This document shows positions 1 to 64,000 of a DNA stretch of 64,000 bases, piece by piece. The stretch lies in the NCBI GenBank assembly GCA_032718475.1, contig JAUCBJ010008976.1, forward strand, positions 62,001 through 126,000, in the 5' to 3' direction. Every line of letters starts with the position of its first letter. The stretch's first letter is position 1. A model generated the notes under the pieces. It was given only the letters and a program-made list of their open reading frames with translations. It ran no database searches and was not told the origin of the DNA. The DNA comes from Nemertoderma westbladi. Lineage: Eukaryota; Animalia; Xenacoelomorpha. A program made the position numbers and the translations under genes.

Positions 1-3000
1 GTAGGCCTTCTGACCAGTCTCTCCAAGAAGCATTGGCTCTACTCAATGTTGTTAAGAACAGCAAGACAAGAATCCTGAAGTTTGTCCCCCGTGGGGTAAG
101 AGTGCAGGTAGCTAAGAAACTCGACGCTTGTGTCCAGGCTGTCTTATTGTCCAATGATTACCAGTCTTGGTCCAAGCTCCTTCTTATGCCTCACCTTTGC
201 TTGTTGAGACCAGAAAGAGGTGGCCGTAAGAAAAGAGTATCTTTGGCTTCCCTGGTCAATCGACAATGTGCCGCATTTAACTCTACACTGAATGTAGCTG
301 AGTTTGCTGCTAGCTTCCCAAAACATAACACCTCCAAGCGACAAAAGCCACCACCAGGTGACCCTGACAATCAAGCTCAAGCACATCTAGCATCAGCAAT
401 CTCTCAGAAACTGGATGAAGGGGACATCCGGGGAGCGGTTCGTATTGCTACATGTGAGGACACTATAGCTGCTGTTGACCAACAGACTTTCAATGAGCTG
501 CAGGCAAAGCATCCACCATGTCCTACCGACAGACGCCCTTTCCCTGAACAATTGGACCCAGAGCCTATCTTTGTCAGTACCAAGGCAGTAAAGTCAGCTA
601 TTGAAAGCTTCAACCCAGGGTCTGCTGCAGGCCTGTCTGGTTTGCGCCCTCAACATCTCAAGGATTTGATCTCAAAACGCTCTGGTGATTCTGGATTAAC
701 ACTACTGTCTTCCACAACAGCTCTCATTAATGTTTGCCTAGCTGGAAATGTCCCCTTATCTATAAGTCCTGTCCTGGTGGGGGCTTCCCTGACAGCTTTT
801 AACAAGACAGATGGTGGCATCCGTCCGATAGCCATTGGTGAAACACTACGGCGTATAGCCGCAAAATGCGCTTCCCATAAGTTAGCTGAAAAGTTTTCAG
901 ATAAATTTGTACCTCTCCAACTTGGTTTCGGGATCTCTGGTGGTGCAGAAGCTGCTATCCATGCTCTATCAGATTTCATTTCAGTAGCCTCTGAAGAAGA
1001 TGTTGTTGTTAAGCTTGATTTCTCAAATGCTTTCAATACCATCTGTAGGGATCATGTAGCCGAACGCATTGCCATTGAAGCACCAGAGCTACTCCCATTC
1101 TCCCGCCTTTGCTACGAAAACCCTTCATTCCTCCCATTCGGGGATTTCCTTCTGTTCTCAGAGGAAGGATTCCAACAAGGCGACCCTGTTGCTGTTTTTG
1201 GGTTCTGCCTGGGCCTTCACCAGCAACTTGAAGATCTGCAGGCCTCACTCAAAGCAGGATACATTGATGACGTATCAGCTGGTGGAAAGTGGGACCACAT
1301 CCTTGCAGTACTTATCAAGTTCAGGTCTGCTTGTGAGCAAATAGGCCTTTGTCTTAATGTTATGAAATGTGAGGTGACCATCTTCCATAATGATAAGGCT
1401 AGGCATGACCAGATACTGGAAGCCTTCCAGACTGACTTCCCCAACATTAGGGAAACTTTGCCCAGAGACATCCTCCTCCTTGGAGCCCCAATAGGCAAGG
1501 CAGCTATAGAATCTTCATTGAACGATAAGCTTGCAAATCTCACTCTGTTCCAGTCCAGACTTAAGCTCGTTTGCTACCATGATGCGTTCTTCTTGCTAAA
1601 GAACTGTTTGGCAGTCCCTAAGCTGGTCTACTTGCTCCGCACAACACCAACTTTTGCATTCCCTGATGTTCTACGCCGTATTGACAACTGCATTAAAGAC
1701 ACCTTAATAGATGTTACCAATTCGGAGCTTACCCCGTCTATATTCAAGCAGGCCTGCCTACCAGCTCGATATGGAGGACTTGGAATACCACCAATCTCAG
1801 TCATTGCTCCATGTGCATTCCTGTCTTCCACATTAATGAACTGCACACTACGCACAGCTATCTTTGACATCGGCGATGCTCCTCCACTCCCAGAGCGAGC
1901 ACAGGCATTAAAACTCTGGCGCGATTATTCATTGACAAATGAAATTCCCACAAACCCCTCAAGACAACGTAACTGGCTAGAGCCTATTTACTAAACCCAA
2001 TTTGAGGAGCTCATTCACAGTTCTGATAATTTAGCTGTTGCCCGTCTGAAAGGCTGCCGAGCACCAGGATCAGGGGACTGGCTTAATGCTCTGCCGTCAT
2101 GAACTCTTGCGCTTCGCCTCTCAGACAAGGAGTTTGGAATTGCAGTTTCTCTCCGTCTAGGTGTACCTGTATGCTCCCAGCACATATGCATGTGCGGCAC
2201 CTTAGTTGATGAGACTGCAAACCATGCTCTTGTCTGCAAACACACCAAGAGCCGAAATGGTCGCCACCGCCTTTGCAACAACGCAATCTACCATGGGCTA
2301 ATCGCTGCAGAGATGCCTTCAACCCTGGAGCCAATAGGATTATGTAGCTCATCCTGCAAACGCCCAGATGGTTCTACATTGCTGCCTTGGAATAGAGGGA
2401 AGCCGCTAGTGTGGGACTTCACATGTACACACAGATTGGCTGCCTCTTATTCATCTTCTGCTGGACTAGATGGAGCTTCAGTTGCAGACCTGGCAGAGGC
2501 TAGAAAGCTCGATAAGTACAAGGAGCTATCTAATAGTTATATTGTGCAACCAGTTGCATTTGAAACCCTGGGTGGTATTGGCCCATGCTCCTTGGCATTT
2601 CTCCGAGAGGTTGGTAGACGCATTGAGAGTAGCACAGGAAACAAACGTGCCACTGAATTTCTCCGTCAACGAATTGGGATCTGTGTTCAGATCGGCAATG
2701 CCTCCTGCGTGACATAATCTTTCGGTTTGGGTGAAATGGAGGGGTACAGGGAGAGACAGGGGAGACACCTCTAGACCAGACTGCTGATTTACCCTAAACC
2801 CCGTTGCTCTACTTGTTTTTCTTCAGTTTCTCCTAAATTGTAGTAGTCCTATTCTGTTGTTGTTTTATTTTTAATGATATACTGTATGCTTGAGTCTGTC
2901 AAAATATGTTGTTTTATCAGTTTTTCAGTTCTCTAGTTTGTCAAAATTTATTGTTGCTTTATTGGTTCTATAGTTTCTCCTAATTTGTTGTAGTCCTATT

Positions 3001-3122
3001 CTGTTATTATTTTCTTTTAATGATACAATAGTGTTTTACTGTGATAATTATTTTACTATATTTAATTAAAAATTGTTAAACTGTTTCTATAGTTAATTTA
3101 TTTCATTATTTTATTTAATAAA
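1..3122 (+). mobile_element. CRE-clade (restriction-like endonuclease type) non-LTR retrotransposon, decayed; 5' end probably outside the window
   Basis: ORF 33-1994 has RT motifs GGIRPIAIGE, KLDFSNAFN, GFQQGDP, GYIDD and LPARYGGLG. In-frame continuation past stops at 1992 and ~2099 gives a CxC..H...C knuckle (CMCG..NHALVC) and an RPDG..WDFT..E..K..KY restriction-like endonuclease (2190-2717). An AT-rich 3' UTR follows with AATAAA near 3117; the 3' boundary is approximate. Confidence 0.85.
33..2717 (+). pseudogene. RT + zinc knuckle + RLE endonuclease polyprotein of the CRE-like element, interrupted by in-frame stops
   Basis: ORFs 33-1994 and 2190-2717 are in the same frame, separated by TAA/TGA stops; the domain order is typical of CRE elements. 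Confidence 0.85.
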
Positions 3123-3526
3123 TAGAGTTAATATCATTAATTTTTTGAATTAATTTTTTTAGAACTAATAATTATTGTTTATACGTGTGTCGAATTGTGT
3201 GCCTTAACAGCTAAAAGTAGTTCATTTTAATATCTCTGATATCTTTATTATACTTCATACTTCGGCAAAATTCTGCATGGACATACTTTCAACAATGTGA
3301 CACCAATAGAGCAAAATAAACATGTTTATATGTTTGGGGGTATATGTGTTGATAGTAAGTAATATAAATATAATTAGTATTAAATAATTACTTAAATTGT
3401 ATTAATTTTAAAAGCCACCCATGAAATATTTTAATTTTTGTTATTTTTTACATTACGAGACCAACTAAGCTCAATAAAGTAGTTTTCATGAACGAGGTCT
3501 TTTGCCAAAAATCCGTTAACTGTGCA

Positions 3527-4592
3527 ATTGGAACTAAGTTCGCATCATTGGAACTAAATTCGCTAAAATTGGCACTAAATTCGTTTCCATTGGAACTAAA
3601 TTCGCATGAGGCTTAAGAGGAATCTTTCTAGTAGCTTTGTCTGAATTAGAGGGCGATAGTAACTGAAAACATTACAATATCAGGCTCTGGCTCTGTGCTA
3701 ACAGAGCCGGTATATTTGGGTGAATTTATGATTATGTGATTATTATTGATGAGAGAATTTATATTATAGCGTACTAAAAAATCTAAAAAAAAAAAAAAAA
3801 GTGTAAAGTAAATTTCTCATATTTTAAAGAAATTTTACGAATTAAATATATAAACTTGCTACTATTATTACCCATCGAATAGCATAAAAGTAAATAATAA
3901 ATTAATTATTCAAATGTTGCTTCCATTGGAACTAAATTCGCTTGCATCGGAACTACTACTACTAGGATCGGCATGCTGCATTGCAGCTGCATTTTTAAGA
4001 ATGCTGTGCCGGCTTATCGACAAAATTGCACCGCCACAACTCCCTATCACCCATGACATTTGCTAGATCATCCGCATCTTCAAGGCCAGTTTCCTTTAAG
4101 ATGCGTCTCAAGAATGTCATGGGCTGTCCACCATGCTTATTCACTCCATGAGGCTGCCCAAAGTACAAGATTATGCACTGGCTGGTCCTCACGGCGAAAG
4201 CAATGTCCTGCAAAGCGGAGGCGATTTTGTTCTAGTGTCAAGCTTGGGGCAACCAATGAGACACCTCCAATGTTATATAGTGTCTGGTTGGAGAGGTGTG
4301 CATTGTACTTGACACAATGAACCCGGAGTAGCATGCTTGTGAATGTGCCATCCAGAGATTTGGTGTCCTCAGCAGTTAGAGCCCAGCATGGACTTCCATA
4401 GAGGAGTACTGGAACTACTGCTGCTCTAAATAATCGGACCTTAAGTTTCCGATTAATTCTCGGTGACTTCCAAATCCTGGAAAGCCTATTCAAGGTATTG
4501 GAACTAAGTTCGCATCCATTGGAACTAAATTCGTTTTGGTTTTATTCTAGTTATTGGAACTAAGTTCGCTTAAATTGTACTGTAACTAAGTA
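3527..4592. repeat. Dispersed ~20-22 bp repeat ATTGGAACTAA(A/G)TTCG, interrupted by the RTE fragment
   Basis: Copies at ~3527-3605, ~3925-3955 and ~4497-4570. Confidence 0.7.
3953..4495 (-). mobile_element. 5'-truncated RTE-clade LINE fragment (copy 1)
   Basis: Near-identical to 5941-6480 and ends in a (TAG)n tail. It has a 1-bp frameshift relative to copy 2. Candidate TSD with one mismatch: ATCGGAACTA (3946-3955) / ATTGGAACTA (4497-4506). Confidence 0.9.
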
Positions 4593-5278
4593 CGGGGAAT
4601 CGCGTCTCGAAGTTCCCGCACCGGCACCACAGTCAACCTATATGGCACTGGGCTGGATGTCATGGTAAAAATGACGTCGACACAAACCCTGGTTTTGCCC
4701 AATCTGTCGCCAGAAAACGCAAGCTCGCAGCACATGAAGATGAGTGCAGGAAATCAGGAGTTGGATTTACCACTTTGGTTGTGGAGGCCTTATAAAGGCT
4801 GGGACCACCAAACTCCTGTTAGTAATGTGGGTTCATTGAGAATAATATATTTATTATGTCGTAAGTATATGACTACATAATTTACTTACAATTAATTATT
4901 TTGGCCCTGAACAACTCTTCACTCTTCAGAGACGCAGCAAGAAAAATTCCAGAGGCACTGACCAATTTGTGTTACAGAAAATGATAAAGAATGATTCTAT
5001 TATCTTATCCCCTCGCATTTTATAGTGTGCTATGTCGTACAGTTGAGTAAGCGACATTTGGTGTAAAACCGCCTTCAGTGTTAAACGTTCCACTTCGTGT
5101 TGCTGTAGAAACAATAACTGTATGTTTAAAATCGATTATGTTAAAGTAGAGAAACATCGTTGAGTTAGTATTGCATTTAATTTAGATTGATTTAGTCTTT
5201 CTTAGAACAATAAAATGTAAATCTAGCAACGGAAATGTAGTTTGAACTGCAGCTACTTCAACTTCATTAGACAAACGA

Positions 5279-5471
5279 CAGTCAACGTTAGTCAACCGAC
5301 AGCCGACATTTGTCAACCGACAGCCGACATTTGTCAACCGACAGCCGACATTTGTCTACCGACAGCCGACACGAGTCAACCGACAGCCGGCGTTAGTCAA
5401 CCGACAGCCGACATTTGTCAACCGACAGCTGACACGAGTCAACCGACAGCCGACATTAGTCAACCGACAGC
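5279..5471. repeat. 21-bp minisatellite GTCAACCGACAGCCGACA(TTT/CGA), ~9 copies
   Basis: Visible tandem units; same family as 8507-8925. Confidence 0.95.
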
Positions 5472-5941
5472 TTTTGCTGCCAATGCTAACTGTATACAGA
5501 AATCTTATAGTTTCATCGGGTTATTATTCGGTTTCATTGCATATAATATTTGTGCTTCGTATGTATTGAATAGCACACAAAATTGTTTATATTGTTGCCT
5601 AACAACAGTTGTGGTATCACTGGACTCTCATTGGTAACTACCGAAGCCAGTATTCTTGCGTCTTATTGGCTGTTCTATTTTTACCGAACATTGCGTATTC
5701 ATATATAACTGCTGTCAGCCTCTATAGGGCAGGGCTTAACCTTAATAACATCTTAGGTAATTTACATCGATTTTATAGCCTAGTAAGTCACGTTAGTTAT
5801 AGTGGCCTACGATATTTTACCTAATCACTTGTATTAACAACTAATTGCTTGCATTAACAACTAATCATTTGCAATCTATTATTAATGCATTACTTGTTGA
5901 TTAATATATTGGACCATAGATCAAATCAAATCGATTTCCAC

Positions 5942-7458
5942 TACTACTAGGATCGGCATGCTGCATTGCAGCTGCATTTTTAAGAATGCTGTGCCGGCTT
6001 GTCAACAAAATTGCACCGCCACAACTCCCTATTACCCATGACATTTGCTAGATCATCCGCATCTTTAAGGCCAGTGTCCTTTAAGATGCGTCTCAAGAAA
6101 GTCATGGGCTGTCCACCGTGCTTATTCACTCCATGAGGCTGCCAAAGTACAAGATTATGCACTGGCTGGTCCTCACGGCGAAAGCAATGTCCTGCAAAGC
6201 GGAGGCGATTTTGTTCTAGTGTCAAGCTTGGGGGAACCAATGAGACACCTCCAATGTTATATAGTGTCTGGTTGGAGATGTGTGCATTGTACTTGACACA
6301 ATGAACCCGGCGTAGCATTCTTGTGAATGTGCCATCCAGAGATTTGGTGTCCTCAGCAGTTAGAGCCCAGCATGGACTCCCATAGAGGAGTACTGGAACT
6401 ACTGCTGCTCTAAATAATCGGACTTTAAGTTTCCGATTAATTCTCGGTGACTTCCAAATCCTGGAAAGCCTATTCAAGGCTGCCCATGCCTTTCCCTTAC
6501 GTATTCGAAGTTCCTCACCTGACTTCCGGATCCATGATCCCAGGTAACAGAAGTCGTCCACATGCTCAAGCATACCATCCTTGGAGCTTATGCTCATCCG
6601 ATCAGAGACTTGCTGAGGACTTTCAAGGTTAACTGTCAGAATTTTGGTCTTTCTGGAGTTAATAAAAAGACCAACACTAGAAGCAGCATGTTCTAATGAG
6701 CTGAGGAGCCGTTGGGCTCCCTCTAATGATTCTGATAGTACTCCTAAGTCATCAGCAAAGTCTAGATCAGTTAGGTACTTGGCAGGATTTCCTCGACTTC
6801 TGGAGCCAGTAGGTGGAGTTATCATCACCCCATCATCATTATGATGATCTAAGGACATGCGTAGAACATAATCAACCACAATAATGAACAAGAATGGTGC
6901 AAGTGTGTCTCCTTGGAGGACGCCCCATAACACTTCAAATGGTTCTGTGTCACCGTCAACAGTAGACACAAATGTTGTCGAACCATCGTATACTGATCTG
7001 ATTGCTGCAATAATTTCATCAGGAATCCCATATAATGAAAGTATGCTGAACATACGTGAGCGAGAGACTGAATCAAAGGCCTTGAAGAAGTCAACAAAGA
7101 TAACAGCCAGATGCCTGTCTTTCTTTTTTGATAATTCTTCAATTATCCTTCTAAGTGCCAAAATGGGCTCCATGGTCCCACGACCTTTACGGAACCCATT
7201 CTGATTTCCACGGAGCAGTCTCTCAATGGGATCCCTGATGCGATTTAATAGAATCCTATTGTATAGTTTTGCAGCAATCGAGATCAATGAGATTCCCCGA
7301 AAAGAACCATAGAGTGTTAGGTTGCCCTTCTTGGGAACTGGCACCAACTTATTTGTTTTCATTTCTTGTGGGACTCTTGTTGTACGGTACATGTCTACTA
7401 TGATGGGATAGATGAGCTTTAAACACTCAGGTATTTTAAAGACCTCGATTTAAAGACG
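5942..7458 (-). mobile_element. 5'-truncated RTE-clade LINE (copy 2) with 11-bp TSD
   Basis: TSD TCGATTTCCAC at 5931-5941 and 7459-7469; (TAG)n tail; RT ORF inside. Confidence 0.92.
5980..7392 (-). CDS. RTE-type reverse transcriptase, N-terminally truncated (no endonuclease)
   Basis: Motifs RGISLISIAAKLY, QNGFRKGR, FVDFFKAFDS, GVLQGDTLAP, LDFADD, FCYLGS and RLRFAGH. Confidence 0.9.
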   Translation of the reverse strand: MYRTTRVPQEMKTNKLVPVPKKGNLTLYGSFRGISLISIAAKLYNRILLNRIRDPIERLLRGNQNGFRKGRGTMEPILALRRIIEELSKKKDRHLAVIFVDFFKAFDSVSRSRMFSILSLYGIPDEIIAAIRSVYDGSTTFVSTVDGDTEPFEVLWGVLQGDTLAPFLFIIVVDYVLRMSLDHHNDDGVMITPPTGSRSRGNPAKYLTDLDFADDLGVLSESLEGAQRLLSSLEHAASSVGLFINSRKTKILTVNLESPQQVSDRMSISSKDGMLEHVDDFCYLGSWIRKSGEELRIRKGKAWAALNRLSRIWKSPRINRKLKVRLFRAAVVPVLLYGSPCWALTAEDTKSLDGTFTRMLRRVHCVKYNAHISNQTLYNIGGVSLVPPSLTLEQNRLRFAGHCFRREDQPVHNLVLWQPHGVNKHGGQPMTFLRRILKDTGLKDADDLANVMGNRELWRCNFVDKPAQHS

Positions 7459-7856
7459 TCGATTTCCACACGGTGAGTGTAAGTGCGCCTTGTCAGTAAT
7501 AAGATTCGGTTCATTTAATGCGAATGTGTGAGTCCACAGTATTGTTATATTATTCCCAACTAGTAACTATTATTTACCAGCGATGAAAGTGATTCGAGTA
7601 AATCGTGCGCTTACCACACACTAGGCAAAGTAGCATCCTACCTGTGATATATGTAAATCAAACGTACATTTACTAGCCAACAACACAATATAACGGAACG
7701 GTTTACACGTAACTATCGTACCCCTTTGAAGCAGTTTGTAAGTGCTGAGGCCTTATACTTACAGTAACTAATTCTAGATCTCGTTAAGATATATATATTA
7801 GATAATTACAGAAAAAAGAGCAAGTTTGTTGTTGCTGACTTCCGGTATATATAGCG

Positions 7857-8220
7857 GTGAGAAACGGGTCGGGCAAATTCAATATAACCCCAATATTCCA
7901 GTGCTACGGCAGTAACCCGGATATAAGGGAGTCATACGAGACACACCTTCAGAAGTTATTGCGCCCAACATTAAACTCACCTCTCTCCACGGCCGATATA
8001 TACAACAACAACAAAAGAAGGGAATACCCCCCACCGCCCCGCCCACCACTACTGCTCCATTGTTATCAACCGCATCGACTAATGACATAGGGCATTAGTT
8101 ACAACAACGGCCCCTACGACCAATATTGCTAGGGCCCAACCTTTATATATTTCTACAAACTCAAATATTTAATAATAGTCCTGAAGAGGTAATCCGAAAT
8201 GCATTGACTCATTATTATTT
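7857..8220 (+). mobile_element. Penelope-like element remnant (GIY-YIG C-terminus plus pseudo-LTR/3' UTR)
   Basis: The peptide IRESYETHLQKLLRPTLN resembles the E..I....P.LN end of PLE GIY-YIG domains. It is followed by a minimal hammerhead ribozyme, a PLE hallmark. Confidence 0.6.
8171..8216 (+). ncRNA. Minimal type I hammerhead ribozyme (Penelope type)
   Basis: AATAATAGTC-CTGAAGA-GG TAAT CC-GAAA-TGCA-TT-GACT-C-ATTATT: core CUGANGA and GAAA, 2-bp stem II, palindromic stem III AUGCAU, AUU cleavage triplet, stem I AGTC/GACT extended by AATAAT/ATTATT. Confidence 0.85.
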
Positions 8221-8506
8221 AATTTGATCATTTTTACCTTATTTATTAAAAAAAACCGTTTTTACTGTCATAATGTTAACCTAATAATTTAATATAATTT
8301 GACTAATAATATCTATAATTTTTTATTCTCGAATTTCGAAAAACTCGAATTTTGATTGTTTCTCACCGCTATATTAGATAATATATATACCCCCACACTT
8401 GCGTGAGTGTTCATGTTATATGCGGCAGGTATACCGAGGCTTTGATAACACTCATAAGAACTACATAACGGCTTACTAGGCATTTTCAGGTTAGCCTCCC
8501 ATAAAC

Positions 8507-8925
8507 AACAGCCGACATTAGTCAACCAAAAGCCGACACGAGTCAAACGACAGCCGACGTTAGTCATCCGACAGCCGACATTATTCAACCAACAGCTGAC
8601 ACGAGTCAACCGACAGCCGACACGAGTCAAACGACAGCCGACGTTAGACATCCGACAGCCGACATTTGTCAACCGACAGCCAACACGAGTAAAACGACAG
8701 CCGACGTTAGACATCCGACAGCCGACATTTGTCAACCGACATCTGACGCGAGTCAACCGACAGCTGACACGAGTTAACCGACAGCCGACATTGGTCAACC
8801 GACAGCCGACATTGGTCAACCGACAGCCGACATTAGTCAACTGACAGCCGACATTGGACAATCGACAACCGACATTGGACAATCGACAGTCGGTATTAGA
8901 CAACTGACAGCTGATATTAATCGGC
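8507..8925. repeat. 21-bp minisatellite (same family as 5279-5471), ~19 copies
   Basis: Tandem GTCAACCGACAGCCGACA.. units; the 7-aa-repeat ORF 8313-8987 is a by-product. Confidence 0.95.
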
Positions 8926-9080
8926 TGTCGAAAATTAAAAAAACCCATGTTTTTTGGAAGACTTGATGGAAGCCTGAGGAAACCCATGTTTTTTGGAAAT
9001 TTTTCATTAAAAAAGTGGGGAAACTTTATTTAATTAAGAAACGTGCTTGAGGAGAAATTTCTTAAAGCTTATGAAATTAC

Positions 9081-9518
9081 AGTAGTAGGGTCTTGGTCCT
9101 CTCGGCGACACTTAGACCCCACTGACATGGATGTCATATGACACCCAATTATCACCCTATGGGTGTCATTGGGTGTCATTGGCGCCAGACTGTCTGGGTG
9201 ACACCTCCCAATTAGGCTAATTAGACCCTAATTGAAAGGTGTCATCAATTAATTACTACAATTAAACCCTAACAGGTGTCATATGACTCCTAATTAGGGT
9301 TTAATTGATTATCCTAATTAATCAGACTGATTAGCGCCCTGACACACAATGGGCATCAGTGTTGTCTAAGTGTCGCCGAGAGGAGCAAGAGGGTGTCATA
9401 AGTGACACCGCAGCTCTTTTATTCTTTAATACTTATTTATTTATATTTAATTTTAATTAATTATTTGCATTTTATTTTATTCGTATTTAATTCTAAATTA
9501 ATTATTCATTTGTACTTT
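9081..9518 (+). repeat. Left terminal inverted repeat of the Polinton
   Basis: Reverse complement of ~27286-27736. Further TIR-homologous sequence resumes at ~13020-13152, matching ~27173-27283, beyond the LINE insertion. Confidence 0.95.
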
Positions 9519-9883
9519 ATGGGTATACAGCTCCCTTACTGGTAACTAATTACTCCAGACAGCTTTATCGTTGACCTTTGACCTTTGACCCCCCAATTAG
9601 CTTTAACCAAGCAACAGCATATTAATGATAGATGTATCCAAGCGCCCCTGCCCCCACCCCGTGACAGCTCTGATTACTAATTACTCTTACATATATCCAA
9701 CCGCCTGCAGTTCCATAGTCTGCCGCTAGAGGGCGTATTATCTGAAAATTAACATCTTCTCTAACTTTGCTATTTTCAATTTAACTATTTATTTATATTT
9801 AATTTTAATTAATTAATTGTACTTTATTTTACTTTATTTATTCATTTGTAGTTTATTTTAAATTAATTAATTGTATATATTAC

Positions 9884-9887
<4 letters not shown>

Positions 9888-9957
<70 letters not shown>

Positions 9958-12900
9958 GGATTTACACATAGTGTAGGGGTCGCCCCCTGAAATAAAAACG
10001 TAATTCATGGAGACTAACAAAAATATACAATTTAGACTGAGTAGCACTATTAAAATAAAGTCAATCCAGTATTCGTTATCCGAGAAAATTAAAATATATT
10101 TATGTTTAATCCTGTTTGTTCATATGTTGTGCAATGTACGTACTGAAAGTGGTAAATAAAAAATATATGTATACAGCAAGTGATAAAAATATATATACAG
10201 CAAGTGATAAAAATATATATACAGCAAGTGATAAAAATATATATACAGCAAGTGATAAAAATATATATACAGCAACAGCAGGTATATATACAGCAAGTGA
10301 TAAAATTATAAATACAGCAACAGAGCAAGTGATGAAAATATATATACATCAACAGAAGGTACAGCAGGTGATAAAAATATAAATATTTTAGCAAGTAATA
10401 AAATCAAGTGAGTAAGTTGTTAAGGTTCAATATTCGGAGGTTGCAGTTCATCTGTGTACAGTCACAGTTAATTTTCCAACTGCAAGTGATGTCAACATCG
10501 TAATGTTGGTGAAAGTGGGCCCAGAACAGATTCAATAGGCGCGCCTTTAAACCAACGTGATTAAAATACTCTGTCTGAAGGGGAAGCTGATTTGCCAATT
10601 GTGGTGCGCGAAACCAGAAATTTTGCTTTGATATGCACTTTAGGGGGTGTGTGAGATCAAACGAGGGTCGGTTAGCGCTACGAGTGTTTCTTCTGAGGTT
10701 TGTTTGCTTCATCTTTAGATGTGGCGACCAGTCAATGTCGTATTTATTATTTATTATCTTTGACAAGGTTAGTTGGTCGGATAATTGTAAGTATAATGAG
10801 ATCGGTAGAATGTTTAATATTATGAGTCTCTCCTTGTAGGTGTGATCGTCATTACCAATAATCCAGATTGTTGCTCTCCGCTGGATGGACTCGAGTTTGT
10901 GTGCGTCCGTCTTGTTGGCAAACCAACAAGGCGACCCATAGGTTAAGATTGGCAATACCATGGATTTATAGAGGTTTAGCTTGGATTGTACTGGTAGGCG
11001 AAAAGAACTGCTTCTTCGGATCAGGTATAATGTTCTATTTGCTTTACTGCATTTGTCCTTAATGTGGGCGGTCCATGATAAATTTGATGTTATGGTTATT
11101 CCTAAATCCTTCTCTGTATCGACTCGAGATATAGTCCTTGAGTACAATGACCGAGCTTCTATGTCGCCTTTGAAGACTATTTGCTTGCATTTCGGTTCAT
11201 TAAAATCTAGTCCAGCCTCGAGACCCCATGTCACAAGTCGGTCAATATCTAATTGTGTGTTGATGATGGAATCGACATGTGATACTGATAATAATTTGCA
11301 ATCGTCTGCGAGGAGAAATGGTATGCTGACATGACAAACTTCTGGGAGATCATTGCTCTCAACAACAAAGAATAGTGGTCCCAATAGGGACCCCTGAGCC
11401 ATGCCACTGTCGACAGATCGGGGAGTTGACTTCGCGTTTCCGACTTTTACTGACTGTGTTCTTCCTGCTAGGTAGCTCCGGAGGATATACCAGAGATTTC
11501 CGCGGACCCCCATTATCCATAATTTTCGCAGAACGGATTCGTGGCTGACAGAGTCGAACGCTTTCTGGAAATCTAAGTATATTACTTCTACTGTCAATTG
11601 GCCATTATCCGTACCCTTGTAGACATTGTCTAGAAATGTAAGTAATTGTGTGATCGTTGATCTTGACTTCCTAAATCCATGTTGTGCGTCGTGTAACCTA
11701 CTACGTACTTGTTCGTAGATGGGGATAAAGATGCAACGCTCAAATACTTTTCCAGGAATCGCTAAGAGAGATATTGGCCGGTATAAGATTACCTTGATTC
11801 TACTACCTTTTTTATGTTGAGGATTTATTAGTGCATGCTTCCATGCTACGGGGAAGTGGTTTTTTTTTTTCAGCCTCCCGAATAGGAATGACATTGAGGG
11901 TGCTAGTACTTTTGCGAGGGATTTAAATAATGAAGGTGGAATATTGTCTGGTCCACGAGATTTCGTAGCATCTAGAGACGTAAGTATATTCTCCACTGTG
12001 TCAACTGACACGTCGTAGTCGTGTGTCGTGTTCAAGCTTTCAGAGTTTGTGTCGTTAAGTGGTGGTTTTATATCGCTAGTAGGTATTCGCGGGGATTTAA
12101 AAACGGAATGGAAGAACTCGTTAAATAGATTAGCCTGATCCTCATGAGTGGATGCCGTACGATTCTCGTATTGTACTACTGGTGGCAGTGAACAAGACCT
12201 CCGTAGGCTTTTGAAATATTTGAAGAGATGTTTCATTGAACGGGTGTCCGCTAGCTGCATCTCGTACTTTGTTTGGTCAGCTAAAATATCATTTTCAACT
12301 TCTTCCTGTAACCTTTCCATCTTAACCTGAAGGTTTAATGTTGGCGATATCTTTGAAGCAATTTTACGCTGGAGAGTGTGTAATTTATTTAACTTATGTG
12401 AGGTTTTTTGTGTCACCCATGGTGGTTGCGAGGCACGATGCGCTGTTCGTTTAGGAACACAGTTGTCGATAACATTATTCAGCCATTGATACCATTTATT
12501 AACTAGATCCTCACAATCGGTCATATTGTACGATTTTTCGTCAAATGGCCGAGATTCACAAATCTGGGTCGCCTTCAGTGTATCTATTTTACAAAAACTA
12601 TAATGCAACAAGGGATTGGACTGGATCGGCTGCCGTGTTTGCTTTGCAGCATTACATTGTGAGTTTAAAATAACCAGGACAGGGTCATGGTCTGACTTGA
12701 TTTCAACTGCCTGTAATTGTCTAGATAGGTTGTAGTCAATCTCAATGTTGAGAATTGTATTGTCTGTTAATGATATGAAAACGTCAAGCGTATTAGCTCC
12801 CCGTGTAGGAAAATTTATGTGTTGTTTAAAGTTGTGTTTGTCAATAGCGTATAAAATGTCCTTCTCATAGTTATCTGTAGAAAAGTGAGACTCCCAATCT

Positions 12901-12970
12901 ACAGAAGGCAGATTGATATCCCCACATATGATCACGTCGTCAACGTGATCCTTAAATGTTATTATGTAGT
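9888..12970 (-). mobile_element. 5'-truncated CR1/L2-group LINE inserted in the Polinton left subterminal region
   Basis: (TAA)23 tail at 9888-9956, 3' stem-loop AGGGG-TCGC-CCCCT (~9975-9988), a 24-bp tandem repeat in the 3' UTR (~10170-10380) and the EN-RT ORF. Confidence 0.9.
10404..12935 (-). CDS. LINE ORF2: C-terminal half of APE endonuclease plus reverse transcriptase
   Basis: Motifs IICGDIN, PTRGANTLD, SDHDPV, KSRGPDNIP, YRPISLL, QHGFRK, YLDFQKAFD, QGSLLGP, LADD and KDLGI. The 5' end is truncated. Confidence 0.92.
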   Translation of the reverse strand: MIICGDINLPSVDWESHFSTDNYEKDILYAIDKHNFKQHINFPTRGANTLDVFISLTDNTILNIEIDYNLSRQLQAVEIKSDHDPVLVILNSQCNAAKQTRQPIQSNPLLHYSFCKIDTLKATQICESRPFDEKSYNMTDCEDLVNKWYQWLNNVIDNCVPKRTAHRASQPPWVTQKTSHKLNKLHTLQRKIASKISPTLNLQVKMERLQEEVENDILADQTKYEMQLADTRSMKHLFKYFKSLRRSCSLPPVVQYENRTASTHEDQANLFNEFFHSVFKSPRIPTSDIKPPLNDTNSESLNTTHDYDVSVDTVENILTSLDATKSRGPDNIPPSLFKSLAKVLAPSMSFLFGRLKKKNHFPVAWKHALINPQHKKGSRIKVILYRPISLLAIPGKVFERCIFIPIYEQVRSRLHDAQHGFRKSRSTITQLLTFLDNVYKGTDNGQLTVEVIYLDFQKAFDSVSHESVLRKLWIMGVRGNLWYILRSYLAGRTQSVKVGNAKSTPRSVDSGMAQGSLLGPLFFVVESNDLPEVCHVSIPFLLADDCKLLSVSHVDSIINTQLDIDRLVTWGLEAGLDFNEPKCKQIVFKGDIEARSLYSRTISRVDTEKDLGITITSNLSWTAHIKDKCSKANRTLYLIRRSSSFRLPVQSKLNLYKSMVLPILTYGSPCWFANKTDAHKLESIQRRATIWIIGNDDHTYKERLIILNILPISLYLQLSDQLTLSKIINNKYDIDWSPHLKMKQTNLRRNTRSANRPSFDLTHPLKCISKQNFWFRAPQLANQLPLQTEYFNHVGLKARLLNLFWAHFHQHYDVDITCSWKINCDCTQMNCNLRILNLNNLLT

Positions 12971-13287
12971 CTAGTCTACATTAAATCTAAGTCTAAGTCT
13001 ACATTAGTCTTAGTCAGTTTTACTTTATACATTGATTTTTATTTTAAATTAATTAATTGTATATATTACTTTTACTTTATACATTGATTTTTAATTTTAG
13101 ATTAATTAGTTTTTATATTACCAATGAGATCACTATGACATAATGTCTATTTTTAGCTCTATGGTTTATAGATCCCTTATCGTTAACTTTATAATCTTTC
13201 CTCTCGCGGCCCCTTTGTCTTCGTTATTCAATGGCGCCACTCTGTCTACCATTGAATAACATTGGGCAATCATTATCTCGCCTAATG

Positions 13288-13413
13288 TGACGTCATCAAA
13301 GCTGCTCTCTGATTGGTTTAATTATACAGTCTTTTCTCTCTCCTGTTCCCTGATTGGCTAACCCATTCTAGCCCCCTCTATAATAGCCCCCGTTCACCAC
13401 ATTCCCAATCATT
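13288..13413 (+). promoter_or_regulatory. Putative Pol II promoter of ORF569
   Basis: CRE TGACGTCA (13288), two ATTGG boxes (~13312, ~13353), TATAATA (13379) and a TCATT initiator 30 bp downstream (13409); the ATG is at 13505. Confidence 0.55.
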
Positions 13414-13504
13414 GTCTCTTTGTTTTCCTGAAAAGTTTTAATTATTTTCGTAAAAGTATTTATTTATTTTTATTTCCTAAACGAGTTACCGGTACACAAT
13501 CACG

Positions 13505-15214
13505 ATGGCACATTCAGAAATCAGCTATTCAAGCAACGATCTGGTTTGCAACGAAAATCAGTTTATGCTACAAGACAACTCGTTTGGTCTATATTTCGAT
13601 TCGGCGAACAAACTCTTCCCGTTAACGATAAATACAACCTTAAACCAACCCATCCCGATTCCGGCAAACTACGCGCACTTTATTTTCCGTGCCTGCTACG
13701 AACTTCACGATGGACAATATCAAACCCTCGACGATAATAAACTTCATTCCTCCAACCACGGTTTCAAACTTTTAAAAAGGGACAACAAAATCACGTTCAA
13801 TCTAACTACTTCGCCCGAGACGTTTACGATTCCAACTAGTGTCGTCGATTTTATTCGAGAAAACATCAACCAAGATGTGGCAAATCGTCTACTGGGTTTA
13901 ACCACTCTCGTAACCTCCTTCTTCTCCGATGATCGCTTATTTGATTTTCATAGTATCGCAAACTCGATTCTTCTTCTCATCTGGAACTCGTCGACTCCGA
14001 CCGAGGAAGAGGAGACTCGTTTCTTTAAACTTTTCGACAAGGATGTTCTCGCTTTCGGCGAGAAATTGAATGAGCTCACATGCCTTTACGCCAATAAAGT
14101 CTCCTATTACTTTGGATTCAATTATAGAGTTGGCACCCATGGAAGTATTAACCCACTGAATCCACTCGAGTTAATAAAGCTGGAAGACACTGTAAACAGT
14201 TCATGGATCACATTTTCCGTCGCCTGCGCCATTTTATTTCAACAATATGTAAACATCTGTCGCCCTTTTATTAATCCTACTACTCACCTTGTCCTAAAAC
14301 CGGGCAATTGGGTTGCTTTTGACTATTGCACTTTTGGGTTTGTTACAAATATTCGGAATGAGCGCAATTTAGCGATCACCAATGGCTACAGGGTTGACGA
14401 TGGAAAGGCTATTGTTTCTTCTAGGGGCATGATTCTTCTTACACCAACCGAGGTCGGCGAATTGAAATGGTTCGATTCAACCATCGAGGATAGTGAATGT
14501 GTCTGCTACGATGAACTTAACGTCTACAAAGACAACATTTCCGAGCGAATATCGATACAAAGTTGTATCAGTGATTCAGAAATTGATTTACAGATAACCG
14601 AGAGAAAATTTAACGAATCCTTTACTATAGCTAACACGATTCAAGCGCGCGAGGCTCTAATAAGATTCAAGGCTATGGCTATACAATTTGCTTTCAAACC
14701 AAAGCAGATTACGATCCCCAATCACCAACGCTATCTCATAAATAGCAGTATCGCAGCCTTTATCTATAAGTTCAAATCCGAAAAATATGTTGGTATCTGG
14801 CCCATTTTAATGAAAGACGAAGAGAATACCACTTTTCAGTTCACCAACGGTCTCAATATTAGGGGCAGCGATTTTCTCGCGATAAATATAACCAACCCAC
14901 CCAACTCTCACTACTATCTCAATCCTTACATTCATATCGAGAACAAACCAACAGAAATTATATTCACCAATACGAAAAATACCAACACCATTACCCTATC
15001 CAACGACTTTACCATCGCGCGCCTTTTCGAATTACTAAAACGTTCTCTCAGAGAAGGCATCTTTCTCCCGCAGCAAACACACCTTAATCTATTTCACCCC
15101 CCAAGAAAAGGTTATCTCAACAAACTATTAAAGAGAAAATTATCGCAACCATTAATAGTATCGGACCCTAAAAGGGTTAAACCAGTTATTCTCGGAGGCC
15201 AGCAACCCTATTAA
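13505..15214 (+). CDS. Polinton-encoded 569-aa protein, putative multi-PC4-like (ssDNA-binding) domain protein with a C-terminal NLS-like stretch
   Basis: Intact ATG-to-stop ORF with AATAAA after the stop (~15233). Two segments align by eye to the PC4/Sub1 core. The C-terminus is basic (KRKLS..PKRVK). Confidence 0.7.
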   Translation: MAHSEISYSSNDLVCNENQFMLQDNSFGLYFDSANKLFPLTINTTLNQPIPIPANYAHFIFRACYELHDGQYQTLDDNKLHSSNHGFKLLKRDNKITFNLTTSPETFTIPTSVVDFIRENINQDVANRLLGLTTLVTSFFSDDRLFDFHSIANSILLLIWNSSTPTEEEETRFFKLFDKDVLAFGEKLNELTCLYANKVSYYFGFNYRVGTHGSINPLNPLELIKLEDTVNSSWITFSVACAILFQQYVNICRPFINPTTHLVLKPGNWVAFDYCTFGFVTNIRNERNLAITNGYRVDDGKAIVSSRGMILLTPTEVGELKWFDSTIEDSECVCYDELNVYKDNISERISIQSCISDSEIDLQITERKFNESFTIANTIQAREALIRFKAMAIQFAFKPKQITIPNHQRYLINSSIAAFIYKFKSEKYVGIWPILMKDEENTTFQFTNGLNIRGSDFLAINITNPPNSHYYLNPYIHIENKPTEIIFTNTKNTNTITLSNDFTIARLFELLKRSLREGIFLPQQTHLNLFHPPRKGYLNKLLKRKLSQPLIVSDPKRVKPVILGGQQPY

Positions 15215-17627
15215 TATAAACAGTCTCTATTTAATAAAAACTGTTCTCACTATATCTTTTGTTATTGTTGATGTTCTTATATTATTTATTTTCAATGTTG
15301 TTGGTAAATTATTTATCTGTTGTTGTTATATTATTTAATATTGATGTTGTCGGTAAATTATTTATTCTTGTTTCCCCATAATGTTTAAAAAATATAAGAT
15401 GTTTAACCACTTATTTTTCATTTTTCTCTACTAGTTAATCTATACTATGAGAGCGAGCCATGAAATAAGTGAGTCTCAGCATACCATTAATGACCCCTAC
15501 TGCTTCTTCGTAATCAATTTGAATGTTAACCCCTAAATAAACAGCCAATCCCTATGAATTCTTTACAAACTCGATATGCAAGTTGTTTATCAGAGCTGAA
15601 TTTATTTAAAATATATTATTTAGCGTTTTTGTGATTAATGCTATAAATTATATTCACCAAAATGAAAATATCCACCCTATTACTCTTTCCATCAAGCGAT
15701 GCTTTGTATGTATTGATGGCGAGCAAAGTTTTCAGGGCGACCACCTCTAGGCTGTAAGTATACTGTTCTGCCCTATCATAGACACTCTGTCTTTTAGATG
15801 CTTCACTGTTAATATTAAGCCGTTAGCCATGGCGCCGCTGATAAGCCGCGAGGATATTCAAAGGCTTTGGTTTGATTGTTCGTACTATGGATAGTTCAAT
15901 GAAATCATGAAAGGGAGGGCCGCATGGGTTGATAGTGATAGCCCCTCATCCTTATTTTCCCGAGAAATTCTTAAAGGCGACTATGAATAGAACAATGAAA
16001 CATTAAAGGGAGGACCGCATATGTTGGGAATGATAGCCCTTCAACTGCCTTTTACCCAGATTTGTGTAAGATCGAGGGAGGATGTAGAGGAAAATATACT
16101 CATAGCTTTAATGCCCCATTTGATTAAAGTAGAGCAAATTTAGCTTTCACCTAAGGGTTATCACTCCATGCGACTGCAAAATTTAAAATTCTATCTATGA
16201 TGTATTCGCTATATTTCGTTTGCTGACAATATTTCATCGCGAAATTAAAAGCAGCTGCTATTACTATTATTATAATATATTATCTAAAGTAGTGAGACTG
16301 AGTTGGAACAGATAGGATAATTGCACTTGTTATGTTTTAGATTAGTAGCTTTAATCATAATACTACCGGGCTATAAAATGTTGTACAAACACCGGGGAGG
16401 GTCATAATGACCCTGGTCGGGGATAGGGAATCGAATCTGTGAGAATCTGTATATCCTATTTTGTGTTTACTTTTTATTTTTTCCGTGAAGCGACGGCAAA
16501 AATTTAAAATTTCTGAAAATTTCGCGGATAGAGAATTATAAATATATTTGGTGAGCATAGTGCTACGCGAAGGCTCCATGGCAGATGTATTTTAGCTATG
16601 GACTCGTATATCCATTCTACTCTACTATAGCCAGACTGTCTTTGAGGTGCCCCATTAGCCTTGGCGCCCCTAAATTTGCATGAGGGCCGGCCATGGTCTT
16701 ATATGTAGTTCTCTCTCTAGCAATATAGCCCATGTTCACAATGTTGCGCCGGAGGGGGCTCTCTCATCCACCCGATATAATACATAGCGACACACCGCAC
16801 ACAAAGCCTTTGTCGATCCCAGCAAGTTAGCCTCCTGCTGTGTGATCTTTTATATCCAAATAATCTCTGATGGTTGCGCATAAAAATTTTGCTTACTATT
16901 ACATAATTATATTAGTATTAGGACTATTTATCCTTAATAATTATATTAGAATTATAAATGTATTTACCCCCACATTATTTATTACTATTAGGTCTATTTA
17001 TTCAAGAAATTATATGTTTTTATAATATACTTTGGAAAATTAGTCGACTAAGTCATAATTTTTAAAACTTTAAATACGGGTTGAGTTATTTTATAAAGTT
17101 AAGAAGAATGAACCAATAGAGGGAGCCTGAAGTCTAATCTCTTGGTCTTTACTCACATTAACTCCCAAGGTTGCATACTATCACTATAGCCGGCGGGAGA
17201 GTCAAAGCTAGAGTGTATGCTAGAGTTAACCAAGAGCTAGGAAAAAGAATAATGCTCTTCTAGCGTCCAAACTCACGATCCCTCCAATTAGAGAACTAAG
17301 CAAATGATCAGCTTGAAGGTCTTAGACCCTTAATCGGAGGCATCGAGCAGCCAATGAGAGAGCAGATGCGAGTACAGTGGTAAAGCCCATCCATAGTGAG
17401 ATAGCGTTGCACTAGCTCTCAAGGATAGTTATACTCACCATTCAAATATCCCTCGCAAACCAGATTCCCCCAACATCTAAAGTATTCCACTTCAATGTAA
17501 AATATATAATGCAATATAACTCGAATATTTCTGTTTTTATAATATAAATAATAATTGTAGCATAAATTTATAATTTAATATAAATATAATATGAAAATTC
17601 AATATTATCAAATGACATTGCTATATA

Positions 17628-17934
17628 ATGCATAGCCATGAAAGTTGTTTGGTTTGTAATAAAGAAATGAGACAAGACAATTTATTTCGTCATATGGAAA
17701 CACATAGAAAGGAAAACTAATGGCTCCGTTAGCAAAAAATTTAAAAAATCCGAAGATATTTTTAGTGAATATGAAAAGAAAAAGAGAGATGATCGTGATA
17801 TTTTAAATATAAAACAGCCAATGGAAAATAAATTTCATAAAGTTGTGAATATTTTGAAAGGGATACAAAAACAGTTACCCCTAGAAAATGAGGAAAATTT
17901 GAGTGAGAAAGATGGAGAAGAAGAGGTAAAATAG
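17628..17934 (+). pseudogene. Small C2H2 zinc-finger protein, frameshifted
   Basis: 17628-17720 translates to MHSHESCLVCNKEMRQDNLFRHMETHRKEN. The +1 frame continues open to TAG at 17932 and encodes a charged, acidic tail. Confidence 0.65.
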
Positions 17935-17939
17935 GAAAA

Positions 17940-20040
17940 ACATATGCTCACAGGCTCAATCCCTACTCGTATCCCGTTTTATGGGAATTATTAAAAGTAA
18001 ACACAAAATAGGATAAACAGATGGTCACGGGTTCAATCCCTACTCGCGACCAATATAAAACCAACACAAAATAAGTTAAACATAGAATAACTAGAGTACC
18101 TAAACTAAACACAAAATAGGATAAACAGATGGTCACAGGTTCGATCCCTAGTCGTATCCCGTTTTATGGAAAATAAACAGGAGGTCACGGGTTCAATCCC
18201 TACTCGCGTCCATTATAAAACCAACCCAAAATAAGTTAAACCAGGGTTCGAGTCCTACTTAAAATTAATTATAATTATAATTTATTATATAATTATAAAA
18301 ATAATTATAAAAAGTAGGTAACACGGATGCTCACGGATTCAAACCCTACTCAGGGAAAAATAAAAACCAACACAAAATAAATAATATAGTAAACTTTCAT
18401 GTATACCATAGTAAATAAACTAATTTAATAATAAAGTTTGTAAAATAGATAATGATTCAGGGAATTCACCGGCTGGACACATGGAAACGATTTTATTACT
18501 ATGAAATACACTGAAATATGTACTCACATTAACTCCCAAGGTTGCATACTATAACTATAGCCGGGAGATTCAAAGCTAGAGTGTATGCTAGAGTTATCCA
18601 AGAGCTAGGAAAAAGAATAATGCTCTTCTAGGGTCCAAACTCACATCCCTCCAATTAGAGAACTAAGCAAATGATCAGCTTGAAGGTCTTAGACCCTTAA
18701 TCGGATGAATCGAGCAGCCAATGAGAGAGCAGATGCGAGTACAGTGGTAAAGCCCATCCATAGTGAGATAGCGTTGCACTAGCTCTCAAGGATAGTTATA
18801 CTCACCGTTCAAATATCCCTCGCAAACCAGATTCCCCCCCAACATCTAAAGTAATCCACTTCAATGTAAAATATATAATGCAATATAACTCGAATATTTC
18901 TGTTTTTTATAATATAAATAATAATTGTAGCATAAATTTATAATTTAACATAAATATAATATGAAAATTCACTTTAACTGTTTTTTATAATATAAATAAT
19001 AATTGTAACATAAATTTATAATTTAACACAAATATAATGTGAAAATTCACTTTAACATAGAGTAACTAAACTAAACATAAAATAGGATAAACAGATGGTC
19101 ATACTGTAGGTTCAATCCCTACTCGTGTCCGTTTTATGAAAAAAATATAAAAAGTAAACATAGAATAACTAGAGTACCTAAACTAAACACAAAATAGGAA
19201 AAACAGAAGGTCACGGGCTCAATCCCTACTCGTATCCCGTTTTATGGAAAATAAACAGGAGGTCATAGGTTCAATCCCTACTCGCGACCATTATAAATCC
19301 AACACGAAATAAGTTAAACCAGGGTTCGAATCCTAATCATGAAAATATAAAAAGTAAACATAGAATAACTAGAGTAACTAAACTAAACACAAAATAGGAT
19401 AAACAGATTGTTACGGGTTCAATCCCTACTCGCGACCAATATAAAACCAACACAAAATAAGTTAAACATAGAATAACTAGAGTACCTAAACTAAACATAA
19501 AATAGGATAAACAGGTGGTCACATGTTCGACCCCTTCTCGTATCCCGTTTTATAGAAAAATATAAAAAGTAAACACAAAATAGGATAAACAGATGGTCAC
19601 GGGTTCAATCCCTACTCGCGACCAATATAAAACCAACACAAAATAAGTTAAACATAGAATAACTAGAGTACCTAAACTAAACATAAAATAGGAAAAACAG
19701 AAGGTCACGGGCTCAATCCCTACTCGTATCCCGTTTTATGGAAAATAAACAGGAGGTCATAGGTTCAATCCCTACTCGCGACCATTATAAATCCAACACG
19801 AAATAAGTTAAACCAGGGTTTGAATCCTAATCATGAAAATATAAAAAGTAAACATAGAATAACTAGAGTAACTAAACTAAACATAAATTAGGAAAAACAG
19901 AAGGTCACGGGTTCAATCCCTACTCGCGTCCATTATAAATCCAACACAAAATAGGAAAAACCAGGGTTCGAGTCCTACTAATGCAATTATAAAAAGTAGG
20001 TAACACGGATGGTCACGGATTCAAACCCTACTCACGGAAA
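17940..20040 (+). repeat. Array of ~19 tRNA T-arm/B-box-like motifs (GGTCACGGGTTCAATCCCTACTCG)
   Basis: Two clusters at 17940-18350 and 19080-20040. Units end either ...TCGCGACCA or ...CCCGTTTT. Confidence 0.8.
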
Positions 20041-20101
20041 AATAAAAACCAACACAAAATAAATAATATAGTAAACTTTCATGTATACCATAGTAAATAA
20101 A

Positions 20102-20617
20102 CTAATTTAATAATAAAGTTTGTAAAATAGATAATGATTCAGGGAATTCACCGGCTGGACACATGGAAACGATTTTATTACTATGAAATACACTGAAATA
20201 TGCACATCCTATATATATTCTAATCGCACAAAATAATTCGGGGGTATAGCTAATAAATATTGCTTTATTATTAATTGTATGATGTCCACATTTTTTCATT
20301 AATAATTTAAAATTAACACTTGGAAAAATAATAGTTCGTGTTTCGGTATTAAGTTTCAAATTTTGTAATTGCATCCCGATAGTCTGTTTTAAATAAAGCA
20401 ATTCACTAGCTAAATTATTGCAAAGGCCTACAATTGTTACTGCGCCGCTGGGAAATAGCATTATAGTTGAATCGTCACCTTTGTAGATAAACATGTTTGG
20501 TTTTAAGCAACTTTGACCTGTAATTTGCTGTGAAATTTTCTCTAGTTCAAATTTGGCAATGTTTTTTCCGGTAAACTGTTTATTGGTTATTTCTATTTTG
20601 TTGTTCAATTTCTTATT
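20102..20617 (-). CDS. Divergent TATA-binding protein (TBP)-like protein, no ATG; probably a spliced exon
   Basis: Two TBP half-repeats: ITNKQFTG..FELEKI..TIMLFPSGAVTIVG and LKLNT..ISYTPELFCAI..FSVFHSNKIV. A TTTTTCTAG acceptor lies immediately upstream. Confidence 0.8.
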   Translation of the reverse strand, partial: NKKLNNKIEITNKQFTGKNIAKFELEKISQQITGQSCLKPNMFIYKGDDSTIMLFPSGAVTIVGLCNNLASELLYLKQTIGMQLQNLKLNTETRTIIFPSVNFKLLMKKCGHHTINNKAIFISYTPELFCAIRIYIGCAYFSVFHSNKIVSMCPAGEFPESLSILQTLLLN

Positions 20618-20631
20618 CTAGAAAAATTAAA

Positions 20632-23600
20632 TTAAATTCTAGTAGGGGGGATTACTACTCGTTTCGCCGGTCTAACAAGCTTAGTGCTATAGTGTCCGTA
20701 TGGTTTGCTGCTATATTTACTACTCCAATATGATTTCGTATCCCAGAGCGTTAGTGCCTTCTTATAGACATGACCAGTAAAAATTTGATGCTTTCTAGAA
20801 GTGAAGGTAGAGTTATAGCGGAAGAGCATTGCCTCGTTTTCAAAACAGTCTGCATAATCCTCGTGTGTTAGTTGCTTAGCGACAACCGATCTAGATACAC
20901 CTTTGGCGGTTTTCTTGATTGGGGCATCGTAGGATTGAAAACTGTAGACCTTTGGTTTAAGGAAAACCCACTGTTTATACTGCAAACCGCAGCTCTCATC
21001 TTTTACGAAGCCGAGAGCCGCTTTGTGTTTAATGGTATAGAGTGGATGTGTTGTACTGTAGTTGGAAGTATCTAGGAAACCACCCTCAAACATTGCCCGT
21101 AGAAAGGTTAGCTGTGGTGTATTAGTTACGCTTAGCATTAGAGAATCCGTGTCACCGGCTAGACAGCGAATCTGGCAATCCAGTTTTTGTTCTAGAGGCT
21201 TCAGTTTGTTGTAAAATAGGTCGTACATCTGTAGCTTAGATAGATCTAGTATAGTGCAACCGATGAACACGCCCTGATTTAGGCAAACAGCCTCTTTAGT
21301 GAAAGTATGACCACTCAAGTTGGGGGTAAAGACAACAAACGATTCGTGGTTGGGCTTGGCTAAGAGCAAATCGCATTGTTCGTCGCTATTGCATAACCTG
21401 AAAGAAACGCGGTCTCTAACCTTTTGGAGGCATTTCCCATACAAGGCATTGTTCATCAACTTATAAAATAGGACCTCGAATGGGTTATTTGCCGACTGTC
21501 TTTTATTCGTATTAAAACTAATGTAGTCCTTGAAAATATATTTTTGTGAGAAAGAGTAGACCCTATGTACTTGTGTAAGTTTAAGACCGAGCTTCAAATA
21601 GAGCTGAAGTAGCTTAATATGGATACCGTATTCAACCTTATTAAACTGATGTAGTAGTAGCTTAGTACAGGTATCGTTGTATGGTCTACAGGTAGCCGTA
21701 TCGGTGAGATTGTAATGCTCCCAAAGATCTTCCATGTATTCGCTAAGAAAGGATTTAGGGACTGACATCTTCTCCGCTCCTAGAGGCAGATCGGCGGTCA
21801 AATCATGAATTTCTTTCGGGTAATGTAGATCAACTATGCAATAATAACCAGTGTCCCCACTCGCGTCTACTGTAGCTAGGTCTATGGGGGTAGTTACGAG
21901 TTTAATATTAGCGTAGGGAAGTTTCTGGCTCAGGGCGCAGCCGTAAAGGTTATTCGCATCGATGGGAATTAGATATTTCTCGGGGAGACTGGAGTCGTAG
22001 TCGGGTTTATCGGGAATATTTGCGTCTACAGAATGTGTATTCAAGAAAACTAGACCACCCCTAATATTTGTTTCAAAGTCCGAGTAGATGGAAGCGTCTG
22101 ATAGTAATTGAATTTCTGATTGCGTGAATTTCAGCGCCGCGTCGTAAGTTAATCCAGGGGCAGTGAAGTACATTACGGGCTCGAGTCCATAATTAGTAAG
22201 ACAGAGGGATCGGAACTGCTCGAAAGTATCAGCCAATAGGGTAACGTCTAGAACCAAATAGCCAATCATATAGTCGAAGATTGTTGCGCAGTTTAATTCA
22301 TCCCAAGTAGTAAGCGCGCGCTGATAGTTTTCTGCGCTACATTGTTCCAATTTGAGATCATTATAGAAGCTTTCTATTGGGGGGAGTGTAGTTTCGTGTA
22401 GGTTTGAAATATTTTGAATGTAGGAATATGGGAATACGCCCTTGTTTTTTATTGTGTTATCGCTAATGTTGGGATAGAGTCGGGTCATTTGAGCTAGTGT
22501 ATGGGGTATGGCTGTTGCTAGGTTACTGTTATTTTTAGTGAGATAACTACTAAGATTATCTAGGCTGGCAGTCATAAACTGATAGGAATCTAGAAAATTA
22601 ATGGAGATACTTTCTTTAGCGTTGGCTGTTGGTGTACTCGGATCGATTGGAAAGCTAACTTTAAGGTGAATATAAGTTTCGGTGTTTTTTGGTATTACAG
22701 TCATTTTCCAGTGTGTTCTAGAACTATCGGTCATTCCTTCTTTTAGTAGTAAATGCATATCGAATTTCCTCAAGTTATGAAATATAATATAAAAATTATT
22801 CCGTTTTAGGGAAAGTTTCCTGTTGCAGCTGACGCAAGCAGCCCCTCGATACTCCCCGCTATAATGATCGTGATCGCGGACTTTGGTGCTGAGATTGTCA
22901 TTGAGGTTTAAATTATGAGAATCGGGGGTTAAATTACAGTTGCAGACGTAGCATTGTGTAGCGTTATTAAAGTCAGTTTGTTGGCTAGTAGTGAGTTGCA
23001 TGGGGGCGTGCGTGTTTGTACTAGAAATGGACCAATCGTATAACTCCCTACAATGACTTTCCATAGCGGTTAGAAAGTCGCGCATTACGTGGTTACTGCC
23101 ATCGTCGCGGAAAATTTGAACATCTGTTTTAGGAGGGTTAATTAATTTCTGATTTGGTACTGTATAAAAGGCTGCCGCGCTAGCTATATGTTTCTGTGGG
23201 AGTTTAATATTGTTTGTAGGTTCTAGAATAGTTTCAATGTCGGCGTATATACAGAAAGGTGGGGATAGAGTCTTATCGTACCTATCAAATTTAACCAAGA
23301 GATTTTCGGGCATATACTCGAGCTGGCGTTTACCCGTATAGCAACGCTCTCGATGTTCTTCCAATGATTTGTCAGTGTAAAAGGCTCTGAGACAGCGTTC
23401 GCAGTGCGTCTTGTTGCCGGTAGAAGTAGCTTTTGTATTTATTAATCTATCTATGTTAGTAATAGCTACGTAGTGGGCGGGGTTTTTGCTTGTGGCTTCG
23501 ATAAATAATAAGTTTAGTACAGTTTTACCGGAACAGTGCGCGCTATCTGGTTGACTTAGAATGGAGAGTTCTTCCGTATTACTCCAATAAAGAAGGTTTA

Positions 23601-24687
23601 TGCAGTATATAGGGTTGGCTTTCAGAAACTGGGGAATACCAGTTACTCTGTCCACCGGAAAACTTAAATTCGAAAAATCAAACATGTTTAGGAAAGGAGT
23701 AAACGTTGAAATTCTACTAATATTATTTTGTTTTCTATCAATTTTCTTATAATTTGCGGCGGCTAATACTGCGTATTTAAAGCATTCCCCCAGCGGGCAG
23801 TCTACGCTTACGGTACATTTTTTATTTAATAATAATTTAGAATTATTGAAGCCTTGACCCTTTAAATAGGGGTTGCGTTGGGAACGCGCAATCTCAATAG
23901 TTATTCGCTCGATGGCTATTATGCGCCAACCCGAGCCGAGGCAGAGAAACACGCTTAACAGTTGATCGATACGATTGACGGCGCTAGAAAACCAGTTATT
24001 AAAGTCGCTATTATTCAGAATTTGATTATTGTTACCGCTAGATTTAAAACAGAATGATTCAATTTGAAATCCCTCGCTGGTTTCACGCTCCATTACGATG
24101 TTGATTGTAAGCCAGACTCTTAAAAAAGTTCCCATGGCACTACGTAAATGGCTACTAACGTGTTCTTGAATGTGTGGAAAATTTTCGTTTAATGTTAATT
24201 CTGCGTCGAGTCTTGTTTCTGCGAGGTCGTTGTTATAGGTAAACAGTCGTCCGTGTGCGCTTCCGTTGGAGGGTGGTTGAAATGGATTGTTTGGGGAAAT
24301 AGAATCTCGCGAAGTTGAAGGTTCATTATTGGAGCCGCCGCCGCCGACTTGTTCTGGAGTAGAGTTGATGGGGGATGAGTGGGAGGTAGTCGGAGTTTTG
24401 CGTTTCCGCGAAAAAAGTCGAGTGTAGCATTCATGCTCAGTAAAGGATGATAGGGTGAGCGAATCCCCGCAGCGGCAATCGGCTGGCTCGTTTACGTAAC
24501 TAAATCCTGTTCCCCCCTGAGGACACGAAACAAGATGGCCAACCAGTGTCTTCTTTTCCGAGGACCAAGTCGGGCAACAGTCGCATCTATATTGCGCGAA
24601 ATGAATTTTAATGTGGCGAGATAAATGATCACTCCGCATCTCTTTGTCGCAGATGGGGCAGCTAACTTTATTGGTAGACATAGGCAT
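20632..24687 (-). CDS. Protein-primed family B DNA polymerase (pPolB) with N-terminal C2H2 fingers and an inserted endonuclease VII-like domain
   Basis: ExoI YADIET, ExoII HNLRKFD, ExoIII Y...D; polymerase motifs DANNLYG, KLMNNALYGK, GDTDS, KPKVY and AKGV; EndoVII-like CYVC..RDHDHYSGEYRGAACVSCN. Uninterrupted 1351 aa. Confidence 0.97.
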   Translation of the reverse strand: MPMSTNKVSCPICDKEMRSDHLSRHIKIHFAQYRCDCCPTWSSEKKTLVGHLVSCPQGGTGFSYVNEPADCRCGDSLTLSSFTEHECYTRLFSRKRKTPTTSHSSPINSTPEQVGGGGSNNEPSTSRDSISPNNPFQPPSNGSAHGRLFTYNNDLAETRLDAELTLNENFPHIQEHVSSHLRSAMGTFLRVWLTINIVMERETSEGFQIESFCFKSSGNNNQILNNSDFNNWFSSAVNRIDQLLSVFLCLGSGWRIIAIERITIEIARSQRNPYLKGQGFNNSKLLLNKKCTVSVDCPLGECFKYAVLAAANYKKIDRKQNNISRISTFTPFLNMFDFSNLSFPVDRVTGIPQFLKANPIYCINLLYWSNTEELSILSQPDSAHCSGKTVLNLLFIEATSKNPAHYVAITNIDRLINTKATSTGNKTHCERCLRAFYTDKSLEEHRERCYTGKRQLEYMPENLLVKFDRYDKTLSPPFCIYADIETILEPTNNIKLPQKHIASAAAFYTVPNQKLINPPKTDVQIFRDDGSNHVMRDFLTAMESHCRELYDWSISSTNTHAPMQLTTSQQTDFNNATQCYVCNCNLTPDSHNLNLNDNLSTKVRDHDHYSGEYRGAACVSCNRKLSLKRNNFYIIFHNLRKFDMHLLLKEGMTDSSRTHWKMTVIPKNTETYIHLKVSFPIDPSTPTANAKESISINFLDSYQFMTASLDNLSSYLTKNNSNLATAIPHTLAQMTRLYPNISDNTIKNKGVFPYSYIQNISNLHETTLPPIESFYNDLKLEQCSAENYQRALTTWDELNCATIFDYMIGYLVLDVTLLADTFEQFRSLCLTNYGLEPVMYFTAPGLTYDAALKFTQSEIQLLSDASIYSDFETNIRGGLVFLNTHSVDANIPDKPDYDSSLPEKYLIPIDANNLYGCALSQKLPYANIKLVTTPIDLATVDASGDTGYYCIVDLHYPKEIHDLTADLPLGAEKMSVPKSFLSEYMEDLWEHYNLTDTATCRPYNDTCTKLLLHQFNKVEYGIHIKLLQLYLKLGLKLTQVHRVYSFSQKYIFKDYISFNTNKRQSANNPFEVLFYKLMNNALYGKCLQKVRDRVSFRLCNSDEQCDLLLAKPNHESFVVFTPNLSGHTFTKEAVCLNQGVFIGCTILDLSKLQMYDLFYNKLKPLEQKLDCQIRCLAGDTDSLMLSVTNTPQLTFLRAMFEGGFLDTSNYSTTHPLYTIKHKAALGFVKDESCGLQYKQWVFLKPKVYSFQSYDAPIKKTAKGVSRSVVAKQLTHEDYADCFENEAMLFRYNSTFTSRKHQIFTGHVYKKALTLWDTKSYWSSKYSSKPYGHYSTKLVRPAKRVVIPPTRI

Positions 24688-25189
24688 CTTGAATCTAGAA
24701 AAATAAGTTGATTATTCGTAAAAAAATAAAAAATACTGTATACTTGCTAAAAATAAAGTAAAACAGTAGGTATTAATCGGTTACTAGGCAACAATACTGT
24801 GTTTGTACAGTTAGGCCTATTGCTATATTGTAGCAATCAGTCAGTGAAACATAAAGCAGACAGTCGGCAGTGACTAGTGTGGTAGTGTTAGTGTACCAGC
24901 GGTCAGATAGTGGCGATAACCAAGACACAATAGCGATGGCAGTTATTATTCATGGAAAGAGGGTCTATAAACAGCAGTCAGTCAGTGCAGTAGTGCTAGT
25001 GAAAAGTCTGCCAGAAGTCAGACGTACCGGTAGCGTTAACCAATAGAAATCAACGATAGGCTTAGCTAATCGCTGTGTGAGAACTCAGTTAGTCAGTATG
25101 ATATATAGTGAAAACTGCAGTAATCATTGTTGATCAGTAGGATCTAGGCTAACTCGAATGATGCGGTACCGGTAGTTGGGTAGACAAGC

Positions 25190-26415
25190 AGATAGACAGA
25201 TGTAGGCCTATTGATCGAATGCTTCGATCACGGTTTAGGGTATCGCTTCCACCGCAGTCTGACAGTAATTAATAATGAGCCTACTGCAATACTGTTGTAT
25301 CGGTAGACATTAAAGGTGAATTGTTTGCTAGCGGCGTCGATGGAGATGGTGGAAGGCAGATTTTACTTACGGTATTAGTAAATATTCACGGAAAGAAGAA
25401 GTTTGGAAGTTCGGTGGCGATGAGGAAGTTGGTTGACGTGGACGACGAGAGAGTTTATTAATCGATAGAACGGAATGGTATCGGAAATTAGAAATATTAG
25501 AATATTACGCGACGGATACGCAGAAAGTTTGTTGTCGACGATGAGCGATAGCGCGGCGAAATGATACTAGAAAAATAAGATGATTATTTGTAAAAAGATA
25601 AAAAATACTGTAAGCAAATAGGCGGATGTAGGCCTATTGATCGAATGCTTCGATCATGGTTTAGGCTATCGGTACCACCACAGTCTGACAGTAATTAATA
25701 ATGAGCTTACTGCAATACTGTTGTATCGGTAGATAATAAATGTAAATTGTTTGCTACCGGCATCGATAGTACAGTCAGATGGTGGAAGGGAAGGCAGATT
25801 TTACTTACGGTATTAGTAAATATTCACGGAAAGATGAAGTTCAGAAGTTCGTGAGGAAGTTGGTTGACGTGGACGACGAGAGAGTTTATTTACCGATAGA
25901 ACGGAATGGTACCGATATCGGAAATTAGAAATATTGGAATATTACGCGGCGGATACGCGGAAAGTTTGTTGTCGACGATGAGTGTTAACGCGGCGAAATG
26001 ACACTAGAAAAATAAGTTTATTATTTGTAAAAAGATAAAAAATATTGTAAGCAGATAGGCGGATGTAAGCCTATTGATCGAATGCTTCGATCACGGTTTA
26101 GGCTATCGGTATCACCGCAGTCTGACAGTAATTAATAATGAGCCTACTGCAATACTGTTGTACCGGTAGACATTAAAGGTAAATTGTTTGCTAGCGGCGT
26201 CGATGGAGATGGTGGAAGGCAGATTTTACTTACGGTATTAGTAAATATTCACGGAAAGAAGAAGTTTGGAAGTTCGGTGGCGATGAGGAAGTTGGTTGAC
26301 GTGGACGACGAGAGAGTTTATTTACCGATAGAACGGAATGGTATCGGAAGAATATTACGCGGCGGATACGCGGAAAGTTTGTTATCGACGATGAGTGTTA
26401 ACGAGGCGAAATGAC
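25190..26415 (-). repeat. Three tandem ~430-bp units upstream of pPolB carrying splice donors, acceptors and a hairpin
   Basis: Units start near 25201, 25627 and 26064, each with a TGATCGAA-TGC-TTCGATCA palindrome. Minus-strand GTAAGT donors lie at 25365, 25803 and 26228, and TTTTTCTAG acceptors at 25567 and 26004. Confidence 0.85.
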
Positions 26416-26538
26416 AATAATACAACTCTACAAGTGGGTTGTTGACTGATGATAACAAATAAATATTCTTAATAAATAATATTAAAGTCGAAAACAAAAT
26501 AATGGTAAATGATGTTAATCGTAACTTGCATTTGAAAT

Positions 26539-26655
26539 AATGATGTAATATATTGGTGGGGACGTATTAAATAGCAATTCGGTTAGTAGGGGAGGCCCTT
26601 GTCTCTTAAATGAGCCAATCAGAACGCAGCAGCAGAAATGAAACCCGCTGATTGG
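26539..26655 (-). promoter_or_regulatory. Putative leftward Pol II promoter for the pPolB/TBP-like transcription unit
   Basis: CCAAT boxes (26615, 26651), minus-strand TATTTAATA (26565-26573) and a TCATT initiator ~30 bp downstream (26539-26543). Confidence 0.45.
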
Positions 26656-27285
26656 CTGTTCGCGCAAAAGCGGTAACCAGGGCAACTTCTCGTGTTGATT
26701 CTATATTAGAAAACCCCCGTAGACATCTTGACTAATTATGTTGAGTTGGCTGTATAACAGAAGCAGGTTTGGTGCAAAGGAAAGGGATTAGTAGAGAGGA
26801 ATGCGTGATTAGTGGCGCTTCATTGTTATGATAGCGGCTGCCTGGATATAGGAAAGGGACAAAGCGACGCCGGCTATAGTGGGAACAAAGGAGGGCCGCT
26901 TGAGCATTAGCCTTGGGCGATATACGGATTTGGTATAGTCAAGGCCGCATTGGGATTATTAGTGAGACATCGAGGGGGGGGGGGGGGGGGGGGGCTGCTA
27001 ACAGACGGGACTGCTCATTTATATTTGCCTTGGGGGTATACGTGTAGATTCACTGCCTGTTGTATCTAGTTAATGAATAATGAGGACAGAGGAGGGGCCC
27101 CCGCCGATGAACGTAGTTGATAGTTGCCGGGAATGTGGTGAACGGGGGATGCAATAGGTAATTATAAAGTTAAATATAGACATTATGTCATAGTGATCTC
27201 ATTGGTAATATAAAAACTACTTAATCTCTAAAAATAGAAATCAATGTATAAAGTAAAAGTTTATATAATTAATTAATTTAAAACA

Positions 27286-27736
27286 AAGTACAAATGAATA
27301 ATTAATTTAAAATTAAATACGAATAAATAAAGTAAAATAAAGTACAATTAATTAATTAAAATTAAATATAAATAAATAAGTATTAAAGAATAAAAGAGCT
27401 GCGGTGTCACTTATGACACCCTCTTGCTCCTCTCGGCGACACTTAGACAACACTGATGCCCATTGTGTGTCAGGGCGCTAATCAGTCTGATTAATTAGGA
27501 TAATCAATTAAACCCTAATTAGGAGTCATATGACACCTGTTAGGGTTTAATTGTAGTAATTAATTGATGACACCTTTCAATTAGGGTCTAATTAGCCTAA
27601 TTGGGAGGTGTCACCCAGACAGTCTGGCGCCAATGACACCCAATGACACCCATAGGGTGATAATTGGGTGTCATATGACATCCAATGGGTGTCAGTGGGG
27701 TCTAAGTGTCGCCGAGAGGACCAAGACCCTACTACT
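27286..27736 (-). repeat. Right terminal inverted repeat of the Polinton
   Basis: Reverse complement of 9081-9518. Confidence 0.95.
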
Positions 27737-29395
27737 AATTACCTTTCATATAAGCAAATATTGCAAAAAACTGTTAAGAAATATTATTTTTCGTGCAAAA
27801 AATGTCATTCTGAGATAATCGCATTCAAAGTTCAAACCTTCCCGCGCAAAACTACCTGTTTTGGTTATTCAGCACTTTAGATCTTTAGAGGACATTGTAT
27901 TGACCTGTACATGTAGTATAGTATGGGTGTATTATTATGTTGTAATGTCCCAGTGCAGTGGTGTGACTTTACATCAAGCCGTCATGGTTACAAACAATAG
28001 TTGGTATTATTATTAATTGCCTTACAGCCTGATAGGCCTACTGCATTACCAACCGGTAGCTAATAATAACCAGTAGCTATAAACTATCTTCCTCCTATCT
28101 TCCCCCTAGGAACTATTCGTCATTTCTTTACAATGGAGTATGAAAAATGATGTCGCTAATTCTAGAACATAAAAAATATATATCCCAAAACAAATAATAA
28201 ATGTGATAGTTAAAGTGTTCTTATTGTACGAAATAAGATTTTTGGAGTAATTTACAGTTACTTAATTTCTTAAATACTTAAATTTCTTAAATTTTATTAC
28301 AAGTGTTGAAAAAGCATCGAAGTAGAAAACGTTTGCAAGTGGGCCTACTGTAATTAGAGCAAAATCCATTCAAACCTTCAAAGTTATTATAAATTTAATG
28401 CGTGCACAGTGTATAGTAGGCCTACACCAAAAAATAAGTCAATATCCACTATTAGTTTATGTAGTTAAGCGGCTCTCTAGTTACCTAGTAAATATTAGAG
28501 AACACTAAATTATTTAACATTGAGTTAAGGCAGCATCAGGTGTTGAAGCCTACTAAAATTTGACTATGGAAGTAAAATGTTACAGTTCAAAACGCTGTTT
28601 CTTCTTTTATTAAAAAATTAAGCAACAAAAAAAGTACAAATGCAAATAAAATACAAAAAAAGAGGGCGTAAGGACCCGCAACAGTTTTATACGTTTATGT
28701 ATCAGAAAACATTTACTTGTATTCGTTATAGAGAACATGGACTCGTATTCATTTATTTAGTTAATTTGATCTCCATTTCTATTTAATACAAATAAATAAA
28801 GATTATTATTTAGCAATACAGTAGAATAAAATTACGAATTACATGGTAAAAATCTTAGAACATTTATTCAATATTGTCCCTTTATTAACATCGCTGGCGC
28901 TTGGTAAATAAAATAATGCCTTGAATATAGTGAAAAACGTTCACCTTTTTTCCCATGTAAAAAATAATTATTTTACATATTTCACTTTATCTAAAAAGAA
29001 GTATTATTTTTTTGTTTATATATTTGGCTCGTCCTAGTCGGTTCTCCACCTGAATCTTATTATCATAATTATTATCAGCCTAACCTAATGCTGCTGCAAT
29101 TTTGTTATATTGACCATTGCTGAATACTGATTACCTTTGTTTTTTGTTTTTCTATTTTTCTGACTTTATCTACGCTGTTCAAACCGGTACCGAATTAACG
29201 TTGTACATTAATTAATATTCATAGAGTATAAATGCAATCATGCAGTTCAATTAAAGGCACGAGCCTAGCAGTAGTAGTTTAGTTGTGGGGGGGGGGGGGG
29301 GGGGGGGCAACACATTCGCAAAATGTAATTGTTAATTGCGGGAACCTTCTAGTTAGTGGTGAATGGTGGGCCTATCATATTCATCAATTCGCTTA

Positions 29396-32300
29396 ATGCT
29401 GGTTTAGACGTACTGTACTGTAGTCACTTGTTGAGCAACTTGGCGTGCAACTCAGATTGCTATTCAAGTGGTTCCGTAAAAACAGGAAGTTGCTGTAAAA
29501 AAAGTTGCTGCGTTTAAACTGCGAACAAGTTAAGTCGCCTTGTTTAAACTGCGAACAAGTTAAGTTGCTGCATTTAAACTGCGAACAAGTTATAAGTTGC
29601 TGCGTTTAAACTGCGAACAAGTAAAAGTTGCAGCATCTAAACTGCGAACAAGTTAAGTTGCCTCGTCTAAATTGCGAACAAGTTATAAGTTGCTACGTTT
29701 AAACTGCGAACAAGTTATATATTGCTGCGTTTATACTGCGAACAAGATAAGTTGCTGCGTTTAAACTGCGAACAAGTAAAAGTTGCAGCATCTAAACTGC
29801 GAACAAGTTATAAGTTGCTGCGTTTAAACTGCGAACAAGTAAAAGTTGCAGCATCTAAACTGCGAACAAGTTATAAGTTGCTGCGTTTAAACTGCGAACA
29901 AGTTAAGTTGCCTCGTTTAAACAGCGATCAAGTTAAGTTGCTGCATTTAAACTGCGAACAAGTTATAAGTTGCTGCGTTTAAACTGCGAACAAGTAAAAG
30001 TTGCAGCATCTAAACTGCGAACAAGTTAAGTTGCCTCGTCTAAATTGCGAACAAGTTATAAGTTGCTACGTTTAAACTGCGAACAAGTTATATATTGCTG
30101 CGTTTATACTGCGAACAAGATAAGTTGCTGCGTTTAAACTGCGAACAAGTAAAAGTTGCAGCATCTAAACTGCGAACAAGTTATAAGTTGCTGCGTTTAA
30201 ACTGCGAACAAGTAAAAGTTGCAGCATCTAAACTGCGAACAAGTTATAAGTTGCTGCGTTTAAACTGCGAACAAGTAAAAGTTGCAGCATCTAAACTGCG
30301 AACAAGTTAAGGTGCCTCGTCTAAATTGCGAACAAGTTATAAGTTGCTACGTTTAAACTGCGAACAAGTTATATATTGCTGCGTTTATACTGCGAACAAG
30401 ATAAGTTGCTGCGTTTAAACTGTGAACAAGTTAAGTTGCCTCGTTTAAACTGCGAACAAGTTAAGTTGCTCCATTTAAACTGCGAACAAGTTATAAGTTG
30501 CTGCGTTTAAACTGCGAACAAGTTAAGTTACCTCGTCTAAACTGCGAACAAGATAACTTGCTGCGTTTAAACTGCGAACAAGTTAAGTTGCCTCGTTTAA
30601 ACTGCGAACGAGTTAAGTTGCTGCATTTAAACTGCGAACAAGTTATAAGTTGCTGCGTTTAAACTGCGAACAAGTTAAGTTGCCTCGTTTAAACTGCGAA
30701 CAAGTTAGGTTGCCTCGTTTAAACTGCGAACAAGTGAATTTGCTGCGTTTTAAACTACAAACAAGTTTAGTTGCAGTGTTTAAACTGCGAACAAGTTAAG
30801 TTGCTGCGTTTAAACTGCAAACAAGTTAAGTTGCCTCGTTTAAACTGCGAACGAGTTAAGTTGCTGCATTTAAACTGCGAACAAGTTATAAGTTGCTGCG
30901 TTTAAACTGCGAACAAGTTAAGTTGCTGCGTTTAAACTGCGAACAAGATAAGTTGCTGCGTTTAAACTGCGAACAAGTTAAGTTGCCTCGTCTAAACTGC
31001 GAACAAGATAACTTGCAGCGTTTAAATTACGAACAAGTGCATTTGCTGCGTTTTAAACTACAAACAAGTTTAGTTGCAGTGTTTAAACTGCGAACAAGTT
31101 AAGTTGCTGCGTTTAAACTGCGAACAAGATAAGTTGCTGCGTTTAAACTGCGAACAAGTTAAGTTGCCTCGTTTAAACTGCGAACGAGTTAAGTTGCTGC
31201 GTTTAAACTGCGAACAAGTTAAGTTACCTCGTCTAAACTGCGAACAAGATAACTTGCTGCGTTTAAACTGCGAACAAGTTAAGTTGCTGCGTTTAAACTG
31301 CGAACAAGATAACTTGCTGCGTTTAAACTACGAACAAGTGAATTTGCTGCGTTTTAAACTACGAACAAGTTAAGTTGCTGCGTTTTAAACTACAAACAAG
31401 TTTAGTTGCGTCGTTTAAACTGCGAACAAGTTAAGTTACCTCGTCTAAACTGCGAACAAGATAACTTGCTGCGTTTAAACTGCGAACAAGTTAAGTTGCT
31501 GCGTTTAAACTGCGAACAAGATAACTTGCTGCGTTTAAACTACGAACAAGTGAATTTGCTGCGTTTTAAACTACAAACAAGTTTAGTTGCAGTGTTTAAA
31601 CTGCGAACAAGTTGAGTTGCTGCGTTCAAACTGCGAACAAGATAACTTGCTGCGTTTAAACTGCGAACAAGTTAAGTTGCTGCGTTTAAACTGCGAACAA
31701 GATAACTTGCTGCGTTTAAACTGCGAACAAGTGAATTTGCTGCGTTTTAAACTACAAACAAGTTTAGTTGCAGTGTTTAAACTGCGAACAAGTTAAGTTG
31801 CTGCGTTTAAACTGCAAACAAGTTAAGTTGCCTCGTTTAAACTGCGAACGAGTTAAGTTGCTGCATTTAAACTGCGAACAAGTTATAAGTTGCTGCGTTT
31901 AAACTGCGAACAAGTTAAGTTGCCTCGTTTAAACTGCGAACAAGTTAAGTTACCTCGTCTAAACTGCGAACAAGATAACTTGCTGCGTTTAAACTACGAA
32001 CAAGTGAATTTGCTGCGTTTTAAACTACAAACAAGTTTAGTTGCAGTGTTTAAACTGCGAACAAGTTAAGTTGCTGCGTTTAAACTGCAAACAAGTTAAG
32101 TGGCCTCGTTTAAACTGCGAACGAGTTGAGTTGCTGCATTTAAACTGCGAACAAGTTATAAGTTGCTGCGTTTAAACTGCGAACAAGTTAAGTTGCCTCG
32201 TTTAAACTGCGAACAAGTTAAGTTGCTGCGTTTAAACTATGAACAAGTTAAGTTGCCTCGTTTAAACTGCGAAAAAGTTAAGTTGCCTCGTTTAAACTGC

Positions 32301-32453
32301 GAAAAAGTTAAGTTGCTGCGTTTAAACTGCGAACAAGTTAAGTTGCCTCGTTTAAACTGCGAACAAGTTAAGTTGCTGCATCTAAACTGCGAACGAGTTA
32401 AGTTTCTCAAATGACGTTGCTAGTTGCGTTGCCCACGACGTGTAAACCGGCCT
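29396..32453. mobile_element. MITE-like element (PIF/Harbinger-like TIRs) with an internal 30-bp satellite, copy 1
   Basis: Imperfect 16-bp TIR ATGCTGGTTTAGACGT / ACGTGTAAACCGGCCT (13/16 match), flanked by TTA / TGA. Confidence 0.55.
29502..32403. repeat. 30-bp satellite array GTTTAAACTGCGAACAAGTTAAGTTGCTGC (~95 units)
   Basis: Tandem 30-32 bp units with recurrent variants. Confidence 0.98.
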
Positions 32454-34101
32454 TGAAGTCGTTGCTATAGCTACTGTATACCGCTACGGAAACACATGAC
32501 ATTTGTTGAGGATTATTTATTTTCATTACTCCATTCTATCACATAGTCCTACATTGTTATTTATCGATGAGTACAGTTGTTTATCATTGGATCTACCCGA
32601 TGCATTAGAAGCGGTACATTTGAAGTGATTAAACTCACACACACATGTTGTGGATTATTTTTTCATTGCTTCTTCCTATCACATAGAGACGTTGTATTTT
32701 ATTGACAAAAGGCATAGTTATCATTTAGTCCTACATCTATTGCATACATTAAAGGGGGGCGGGGGGGGGGGGGGGATGGGCTATAACACATGTTGCAATT
32801 TATTATTGCGCGTAAGGCATTTAATGTGGTACCTAATATGGAGGAAGTTAATCACAATGAGACAGAAGTTATAAAGAAGGCGAATGATCGCTTGGTAAAA
32901 AGCTAAATGGGAGTATGAAAAATGATGTCGCTAATTCTAGAACATAAAAAATATATATCCCAAAACAAATAATAAATGTGGTAGTTAAAGTGTTCTTATT
33001 GTACTAAATAAGATTTTTGGAGTAATTTACAGTTACTTAATTTCTTAAATACTTAAATTTCTTAAATTTTATTACAAGTGTTGAAAAAGCATCGAAGTAG
33101 AAAACGTTTGCAAGTGGGCCTACTGTAATTAGAGCAAAATCCATTCAAACTTTAAAAGTTATTATAATTTTAATGCATGCACAGTGTACAGTAGGCCTGC
33201 ACCAAAAAATAAGTCAATATCCACTATTAGTTTATGTAGTTAAGCGGCTCTCTAGTTACCTAGTAAATATTAGAGAACACTAAATTATTTAACATTGAGT
33301 TAAGGCAGCATCAGGTGTTGAAGCCTACTAAAATTTGACTATGGAAGTAAAATGTTACAGTTCAAAACGCTGTTTCTTCTTAGATTAAAAAATTAAGCAA
33401 CAAAAAAGTACAAATTTAAGAATAAAATTACGAATTCCATGGTAAAAATCTTAGAACATTTATTCAATATTGTCCCTTTATTAACATCGCTGGCGCTTGG
33501 TAAATAAAATAATGCCTTGAATATAGTGAAAAACGTTCACCTTTTTTCCCATGTAAAAAATAATTATTTTACATAATTTCACTTTATCTAAAAATAAGTA
33601 TTATTTTTTTGTTTATATATTTGGCTCGTCCTAGTCGGTTCTCCACCTGAATCTTATTATCATAATTATTATCAGCCTAACCTAATGCTGCTGCAATTTT
33701 GTTATATTGGCCATTGCTGAATACTGATTACCTTTGTTTTTTGTTTTTCTATTTTTCTGACTTTATCTACGCTGTTCAAACCGGTACCGAATTAACGTTG
33801 TACATTAATTAATATTCATAGAGTATAAATGCAATCATGCAGTTCAATTAAAGGCACGAGCCTAGCAGTAGTATTTTAGTTGTGGGGGGGGGGGGGGGGG
33901 GGGGGGCAACACATTCGCAAAATGTAATTGTTAATTGCGGGAACCTTCTAGTTAGTGGTGAATGGTGGGCCTATCATATTCATCAATTCGCTTAATGCTG
34001 GTTTAGACGTACTGTACTGTAGTCACTTGTTGAGCAACTTGGCGTGCAACTCAGATTGCTATTCAAGTGGTTCCGTAAAAACAGGAAGTTGCTGTAAAAA
34101 A

Positions 34102-37100
34102 AGTTGCTGCGTTTAAACTGCGAACAAGTTAAGTCGCCTTGTTTAAACTGCGAACAAGTTAAGTTGCTGCGTTTAAATTGCGAACAAGTTAAGTTGCTGC
34201 GTTTAAACTGCGAACAAGTTAAGTTGCCTCGTTTAAACAGCGAACAAGTTAAGTTGCTGCATTTAAACTGCGAACAAGTTATAAGTTGCTGCGTTTAAAC
34301 TGCGAACAAGTAAAAGTTGCAGCATCTAAACTGCGAACAAGTTATAAGTTGCTGCGTTTAAACTGCGAACAAGTAAAAGTTGCAGCATCTAAACTGCGAA
34401 CAAGTTAAGTTGCCTCGTCTAAATTGCGAACAAGTTATAAGTTGCTACGTTTAAACTGCGAACAAGTAAAAGTTGCAGCATCTAAACTGCGAACAAGTTA
34501 AGTTGCCTCGTCTAAATTGCGAACAAGTTATAAGTTGCTACGTTTAAACTGCGAACAAGTTATATATTGCTGCGTTTATACTGCGAACAAGATAAGTTGC
34601 TGCGTTTAAACTGCGAACAAGTAAAAGTTGCAGCATCTAAACTGCGAACAAGTTATAAGTTGCTGCTTTTAAACTGCGAACAAGTAAAAGTTGCAGCATC
34701 TAAACTGCGAACAAGTTATAAGTTGCTGCGTTTAAACTGCGAACAAGTTATATGTTGCCTCGTTTAAACTGCGATCAAGTTAAGTTGCTGCGTTTAAACT
34801 GCGAACAAGTTATAAGTTGCTGCGTTTAAACTGCGAACAAGTTAAGTTGCCTCGTTTAAACTGCGAACAAGTTAAGTTGCTCCATTTAAACTGCGAACAA
34901 GTTATAAGTTGCTGCGTTTAAACTGCGAACAAGTAAAAGTTGCAGCATCTAAACTGCGAACAAGTTAAGTTGCCTCGTCTAAATTGCGAACAAGTTATAA
35001 GTTGCTACGTTTAAACTGCGAACAAGTTATATATTGCTGCGTTTATACTGCGAACAAGATAAGTTGCTGCGTTTAAACTGCGAACAAGTTAAGTTGCCTC
35101 GTTTAAACTGCGAACAAGTTAAGTTGCTCCATTTAAACTGCGAACAAGTTATAAGTTGCTGCGTTTAAACTGCGAACAAGTAAAAGTTGCAGCATCTAAA
35201 CTGCGAACAAGTTAAGTTGCCTCGTCTAAATTGCGAACAAGTTATAAGTTGCTACGTTTAAACTGCGAACAAGTTATATATTGCTGCGTTTATACTGCGA
35301 ACAAGATAAGTTGCTGCGTTTAAACTGCGAACAAGTTAAGTTGCCTCGTTTAAACTGCGAACAAGTTAAGTTGCTCCATTTAAACTGCGAACAAGTTAAG
35401 TTACCTCGTCTAAACTGCGAACAAGTTAAGTCGCCTCGTTTAAACTGCGAACAAGTTAAGTTGATGCGTTTAAATTGCGAACAAGTTAAGTTGCTGCGTT
35501 TTAAACTACAAACAAGTTTAGTTGCAGTGTATAAACTGCGAACAAGTTAGGTTGCCTCGTTTAAACTGCGAACAAGTTAAGTTGCTGCGTTTAAACTGCG
35601 AACAAGTTAAGTTGCTGCGTTTTAAACTACAAACAAGTTTAGTTGCAGTGTTTAAACTGCGAACAAGTTAAGTTGCTGCGTTTAAACTGCAAACAAGTTA
35701 AGTTGCCTCGTTTAAACTGCGAACGAGTTAAGTTGCTGCATTTAAACTGCGAACAAGTTATAAGTTGCTGCGTTTAAACTGCGAACAAGTTAAGTTGCTG
35801 CGTTTAAACTGCGAACAAGTTAAGTTACCTCGTCTAAACTGCGAACAAGATAACTTGCTGCGTTTAAATTACGAACAAGTGCATTTGCTGCGTTTTAAAC
35901 TACAAACAAGTTTAGTTGCAGTGTTTAAACTGCGAACAAGTTAAGTTGCTACGTTTAAACTGCGAACAAGTTAAGTTGCTGCGTTTAAACTGCGAACAAG
36001 ATAAGTTGCTGCGTTTAAACTGCGAACAAGTTAAGTTACCTCGTCTAAACTGCGAACAAGATAACTTGCTGCGTTTTAAACTACGAACAAGTTAAGTTGC
36101 TGCGTTTTAAACTACAAACAAGTTTAGTTGCAGTGTTTAAACTGCGAACAAGTTAAGTTGCTGCGTTTAAACTGCGAACAAGATAAGTTGCTGCGTTTTA
36201 ACTGCGAACAAGTTAAGTTGCTGCGTTTAAACTGCGAACAAGTTATAAGTTGCTGCGTTTAAACTGCGAACAAGTTAAGTTGCTGCGTTTAAACTGCGAA
36301 CAAGTTAAGTTGCCTCGTTTAAACTGCGAACAAGATAACTTGCTGCGTTTAAACTACGAACAAGTGAATTTGCTGCGTTTTAAACTACAAACAAGTTTAG
36401 TTGCAGTGTTTAAACTGCGAACAAGTTAAGTTGCTGCGTTTAAACTGCGAACAAGATAACTTGCTGCGTTTAAACTGCGAACAAGTTAAGTTGCTGCGTT
36501 TAAACTGCGAACAAGATAACTTGCTGCGTTTAAACTACGAACAAGTTAAGTTGCTGCGTTTTAAACTACAAACAAGTTTAGTTGCAGTGTTTAAACTGCG
36601 AACAAGTTAAGTTGCTGCGTTTAAACTGCGAACAAGTTATAAGTTGCTGCGTTTAAACTGCGAACAAGTTAAGTTGCTGCGTTTAAACTGCGAACAAGTT
36701 AAGTTGCCTCGTTTAAACTGCGAACAAGATAACTTGCTGCGTTTAAACTACGAACAAGTGAATTTGCTGCGTTTTAAACTACAAACAAGTTTAGTTGCAG
36801 TGTTTAAACTGCGAACAAGTTAAGTTGCTGCGTTTAAACTGCGAACAAGATAACTTGCTGCGTTTAAACTGCGAACAAGTTAAGTTGCTGCGTTTAAACT
36901 GCGAACAAGATAACTTGCTGCGTTTAAACTACGAACAAGTTAAGTTGCCGCGTTTTAAAATACAAACAAGTTTAGTTGCAGTGTTTAAACTGCGAACAAG
37001 TTAAGTTGCTGCGTTTAAACTGCGAACAAGTTAAGTTGCTGCGTTTAAACTGCGAACAAGTTAAGTTACCTCGTCTAAACTGCGAACAAGATAACTTGCT

Positions 37101-37457
37101 GCGTTTAAACTACGAACAAGTGAATTTGCTGCGTTTTAAACTACAAACAAGTTTAGTTGCAGTGTTTAAACTGCGAACAAGTTAAGTTGCTGCGTTTAAA
37201 CTGCGAACAAGATAACTTGCTGCGTTTAAACTGCGAACAAGTTAAGTTGCTGCGTTTAAACTGCGAACAAGATAACTTGCTGCGTTTAAACTGCGAACAA
37301 GTGAATTTGCTGCGTTTTAAACTACAAACAAGTTTAGTTGCAGTGTTAAACTGCGAACAAGTTAAGTTGCTGCGTTTAAACTGCAAACAAGTTAAGTTGC
37401 CTCGTTTAAACTGCGAACGAGTTAAGTTGCTGCATTTAAACTGCGAACAAGTTATAA
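34102..37457. repeat. 30-bp satellite array, copy 2, left part
   Basis: Same unit as copy 1; interrupted by BEL element 1. Confidence 0.98.
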
Positions 37458-38003
37458 TATTTGGAGAGACAGTAACAAAATACCCTGCAATATCCTACTG
37501 TAAAGTTTGTGAATCAAATCATAAATCCGACCTTCTCACCAAAACAGTAAACTCTAAGTAAGCGAATATATTGCAGTATCGGTCTCTTATAACCGGTGAG
37601 GCAGAAAACAGTCTACGAACGGACAAACTTCGATAAAACAAAATCCCGCGCAGCGAATCCTAAAATCGGGCTGACTCACTGACGGACTAAGGGCGCTCGT
37701 ATACTTTGCCGCGGTGTGATTTATATGGTTGGGATAGAGAGATGCTAGCTAGGTGCAGAAAGGTCTAACTAGCGGGCAAAGCGCAGTACGGACAAAATTA
37801 TTTTATATATTTTGAGGTGTAAATAATTTCTAACGTGCGTGTGTCTTGATTCTAACAGTCAAATCAGTTTTAATCCTTCACATATATAATTACTGGGTCC
37901 GGTGTGCATTTTACAAATATTCTAATTTTATAACTTGTAGGTCCAATACTCACGAATGATAAGGCTCCTTCCCCTTTTGTGTATTTCCAGAATTCGGCAA
38001 TTT

Positions 38004-39813
38004 TATTTATTTATTTATTTCTCTTCCGTCTATATATATGATTGCACTCATAGTAGAATATTGAATATAAGGTAGAATATTGAATATATATGTACATACT
38101 TTTAGAACTGTAGAGCACAATAATGATTATAAGGGTGTTATGTACACTGGAGGGGAGCAGTAGCAGTGCTAGTAGAGCTCCCTCCATATGTACGAGTTGA
38201 CCGGGGGGGGGGGGGGGGGTGGGGGGGGGGGGGTTATGGATCGAGAAGTTATCGGTTGTATCCGTTAAAATTTTTATTGTGTATTTTAGATTTTGCTGTT
38301 GGTAAATATCCCTGCCGGAAAATGTGCCGGTTTGACCGAATCCGAAACTGCCGTATCCATCAGCATAATATAATAATCAATTAATTAATTAATTAATAAT
38401 TAACTGTATTTATTGTAATATGGTGTGTTTATGGAGTGTAATTATTAATAAAATGTCTCTAGGTATTTTTTAAGATAGGGTCTGGAGGAATATTTTTTTT
38501 AATTTATATGAAAACGAGTTTTTTGATTTAGCATTTTTTATATCGCTAGGGAGGGCATTCCATATTTTAGGGCCAGTGAATTTTAAGGATTTCTGGGTGA
38601 GCTGTAGTCTTACACGTGGAACGAAAAAATTTTGTGCATAAGTTGATCTAGTGTTATATCTGTGGATGGAACTAGTTTGTTCAAATAAATTTTGTAATGC
38701 TTTAGTTTTTTTCATTTTTTTAATATCATACATATATTTAGCCACTTCAAGTTCGAATACTTTTTCGAGAGGTAAAATATTTAAGTTTTTATAAATCGGG
38801 TTAGCATGAGCTTGATAATGGCTGAAAGTTATTGCTCGAACAATTTTATTAACTTTTATTTTCAATTTATCAGTATTTGTTTTGTGTGCGTTGCCCCAGA
38901 GTAGTATTCCGTAGAGGATATGTGGATAAACTAGTGCGAAGTAGGGGGTTCTTAAAATGTGCAAAGGTAGAATGTATCTTAATTTGAAAAAAATTCCAGT
39001 AAGTTTCGAGATTTTTGAGTGTATGTAATTGCAGTGTGTTTTCCAGTCAATTTTATTGTCAATATAAATACCTAAGAATTTTGATGCTGTTTTTTGTGTA
39101 ATTGAGATAGAGCGGAGTGTAACCGGGGGGAGCGTTGTTTGTCTGCAATTATTAAAAATAATGTATTCTGTTTTTTTTAAATTCAGGGAAAGTTTATTGT
39201 CTATGAGCCAGTTATCAAGTTTCACTAGTTCGTGGTTGACAGTTCCAATAAGGTTATTAATATTTTTAGCACAATGTAGTAGTGTTGTGTCATCGGCGAA
39301 AAGTGTGGAAAGGAGATCAGTACAATTTGGAAGATTATTAATGTAAAGTAGAAACAATATTGGGCTCAGTATGGCCCCTTGTGGAGTTCCACACGGTGAC
39401 CCAGTACGTTCAGAAGTAATACCATTGATGTTAACTATGTGCGACCTGTTGTGTAAGAAACTAGAAAGGAGCTGTAAGGGGAGTCCGCGTATGCCGTAAC
39501 AGTCCAGTTTCTTAAGGAGAATGTCGTGGTTGAGTGTGTCGAAAGCCTTCTTTAGGTCTATTGATATGAGACAGGCTGAGCCACCGCCATCCAATGTATG
39601 CTGTATTTGTTCAGTAACTGTTAAAATTGCGTCACTTGTGGTAATGTTTTTCCTGAAACCATGTTGTGATGAAGTGAGTAATTCGAATTTGTTTAGGTAT
39701 CCTATTAATTGAGTGTTAATTACGCGCTCATATATTTTTGTGAAAATGGGTAATATTGATATAGGACGATAATTATTTTTATCTGTGGGGTCCCCCGTTT
39801 TATAGACTGGAAT
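38004..39813 (-). mobile_element. 5'-truncated CR1/L2-group LINE inserted in the 3' LTR
   Basis: Absent from the other LTR; (TAAA)n tail; candidate TSD AATTT (37999-38003 / 39814-39818). Confidence 0.9.
38470..39810 (-). CDS. LINE reverse transcriptase fragment
   Basis: The frame is open upstream of the listed ORF (NYRPISIL, QHGFRK); motifs IDLKKAFD, GTPQGAILSP, FADD and KFLGI. Confidence 0.9.
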   Translation of the reverse strand, partial: PVYKTGDPTDKNNYRPISILPIFTKIYERVINTQLIGYLNKFELLTSSQHGFRKNITTSDAILTVTEQIQHTLDGGGSACLISIDLKKAFDTLNHDILLKKLDCYGIRGLPLQLLSSFLHNRSHIVNINGITSERTGSPCGTPQGAILSPILFLLYINNLPNCTDLLSTLFADDTTLLHCAKNINNLIGTVNHELVKLDNWLIDNKLSLNLKKTEYIIFNNCRQTTLPPVTLRSISITQKTASKFLGIYIDNKIDWKTHCNYIHSKISKLTGIFFKLRYILPLHILRTPYFALVYPHILYGILLWGNAHKTNTDKLKIKVNKIVRAITFSHYQAHANPIYKNLNILPLEKVFELEVAKYMYDIKKMKKTKALQNLFEQTSSIHRYNTRSTYAQNFFVPRVRLQLTQKSLKFTGPKIWNALPSDIKNAKSKNSFSYKLKKIFLQTLS

Positions 39814-40873
39814 AATTTAATTTACCAGGTCCCTAATACTAAGAAGAAATGTGTTAGCTTACTACAGTAGGCGTACAGTTACTAATAGCTAGCCTGGCGT
39901 TCTTATCTAGAATTTTGGTTGCCTAGATGGGCACGGCAACTTCCTAACAGAATGTTGGCGGGGACACGGTAGATGTTAGTATCCCTAATAGCCTCAATTT
40001 ATTTGCGCCTAGTGGTAAACTGCCCTACCGCCTGAACGGTACAATCCCAATTCAGGTAAAACACAGTAGCCCTTCTAGCCTACAAGTTCAAATGCAATGG
40101 ACACCGTTGTACTACAAACAGTCACCGACGCACCTATACTTAGCAAGAGTTAGGCGTACAGTTTGCTGCACCCTACCAATGTGTATGCCTTGTACTGGTG
40201 TGCCTGCGTCCTATCTGTGTACTAGTATCTCTCTGCCTGATCTCCTCTCCTCTCCCCCGTAGGAATGTGAAGGTCTACTGCGGGTTTTCTCTGAATTAAG
40301 ACAGTACGGTCCCTAGATGTAATTTTTTTAGCGCACAGCGTGTCACTACCTCTACCTTCGATCTTTGGTCTTACACTTAGGTAGCAAGGCATTGAACGCT
40401 GTCTAACCTTTCAGGCGATGGGCGAATAACTAAGAATGAATATTGTGGGTTGTCTCCTTCCTACATTCCTCCGATGTTCCCGTCTATCGCCGCGGTCCGA
40501 TGTTTAGCCAGCCATCTGTCCCTCAGTTGGGTTCACCGTGGTGAAGCATAGTAAAAAACAGATGTAACAAGTATTTTCTAACTTTATTACAGAATTAAAC
40601 AATAACTATTATACAATAAATGTAACAAGAGTGAAGATAACTAATGAACAAAACCGCACCTTTTATAGCAAATTTGTGCTGCAATCAATCGAGATAAATC
40701 TAGATTGTTCTATGAGTTCTAATAGGTTTTTAAAGATAACTATTGGTCCAGCAAACACGTATCTTACACGACATTGGTTACAATCTAATAACTGCAATCC
40801 TATTGGTTAATCTACCTTGAGCAAATGCAATTTAATTCGTAGCGGTTAATTTAAATGAGTCGAAACTTAGCAC

Positions 40874-40957
40874 AAAAAATAATTCGCACCTACTAGGATT
40901 CGAACTCGATACCAACTACACGAATTTCCAACGCTTAACCGACTGAGCTACTGAACC
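40874..40957 (-). ncRNA. tRNA-derived Pol III unit (A box, B box, T6 terminator) in the 3' LTR
   Basis: GGTTCAG-TAGCTCAGTCGG-TTAAGCG...GAGTTCGAATCC...TTTTTT on the minus strand. The cloverleaf is imperfect, so it is not called a tRNA. Confidence 0.7.
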
Positions 40958-41594
40958 ACTTGAACAATGTTATACAAATAGATATACTGAATGCAAATGA
41001 GGACTTAATGTAATCTTTATAGCAAAGTTAATTCGAACAAAATAAAATTTTGAAAATCCACGGCATTTGCATTTGTGAGAATATAATTTTATACCGCTCC
41101 ATGAAAACAGGATATTATCGTGCATAAAATATACGGTTTTCACCATTACTAAATCAAATTATGGAATACTTGGGACGTACTTACATATTTACAAATTAAA
41201 TCTCAACAATAATACCTCTACATAATAATTCGATACAAAATAATTACAAATTCAAACTTTACGTATTTAAGGCTTTATTAAGTAAGTACAATATAAATCT
41301 AAATTAAATTCACCAAATTAAATCTATTGCATCTCAAATATTGCATAAATTCAAACAATCACAAATACAAATACTACTTAAATATAAAACAAATTGCATA
41401 AGTTCGGAATAAATCACAAGAAAGGCTCACAAGTCTTCCGTCTGCTCTTGCCTTCTATTTACTGTGAATACAAATACTGCTTCTTTATAAAATATAAATT
41501 GCATAATATTCGAAACAATAAATTGCGTAAGTTTGGAATGACTACAAATATAGCACTTTCTAAATATAAATCTTTCTAAATATAAATCTTACTA

Positions 41595-41905
41595 AATATA
41601 GATATAAACTGCATAAGTTTAGAACAATATAAACTGCATAAGTTTAGAACAATATAAACTGCATAAGTTTAGAACAATATAAACTGCATAAGTTTAGAAC
41701 AATATAAACTCCTTTGGCATTTCAAATATAAAATATAAATCTTTCAAATATAAATTCCTTCTAAATATAAAACTTTCTGAATTTCATAAAATCGGAACAA
41801 TATACAAATACATAAATTTGGAACAATATAAATTGCATAAACTTAGAACAATATAAATTGCATAAATTTAGAACAATATAAATTGCATAAACAATACAAA
41901 TTACA
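41595..41905. repeat. 25-bp tandem repeats AATATAAACTGCATAAGTTTAGAAC in the BEL 3' UTR
   Basis: Visible tandem units at 41601-41710 and 41800-41895. Confidence 0.85.
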
Positions 41906-42387
41906 TAAATGAAATCATAAGAAAGGCTCACGAGTCTTCCGTCCACTCTTGCCTTCTTGGGGCAAGAGACTTGTGGGGCGAGTCACTAGTTTACTTTGGA
42001 CGTTGGGAGATGGTACGACCATTTCCTCACATATTCGTCTCTTAGTTATTCAAAATCCTCGTCCAACTCCTCGTGACCGATCGGTTGTGTCTACCGCTGG
42101 TAAAACGTCTGGGAACGCGCGGGAAGCGGACGACGCAGACCCAAGAGAAGCTTGCGCCCCCTTTTGATCAGCTGGTATATGTCCCGATCCTCCTTGCGGT
42201 TCTCTGGGAAGCGAAACTGTATCCCGAGTAATTCGAATAGTCGGTTCGTATCCCCTTCGTTCTTCAACATTGATAGTTTTCTTTAATTGTTGGCCCACTT
42301 TCTGAACCCTTATGATCCTATGCTGTCCGTCCTCCCGAGGGTGACGTGCAGACGGCGCAACCGGAGTAGCTGGTATGTTGGTCGCCT

Positions 42388-43329
42388 CTAGGACCTCCTC
42401 TTCCTCGTTACGCTCGCTCGTATACGTTTATGGTAGAACGCGGCTCGGTACGCCCATGCGACAGTTAACCAAGCTCCCTTGTTCCGCTTTTCCGTTCGGA
42501 AACGATCAAATTCACCATACGTGATACGATTAACGACTTTCTGGAAATTCCATGTATTCTTATTGTCAGGGTGTATCTGTAACAAGTATTCGCGCACAAC
42601 TCGAAATCCACTATCGTGAGGCAAAATATCAACTACCTCGATGAGTTCGTCATATTGTGGCATAGCGGAAATATATCCTTCCGACATCATAGTTTGGGGA
42701 TTTACCGCCCAAAATCCAAGATGCGCTCTCATCGGGAATCGTCTTCTTTGTGCCGATACATGTTCGTCAGCTAAATCTTCCCAATCGTCGAATAGTTTTC
42801 GCACTAATTTTACAGATTCGTGTTCGTAAGGTATGTCTCGCAATTGGCATTCAGATGCTCGATGTCCCTTTATATTACAGTATGTGCATTGAGCCATAAA
42901 TCTCCAGCAAGTATAAAATGTATGGGACCCTTGATCTCCACACCATCCACAGATTAGTTGAGTCGTAGTAATGTGCTTTCCACTGCACTTTGTCGAATGA
43001 TGTCCAGCGACGCCACATTTACCACACATCGTATTAGCAGGGTACCACACTCGCTCATATATAAGATTTCCAATGGGTCGAGCGCTTCCTCCCACACTAT
43101 AGTCATAATCGTCTGGATTGATAGGTTGGTATGTTTCAGAAGGTTGTATGCAAACTACAGCATCTGTCGCTTCTAGTTGTCGAATCTCCGTCTGAGATTT
43201 CTTCGGGAGGTTCCTTTCAATCTCAAGAAGTTCCTCTAGAGGATCAACGATGGTCGTCGTTAAGTCGGAATCATCACCTAAGTGACCGATAGGCGCACGC
43301 GTATGCCGTGATTCGTCCGTAACCTCCAC
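42388..43329 (-). CDS. Extra ORF downstream of pol with three CCHC zinc knuckles
   Basis: CGKCGVAGHHSTKC, CGWCGDQGSHTFYTC and CTYCNIKGHRASEC. It lies between the integrase and the 3' LTR on the element's sense strand; the start is uncertain. Confidence 0.7.
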   Translation of the reverse strand: MEVTDESRHTRAPIGHLGDDSDLTTTIVDPLEELLEIERNLPKKSQTEIRQLEATDAVVCIQPSETYQPINPDDYDYSVGGSARPIGNLIYERVWYPANTMCGKCGVAGHHSTKCSGKHITTTQLICGWCGDQGSHTFYTCWRFMAQCTYCNIKGHRASECQLRDIPYEHESVKLVRKLFDDWEDLADEHVSAQRRRFPMRAHLGFWAVNPQTMMSEGYISAMPQYDELIEVVDILPHDSGFRVVREYLLQIHPDNKNTWNFQKVVNRITYGEFDRFRTEKRNKGAWLTVAWAYRAAFYHKRIRASVTRKRRS

Positions 43330-44159
43330 GATACCGTCGTGTCATATTTAGTCTTTGCGAGTTTCGCTATACTTTCTGATAAGTCCTTTATTCCAAATAT
43401 GGTGTAGTCTTTAGCTCCAAATCGTTCAAATGGCGCTGCTGCTTCCTCTTGGATATCATATCCCTATCTCGGCTCTCCATGTATCCCCTTCGCCATTTTT
43501 TGAAGTATGGTTACATAATCATTGCTACTAGAGGGAATACAACAGAGTTTATTGTTAGTTGTGAGGAGATGTGAGAGTTTTCGTCTGCCCTTTGGGCTCG
43601 ACAACGCTCTAACCTCCTACCCATAGCCTAAGATCTAGGGTTTCTTTAATGACACGCTGTTTCTTATCTAAAATTTTTTGCCGAAATAAAAAACGAATTT
43701 GGGCTAAACTGGCTGTGATTCTAAAATACTCACTTTTTGATCCCAAACTATTATCAGAAAATAAGCAATCAAGAGTTAGTAATAAATATAGGGAAGTCTA
43801 TTATTCGACGTAACTTATTGAAACAAGACCGTGTAAATTTTATTAAAATTTAAGAAAGGCTCGCGAGTCTTCCATTCTCTTGTTTCTCTAATTTTAAGTT
43901 CCACCCGACTGTACCCTGAAATCTATTCACTGGAGAAAATTTTAAAAAATTTTCAAATCCAATTGGATTGTCTAAAATTTCGAAAATGTCTCAATATTGT
44001 GAGTTCCAAGTAGAATTCCATTTCTTATACCTACAAATCCCGCTCCTATGTGACACATAAGGGTACTACCCTCAATGTTCACATATAAAGACAATGGAAT
44101 TCTACCGCTGTCCTTACTACAGTGTACAGGTACGTGGAAATCTATTTGTAAACTCCTTA

Positions 44160-47100
44160 CTATTTACTAACATTTGTTGGAGACTTGTAATCTCCAGACT
44201 TGTTTCGCGTCTCTTCAAGAAGTACGAGACGTTGAGTCGGTCTGTCTACTGTATGACCGTCAATTGTCCGTACCGTCACGGTTCTTGTCACTCCATCCAT
44301 AGATGGATGTGTGTCTAAAATTACACCTGTTATCCAGAAGCGTCTTTTTAGATTCACTTCTGCTAACAGCACATGATCTCCCGCTCTTAAAGCGCGAGTT
44401 TTGTTGTACCAGGTTGTTCTGGCAGAAATAGAGGAGGGCAAATAATGGTTTTGCCATATTTCCCAGAATTTGTTAGCCAGTAGTTGCGTGATTTTCCACG
44501 CTTTTCTACCGTAGCTATCGCCTTCTGTTGGAATAGAAATAGGCATTAATGTAGTCGGTGCCTGCATTAGCAGGTGTGCTGGTGTTAAAGCAAACTGGGA
44601 TTGTTTGTCATCGGGTACTAATACTATTGGTCTAGTATTTAGTATTGCCTCAATTTCAACAAACAATGTTGTCAGTTGGTCGTCTGTCAAGATGTGGCTT
44701 ACTGGAATTACTTTCGCCATGGCTGTTTTTATAGATCTAATCAATCTCTCCCAGACTCCGCCTCTCCATGGACTATCTGGAGGATTGAACTTCCAAACAA
44801 TCTTGTAAGGACGTAGTTCGCTTGAGATTTGATCATGATCTAATTTCTTAAAGGCTCTAGCGATTTCATTTCGAGCACCAACAAAGTTTGTACCTTGGTC
44901 TGAGTACAAGCATTTTACTAGTCCGCGTCTAGCGATAAATCGCCGCAATGCTAGTATAAAGGCGTTGGTGGAAAGATCCATCACACGTTCAATATGAACT
45001 GCCCTACTGGACATGCATGTGAAAATCAGTCCCCAGCGTTTTACTAGTATACGTCCACGTTTCGTATGTATGGGACCAAAGCAGTCAATTCCAGTCTCTG
45101 TGAAAGGTGGTCTGAATGCCTGTAGTCGTGCTTGTGGAAGTTCACTCATTTCTTGGGTACTTATTCTAGAATGTACCTTCTTACAAATAATACACATACG
45201 TGTCACTGAACTTAGCGCTTTACTGGGTCTAATTAATACAAATCTTGTACGTAAGTAGGAAAGACAGTGGTGTCTTCCAGCGTGTTTCAGATGTAAATGT
45301 GCGTCCAGTATCATTGCACGTTGTAATTCGTGATGTTGCGGTATTATTATTGGGTACCTAAAATCAGTATTAAAGTCGATGTTTTGAAACCGAGATTTAT
45401 GACAAATTAAGCCATTATAAATTATCAGACTCCAACTCAATATTGGTGACGACTTGATTGGTTGACCTTGACTTATAGATGTGAATTCGCGCGCGAAATA
45501 TCGCAATTGGTAATGGCGAATTAATTTAATTTCACATCTGTCAATCTCAGTCAGTGTGAGTCGACGTGTAAAGTCGCGTTTGCCTTTAACGTATTGTACA
45601 AAACGTACAATCCACGCTAATTTTCGGCACGCGTTTGTCCAAGATTCTGTCAGATTTACAATACGGTCGACGTAAGAATTTATGACGTCATCAGGTAAGT
45701 CAATGATGAATTTTGAAGGTTTTGTTTTACTAGATGGGCCCACGAGTCCGCCGGTAAGTATTCCCTTGTTGACTGTTGATCCGTCCGGGTCTACAAGTAA
45801 TTTGTCCTTCTTCGTCTTCTTACCTTGATTGTCAGTACTTTGTGTGTCGATTCCTAATGGTGGTTTAAATTCTATGGGATCACTGGGTTTCGGTAAATTT
45901 ATTTTTGTGCCGATATTAATCCCAGGTCTCACCGTAGGTTGTAAGGTTGGTATGTCTCTTGAGCGTAAAGTAACACCTGTATTTACATTTGCGTAGGTAC
46001 TACCCACATCTGTAATACATGAGGTTTCACTGTACTTATGGTTACTCAAGGGTGTCAAGTTTGGTAGTTTGTCAATAGAAGGCCGCTCCAATAGGGAAAC
46101 TTCGGCTTTACTATGTGTTAGTATGTTACTAGTGTCTGGTAGAACATCTTGTGAAATGTCTTGTAAAATGTTTCGCGGAACATCCGGCGAAACGTCTAGT
46201 AACATGTCTGGCAAAATGTCTGGTAGACCGTCTGGTAACGTGTCTGGTTTTGCATCTGGTAACGTGTCTAGTTGACCGTCTGGCGATACGTTTGGTTGAG
46301 CGTCTGGTAACATGTCTGGTTGACCATCTGGCGATACGTCTGGTTGAGAAAGTCTCGCAAGTCTTCCTGCCTTAACTTTGTGAGTTATATTTTTCCATTT
46401 CGCCTTTGGTTTCTTCTTAAGTTTCACCGTTGTCTTTTTCTTTGCTTTACCTTTCTTTGGTTTCTTTATTTCGGCGTCCTTAGGAATAGTATTAGACTTG
46501 TTATCATATAGTGGCGGCCAATGTTGTGTTGCTCTTTGTAAGAATTGCGGTCCGTGTTGCCAAAATTTCTTGTTCTCCGGTTTACAGAATTCCTCAGGCA
46601 TCATTCCTCGCGACGCAATATCAGTTGGATTTTGTGGTCCGGGACAATGTCGCTAATCTTCTTTTATTGAATGGTCTAGAATTTCTGCACGACGGTTAGC
46701 TACAAATGTCTTGAATTCAAGTGTGTCGTTGTTTATATAAAATAAAACTAACGTCGCGTCAGTCCAATAAAATATCTGTAAACTTGACTGTAGTTCAGTC
46801 TGTATGAGGTTTACAATTGTCGTTGACAGAGTTGCGGCTTGTAGCTCAGCGCATGGTGTCGTCATATACTTAGTAGGCATGGTCTTAGCCTTAGAAGTAA
46901 TGAGCGAAACATCAAACTCATCTGAGTCTACTTGTCTGCGCAAATACGCTGTCACTCCAAAGCCGTTGTCACTGGCGTCGGAAAAACAATGTAATTCTAA
47001 GTTGTCAGGAAATGTCGTCTGTAATGGAAAGTACACCCGGGGTATGGAATAATCTTCTAGTGAAGACAATTGCGCCTCCCAAGTTTTCCATAAGTCCACT

Positions 47101-49200
47101 TGTTCGGATGAGATCGGTTCGTCCCATGTCAGTCCATCTTTCCAGATACTGCGCATATATATTCTTGCTTGCAGTATTATTGGGCTGATGAAACCTAAGG
47201 GGTTGAACAGTCGACTCAGCTTTGACAAGCAAGACCTCTTTGTCAGAGAATCCCCTTGAGTGTCCAGTCTTACTTTCACTCGAAAGTTGTCTGTGTTCGG
47301 GTCCCAAAATAGTCCCAACACCTTGGTCGTCGGTAGTGGTTCCAACTCTAAGTCAATATCACCACCCCCACGTTCAGTCGTTTCGAATGAATTTACTAGT
47401 TCGGCACTGTTTGAGGCAAACTTGGTGAGGTTAAAACCTCCGCCTGCTAAACAGTCCCGTAATTGATGTGCTACTGTTATAGCACGTTCTACTGTGTCAC
47501 AACTTTGTAATCCATCGTCCACTAAAAAATCTCATTCTACGATCTGGATTACCTCTGGGTCATATTTATGTTTCTGATCCCTAGCGGTTTGTTTTAGGGC
47601 GTACATAGTGCAGTTTGGGCTGTCCCTGGCACCGAATACGCGAACTTGCATTTGGTAAGTCGCCGGTGGTTGACTTAAGTCTCCATCCGGATACCAGAGG
47701 AACCTCAAACTGTCTCTGTCTCGCTCTAACGCTCGCACTTGGTGAAACATCGCTTCTACGTCACAAGTAAATGCTATTTGGCGCTGACGGAAGCGCATAA
47801 TCACCCCCATGAGATAATTATTCATGTTTGGTCCATCCATCAGCTCACTATTGAGAGACATTCCCTCAAACAGAGCCGCGCAGTCATTAACTACACGTAC
47901 TTTGTCTGGTTTATCTGGGTGCCTCACGTAGTGATGTGGCAAGTAGTATGTCTGGTCTGTTACAATCTCTGGGTTAGTCATTTTGATAGCGTACCCTTTT
48001 GTCAAATACATCTCCATCTGGGTATTATACTGCAGATGGGATTTCTCGTCCTTTAATAAATGTTGTCGTATTGAGTTTAAACATCTTAAGGCTAGCGGAT
48101 AATTATTTATAAGTTTAGGACGTTGGTTACGCCATAGCATCCCTACCTCATAATGCCTGTCTTTCGTCTGGCGGATAGTATCTTCCATGATCTTTAAAGA
48201 TTGTTTCTCTTGTTCTGACATACATGGTTCGTAACTACCAGGTTCGGCTGTATCTTGTTCCAACCATCTGATAGATTTCTCTGTTAATTCTTTGTCTCGT
48301 GCGGCTTGTTCCACTTGATGATTTCTTAACGCGTCTTCATCGACGGGCGTTGTTGAGGTTATTGGTTGAGGTAGACTCGCAAACCTTCCGGCGTTATCAT
48401 CTATCGTTGATAGAACCTCTGCCTGACTCCGCTCCTTCTCAATCTCCACACTACCCTTGTGGATTTGCTGCTCTTTGTGACTTATCGTACTCGCTACACA
48501 CGTCGTACTTGTAATGTTGTTGGGTTTTGTCGAACGTAGTGTAGTATAGTCCTTGTCGTGTGAAAAAGAATGAGTTGAAGTTGTAGTTAATAAACTACTT
48601 GTACTTTGTACATCGTCTTCCTCATCACTTATATCTAGTGTGCGCACAGGCGCTCGAGTATACCAACCTATCGGAGTTCGACAGGCGTATGCATTTCCTG
48701 CTACGACTACCGATGGTCTGGTTTCCCACACTTGATGTAAGTTGAATTGATCTGTCCCGATCAGCATTGCTACTGATCTATAGTTAACAGGACATTCAGG
48801 TACACCAAGGTGTCTGAAATACTTACGATCCTCTAAGGATTGTTCTGGCACTGGACCCAGTAGATTACTAAAGTCCTTTGTGGCCGCAAAAGTTAAATCC
48901 TTGAAGGGTAACAAAGACCTCTCCCTTTCGCTATGTTGCGATTTCGGAAGAAGAGTGTCTAAGTTTAACTTAACTCGTGTCACTGGTATTGCACGTTGTC
49001 CATGCATACTACTTACAGTGTATTTGACGTTCTTACCTTGTCGGAGATCCGTCACGACATCAGCTACCTTCTCATTCACATAACTGTGAGATGAGGCTGA
49101 ATCTAGGATAGCGTAGATTCGATTGCTCCCTTTGTGCCAGTAATCTTGACAGGAATTATGCTAAAACCTTTTAGTTGGTCAGGTGTCAGAAGCGGAATCG
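44160..49200 (-). pseudogene. BEL/Pao pol (protease, RT, RNase H, integrase), frameshifted
   Basis: PR: IPVKI..DSASSHS (broken). RT: YLPHHYV, KVRVVNDC, DVEAMFHQV, FGARDSP, VDD. Pao RH: LHCFSDASDNGFG, ELQAA, WTDA. IN: H..HAG..C..CKK, GIDCFGP, SDQGTNFVGA, GGVWERLI. Confidence 0.95.
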
Positions 49201-49495
49201 ATGGTTGTTCGTCTCCATCTGAGTATATGTCGTCGTCCTCGGTTTCCTCATCAGAAGACCCGGACTGCTCTGGGAAACAATCCCGAATATGCGTCACGAA
49301 CGTTGGTGTTGTTCTCGACTCTCGATTCTTATATACCGTATTACATTTCGCTGCTGCTTCTGGGTGTTCCCTAGCGAAGCGTTTTGTCGGCGTATGACTG
49401 TCGGTATGGAGCAAACCGTCATGGTTGCGTCCACAGGATGGACAGGTGTCCGTATTTGGGCAGTCTTTTCGAACGTGTCCGTGTTGAGTACACCA

Positions 49496-51443
49496 CTAAC
49501 AAGAATCCAATGGCCGTATTTGTAGTCTTCGTTCTTCCGAGTTTAACTCGCGAAACAGCCGACAACCTCTTAACTTGTGACTGGTATGCCGCTTGCCTAA
49601 CTGCTCACAGTATTGGCAACCGCTAAAGTCTGCACTCAGTTGCTGTCTGGTCTGTTTGATCCCAATAGGTGCGGATACTTTACTACCGTCCGAAAATTGT
49701 CGGGTTTCTGTCGATGTGGCGTAAGTGGCCGTCTTGGTGGATGTTGTCTGGGGTTTTTGTCGGTTTGAGGATGGTAAGGTGATTCCTTCTGCTACAATGT
49801 GTTGGTCGGTGTAGTTGGCATTAATAGGTATACATCCTCTAATTTCAAAAATCCACCCCGTTCTTCCCGCTGTTATTCGATCTTCCTCCACTCCCGACGA
49901 AGTCGATGGTGGAGTCTTCCTATGATTTTTAATAGGACTGTAGGGGTGTTCCAGTAATCGAGTTGTCCAATAGATCTTAATGTAGTGATAGCGTTTTTTA
50001 TTTCGTCAGCTAGTTTTAGTAAGTCGACGGGTTTAGTAATAGCCCCCCCCCCTCCTTACAGAGTTCCTCTATCACTGACTTGGCCATGCTGACTGTACCT
50101 CCATAGATTGAAGTTAAGCGATCGTATGCTAACTCGAAGGCATCTGGTACACCAACGAAAGTCTCCGCTAAGCGTTTTGGTTCTCCCGTCAAGGTTTGAA
50201 GCCGATAGTTGAACTTTTCCCTTGATGTAAAAGCGCACGCCGCAATTTGAGATTCGATGTAGTCTACGAACGTGTGCCAATGTTTAGAGTTACCGGAAAA
50301 CTTAGGTGGTTGTTGCACCGGTAGTCCTTGTCTGGCTGCGAATTTAGCTATCTCCTCGGCTACGTTCAAAGTTTCGCGTCCTTGGTTGGCAATCGAGTTG
50401 ATGTTCTCCCATCTTGGCGCTTTTCTTTGATACGAGGTGTTTCTTGAAGGTATCACTCTTTGCGGTTCCTTCGGGCTTCTATTGTGTTCGAATTCGGTGT
50501 TTCGCGAACTATCTGTTTGAACTTCCTCCAAGCGTTCCTTGATCTGAGCCAACTTGTTAACAACCAGTCACAAAATGTCGGCAAATTGTTGCGTACTGAT
50601 CGCGTCCGTTGGTTGTAACGCTTTCTGAGTTGGTGTATTTTGTGGAGGATTGTTTCTAAAGGAATTTGTTGAACGCTCGCGTTTGCATTCATCGACCGCT
50701 CCGGTTCTAAACACCTCGCGTTCCGGGTAATCCGATTCGCTTGAAGTACTACTATCATCTGGATACGGTGGCCGACGTGCTCGCGTCCGTTGGGTTGTCC
50801 GAATTCTAACATTCCGTTTCGAAACATTGTCTACTGGTTTCCGTCGTTCGGTAGGCTCGCAGGTCGGAAACCGACTCACCTAATAACTGGTCCGCTTGTT
50901 CCTGTTGTATCTGTCTAACGGTCGTCTTAAACTGAATCAGTTTCTCCCTAGCGATCATTAATTTCTCGAGGATTCTAAACTGTGTGTCCATATCCTGTCT
51001 CTGCCTAGCTAGATCTTGTAGACCAATTAGATTATCTACGGACTTATGTACTTTACTCTGTACTCTAACCTGTAGGGTGTAGAACTCGAACCGAGACATC
51101 GGAGCGGTCAACTCGTCTAATATGCGTTGGCCTTCTCCAATACTATAGTAATATGCGCCATATATCCTCCGACGCTTCTAACCACGCTCTCCTGGTTTCC
51201 TACTGAACTTACCATGTCCGTTTCCCTGTGTCTAGGTTGCGGGACCGTTAGAAAATCCTCGGTCCTGCCGTCGCCTCGTACTACGGCATCCGGTACTCCC
51301 GTTGGATGTACTGGTGACGCGCACGGTGTAGGTTCGGTAGGCTCACGAGTCTTCCCCTGTGGTTCTTCCGCTTCTGACTTATCCGCGTCACATGAGTCAT
51401 AGTCGGTAGGTGTATTCTTCGTATAGTCTTGTTTGTCACTCAT
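49496..51443 (-). pseudogene. BEL/Pao gag, fragmented
   Basis: PPKFSGNSKHWHTF..EKFNY..LTGEP..AYDRLTSIYG (Pao gag type) and a CQYC..H.SHKL..C knuckle, split across several frames. Confidence 0.85.
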
Positions 51444-52242
51444 TTTGGTAGTTGTAAGTCAAGTAAAGTGAGTGTCAATGTATCAAACTTACCGTATTTA
51501 TATCTAAACGGTATTAATTACAGTCATATAAAATTAGCCTACCGGCCGATTTTATAGCAGATGGATAAAATTAGCCTAGCGGCCAATTTTACAGCAAATA
51601 AATGTCACGGAGTAAGTATATAATAAAATTAGCCTGGCGGCCAATTTTACAACAAATAAATCAGATAACGATATACGTTATCAAAAGGTAAATTAAATAC
51701 AATAATTAACGGACTAATTCAGCAATAAACAAAGAAATCGTACGGAATGCATAAATACTTGAGACAGTGGAACCCACAATAATTTTAACTAATACGGTAA
51801 TGCCTAACTGATTTATGCAACTTTTCAAACTCACCCCCTCCAATGATTCTCCAGAAAAACAGATTCCCAGATACAAAGCGGACGTGAACCTTTCCGTTTC
51901 CAGCGTTGCAGACGAAGTGCGATTTTCCCAACCAAAGTTGTTGAGTTATCTATCTCCCAAACTTGCTAAACACGGTCTTGCTCTCGTTACAGTCTAGAAA
52001 TGAGCTCTGAATCCTGAAAAACAAAAGAGTTAGGTTTTACTTTTACGAAAATTTTGTACCGGTACAAAATGGTATTTAAACCCCTTTTAAACACCGGTAT
52101 TCAATTCCAAATATTTTACACGCGTTTCAAATCAAAGTTTTATTTCAAAAAATTAGCACTTAGCTAATCAAATATAAACTTTTACCTCAAAATACAAAAT
52201 TTTCAAATAACTTTAGTCCTACCGAACCGTAGTTCAGTAAAA

Positions 52243-52253
52243 CACATTCCTAC
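52243..52253 (-). promoter_or_regulatory. Non-tRNA primer-binding site of BEL element 1 (GTAGGAATGTG)
   Basis: Abuts the 5' LTR and has no TGG. It is perfectly complementary to 11 nt within the LTR (53277-53287). Confidence 0.6.
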
Positions 52254-54111
52254 TATTTGGAGAGACAGTAACAAAATACCCTGCAATATCCTACTGTAAA
52301 GTTTGTGAATCAAATTATAAATCCGACCTTCTCACCAAAACAGTAAACTCTAAGTAAGCGAATATATTGCAGTATCGGTCTCTTATAACCGGTGAGGCAG
52401 AAAACAGTCTACGAACGGACAAACTTCGATAAAACAAAATCCCGCGCAGCGAATCCTAAAATCGGGCTGACTCACTGACGGACTAAGGGCGCTCGTATAC
52501 TTTGCCGCAGTGTGATTTATATGGTTGGGATAGAGAGATGCTAGCTAGGTGCAGAAAGGTCTAACTAGCGGGCAAAGCGCAGTACGGACAAAATTATTTT
52601 ATATATTTTGAGGTGTAAATAATTTCTAACGCGCGTGTGTCTTGATTCTAACAGTCAAATCAGTTTTAATCCTTCACATATATAATTACTGGGTCCGGTG
52701 TGCATTTTACAAATATTCTAATTTTATAACTTGTAGGTCCAATACTCACGAATGATAAGGCTCCTTCCCCTTTTGTGTATTTCAAGGACTCAAATTCAGG
52801 CATAAGGTTAATACTACGCCCAGAATTCGGCAATTTAATTTACCAGGTCCCTAATACTAAGAAGAAATGTGTTAGTTTACTACAGTAGGCGTACAGTTAC
52901 TAATAGCTAGCCTGGCGTTCTTATCTAGAATTTTGGTTGCCTAGATGGGCACGGCAACTTCCTAACAGAATGTTGGCGGGGACACGGTAGATGTTAGTAT
53001 CCCTAATAGCCTCAATTTATTTGCGCCTAGTGGTAAACTGTCCTACCGCCTGAACGGTACAATCCCAATTCAGGTAAAACACAGTAGCCCTTCTAGCCTA
53101 CAAGTTCAAATGCAATGGACACCGTTGTACTACAAACAATCACCGACGCACCTATACTTAGCAAGAGTTAGGCGTACAGTTTGCTGCACCCTACCAATGT
53201 ATATGCCTTGTACTGGTGTGCCTGCGTCCTATCTGTGTACTAGTATCTTTCTGCCTGATCTCCTCTCCTCTCCCCCGTAGGAATGTGAAGGTCTACTGCG
53301 GGTTTTCTCTGAATTAAGACAGTACGGTCCCTAGATGTAATTTTTTTAGCGCACAGCGTGTCACTACCTCTACCTTCGATCTTTGGTCTTACACTTAGGT
53401 AGCAAGGCATTGAACGCTGTCTAACCTTTCAGGCGATGGGCGCATAACTAAGAATGAATATTGTGGGTTGTCTCCTTCCTACATTCCTCTGATGTTCCCG
53501 TCTATCGCCGCGGTCCGATGTTTAGCCAGCCATCTGTCCCTCAGTTGGGTTCACCGTGGTGAAGCATAGTAAAAAACAGATGTAACAAGTATTTTCTAAC
53601 TTTATTACAGAATTAAACAATAACTATTATACAATAAATATAACAAGAGTGAAGATAACTAATGAACAAAACCGCACCATTTATAGCAAATTTGTGCTGC
53701 AATCAATCGAGATAAATCTACATTGTTCTATGAGTTCTAATAGGTTTTTAAAGAAAACTATTGGTCCAGCAAACACGTATCTTACACGACATTGGTTACA
53801 ATCTAATAACTGCAATCCTATTGGTTAATCTACCTTGAGCAAATGCAATTTAATTCGTAGCGGTTAATTTAAATGAGTCGAAACTTAGCACAAAAAATAA
53901 TTCGCACCTACTAGGATTCGAACTCGATACCTACTACACGAATTTCCAACGCTTAACCGACTGAGCTACTGAACCACTTGAACAATGTTATACAAATAGA
54001 TATACTGAATGCAAATGAGGACTTAATGTAATCTTTATAGCAAAGTTAATTCGAACAAAATAACATTTTGAAAATCCACGGCATTTGCATTTGTGAGAAT
54101 ATAATTCTATA
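52254..54111 (-). repeat. 5' LTR of BEL element 1 (1858 bp)
   Basis: Direct repeat of 37458-41093 minus the LINE insert. Confidence 0.95.
53892..53975 (-). ncRNA. tRNA-derived Pol III unit in the 5' LTR
   Basis: Same A box, B box and T6 as 40874-40957. Confidence 0.7.
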
Positions 54112-54667
54112 TATAAGTTGCTGCGTTTAAACTGCAAACAAGTTAAGTTGCCTCGTTTAAACTGCGAACAAGTTAAGTTACCTCGTCTAAACTGCGAACA
54201 AGATAACTTGCTGTGTTTAAACTACGAACAAGTGAATTTGCTGCGTTTTAAACTACAAACAAGTTTAGTTGCAGTGTTTAAACTGCGAACAAGTTAAGTT
54301 GCTGCGTTTAAACTGCAAACAAGTTAAGTTGCCTCGTTTAAACTGCGAACGAGTTAAGTTGCTGCATTTAAACTGCGAACAAGTTATAAGTTGCTGCGTT
54401 TAAACTGCGAACAAGTTAAGTTGCCTCGTTTAAACTGCGAACAAGTTAAGTTGCTGCGTTTAAACTATGAACAAGTTAAGTTGCCTCGTTTAAACTGCGA
54501 AAAAGTTAAGTTGCCTCGTTTAAACTGCGAAAAAGTTAAGTTGCTGCGTTTAAACTGCGAACAGGTTAAGTTGCCTCGTTTAAACTGCGAACAAGTTATA
54601 AGTTGCTGCGTTTAAACTGCGAACAAGTTAAGTTGCTGCATCTAAACTGCGAACAAGTTAAGTTGCT
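54112..54667. repeat. 30-bp satellite array, copy 2, right part (the MITE-like copy 2 spans 33995-54714)
   Basis: The array resumes exactly at the TSD. Confidence 0.97.
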
Positions 54668-54925
54668 CAAAATGACGTTGCTAGTTGCGTTGCCCACGAC
54701 GTGTAAACCGGCCTTGAAGTTGTTGCTATAGCTACTGTATACTGCTACGGAAACATGACATTTGTTGAGGATTATTTATTTTCATTACTCCATTCTATCA
54801 CATAGTCCTACATTGTTATTTATCGATGAGTACAGTTGTTTATCATTGGATCTACCCGATGCATTAGAAGTAGAACATTTAAAGTGATTAAACCCACACA
54901 CACATGTTGTGGATTATTTTTTCAT

Positions 54926-55467
54926 TGTTAGCGAATCAATTCCGCCTCACCAAACCCCATAAAGTGAGCCATAAAGCAATATTGGGAGCACGAGGTTGAT
55001 TACCAATATCAACCTCGTGTCACCCCAATAAAGTGGGAAGGGAAGGAGAAACACACAATGGAGGTCAGGGGCCAAACCCCTAACCCAAAGAGAACAGGTG
55101 GAGTGAACGGGAACACTCCAAAGGGTGCCAACAGGGGTATCAACCAATCAGAGGGGGGAAAGGCATCGATTAGGTACAGCAATAAGGCCACCGTGCAATA
55201 TAACCAGTTACCAGTAATCATACCAGTCAGTTATCCTAGTATCATATTGGTGCTAGTTAGGTTAGATAGTTTAGCTAGGGAAGGACCGGGACTTTAGTTA
55301 CCGTATCCCGCCTTCCGTGTACAACAACCTATATCCATATCTATATCTATATCTTTATGCCGATTATTATATACAACGAATGATACGAACTCATTTACTC
55401 TTCACACACGGCGGGGACGCGTGAACTAACACCGGATAAACCGGGATCCTTCCTGGATCCCGTCACA
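54926..55467 (+). repeat. 5' LTR of BEL element 2 (542 bp)
   Basis: TGTTAGCG...CGTCACA, with TATA-like AATATAA (~55197) and a TCAGTT initiator (55227). Confidence 0.97.
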
Positions 55468-55476
55468 GTAACTAAA
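55468..55476 (+). promoter_or_regulatory. Non-tRNA primer-binding site of BEL element 2 (GTAACTAAA)
   Basis: Abuts the LTR and has no TGG. It is complementary to TTTAGTTAC at 55293-55301 in the LTR. Confidence 0.55.
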
Positions 55477-55515
55477 ACCAACTGCTGCCCTAGCTAGTAA
55501 CTAAACCCTTCGGTA

Positions 55516-58500
55516 GTGATTAAACTCAGAGCTGCCGTCCTAGCTAGCGACTACCAGCCACCAAAGACGAAGATGAGTCGAGAGAGAAGAACGACACCGC
55601 CGCGGACCCCGGACGACGATCTAATGATCCGCGAGGCCACGGCGAGACGATACGGACCCACGACGCCGGTCGATGCTACGCCGACCACGTCGACGCACAT
55701 TGACGCCACGTCGATAACGAGCGGCCCGGCGAACCAAGATGTGGGGGGTCGTCTACAGCGAGAGAGCGAGTCGAGTAAAGGAGAGAGCGAGACGAGGGAG
55801 GAGAGAGACGAGTCGACACACGACGGCAGTCGATATGCCGATGTCGCCGGCCAGCCACAGGCCGAGGGCGACGGACGGCCCACCGGAACGGCAACGGTGG
55901 GGCCGACGGTACGACGCCGAACCCGGAGGGAGAGAGGAGATGTCGACGACGAGGACGTCGGGGTCGTCCGGCTCCGACGAGCCTACGCCGCAACCCGGGA
56001 ACAACTGAAAGAAGCTAGAGGAGGGGCTGAGATAGACCAGGTGAAGTTGAGGAGACGACTAGGTGAGTCGAACAGATACTTTGATTACCTAGTGCGTTCT
56101 GGCCAGGGAGAACTAGCCAGCGAGAGAGCGAGAGGGGTTGCCATCGAACTGTTTGGGCTATGGGAACGTAGGGGTATGGGGCCTGATGTAGGGTACATAG
56201 GGCCATACTTAGTCGATGCCAGGGAAGTTAAGTTAGTGGGTTGGGCGGGACCGCACGAGGGCGAATCCGAGGTTAGCTCCGAGGATTCGGTCTCGTCGGT
56301 CAGCGAGAACCCCGGAAAGCGGGGGAATGTTAGTAGGACGGAGGGGCGGCGGAAGTCCGTCGCAACCGATAAGTCTGCTACATCCTCCGCAAAAGAAAGA
56401 CGGGTGCGAGAGAGTGAACGCATGGCATATAAATTAAAAATGGAAGAATTAGAGTGGCGACTGAGGGGAAGGAAAGACAAGAGAGTGAACGCGAAGAGCG
56501 TGAGGCAAGAGAACAGAGCGTGCAGTACACGTACAGTACGTACAGTAACCGTACGGGCGGGGGGGGGGGGGGTAGTAGTAGTGCGTTAGGGAATATTGGT
56601 ATTAATAGTACCGTAGTAAATAACCCTAATCCCTTTATTACAGGAAATATTTTACCCGGTAGTAGTAATTTAAGTTTAAATTCAAATAATAATATTAATT
56701 CAAATATTCAGAATAATCAAAATAATTCAACTAATTCGAATAGCAATTTAAATTTTGAAAATAATAATAATTCTAACTTAAATAATTTAAATAATCCCAT
56801 TTCAAATTCTAATAATTTTATTGATTTAACAAATAATATTGGGAATGGTGCTATTAATGTGAACGCATCAGACGTGTAAAGCCCGGCAGACGGCGGCCTG
56901 GTAGGCCGCGTAGTTAGTAGGCAGGAAGTGGCGCGGTTGAGCCAACCCGAGGTGGGCCTGGTAGGCCACGCAGTAGTAGGGAGAGAGGCGGGGGTGAATG
57001 GACCCAGGCGTAGTAGAGACAGTGTGTCGACTAGAGAGGGGTGTAGAGACGAAGTAAGAGATATTGAAGTTAGATGTGGCGGGTGGGGGGGGGGGGCTAC
57101 GGGCGCCCCACCACATGAGATTAGCGGCGAGAGAGGGGGGGCAGAGAATGCCCCACAAGAGGGGTGTAGAAGTGTAGTAAGAGGTAGTGAAGTTAGAAGT
57201 GGCGGGTGGGGGGGGGGGGGGGCTACGGGCGCCCCACCACAGAAGATTAGTGGCGAGAGAAAGGGGGTAGAGAGTGTCCGACAAGAGGGACGCAGAAGTG
57301 TAGTAAGAGATAGTGAAGTTAGAAGTAGCGGGTGGGGGGGGGGGGGCTACGGGCACCCCACCACGAGGGATTAGTAGCGAGAGAGGGGGGGCAGGGAGTG
57401 TCCCACAGGCGTCGGCGGATAATGCGCGGGCCGAATTAGGTAAACCGCAACACCCGGCGACGGAGAGTAATAGGGGGATTGCGAGTATCCCCAGCGGCGT
57501 GCGATCGAGCAGAGAGAGACAGGTTGACGTCACGAGAGGGCGGGCGACGGAACGTCGAGCCCAGTCAGAAGAGAGAAGATTAGTAGAGTTTAATAGAGAG
57601 GTCAAAGATAGGAGAAGATTAGTAGAGTATAATAGAGAGGTCGAAGATAGAAGAAGATTAGCAGAGTTTAACCGAGAGGTCGAAGAGAGAAGAAAGGAAG
57701 ATAATAGAAGAGTCGTTGCTAGGGGCAACCGGAGAGCGAGGACGGATAGCGAGCCGTCAGTAGTAGAGATGGATACGGAGAGTCAGTGGGGTCGAACTTC
57801 GGGAGATTGCCGTCGCCCCGGAGAAACGCACCGCACGCCAGGAGAGGGGTACAGGATGTACCGATACGAAGAAGAGAACAGGAGTGGGGATCGAAGAGAA
57901 ACTTCCCGACGTGATATAGCTGCCGATCGAGAGTACGGTAGTCGCGGGGAGATTCGAGATTCGAGAAGAATAAACTTCGATTCGGAAGGGCACATGCAGA
58001 CTGCAGGACATACTGTAGGCCTTACTGCACATACTATTATAGGCCATGCTGGGAGAGATAGAGTAGGCGATAGGGTAGCGCGGACGACGGGATTAAACCC
58101 GGAAGTCGCGGAGTACATACCGGTAGGTAGGCAAGAAGTGAATAGGCCTATATCGGTACCGGTACAGCAGCATGACTATAATTTCCAGGGACACAACATA
58201 TATCCAGGGGAGGGGGGAATTATTGCAGATAGATGTATGGGCCCCAATATATTAACATCAACCCCAGTACCAAACATACCGGTGGGAGGGGGACAGGGTG
58301 ACATTCCCCCATCACAATATCAACAATATACCCCAATAGGAGCAAGAACATCGAACCCCTTGGACGAGAGCAGGTCATGCAACACGGAAATATGGAGGGG
58401 GCCGTTACCCCCAATGATATATCCGATGCAACAAATTAAATCAACAACAGATAGGACGGACAGACCGCATCCAATAGGGGAGTCTATACAACATCCATCG

Positions 58501-60021
58501 AACCCATTAGAAGCGCAAGCGATGGGAATGGCCACATTGATCGATGCGTTAAAAACTAGGATCGAGTTACCACCTGTGGAACCATTTAAATTCGATGGGA
58601 GTAGGCCGGAAGAATATCTACAGTTTCGGCGCATGTATAGTAACGAAATATTAAGTAAGAACTTGACGCAGGCGGAGTGCCTAAAATATCTGCAAGTATA
58701 TACAGGAGGCCCAGCATACGACATCGTGAGGCAATACCAGGGCATCGAGGGCGGCTTCACGACAGCATGGCGGGCGCTAGATAGGGAATACGGGCACCCG
58801 GCCAAGATCATCCGGCAAACCCTGAGAGGCATAACATCGGGTGGCCTACAGGATAATCCCGTTAGCATAAGGACCTTTGCGAACAAGGTCGAGAGGGCGT
58901 TAATCGTGTTAAAGACGCTAGACGCACCATACGAACTCAACGCGTCTAACAACATCACCACGATAGCGCAGGCACTGCCGATCTGGCTGCGGAGAAAGTG
59001 GAGGAAGATCGCCTTCTCCACTCGAGAGAAGAAAGGTGCGGAACCGGGCCTAGAAGAAATGTCGAGCTTCCTAAACTATGAAGCCGAATTAATTACAGAC
59101 CCAGTCTATAGTGAGGATAGTTTGGGGAAGGCACCAAAGACCGAATACAACAGGCCTGGACCCGAACATAATCCGACAGACCCATTCTCGGGAGTGGGAC
59201 AATCACTACCACATGCAGCCACACAGGGGACTGCTAGTCCACAGTTAGCTGGTAGCAGGGCCACACCGTGGCAGGGACAGAAAGAAAATAACACCATAAA
59301 TAAACACAATCCCAATATACCCAGTAGGCCGAGTACAGACAACCAAAACACTAAATCGGTACATATAAACCTAGGCGCGATACGTGAGGGACTATACAGG
59401 GAATGCTATAATCCAGGATTTGAATGTCAATTACATCGGGATGGAACACATAAGACCAGGAGTTGTAAGCACTGGCAAGCGTTGCCCAAAAAAGATCGTA
59501 TAGCCTACACAGACGCAAACGGACTATGTCATCGATGTGTGGTAGAAGGGCACAGATCCGGAGAGTGTAGAGAAACAGCAGTTAGAGAGTCCGAGACTGG
59601 AGGCCAGGCAATGGCCACAAGCACGACAGAAGAGGAGAAGAAGAGAAAAGTACTACTCGGGGTAGTACCAGTAAAGATATCAGGAGAGGGCGGTCGATCA
59701 GTAACGACGTTAATGCTGGTCGACAGCGGAGCAGCCTTCACGCTGGTGGAGAACAGGGTGGCCGAAGAGATAGGGCTAAAGACGAGGCCGAACAGAATGG
59801 CGGTAACTACCGTCTCGAGTAAAGATGAGGTCCTGGAGACGAGGACGGGGCGGTGCAGGATAGCAGCGATTGCACCGGGATGCAACTATGGGGCGACTAT
59901 CGACCCCATTCACATCATCGAATCGATAAACATCAACGCCAGGCGACCAACCAACATTGAGGTCGAGCAATATAGATTCCTGGACGGTATCGATTTCTCA
60001 ATAGTTCAGGTGGATGCTTAG
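55516..60021 (+). pseudogene. BEL/Pao gag-protease; 5' part frameshifted at poly-G runs, 57313-60021 open
   Basis: LPPVEPFKFDG..EYLQF..CLKYL..GPAYDIV..AWRALDREYG, knuckles CQLH..H...C and CHRC....H....C, and protease LLGVVPVKI..LVDSGAAFT. Confidence 0.88.
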
Positions 60022-60829
60022 CGGCCCAGTTAAAACTAAGATCCCATGCAGTGTGACAGAGACATCAGGGTGCATGTTACCAGGCACCGCAGGCGCAGAG
60101 GACGAAGAGGAGAAACAAGAGATAGTAGAGCCAGATAGGGAGGTGACAGTAAGAAAGTGGGCAGAGGAGAGTAGGTCTCCCAGCATGCATCGGTATGGAG
60201 ATGGAGCGGAGCGGACAGCGAGGTGTCCGGAGGACAACACTCCGGGGGAGTGCCCGGAGGAGTGTCGGGAGGAGTGTCTAGAGGAGTGTCTGGAGGAGTG
60301 TCCAGAGGAGTGTCCGGAAGAGACGCAGGTCCGGGTTGGAGGCATACCGACAAGGGGGAAGTCGAGAAGGAAGGCAGGATGGAGAGGGGTAGGACTGCTG
60401 TTGTACCTCCTGTTTTGCCTGTTCTTTCACTTTCTATTCATTCTGCCACCGGGAGATAACAAGGAGGGAGATGGCATTTTGATGCCAGGAGACGAGATGG
60501 TTAAGAAGGCGGCGGAGAGACCCGATTTTGGGGTGGCGGAAGAGGGAGAACCAATTCCTGGTCAGTTGGAATTGGCGAAGAAGGTGTGGCGAAGAGTAAG
60601 AGGACGTATAGGAGGGCAGTGGGAGAGTGCCTACTGGAAGAAGGGGCACCTTAGAGTTTAGTCATCCAAGGTTTTGGACTGAGGGGGGTGGGAATGAGGG
60701 CGAGACAAGACGCCCTTCCCACAAGAAAATTAATTATTTAATTAAAAATAAACAATAAAAATAATTAAATAATAGTTAGAAGAGATAGTAAGTAGTAGTC
60801 AGGAGATAAGTTAGAAGAAGTAAGTAAGT

Positions 60830-61612
60830 TAGAAGGCGGCGGGGTAAGGGAGTGTGGCATATTGTCATGCCACGAGTAGTAGTAGGGAGGTTGTGGGCAC
60901 CGTAAGCGCCACGTAGAAGGATAGTAAGTAGAGAAGTTAGAAGGCGGCGGGGTAAGGGAGTGTGGCATATTGTCATGCCACGAGTAGTAGTAGGGGGGTC
61001 GTGGGCACCGGAAGCGCCACGTAGAAAGTAGCGGTGGTAGAGAGGTTGTGGGCACCGCAAGCGCCACGTAGAAAAGTAGTAGCAGAGAGTGGTTGTGGGC
61101 ACCGGAAGCGCCACGTAGAAAGTAGTAGGAGAGAGTGGTTGTGGGCACCGTAAGCGCCACGTAGAAAGTAGCAAGAGAGTGGTTGTGGGCACCGGAAGCG
61201 CCACGTAGAAAGTAGTAGCAGAGAGTGGTTGTGGGCACCGCAAGCGCCACGTAGATAGAGGTATTAGTTGAGGTGGAGATGTAGATAGAGTAGAGTAGTA
61301 GAGACGGGCACATAGGGTGCCAGAGAGTAGAGTAGTAGAGAGGGCACATAGGGTGCCAGGTAGTAGAGTTAGAGTGTTAGAGGTAGTAGAGAGGGCACAT
61401 AGGGTGCCAGAGAGTAGAGTAGTAGAGAGGGCACATAGGGTGCCAGGTAGTAGAGTAGTAGAGGGTAGATAGTAGAGTGGTTGTGGGCACCACAAGCGCC
61501 ACGTAGATAGAGGGTTTTAGTTAGAGTTAGTAGTAGAGTGGTTGTGGGCACCGCAAGCGCCACGTAGATGGAGGTAGTAGCAGAGGGTTGTGGGCACCCT
61601 AAGCGCCACGTA
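60830..61612 (+). repeat. Purine-rich tandem repeats within BEL element 2 (GTGGGCACCGNAAGCGCCAC x10; GGGCACATAGGGTGCCAG x4)
   Basis: Visible tandem ~44-50 bp units occupying the place of pol. Confidence 0.9.
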
Positions 61613-62087
61613 GTAGAAGAGTTAGAGTTAAAGTTAGTAGGCTTAGAGAGATAGTTAGAGTTAGTAAGAGAGTTAGATAGTTAGCAAGTGAGTAGTAGGT
61701 AGATAGTATGATAGCACAGGGGTAGCATTAGAGGTCAGGGCCTTAAAGAGTGGCAGGGAGTAGAGAGGAGATAGTGAAAGGAACTGTTGACGAGAGAGAA
61801 GAGTGCGATTCAGGTGTGGGGAGAGGGTAAGAGCGAGTTGAGTCAGAGAGCGGAGTTAGAGTGGTGAGAGTGTTGGGGAAACAAAAATTGTGTGAGAGAA
61901 GCGCACGATCGGCCCGACACGAGACGCCAGAGGGTAGTGACATCATACCCATAGGGAGCGGCCCAGAAAGCCGACTCCAAGAAAATAGATCCACCCCACA
62001 CCCGATAATAGATCGAGTTCCAGCGGAATTGAAGCGCACTTAGTGGTTGATGCTATCTTCTCACCGGGAAGATAGCATGGGGGGGAG

Positions 62088-62623
62088 TGTTAGCGAATCA
62101 ATTCCGCCTCACCAAACCCCATAAAGTGAGCCATAAAGCAATATTGGGAGCACGAGGTTGATTACCAATATCAACCTCGTGTCACCCCAATAAAGTGGGA
62201 AGGGAAGGAGAAACACACAATGGAGGTCAGGGGCCAAACCCCTAACCCAAAGAGAACAGGTGGAGTGAACGGGAACACTCCAAAGGGCGCCAACAGGGGT
62301 ATCAACATATCAGAGGGGGGAAAGGCATCGATTAGGTACAGCAATAAGGCCACCGTGCAATATAACCAGTTACCAGTAATCATACCAGTCAGTTATCCTA
62401 GTATCATATTGGTGCTAGTTAGGTTAGATAGTTTAGCTAGGGAAGGACCGGGACTTTAGTTACCGTATCCCGCCTTCCGTGTACAACAACCTATATCCAT
62501 ATCTATATCTTTATGCCGATTATTATATACAACGAACGATACGAACTCATTTACTCTTCACACACGGCGGGGACGCGTGAACTAACACCGGATAAACCGG
62601 GATCCTTCCTGGATCCCGTCACA
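62088..62623 (+). repeat. 3' LTR of BEL element 2 (536 bp)
   Basis: Direct repeat of 54926-55467 with a 6-bp microsatellite indel and a few substitutions. Confidence 0.97.
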
Positions 62624-63139
62624 TTCATTGCTTCTTCCTATCACATAGAGACGTTGTATTTTATTGACAAAAGGCATAGTTATCATTTAGTCCTACATCT
62701 ATTGCATACATTAAAGGGGGGCGGCGGGGGGGGGGGGGGTGGGCTATAACACATGTTGCAATTTATTTTTGCGCGTAAGGCATTTAATGTGGTACCTAAA
62801 ATGGACGAAGTTAATCACAATGAGACAGAAGTTATAAAGAAGGCGAATGATCGCTTGGTAAAAAGGTAAATGGGAAAATAAGGCAAAATGGAAAACTAAG
62901 TGCGATTTCTTGGAGTAGTAAGCACCTTGTTTCCATTATTATGTTGTTGAATTGGCCAACATTATTGGAAAATATTATAGCAGTGGGGAACAATTAATTA
63001 GTAGTTTAAATATTGTGGGGCGAGCCACGAAAGTAAGCGAGTTTAGCATACGGGTACCACTAACTCAATCGGTGTGTCTATCGTTCTGTTGTGTTCAATT
63101 TTAAACGTTAATGACTCAACCAAATCTTGATAAAATCTA

Positions 63140-63491
63140 TAGCACTACCCGGGCGCGGTGCCACGTTCCATATCTAACAGCACTACCCGGGCGCGGGGCC
63201 ACGTTCCATATCTAACAGCTCTACCCGGGCGCGGGGCCACGTTCCATGTCTAATAGCACTTCCCTGGCGCGGGGCCACGTTACATGTCTAATACCAGTAC
63301 CCGGGCGCGGGGCCACGTTACATGTCTAATACCAGTACCCGGGCGCGGGGCCACGTTACATGTCTAATACCAGTACCCGGGCGCGGGGCCATGTTACATG
63401 TCTAATACCAGTACCCGAGCGCGGGGCCACGTTACATGTCTAATAACACTACCAGGGCGCGGGGCCACGTTCCATGTCTAAAAGCACTACC
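63140..63491. repeat. 38-bp GC-rich minisatellite AGCACTACCCGGGCGCGGGGCCACGTT(C/A)CATGTCTAAT, ~9 copies
   Basis: Visible tandem units. Confidence 0.95.
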
Positions 63492-64000
63492 ATTTACCAT
63501 AGCATTTACCAGAATGTCACTGTTTGTGTATCCATGATAACAATGTTACCCTTCCCATACAAGCTGTGTTAAGCAATTGCATTTACAGTTGTACGAGTTC
63601 TAACTATGTTTCATGGGAAACACGTTGTTTCGTTGTTATTTAATTAATTGTTCCGTGACATATTGATAAATAGAAATTAGAATGCTCACCTCTCACACTT
63701 ATTTCACATTAGTAACTACTTTAATAGTTATTTGGGCATTTATGGCGATATTAATTTGGGTTGTATTAATTTTGATTATTATTATTAATTTGTATTAAAT
63801 ATAAAATTTTGAAAATTTTTCGCATATTTCTATGCTGGAAACGTCACACAAATCCGCTTCCACGATTGAGTATTGTCGTTAGTAATTAGTCACTTATTTT
63901 GCATTATTTAGGTTTGAAGTCAAATAATTTACCGTTAAATTAAATTGTTGCATATGTCATGATCATATACAACATTACAATTAAAGTAAGTAGGTTTTGT

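Follow-up and report, generated by a model that had tools for sequence, protein, structure and literature searches.

A strongly diverged TBP-like gene behind the DNA polymerase gene of a Polinton-type element and its probable descent from a mini-TBP-bearing Polinton lineage

Autonomous Polintons/Mavericks carry genes for pPolB (protein-primed DNA polymerase B), an integrase, an ATPase, a protease and capsid genes; to our knowledge, it is not established how Polintons switch on genes inside the host genome. Most TBP-encoding NCLDV and poxviruses have an RNA polymerase of their own, and the herpesvirus viral TBP reads a private late-gene TATT box. In yeast TBP, we take F99, F116, F190 and F207 to be the four DNA-intercalating phenylalanines and N69/N159 to be the central asparagine pair. 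TBPs encoded by viruses have been described in several families of large DNA viruses (PMC11410667). According to Ravarani 2020 (PMC7221094), two glutamates of TBP are tied to binding of TFIIB and Brf, and a basic patch of the N-lobe to the host regulators TFIIA, TAF1, Brf, Mot1 and NC2; poxvirus VITF-3 is described as binding AT-rich DNA with low sequence specificity (PMC12917281). The legend to Fig. 5 of Starrett et al. 2021 (PMC8502044) contains a TBP label for MELD viruses with adintovirus-like PolB; this legend was the sole mention of a TBP gene in such elements in the literature covered, namely openly accessible article text.

The window, i.e., the whole stretch of 64,000 nucleotides that was analysed, contains an element of 18.7 kb (9081-27736) with AGTAGTAG ends, TIRs and a 6-bp target-site duplication. 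Its parts are as follows:

9075..9080, no strand: left target-site duplication AATTAC; same 6 bases at 27737-27742
9081..9518, plus strand: left TIR, begins AGTAGTAG; 96% over 452 nt to 27285-27736
9890..12980, minus strand: 5'-truncated non-LTR retrotransposon with (AAT)n tail; RVT_1 2.7e-20, Exo_endo_phos_2 3e-07
13038-13162: further piece of the left TIR; 89% to the right TIR
13261..13385, plus strand: promoter-like stretch with three CCAAT boxes, TGACGTCA site and TATAATA (motif scan)
13505..15214, plus strand: intact 569-aa ORF (ORF569), basic NLS-like C-terminus by eye
17150..18971, no strand: tandem duplication; 96% between 17150-17601 and 18521-18971
17927..20050, plus strand: array of repeats immediately 3' of the TBP-like gene; 12 tRNA B-box-like motifs, 9 ATAAAC-purine sites
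20102..20617, minus strand: TBP-like frame, 171 codons, both lobes, without ATG before codon 42
20618..20631, minus strand: splice-acceptor-like motif, the AG of which belongs to the stop bounding the TBP-like frame
20632..24687, minus strand: protein-primed DNA polymerase B, intact, 1351 aa; DNA_pol_B_2 2e-18, catalytic motifs present
24695..26419, minus strand: predicted spliced leader region, three ~430-nt repeats (motif scan)
26573..26655, minus strand: promoter-like stretch with CCAAT boxes and TATTTAATA (motif scan)
27164..27736, minus strand: right TIR
27737..27742, no strand: right target-site duplication AATTAC

Features of autonomous Polintons/Mavericks present here are the TIRs, AG...CT ends, the 6-bp target-site duplication and an intact pPolB. 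The left TIR appears to have been split by insertion of the retrotransposon (endonuclease remnant and reverse transcriptase, 10404-12980) at the left end of this copy. Queries for integrase and ATPase from L046, a TBP-bearing Polinton locus described below, matched 43 and 20 loci, respectively, but had no significant match in the window; when 813 locus frames were compared by tblastn, pPolB was the sole match in the element (capsid and protease queries not labelled singly). The element is without detectable integrase, ATPase or capsid gene, and, the integrase being undetected, this activity would have to be supplied in trans. The sole other non-retrotransposon gene besides pPolB and the TBP-like frame is ORF569, for which no usable match was found in Pfam, PHROGs, PDB sequences, ESM Atlas or 3189 locus frames; its assignment by eye as PC4-like was rejected (no match in Pfam segments or in a 3-sequence Polinton-loci profile, no internal repeats). 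By eye, one 19-nt GC-rich motif was found both at the promoter-like stretch on the left (13385-13405, +) and where the right TIR has its inner edge (ca. 27130-27147, −).

The tandem duplication holds a second copy of the last 32 TBP-like codons (18309-18523, 98.6%), and its junction letters recur as a loose end in run X3. In the adjoining array, the B-box-like (tRNA T-loop) motif stands mostly 17 nt after an ATAAAC-purine site; it gave 12 exact matches against 0.3 expected, all of them copies of one unit, and the rest of the window has none. Searches of 17927-20050 for tRNAs and Rfam families gave no match. The array might possibly represent tRNA-derived Pol III or boundary elements next to the TBP-like gene; the count weighs little in this respect, since a single unit was amplified. 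The flanks of the element (1-9000 and 28000-64000) consist of other repeats, with no host gene seen: non-LTR reverse transcriptases (186-1994, 5980-7392 and 38470-39816), Bel/Pao-like LTR genes (44160-50567 and 57769-60021; presumably of this class, as assigned by us from DUF5641 and DUF1759) and satellites of 21, 30 and 63 nt.

The preliminary description had pointed to a frame of ~170 aa lying 14 bp after the pPolB stop with TBP motifs, three of the four intercalating phenylalanines and a stirrup reading YTPE in place of YEPE, and to two TATA-like boxes. These observations are reproduced: the frame starts 14 nt past the stop (20632-20634), has 171 open codons and contains all the quoted motifs, YTPE included, in its translation; F55, F129 and F144 correspond to yeast F116, F190 and F207 (numbering taken from a 1rm1 alignment and chained through profile alignments to the window protein); the boxes lie at 13379 (+) and 26573 (−), with further TATA-like boxes upstream of pPolB at 27267, 27023 and 25107. 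The frame is a stop-to-stop one, with the earliest ATG at codon 42 (position 20494).

Direct searches with the window protein gave 0 related sequences among 56 candidates (word search), 0 matches among 1.84 billion representatives (phmmer) and 0 matches among PDB sequences (direct phmmer); homology was reached only via L046, itself found through pPolB. The preliminary description had staked the TBP assignment on profile or structure searches. Profile A4, built from 31 rows of the mini-TBP family with the window protein left out (rows matching Pfam TBP at E 0.001 or better: 31/31), matched the frame with 42.7 bits (E 3.9e-12 among 1372 window frames), the best of 2000 shuffles of the frame giving 9.9 bits; the match spans residues 10-150 and each part of it scores above shuffles. 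Alignment of the frame with the mini-TBP family by hhalign gave 94%, and profile A3, in which the window row is included, matched PDB TBPs at 1.3e-24. In ESM Atlas, 30/30 matches of the window protein were TBP (score 0.95), at a recognition value of 1784, which is under the strong range. In the Pfam check proposed earlier, PF00352 matched the N half alone at E 0.002, and the 18.4 bits stay below the cut-off of 22.9. Two single-sequence AlphaFold models, calculated with no alignment input, had pLDDT 29.7 (window protein) and 31.0 and were useless, so that the TBP fold of the window protein is taken from sequence. Profile, hhalign, Atlas and element context agree with the earlier claim of a TBP homologue inside a Polinton-type element, and the 20102-20617 frame is almost certainly such a homologue, strongly diverged.

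Relatives were sought through pPolB: 107 loci were collected and 3189 frames from them searched, and a TBP-like match was obtained in one of these frames, that of L046 (E 2e-5), the protein of which is a clear TBP (yeast TBP 5.6e-12, Pfam 56 bits). L046 led in turn to 94 relatives (P0121-P0214) among 388 candidates, i.e., metagenomic mini-TBPs; 0/6 locus records examined from a PF00352 search matched. DNA context is at hand for two members, L046 and L109 (a 3.8-kb fragment without pPolB), both with an integrase-bearing Polinton gene order: PLA2-like, small ORF, TBP, ATPase-like, small ORF, zinc finger, integrase (rve). L108 (NCLDV, canonical TBP) and L110 (canonical eukaryote-type TBP) served as canonical outgroups. 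On the L108 contig the TBP gene adjoins a major capsid gene; the L109 Polinton fragment and the L110 TBP are found in bacterial-MAG records and are probably mis-binned contigs.

A FastTree of 112 pPolB rows was drawn from the 30/120 fetched proteins that were eligible and from locus frames with an alignment over 650 residues; one clade of 18 rows, with 100% support, holds both the window and L046. Outside this clade, a TBP-like frame was found in 0/24 loci of at least 12 kb; in the remaining four clade loci the sequence reaches just 1-5 kb past pPolB, too short for TBP presence to be read from them. The window protein scored a median of 18.9 bits against 77 family rows, 10.3 against the NCLDV TBP and 2.9 against the eukaryote-type TBP, so that, with these two canonical TBPs compared, 71/77 and 77/77 family rows, respectively, outscore them. 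In a TBP tree built by a quick method from the 75/94 relatives of at least 140 aa, the window protein sits on a terminal branch of length 5.39 and is placed without support. A one-off capture, named earlier as the finding that would count against the idea, is not what the 94-member family and the pPolB clade shared with L046 indicate; the TBP-like gene was probably inherited from a mini-TBP-bearing Polinton lineage.

The relatives have a candidate promoter box of their own. ATAAAC is present within 80 nt upstream of 12/20 genes of L046 and L109 (shuffle mean 0.96), a count in which 3/12 box regions are only the stop codon of the preceding gene and orthologous genes are counted twice; in 500 shuffles no 6-mer containing C or G exceeded 9 genes, and in TBP-less Polintons ATAAAC stands upstream of 14/277 ORFs (24 loci; ORFs mechanically called, spurious ones included). 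A purine follows ATAAAC in 13/13 sites, 4 of which overlap the stop of the preceding gene. In L046, region 10978-18144 contains 11 HATAAACR sites, each on the strand that encodes the gene block; the whole locus has 15 against 6.4 expected, and its 4.9-kb pPolB frame none. HATAAACR is thus a candidate private promoter box in L046. In the window, ATAAAC-purine is absent upstream of pPolB, ORF569 and the TBP-like frame, 9 sites being found in the 3' array, and the promoter-like stretches carry CCAAT boxes and TATA-like words in its place.

F116, F190 and F207 are kept in the mini-TBP family, as are the two TFIIB glutamates (in 30 and 31 of 31 rows); position F99 is mostly Lys, and invariant Asn, Gln and Arg stand at V71, V102 and V122. 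The window protein retains 3/4 intercalating Phe, K39 being at the F99 position; of the central Asn pair, N12 (= N69) is kept and T91 stands at the N159 position. The invariant polar residues N8, Q37 and R56 of the family are lost. A Pro and a Gly of the C-lobe are absent and only 7/15 family-invariant columns kept, which would equally fit decay. The joint lack of the box, the capsid genes and the polar residues fits a change or a loss of role.

The explanation that we consider best, and that may prove right or wrong with about equal probability, is a mini-TBP from the Polinton clade, alternatively spliced with pPolB and acting as a DNA-bending factor for the AT-rich promoters or ends of the element. 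A single leftward transcript would use one of two acceptors, that preceding pPolB or that preceding the TBP-like frame, and the start codon would be provided by an exon further upstream, by a trans-spliced leader or by a near-cognate codon. The protein of intact relatives would read the private ATAAAC-purine box and recruit host TFIIB and Pol II; the capsid-less offshoot would have lost the box together with the matching polar residues, and the remaining protein would be a low-specificity AT-rich minor-groove binder serving the element itself. The low-specificity AT-rich binding of VITF-3 shows that a TBP fold can work in this way. For such a self-directed DNA-binding role of the window protein the chances appear evenly divided.

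Alternatively, the gene may be a vestige: it would have served late genes when the ancestor still had a capsid, be carried along behind pPolB today, and owe the silent surplus described below to that past. The very long branch, the loss of 8/15 family-invariant columns (7/15 kept), the lack of an ATG before codon 42, the absence of the box from the promoters of the element and the lack of detected virion genes speak for it. Copies of the element in four runs from three studies differ within the frame at 13 places, 8 silent and 5 replacement (expected silent share 0.20-0.28; P 0.001-0.012; rough omega 0.15-0.25), figures that have to be read with 11/13 differences lying within codons 130-162, two in one codon, several coming from the same few diverged contigs, and contigs dropping rare variants. 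No stop and no indel inside the frame is listed among the run differences, and no ATG occurs in the first 41 codons in any run. For pPolB, 17 silent and 12 replacement differences were counted (29 in-frame among 40 listed of 238); the silent surplus of the TBP-like frame is similar. This surplus among near-identical copies argues against a vestige, as do the 171 codons open in AT-rich DNA (0/5000 shuffles of the stretch remain open) and the retained acceptor motif. Contigs in X2 and X4 bridge most of pPolB (20624-23854), keeping exactly its first 278 codons; these internally deleted derivatives lose most of pPolB yet join beside the TBP-like gene and retain its flank, which also argues against a vestige. 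We regard a vestige as unlikely. Main contigs in runs X1 and X2 have a depth of ~1500-2100 and diverged pieces mostly 20-60 (depth is not copy number), which suggests many near-identical copies of the element. In run X5, guessed to be RNA, pPolB alone is touched, at depth 2-4, which has no bearing on expression.

On the preferred explanation, the missing start codon makes it likely that the TBP-like protein is produced by splicing. All four copies of the 9-mer TTTTTCTAG in the 64 kb belong to this element and to its minus strand: two lie in the leader repeats, one precedes the pPolB ATG by 8 nt, and the fourth is at the TBP-like frame. Motif scanning located leader donors ACC|GTAAGT at 26233, 25808 and 25370 and acceptors at 26004, 25567 and 24695; the stretch 25186-26419 (−) consists of three ~430-nt repeats, each with a perfect donor and two with a strong acceptor. 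A multiplied non-coding leader exon upstream of pPolB is likely from these motifs. Residues 1-41 match the profile (11/1000 shuffles score as high) and are therefore probably translated. None of the leader donors brings an in-frame ATG. Candidate sources of a start are the in-phase donor-like site 24666, within the first pPolB codons, a 59-nt fusion intron (20676) and the near-cognate codons 4 or 8, which are in good context; trans-spliced SL leaders can also supply start codons (PMC9851317). Expression of the frame by some form of splicing is on balance the probable case.

The 59-nt intron (donor-like 20676, phase 0) offers a further possibility, namely that the frame is the last exon of pPolB and appends a TBP-fold domain for binding of origin or TIRs. 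The in-phase donor-like site 59 nt before the acceptor and the position of the gene 14 nt behind pPolB, unlike in L046 and L109, would suit such a fusion. Its donor (GTTAGA) is weak beside the GTAAGT of the leader, however, other in-phase donor-like sites exist (24666 and four more), and a TBP-like part was found in 0/120 fetched pPolB homologues; a pPolB exon is distinctly unlikely.

The preliminary description further supposed that the element may redirect or compete with host basal transcription; the protein would then act as a decoy or dominant-negative TBP. The equivalents of three of the four Phe, N69, E188, S118, S209 and K211 are kept and the protein is net basic (18 K+R vs 10 D+E), which speaks for such a decoy. 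Of the two TFIIB glutamates, however, one is retained (E127 = E188), T125 standing at E186, and helix 2 (residues 66-84; ungapped mapping, by eye) has one basic residue, a Lys. Viral TBPs so altered are, as argued in Ravarani 2020 (PMC7221094), unlikely to bind host TFIIB or regulators, and a genome-resident element would gain little from blocking the Pol II that it needs. With the first TFIIB glutamate and the basic patch largely lost, competition of the window protein with host TBP through partners appears unlikely; this part of the earlier proposal is not supported, and we rate the decoy as highly improbable. Recent independent capture of a host TBP or TRF2 followed by fast drift, for which the unplaced position in the tree and the gene position different from L046/L109 may be quoted, is extremely improbable given the lower scores against the two canonical TBPs (eukaryote-type 2.9 and NCLDV 10.3 bits vs family median 18.9), the short N-terminus, shortened N-stirrup and K-P at the F99 position common to the family, and the location of the window pPolB within the TBP-bearing clade.

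Extending the preferred explanation to the whole lineage, we put forward tentatively, and with more doubt than belief, a Polinton clade in which a single protein acts as promoter switch: a bare mini-TBP, its DNA face rewired, would read a private CATAAAC-purine box upstream of the viral genes and employ host TFIIB and Pol II, with no viral TFIIB or polymerase, and an offshoot would have moved the gene behind pPolB, adopted alternative splicing and re-purposed the protein under selection. A clade-specific mini-TBP with a candidate private box makes a directly testable promoter system; if true, the viral-TBP strategy of herpesviruses and NCLDV extends to elements of 15-25 kb. The window gene would then be a natural experiment, the same fold being observed after loss of capsid genes, box and matching residues; should it be no more than a vestige, this copy would be an ordinary one, with the finding at the family level unaffected.

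Compared with known systems, the element resembles MELD viruses in combining middle size, pPolB and a TBP-like gene, a likeness known from the legend label in PMC8502044; it differs in the 94-protein family, the pPolB clade link, the ATG-less frame and the capsid-less carrier. The novelty of a Polinton TBP was overstated earlier: Starrett 2021 already labels such a gene. No analysis of Polinton TBPs was found in the literature covered; what the present work adds is the link to a pPolB clade, the box count and the ATG-less and capsid-less variant. NCLDV TBPs are, as here, virus-encoded TBP folds with altered partner surfaces, and most TBP-encoding NCLDV/poxviruses encode a TFIIB-like partner (PMC7221094), whereas neither such a partner nor an RNA polymerase gene was seen in the element or in 19 kb of L046. 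ORF24/BcRF1 of beta/gammaherpesviruses, a viral TBP mimic using host Pol II (PMC7498053), is a model for the mini-TBP family; whereas the Polinton protein is a bare core, ORF24 binds Pol II through a separate domain at its N-terminus and works with five viral partners. From autonomous Polintons this copy differs in that no integrase, ATPase or capsid gene was detected, functions that it would therefore have to obtain in trans. With canonical TBP (PF00352; yeast 1rm1, 1ngm) the window protein shares the saddle sequence pattern and the equivalents of F116, F190, F207, N69 and E188; the residues at F99, N159, E186, P191 and G210 differ, as does most of the basic patch in helix 2. From the mini-TBP family it differs in identity (16-27% in alignment), in the lack of N8, Q37, R56, the first stirrup Glu and an ATG, in gene position (behind pPolB vs before the ATPase) and in the absence of the ATAAAC box from the window promoters; it agrees with this family in its length (~170 aa) and two lobes, in having hardly any extension at the N-terminus, and in K-P at the F99 position, the three retained Phe and the pPolB clade shared with L046.

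What the first reader, a model, noticed from the sequence alone, without database searches (positions are those of the whole stretch)
52243..53287. BEL element 1 has no tRNA PBS; its PBS pairs perfectly with 11 nt of its own LTR (Tf1-like self-priming)
Seen: on the sense (minus) strand the bases directly after the 5' LTR are GTAGGAATGTG rather than TGG. The exact complement CACATTCCTAC lies in the LTR at 53287-53277, in an initiator-like context, and weaker complementarity (TACTG, TACGGT) continues beyond. Rough chance expectation for a given 11-mer in a 1.9-kb LTR is about 1 in 1000 or less. Established: S. pombe Tf1 and related chromoviral Gypsy elements prime from their own transcript through an 11-nt PBS pairing, whereas BEL/Pao elements are described as tRNA-primed. 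Inference: a self-priming BEL/Pao lineage.
Basis: partly seen in the sequence, partly recalled or inferred. Interest (0 to 1): 0.85.

Follow-up and report, generated by a model that had tools for sequence, protein, structure and literature searches.

The report
Self-priming signature in BEL/Pao retrotransposons
An animal jumping gene of the BEL/Pao group lacks the usual tRNA landing site and instead has 11 bases there that pair with its own terminal repeat; related elements show the same match with different letters, often only across a predicted splice joint, so they likely start copying themselves with their own RNA.

Summary
Confirmed. The BEL/Pao element's 5' LTR ends at 52254 (TTATA target duplication) and is followed by GTAGGAATGTG, not TGG. 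Its exact complement lies in both LTRs (53287-53277); 1 of 1000 shuffles matches it, and folding predicts the duplex (p 0.83-1.0). The proposed extensions are not supported: a UNCG hairpin is predicted to take those bases. A second BEL element in the window has a 9-nt match with other letters. Of 11 related loci with both LTR ends fixed, 1 has TGG; all 10 others pair 10-15 nt with their own LTR (cross-family control 7 of 156, 6 between close kin): 3 contiguously, 7 only across a predicted LTR intron. One contig holds both forms. Best reading (0.72): self-priming, with element 1 a form lacking the intron at the site. Unlike Tf1, the primer is probably not the RNA's first 11 bases. Untested: start site, host tRNAs, the primer itself; an upstream AATAAA is a concern. 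This scan noted the same pattern before in other genomes; 8 literature searches found no report for BEL/Pao.

The parts
52254..54111 (-). 5' LTR of BEL/Pao element 1, 1858 nt, non-canonical TAT..ATA ends
   Evidence: 18 differences in 1813 aligned nt to the 3' LTR
52243..52253 (-). PBS position, GTAGGAATGTG, directly after the LTR (no spacer, no TGG)
53277..53287 (-). Exact 11-nt complement of the PBS in the 5' LTR (candidate self-primer; its 3' end AC pairs with the first PBS bases)
   Evidence: one common family variant at 53285 that keeps pairing as G.U or A-U
40259..40269 (-). Same 11-mer in the 3' LTR
53268..53273 (-). GGAGAG, predicted inner helix with CTCTCC at 52264-52259 (pretzel-type position); not significant alone and variable in the family
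   Evidence: p 0.72-0.92; 88 of 300 shuffles; variants
52216..52243 (-). Predicted 11-12 bp hairpin with cUACGg tetraloop directly 3' of the PBS
   Evidence: -15.5 kcal/mol; 0 of 200 shuffles; not shared by the 11 other elements tested
53272..53307 (-). 36-nt block around the site that is locally best conserved among family copies
   Evidence: 1 listed variant place of 36; summed depth 85-240k in X1-X3 over 53274-53297 against 2-47k outside 53266-53313; X4 record 25 keeps 53270-53307 with unlike flanks
53679..53685 (-). TATA box, the only canonical one upstream of the site (TATAAAT here, TATAAAA in the 3' LTR)
53601..53606 (-). AATAAA upstream of the site (a problem for the model if it is the one used)
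53016..53021 (-). AATAAA 255 nt downstream of the site (the signal the model needs)
44160..51443 (-). Broken gag-pol: DUF1759 gag, Cys-His boxes, protease, RT, Peptidase_A17/RNase H, integrase DD(49)E, DUF5641; gag in pieces, two in-frame stops in pol
41094..41100 (-). Purine tract GGAGCGG abutting the 3' LTR
37458..41093 (-). 3' LTR, interrupted by a truncated non-LTR retroposon (about 39813-38003) and with a deletion of about 35 nt
54112..54116 (-). Target-site duplication TTATA (other copy 37457-37453), inside a 30-nt satellite
54926..55467 (+). 5' LTR of BEL element 2 (TG..CA; 3' LTR 62088-62623; TSD TTCAT; gag and protease found, no RT hit)
55468..55476 (+). PBS position of element 2, GTAACTAAA, no TGG
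55293..55301 (+). 9-nt complement in the LTR of element 2
   Evidence: 3 of 1000 shuffles; 3 of 200; duplex not favoured in folding (p 0.04)

Best explanation
This BEL/Pao element has no TGG-type primer site and its 11 bases after the LTR are the exact complement of a site in its own LTR, so it likely primes reverse transcription with its own RNA, the LTR site being predicted to fold onto the PBS and then to be cut at its 3' end to give the primer. Shown: the boundaries, the match, and family-specific matching in relatives. Predicted: the duplex, a flanking inner helix and a hairpin 3' of the PBS. Inferred: a cut after the final AC, by analogy with Tf1 where RNase H does it; use of the downstream AATAAA (53021) so that R lies between the cut and the poly(A) site; a start site upstream of the site, so that the primer is the 3' end of a longer 5' fragment. 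Also inferred: in many relatives the primer is assembled by splicing out an LTR intron, and contiguous forms such as element 1 arise when the spliced 3' LTR copy is reverse-transcribed.
For: Exact position and 3'-end register; 1 of 1000 shuffles; this PBS reaches at most 7 nt on 28 other LTRs; duplex p 0.83-1.0 for four assumed starts, with an inner helix in the position described for the Tf1 pretzel; the one common family variant in the 11-mer keeps pairing. Relatives with both ends fixed: 10 of 11 lack TGG and all 10 pair 10-15 nt with their own LTR, 3 contiguous (0-2 of 200 shuffles) and 7 across GT..AG (0-2 of 200), 5 of 7 donors GTAAG though any GT was allowed. Cross-family control 7 of 156 at 10 nt or more, 6 of them among three kin with nearly the same PBS; the TGG element L094 scores 4. 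L043 has the intron end in one LTR copy and the joined form in the other. A(A/T)TAAA lies after the primer in 9 of 10 relatives and AATAAA before it in 0 of 10. Element 2 in the window: 9 nt with different letters.
Against: No primer, start site or splice junction was seen in RNA. Host tRNAs were not available. In element 1 a TATA at 53685 followed by AATAAA at 53606 and a T-rich stretch looks like a textbook R region; if it is used, the site lies in U5 and a cut there would leave no R for strand transfer. Element 2 has AATAAA only before its site and its duplex is not favoured (p 0.04); L084 p 0.17. 4 other leader positions of 699 also reach 11 nt. With splicing allowed, 6 of 28 foreign PBSs reach 10-11 nt on this long LTR. 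Inner and outer helices are not above shuffles in element 1, the inner helix in none of 12 elements. Element 1 is on a long branch (2.15) and is not placed with the relatives, so their evidence transfers only by shared pattern. L007 and L058, left out for unclear ends, show no match of 10 nt. Whether PBS base 52245 changes with 53285 is unknown (one search showed 40 of 237 rows).
Confidence: 0.72

Rival explanations
1. The pairing is real and selected but structural or regulatory (masking the PBS, folding the leader, coupling packaging to splicing); the primer is something else, or comes in trans from a second RNA copy.
For: Sequence data cannot tell a primer from a mask. The upstream AATAAA (53606) would suit priming in trans on an uncut RNA. 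The duplex is disfavoured in 2 of 4 elements folded.
Against: The match always begins 0-4 nt from the LTR end, where a primer's 3' end must sit; 10 of 12 PBSs can be read from GT, so the would-be primer ends in AC; no TGG site is nearby in element 1; with different PBS letters in at least 8 lineages each would need its own host primer.
Confidence: 0.13
2. A host tRNA half or internal fragment is the primer, as in the Osser, Bryco and Bianca copia lineages, and the LTR site is incidental.
For: Half-tRNA priming is known (PMC6317226). The 11-mer can formally be read as the anticodon arm of tRNA-Arg(CCU) ending at position 38 (my reading). Host tRNAs were not tested.
Against: That reading needs C38, whereas U36-A37-A38 is the usual context (recalled, not checked). 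It does not explain family-specific matches to exon junctions or the conserved block in the LTR.
Confidence: 0.1
3. The 11-nt match in element 1 is chance in a long LTR, and the PBS is a decayed or unusual one.
For: About 0.6% per leader position in real sequence; the copy is broken; long LTRs give spurious 10-11 nt hits when splicing is allowed.
Against: Position fixed in advance; 1 of 1000 shuffles; LTRs 99% identical, so the copy is young; same pattern in element 2 and in 10 of 10 non-TGG relatives.
Confidence: 0.05

Closest known systems
Tf1, Tf2, Tj1 and the Tf1/sushi group (Ty3/gypsy chromoviruses)
   Same: No tRNA PBS; an LTR segment complementary to the PBS (self-primer); a flanking helix between LTR sequence downstream of the primer and sequence next to the PBS is predicted here too (PMC4600332 passages; bioRxiv 10.1101/2022.12.06.519325 passages).
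   Different: Different superfamily (BEL/Pao domains). [quoted passage not shown] The third pretzel helix is not found; a local hairpin is predicted instead. Relatives build the primer across a predicted intron, which none of the passages read describes.
TAR (Houba, Osr-1) Ty1/copia and Tcn1 elements of plants
   Same: Self-priming predicted from sequence alone, outside the original Tf1 setting (PMC6317226 passages).
   Different: Plant copia and chromovirus lineages; no splicing step described in the passages seen.
Belpaoviridae / BEL-Pao retrotransposons (Semotivirus; Sinbad, Suzu and other clades)
   Same: Domain content and order, DD(49)E integrase, DAS RNase H motif, 5-bp TSD.
   Different: ICTV describes an 18-nt PBS for tRNA-Arg or tRNA-Gly and priming by a host tRNA (PMC8742986, whole text); here there is no TGG PBS, the ends are TA..TA, and the element (16.7 kb with its insert, LTR 1.86 kb) exceeds the sizes given.

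Membership tests
BEL/Pao (Belpaoviridae) | gag (DUF1759, Cys-His boxes), protease, RT, RNase H (Peptidase_A17), integrase with DUF5641, in that order | tested here: met
   Pfam hits PF03564, PF05380, PF18701 in order; protease, RT and integrase motifs read (no Pfam RT hit in this broken copy); 660 homologues at E<=1e-30, the listed ones carrying BEL/Pao domains
BEL/Pao (Belpaoviridae) | Integrase spacing DD(49)E and RNase H DAS as given for Sinbad | tested here: met
   counted in the translation against PMC554778
BEL/Pao (Belpaoviridae) | Two LTRs, target duplication, purine tract | tested here: met
   (ends TA..TA rather than TG..CA)
BEL/Pao (Belpaoviridae) | PBS complementary to the 3' end of a mature host tRNA (begins TGG) | tested here: not met
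   no TGG in the first 30 nt. This is the point of the finding; the family is defined by its proteins
A named BEL/Pao clade (Sinbad, Sparrow, Surcouf, Suzu, Dan, Flow, Tas, BEL, Pao) | Placement with reference elements on an RT/RNase H or integrase tree | tested here: inconclusive
   no labelled references in hand; element 1 on a long unplaced branch in a quick tree of 81 integrases
Tf1/sushi group | Ty3/gypsy chromovirus polyprotein | tested here: not met
   BEL/Pao domains and no chromodomain hit: not a member
Tf1-type self-priming (works like) | LTR segment complementary to the PBS, its 3' end at the LTR boundary | tested here: met
Tf1-type self-priming (works like) | Primer is the 5' end of the RNA | not testable with these tools
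   no RNA holder listed; TATA positions suggest it is internal
Tf1-type self-priming (works like) | Three-duplex pretzel structure | tested here: inconclusive
   central and inner helix predicted, inner helix not above shuffles, third helix not found
Tf1-type self-priming (works like) | Cleavage by RNase H and element RNA on strong-stop DNA | not testable with these tools
   needs bench work
Half-tRNA-primed elements (Osser, Bryco, Bianca type) | PBS complementary to a host tRNA 5' half | not testable with these tools
   no host genome; ARAGORN found 0 tRNAs in the window and in 41 of the 102 loci scanned

The most novel reading that the evidence does not exclude
A large part of BEL/Pao diversity does not use tRNA at all: the primer is an internal stretch of the element's own RNA, usually put together by the host spliceosome across an intron in the LTR, so splicing licenses reverse transcription; intron loss through the replication cycle repeatedly yields contiguous self-primers such as the one in element 1.
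Probability: 0.5. Interest if true: 0.88.

Novelty: new variant of a known kind. Interest (0 to 1): 0.72.

Why it matters
The ICTV profile defines BEL/Pao replication as tRNA-primed while calling it poorly understood. Self-priming would add a third superfamily to gypsy and copia, and the first with an internal, often splice-built primer. It would put these elements out of reach of tRNA-fragment silencing at the PBS (inference), tie their copying to host splicing, and explain why PBS searches built on tRNA fail for them. The claim is testable with existing RNA-seq (junction reads) and with sequencing of strong-stop DNA ends.

Tried and rejected
Extended pairing (TACTG, TACGGT): drawable but not above shuffles and outcompeted by a local hairpin; rejected. 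An intron in element 1 that would improve the pairing (for instance a GTAAG donor at 53392 with the acceptor at 53309): 92 donor/acceptor pairs gave at best -33.7 against -31.4 kcal/mol unspliced; best junction match 8 nt, 44 of 60 shuffles; no support, not excluded. Pretzel helices as a shared feature: inner helix above shuffles in 0 of 12 elements, outer helix at 15 or fewer of 300 in 4 of 12. Hairpin after the PBS as a shared feature: only element 1 of 12. Expression: no RNA holder listed. No host genome held. IMG/VR: 0 relatives by protein, 0 matches to the LTR/PBS junction. Rfam on 51400-55700: 0 matches. Look-ups of earlier findings by sequence: nothing. Tree: the careful search did not finish; the quick tree leaves element 1 unplaced, and contiguous and splice types are not clustered (7 changes each). 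Sixteen further loci whose LTR end was picked by best pairing give 15 of 16 at 10 nt or more; this is circular and is not counted. Levin 1995 and Lin and Levin 1998 are not held.

Full report
The element. The window is animal DNA rich in satellites and mobile elements. Element 1 lies on the minus strand. Its 5' LTR runs 54111-52254 (1858 nt) and its 3' LTR 41093-37458, split by a truncated non-LTR retroposon; the LTRs differ at 18 of 1813 aligned bases. The ends are TAT..ATA, fixed by a TTATA duplication inside a 30-nt satellite. The interior has DUF1759, Peptidase_A17 and DUF5641 hits and a DD(49)E integrase (compared with PMC554778, passages), so it is BEL/Pao. This copy is broken: gag is in pieces and pol has two in-frame stops. 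Its best protein relatives are only 35-42% identical.

The observation. The 11 bases after the LTR are GTAGGAATGTG (52253-52243), there is no TGG in the first 30 nt, and the exact complement is at 53287-53277 and in the 3' LTR. One of 1000 shuffled LTRs gives an equal match. In real sequence, 5 of 700 leader positions reach 11 nt, the PBS and 4 positions at 3 AT-rich sites, so the honest chance at a fixed position is nearer 0.6% than 0.1%. The ensemble fold puts the duplex at p 0.83-1.0 for 9 of its pairs under four assumed starts (53287, 53310, 53340, 53660), with a 6-bp inner helix (53273-53268 with 52264-52259) and a 11-12 bp cUACGg hairpin just 3' of the PBS. The single lowest-energy fold of one such stretch lacked the duplex while its centroid had it, and 1-kb folds are uncertain.

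Copies in the same species. Contigs of four DNA runs were laid on the LTR. In 53272-53307 one variant place of 36 is listed, against 26 in the other 105 bases of 53201-53341; the threshold is relative to summed depth, which is far higher in the block, so rare variants there are hidden. The one variant (53285, 57-70% of summed depth in X1-X3, absent in X4) turns a G-C pair into G.U, or A-U if the PBS changes too. About half of all transitions would be tolerated in this way, so this is weak support. The matching PBS base could not be read: one search printed 40 of 237 rows and showed neither place.

Element 2. A second BEL element at 54926-62623 (plus strand, TG..CA, TSD TTCAT, no RT hit) also lacks TGG; its PBS GTAACTAAA matches 9 nt of its own LTR (3 of 1000 shuffles). 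Its duplex is not favoured in folding (p 0.04).

Relatives. Integrase searches gave 80 metagenome loci and 22 genome-bin loci. I examined 80 of the 102 (22 dropped as too short or without useful flank). In 14 the 3' repeat ran on into unlike flank; 11 of these ended in ACA in both copies. One (L094) has TGG. All other 10 pair with their own LTR: L017, L043 and L084 contiguously for 10-11 nt (0-2 of 200 shuffles); L009, L020, L022, L028, L055, L068 and L090 for 11-15 nt only across a GT..AG interval of 76-511 nt (0-2 of 200), 5 of the 7 donors being GTAAG although any GT was allowed. The idea of looking across a splice joint came from earlier notes of this scan on other genomes (e1-7811049, e1-7882409); the test here is on other DNA. 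In an all-against-all control of 13 elements, 11 of 12 non-TGG PBSs reach 10 nt or more on their own LTR, against 7 of 156 on foreign LTRs, 6 of these among L009, L020 and L028, which are kin with nearly the same PBS. Counting those three once leaves 8 PBS types. L043 has the pyrimidine tract and AG in front of the site's 3' part in its 5' LTR copy and the joined form in its 3' copy; the copies are 88% alike and the contig may mix two subfamilies. Of the three loci left out for unclear ends, L014 gives an 11-nt junction match with an end picked afterwards; L007 and L058 give none of 10 nt. Element 1's PBS reaches at most 7 nt on 28 other LTRs, but 6 of 28 foreign PBSs reach 10-11 nt on its long LTR when splicing is allowed. 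On a quick tree of 81 integrases element 1 is on a long unplaced branch, and contiguous and splice types are interleaved. Hosts of these loci were not determined.

How it likely works. The PBS starts 0-4 nt after the LTR, and in 10 of 12 elements it can be read from GT. I infer that the LTR site folds onto the PBS and is cut after its final AC, as Tf1 is cut by RNase H (seen only as titles of Levin 1996 and Lin and Levin 1997 in reference lists). Strand transfer then needs the poly(A) site downstream of the cut: A(A/T)TAAA follows the primer in 9 of 10 relatives and AATAAA precedes it in none. Canonical TATA boxes were found in 4 of the 10 relatives, 47-135 nt upstream, and 398 nt upstream in element 1, so the primer is probably the tail of a longer 5' fragment, not the first 11 bases as in Tf1. 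Because progeny inherit this part of the LTR from the 3' copy in the RNA, splicing of that copy would erase the intron for good; this would give contiguous forms like element 1. Whether element 1's line ever had the intron is not shown. The main difficulty is that element 1 also has AATAAA at 53606, 79 nt after the TATA and before the site; if the RNA ends there, a cut at the site leaves no R, and priming would have to come in trans or from another RNA.

What is known. ICTV gives BEL/Pao an 18-nt tRNA PBS (PMC8742986, whole text). Self-priming is described for Tf1/sushi and predicted for Tcn1 and TAR copia (PMC6317226, PMC4600332, bioRxiv 10.1101/2022.12.06.519325; passages). Eight searches (listings and abstract openings) showed no report of self-priming or of a splice-built primer in BEL/Pao. 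Term look-ups found no mention of primer, PBS or tRNA in PMC3118150 and PMC6238403 and nothing on the point in the passages of PMC554778, PMC8220671, PMC6934838 and PMC3286476. Repbase entries, subscription papers and supplements were not seen and may note non-tRNA PBSs. This scan noted the pattern in other genomes before (7 notes).

Verdict. Self-priming is the best reading (0.72) but rests on sequence and predicted folds; no RNA was seen. It is a new variant of a known mechanism in a superfamily described as tRNA-primed, and the splice-built form in relatives would be new in kind. Interest 0.72.

Noticed in passing
window 43341-42388 (-): Extra 317-aa open frame between pol and the 3' LTR of element 1, with three CCHC-like zinc knuckles and no Pfam hit; not env-like by Pfam.
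   Followed up: no
window 53968-53914 (-), also in the 3' LTR: tRNA-like A box and B box motifs followed by a T run in U3 of both LTRs; ARAGORN and Rfam find nothing. Run X4 has much higher depth over 53676-53971 than over the rest of the LTR, so this part may be a separate repeat captured in U3.
   Followed up: partly
window 54111 and 37458: Element 1 has TA..TA ends instead of TG..CA, and neither PBS nor purine tract is spaced from the LTR.
   Followed up: partly
window 39813-38003 (-): 5'-truncated non-LTR retroposon (RVT_1 hit, 448-aa frame) inserted in the 3' LTR; 5' and 3' LTR still 99% alike, so a recent nested insertion.
   Followed up: no
window 29502-32407, 34101-37457, 54112-54668: 30-nt satellite arrays; element 1 sits in one, element 2 260 nt from its edge; flanks 28135-29501 and 32910-34100 are duplicated, as is the empty site of element 2 at 32409-32912.
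   Followed up: partly
window 24711-20632 (-): 1359-aa frame with DNA_pol_B_2 and a weak Endonuclease_7 hit, Polinton-like.
   Followed up: no
window 54926-62623 (+): Element 2 keeps gag and protease but gave no RT or integrase hit, has 98% identical LTRs and a long inverted repeat in U3; likely moved in trans.
   Followed up: partly
L081-L102: 22 BEL/Pao integrase loci sit in bacterial and archaeal genome bins, most likely animal host DNA in the bins; L094 is a BEL element with a TGG PBS inside a Wolbachia chromosome record.
   Followed up: no
L044 and L069; L043, L065 and L092: Related families share the 3' part of the candidate primer, one contiguous and the other after a predicted intron; ends of L044, L065, L069 and L092 were picked by pairing.
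   Followed up: partly
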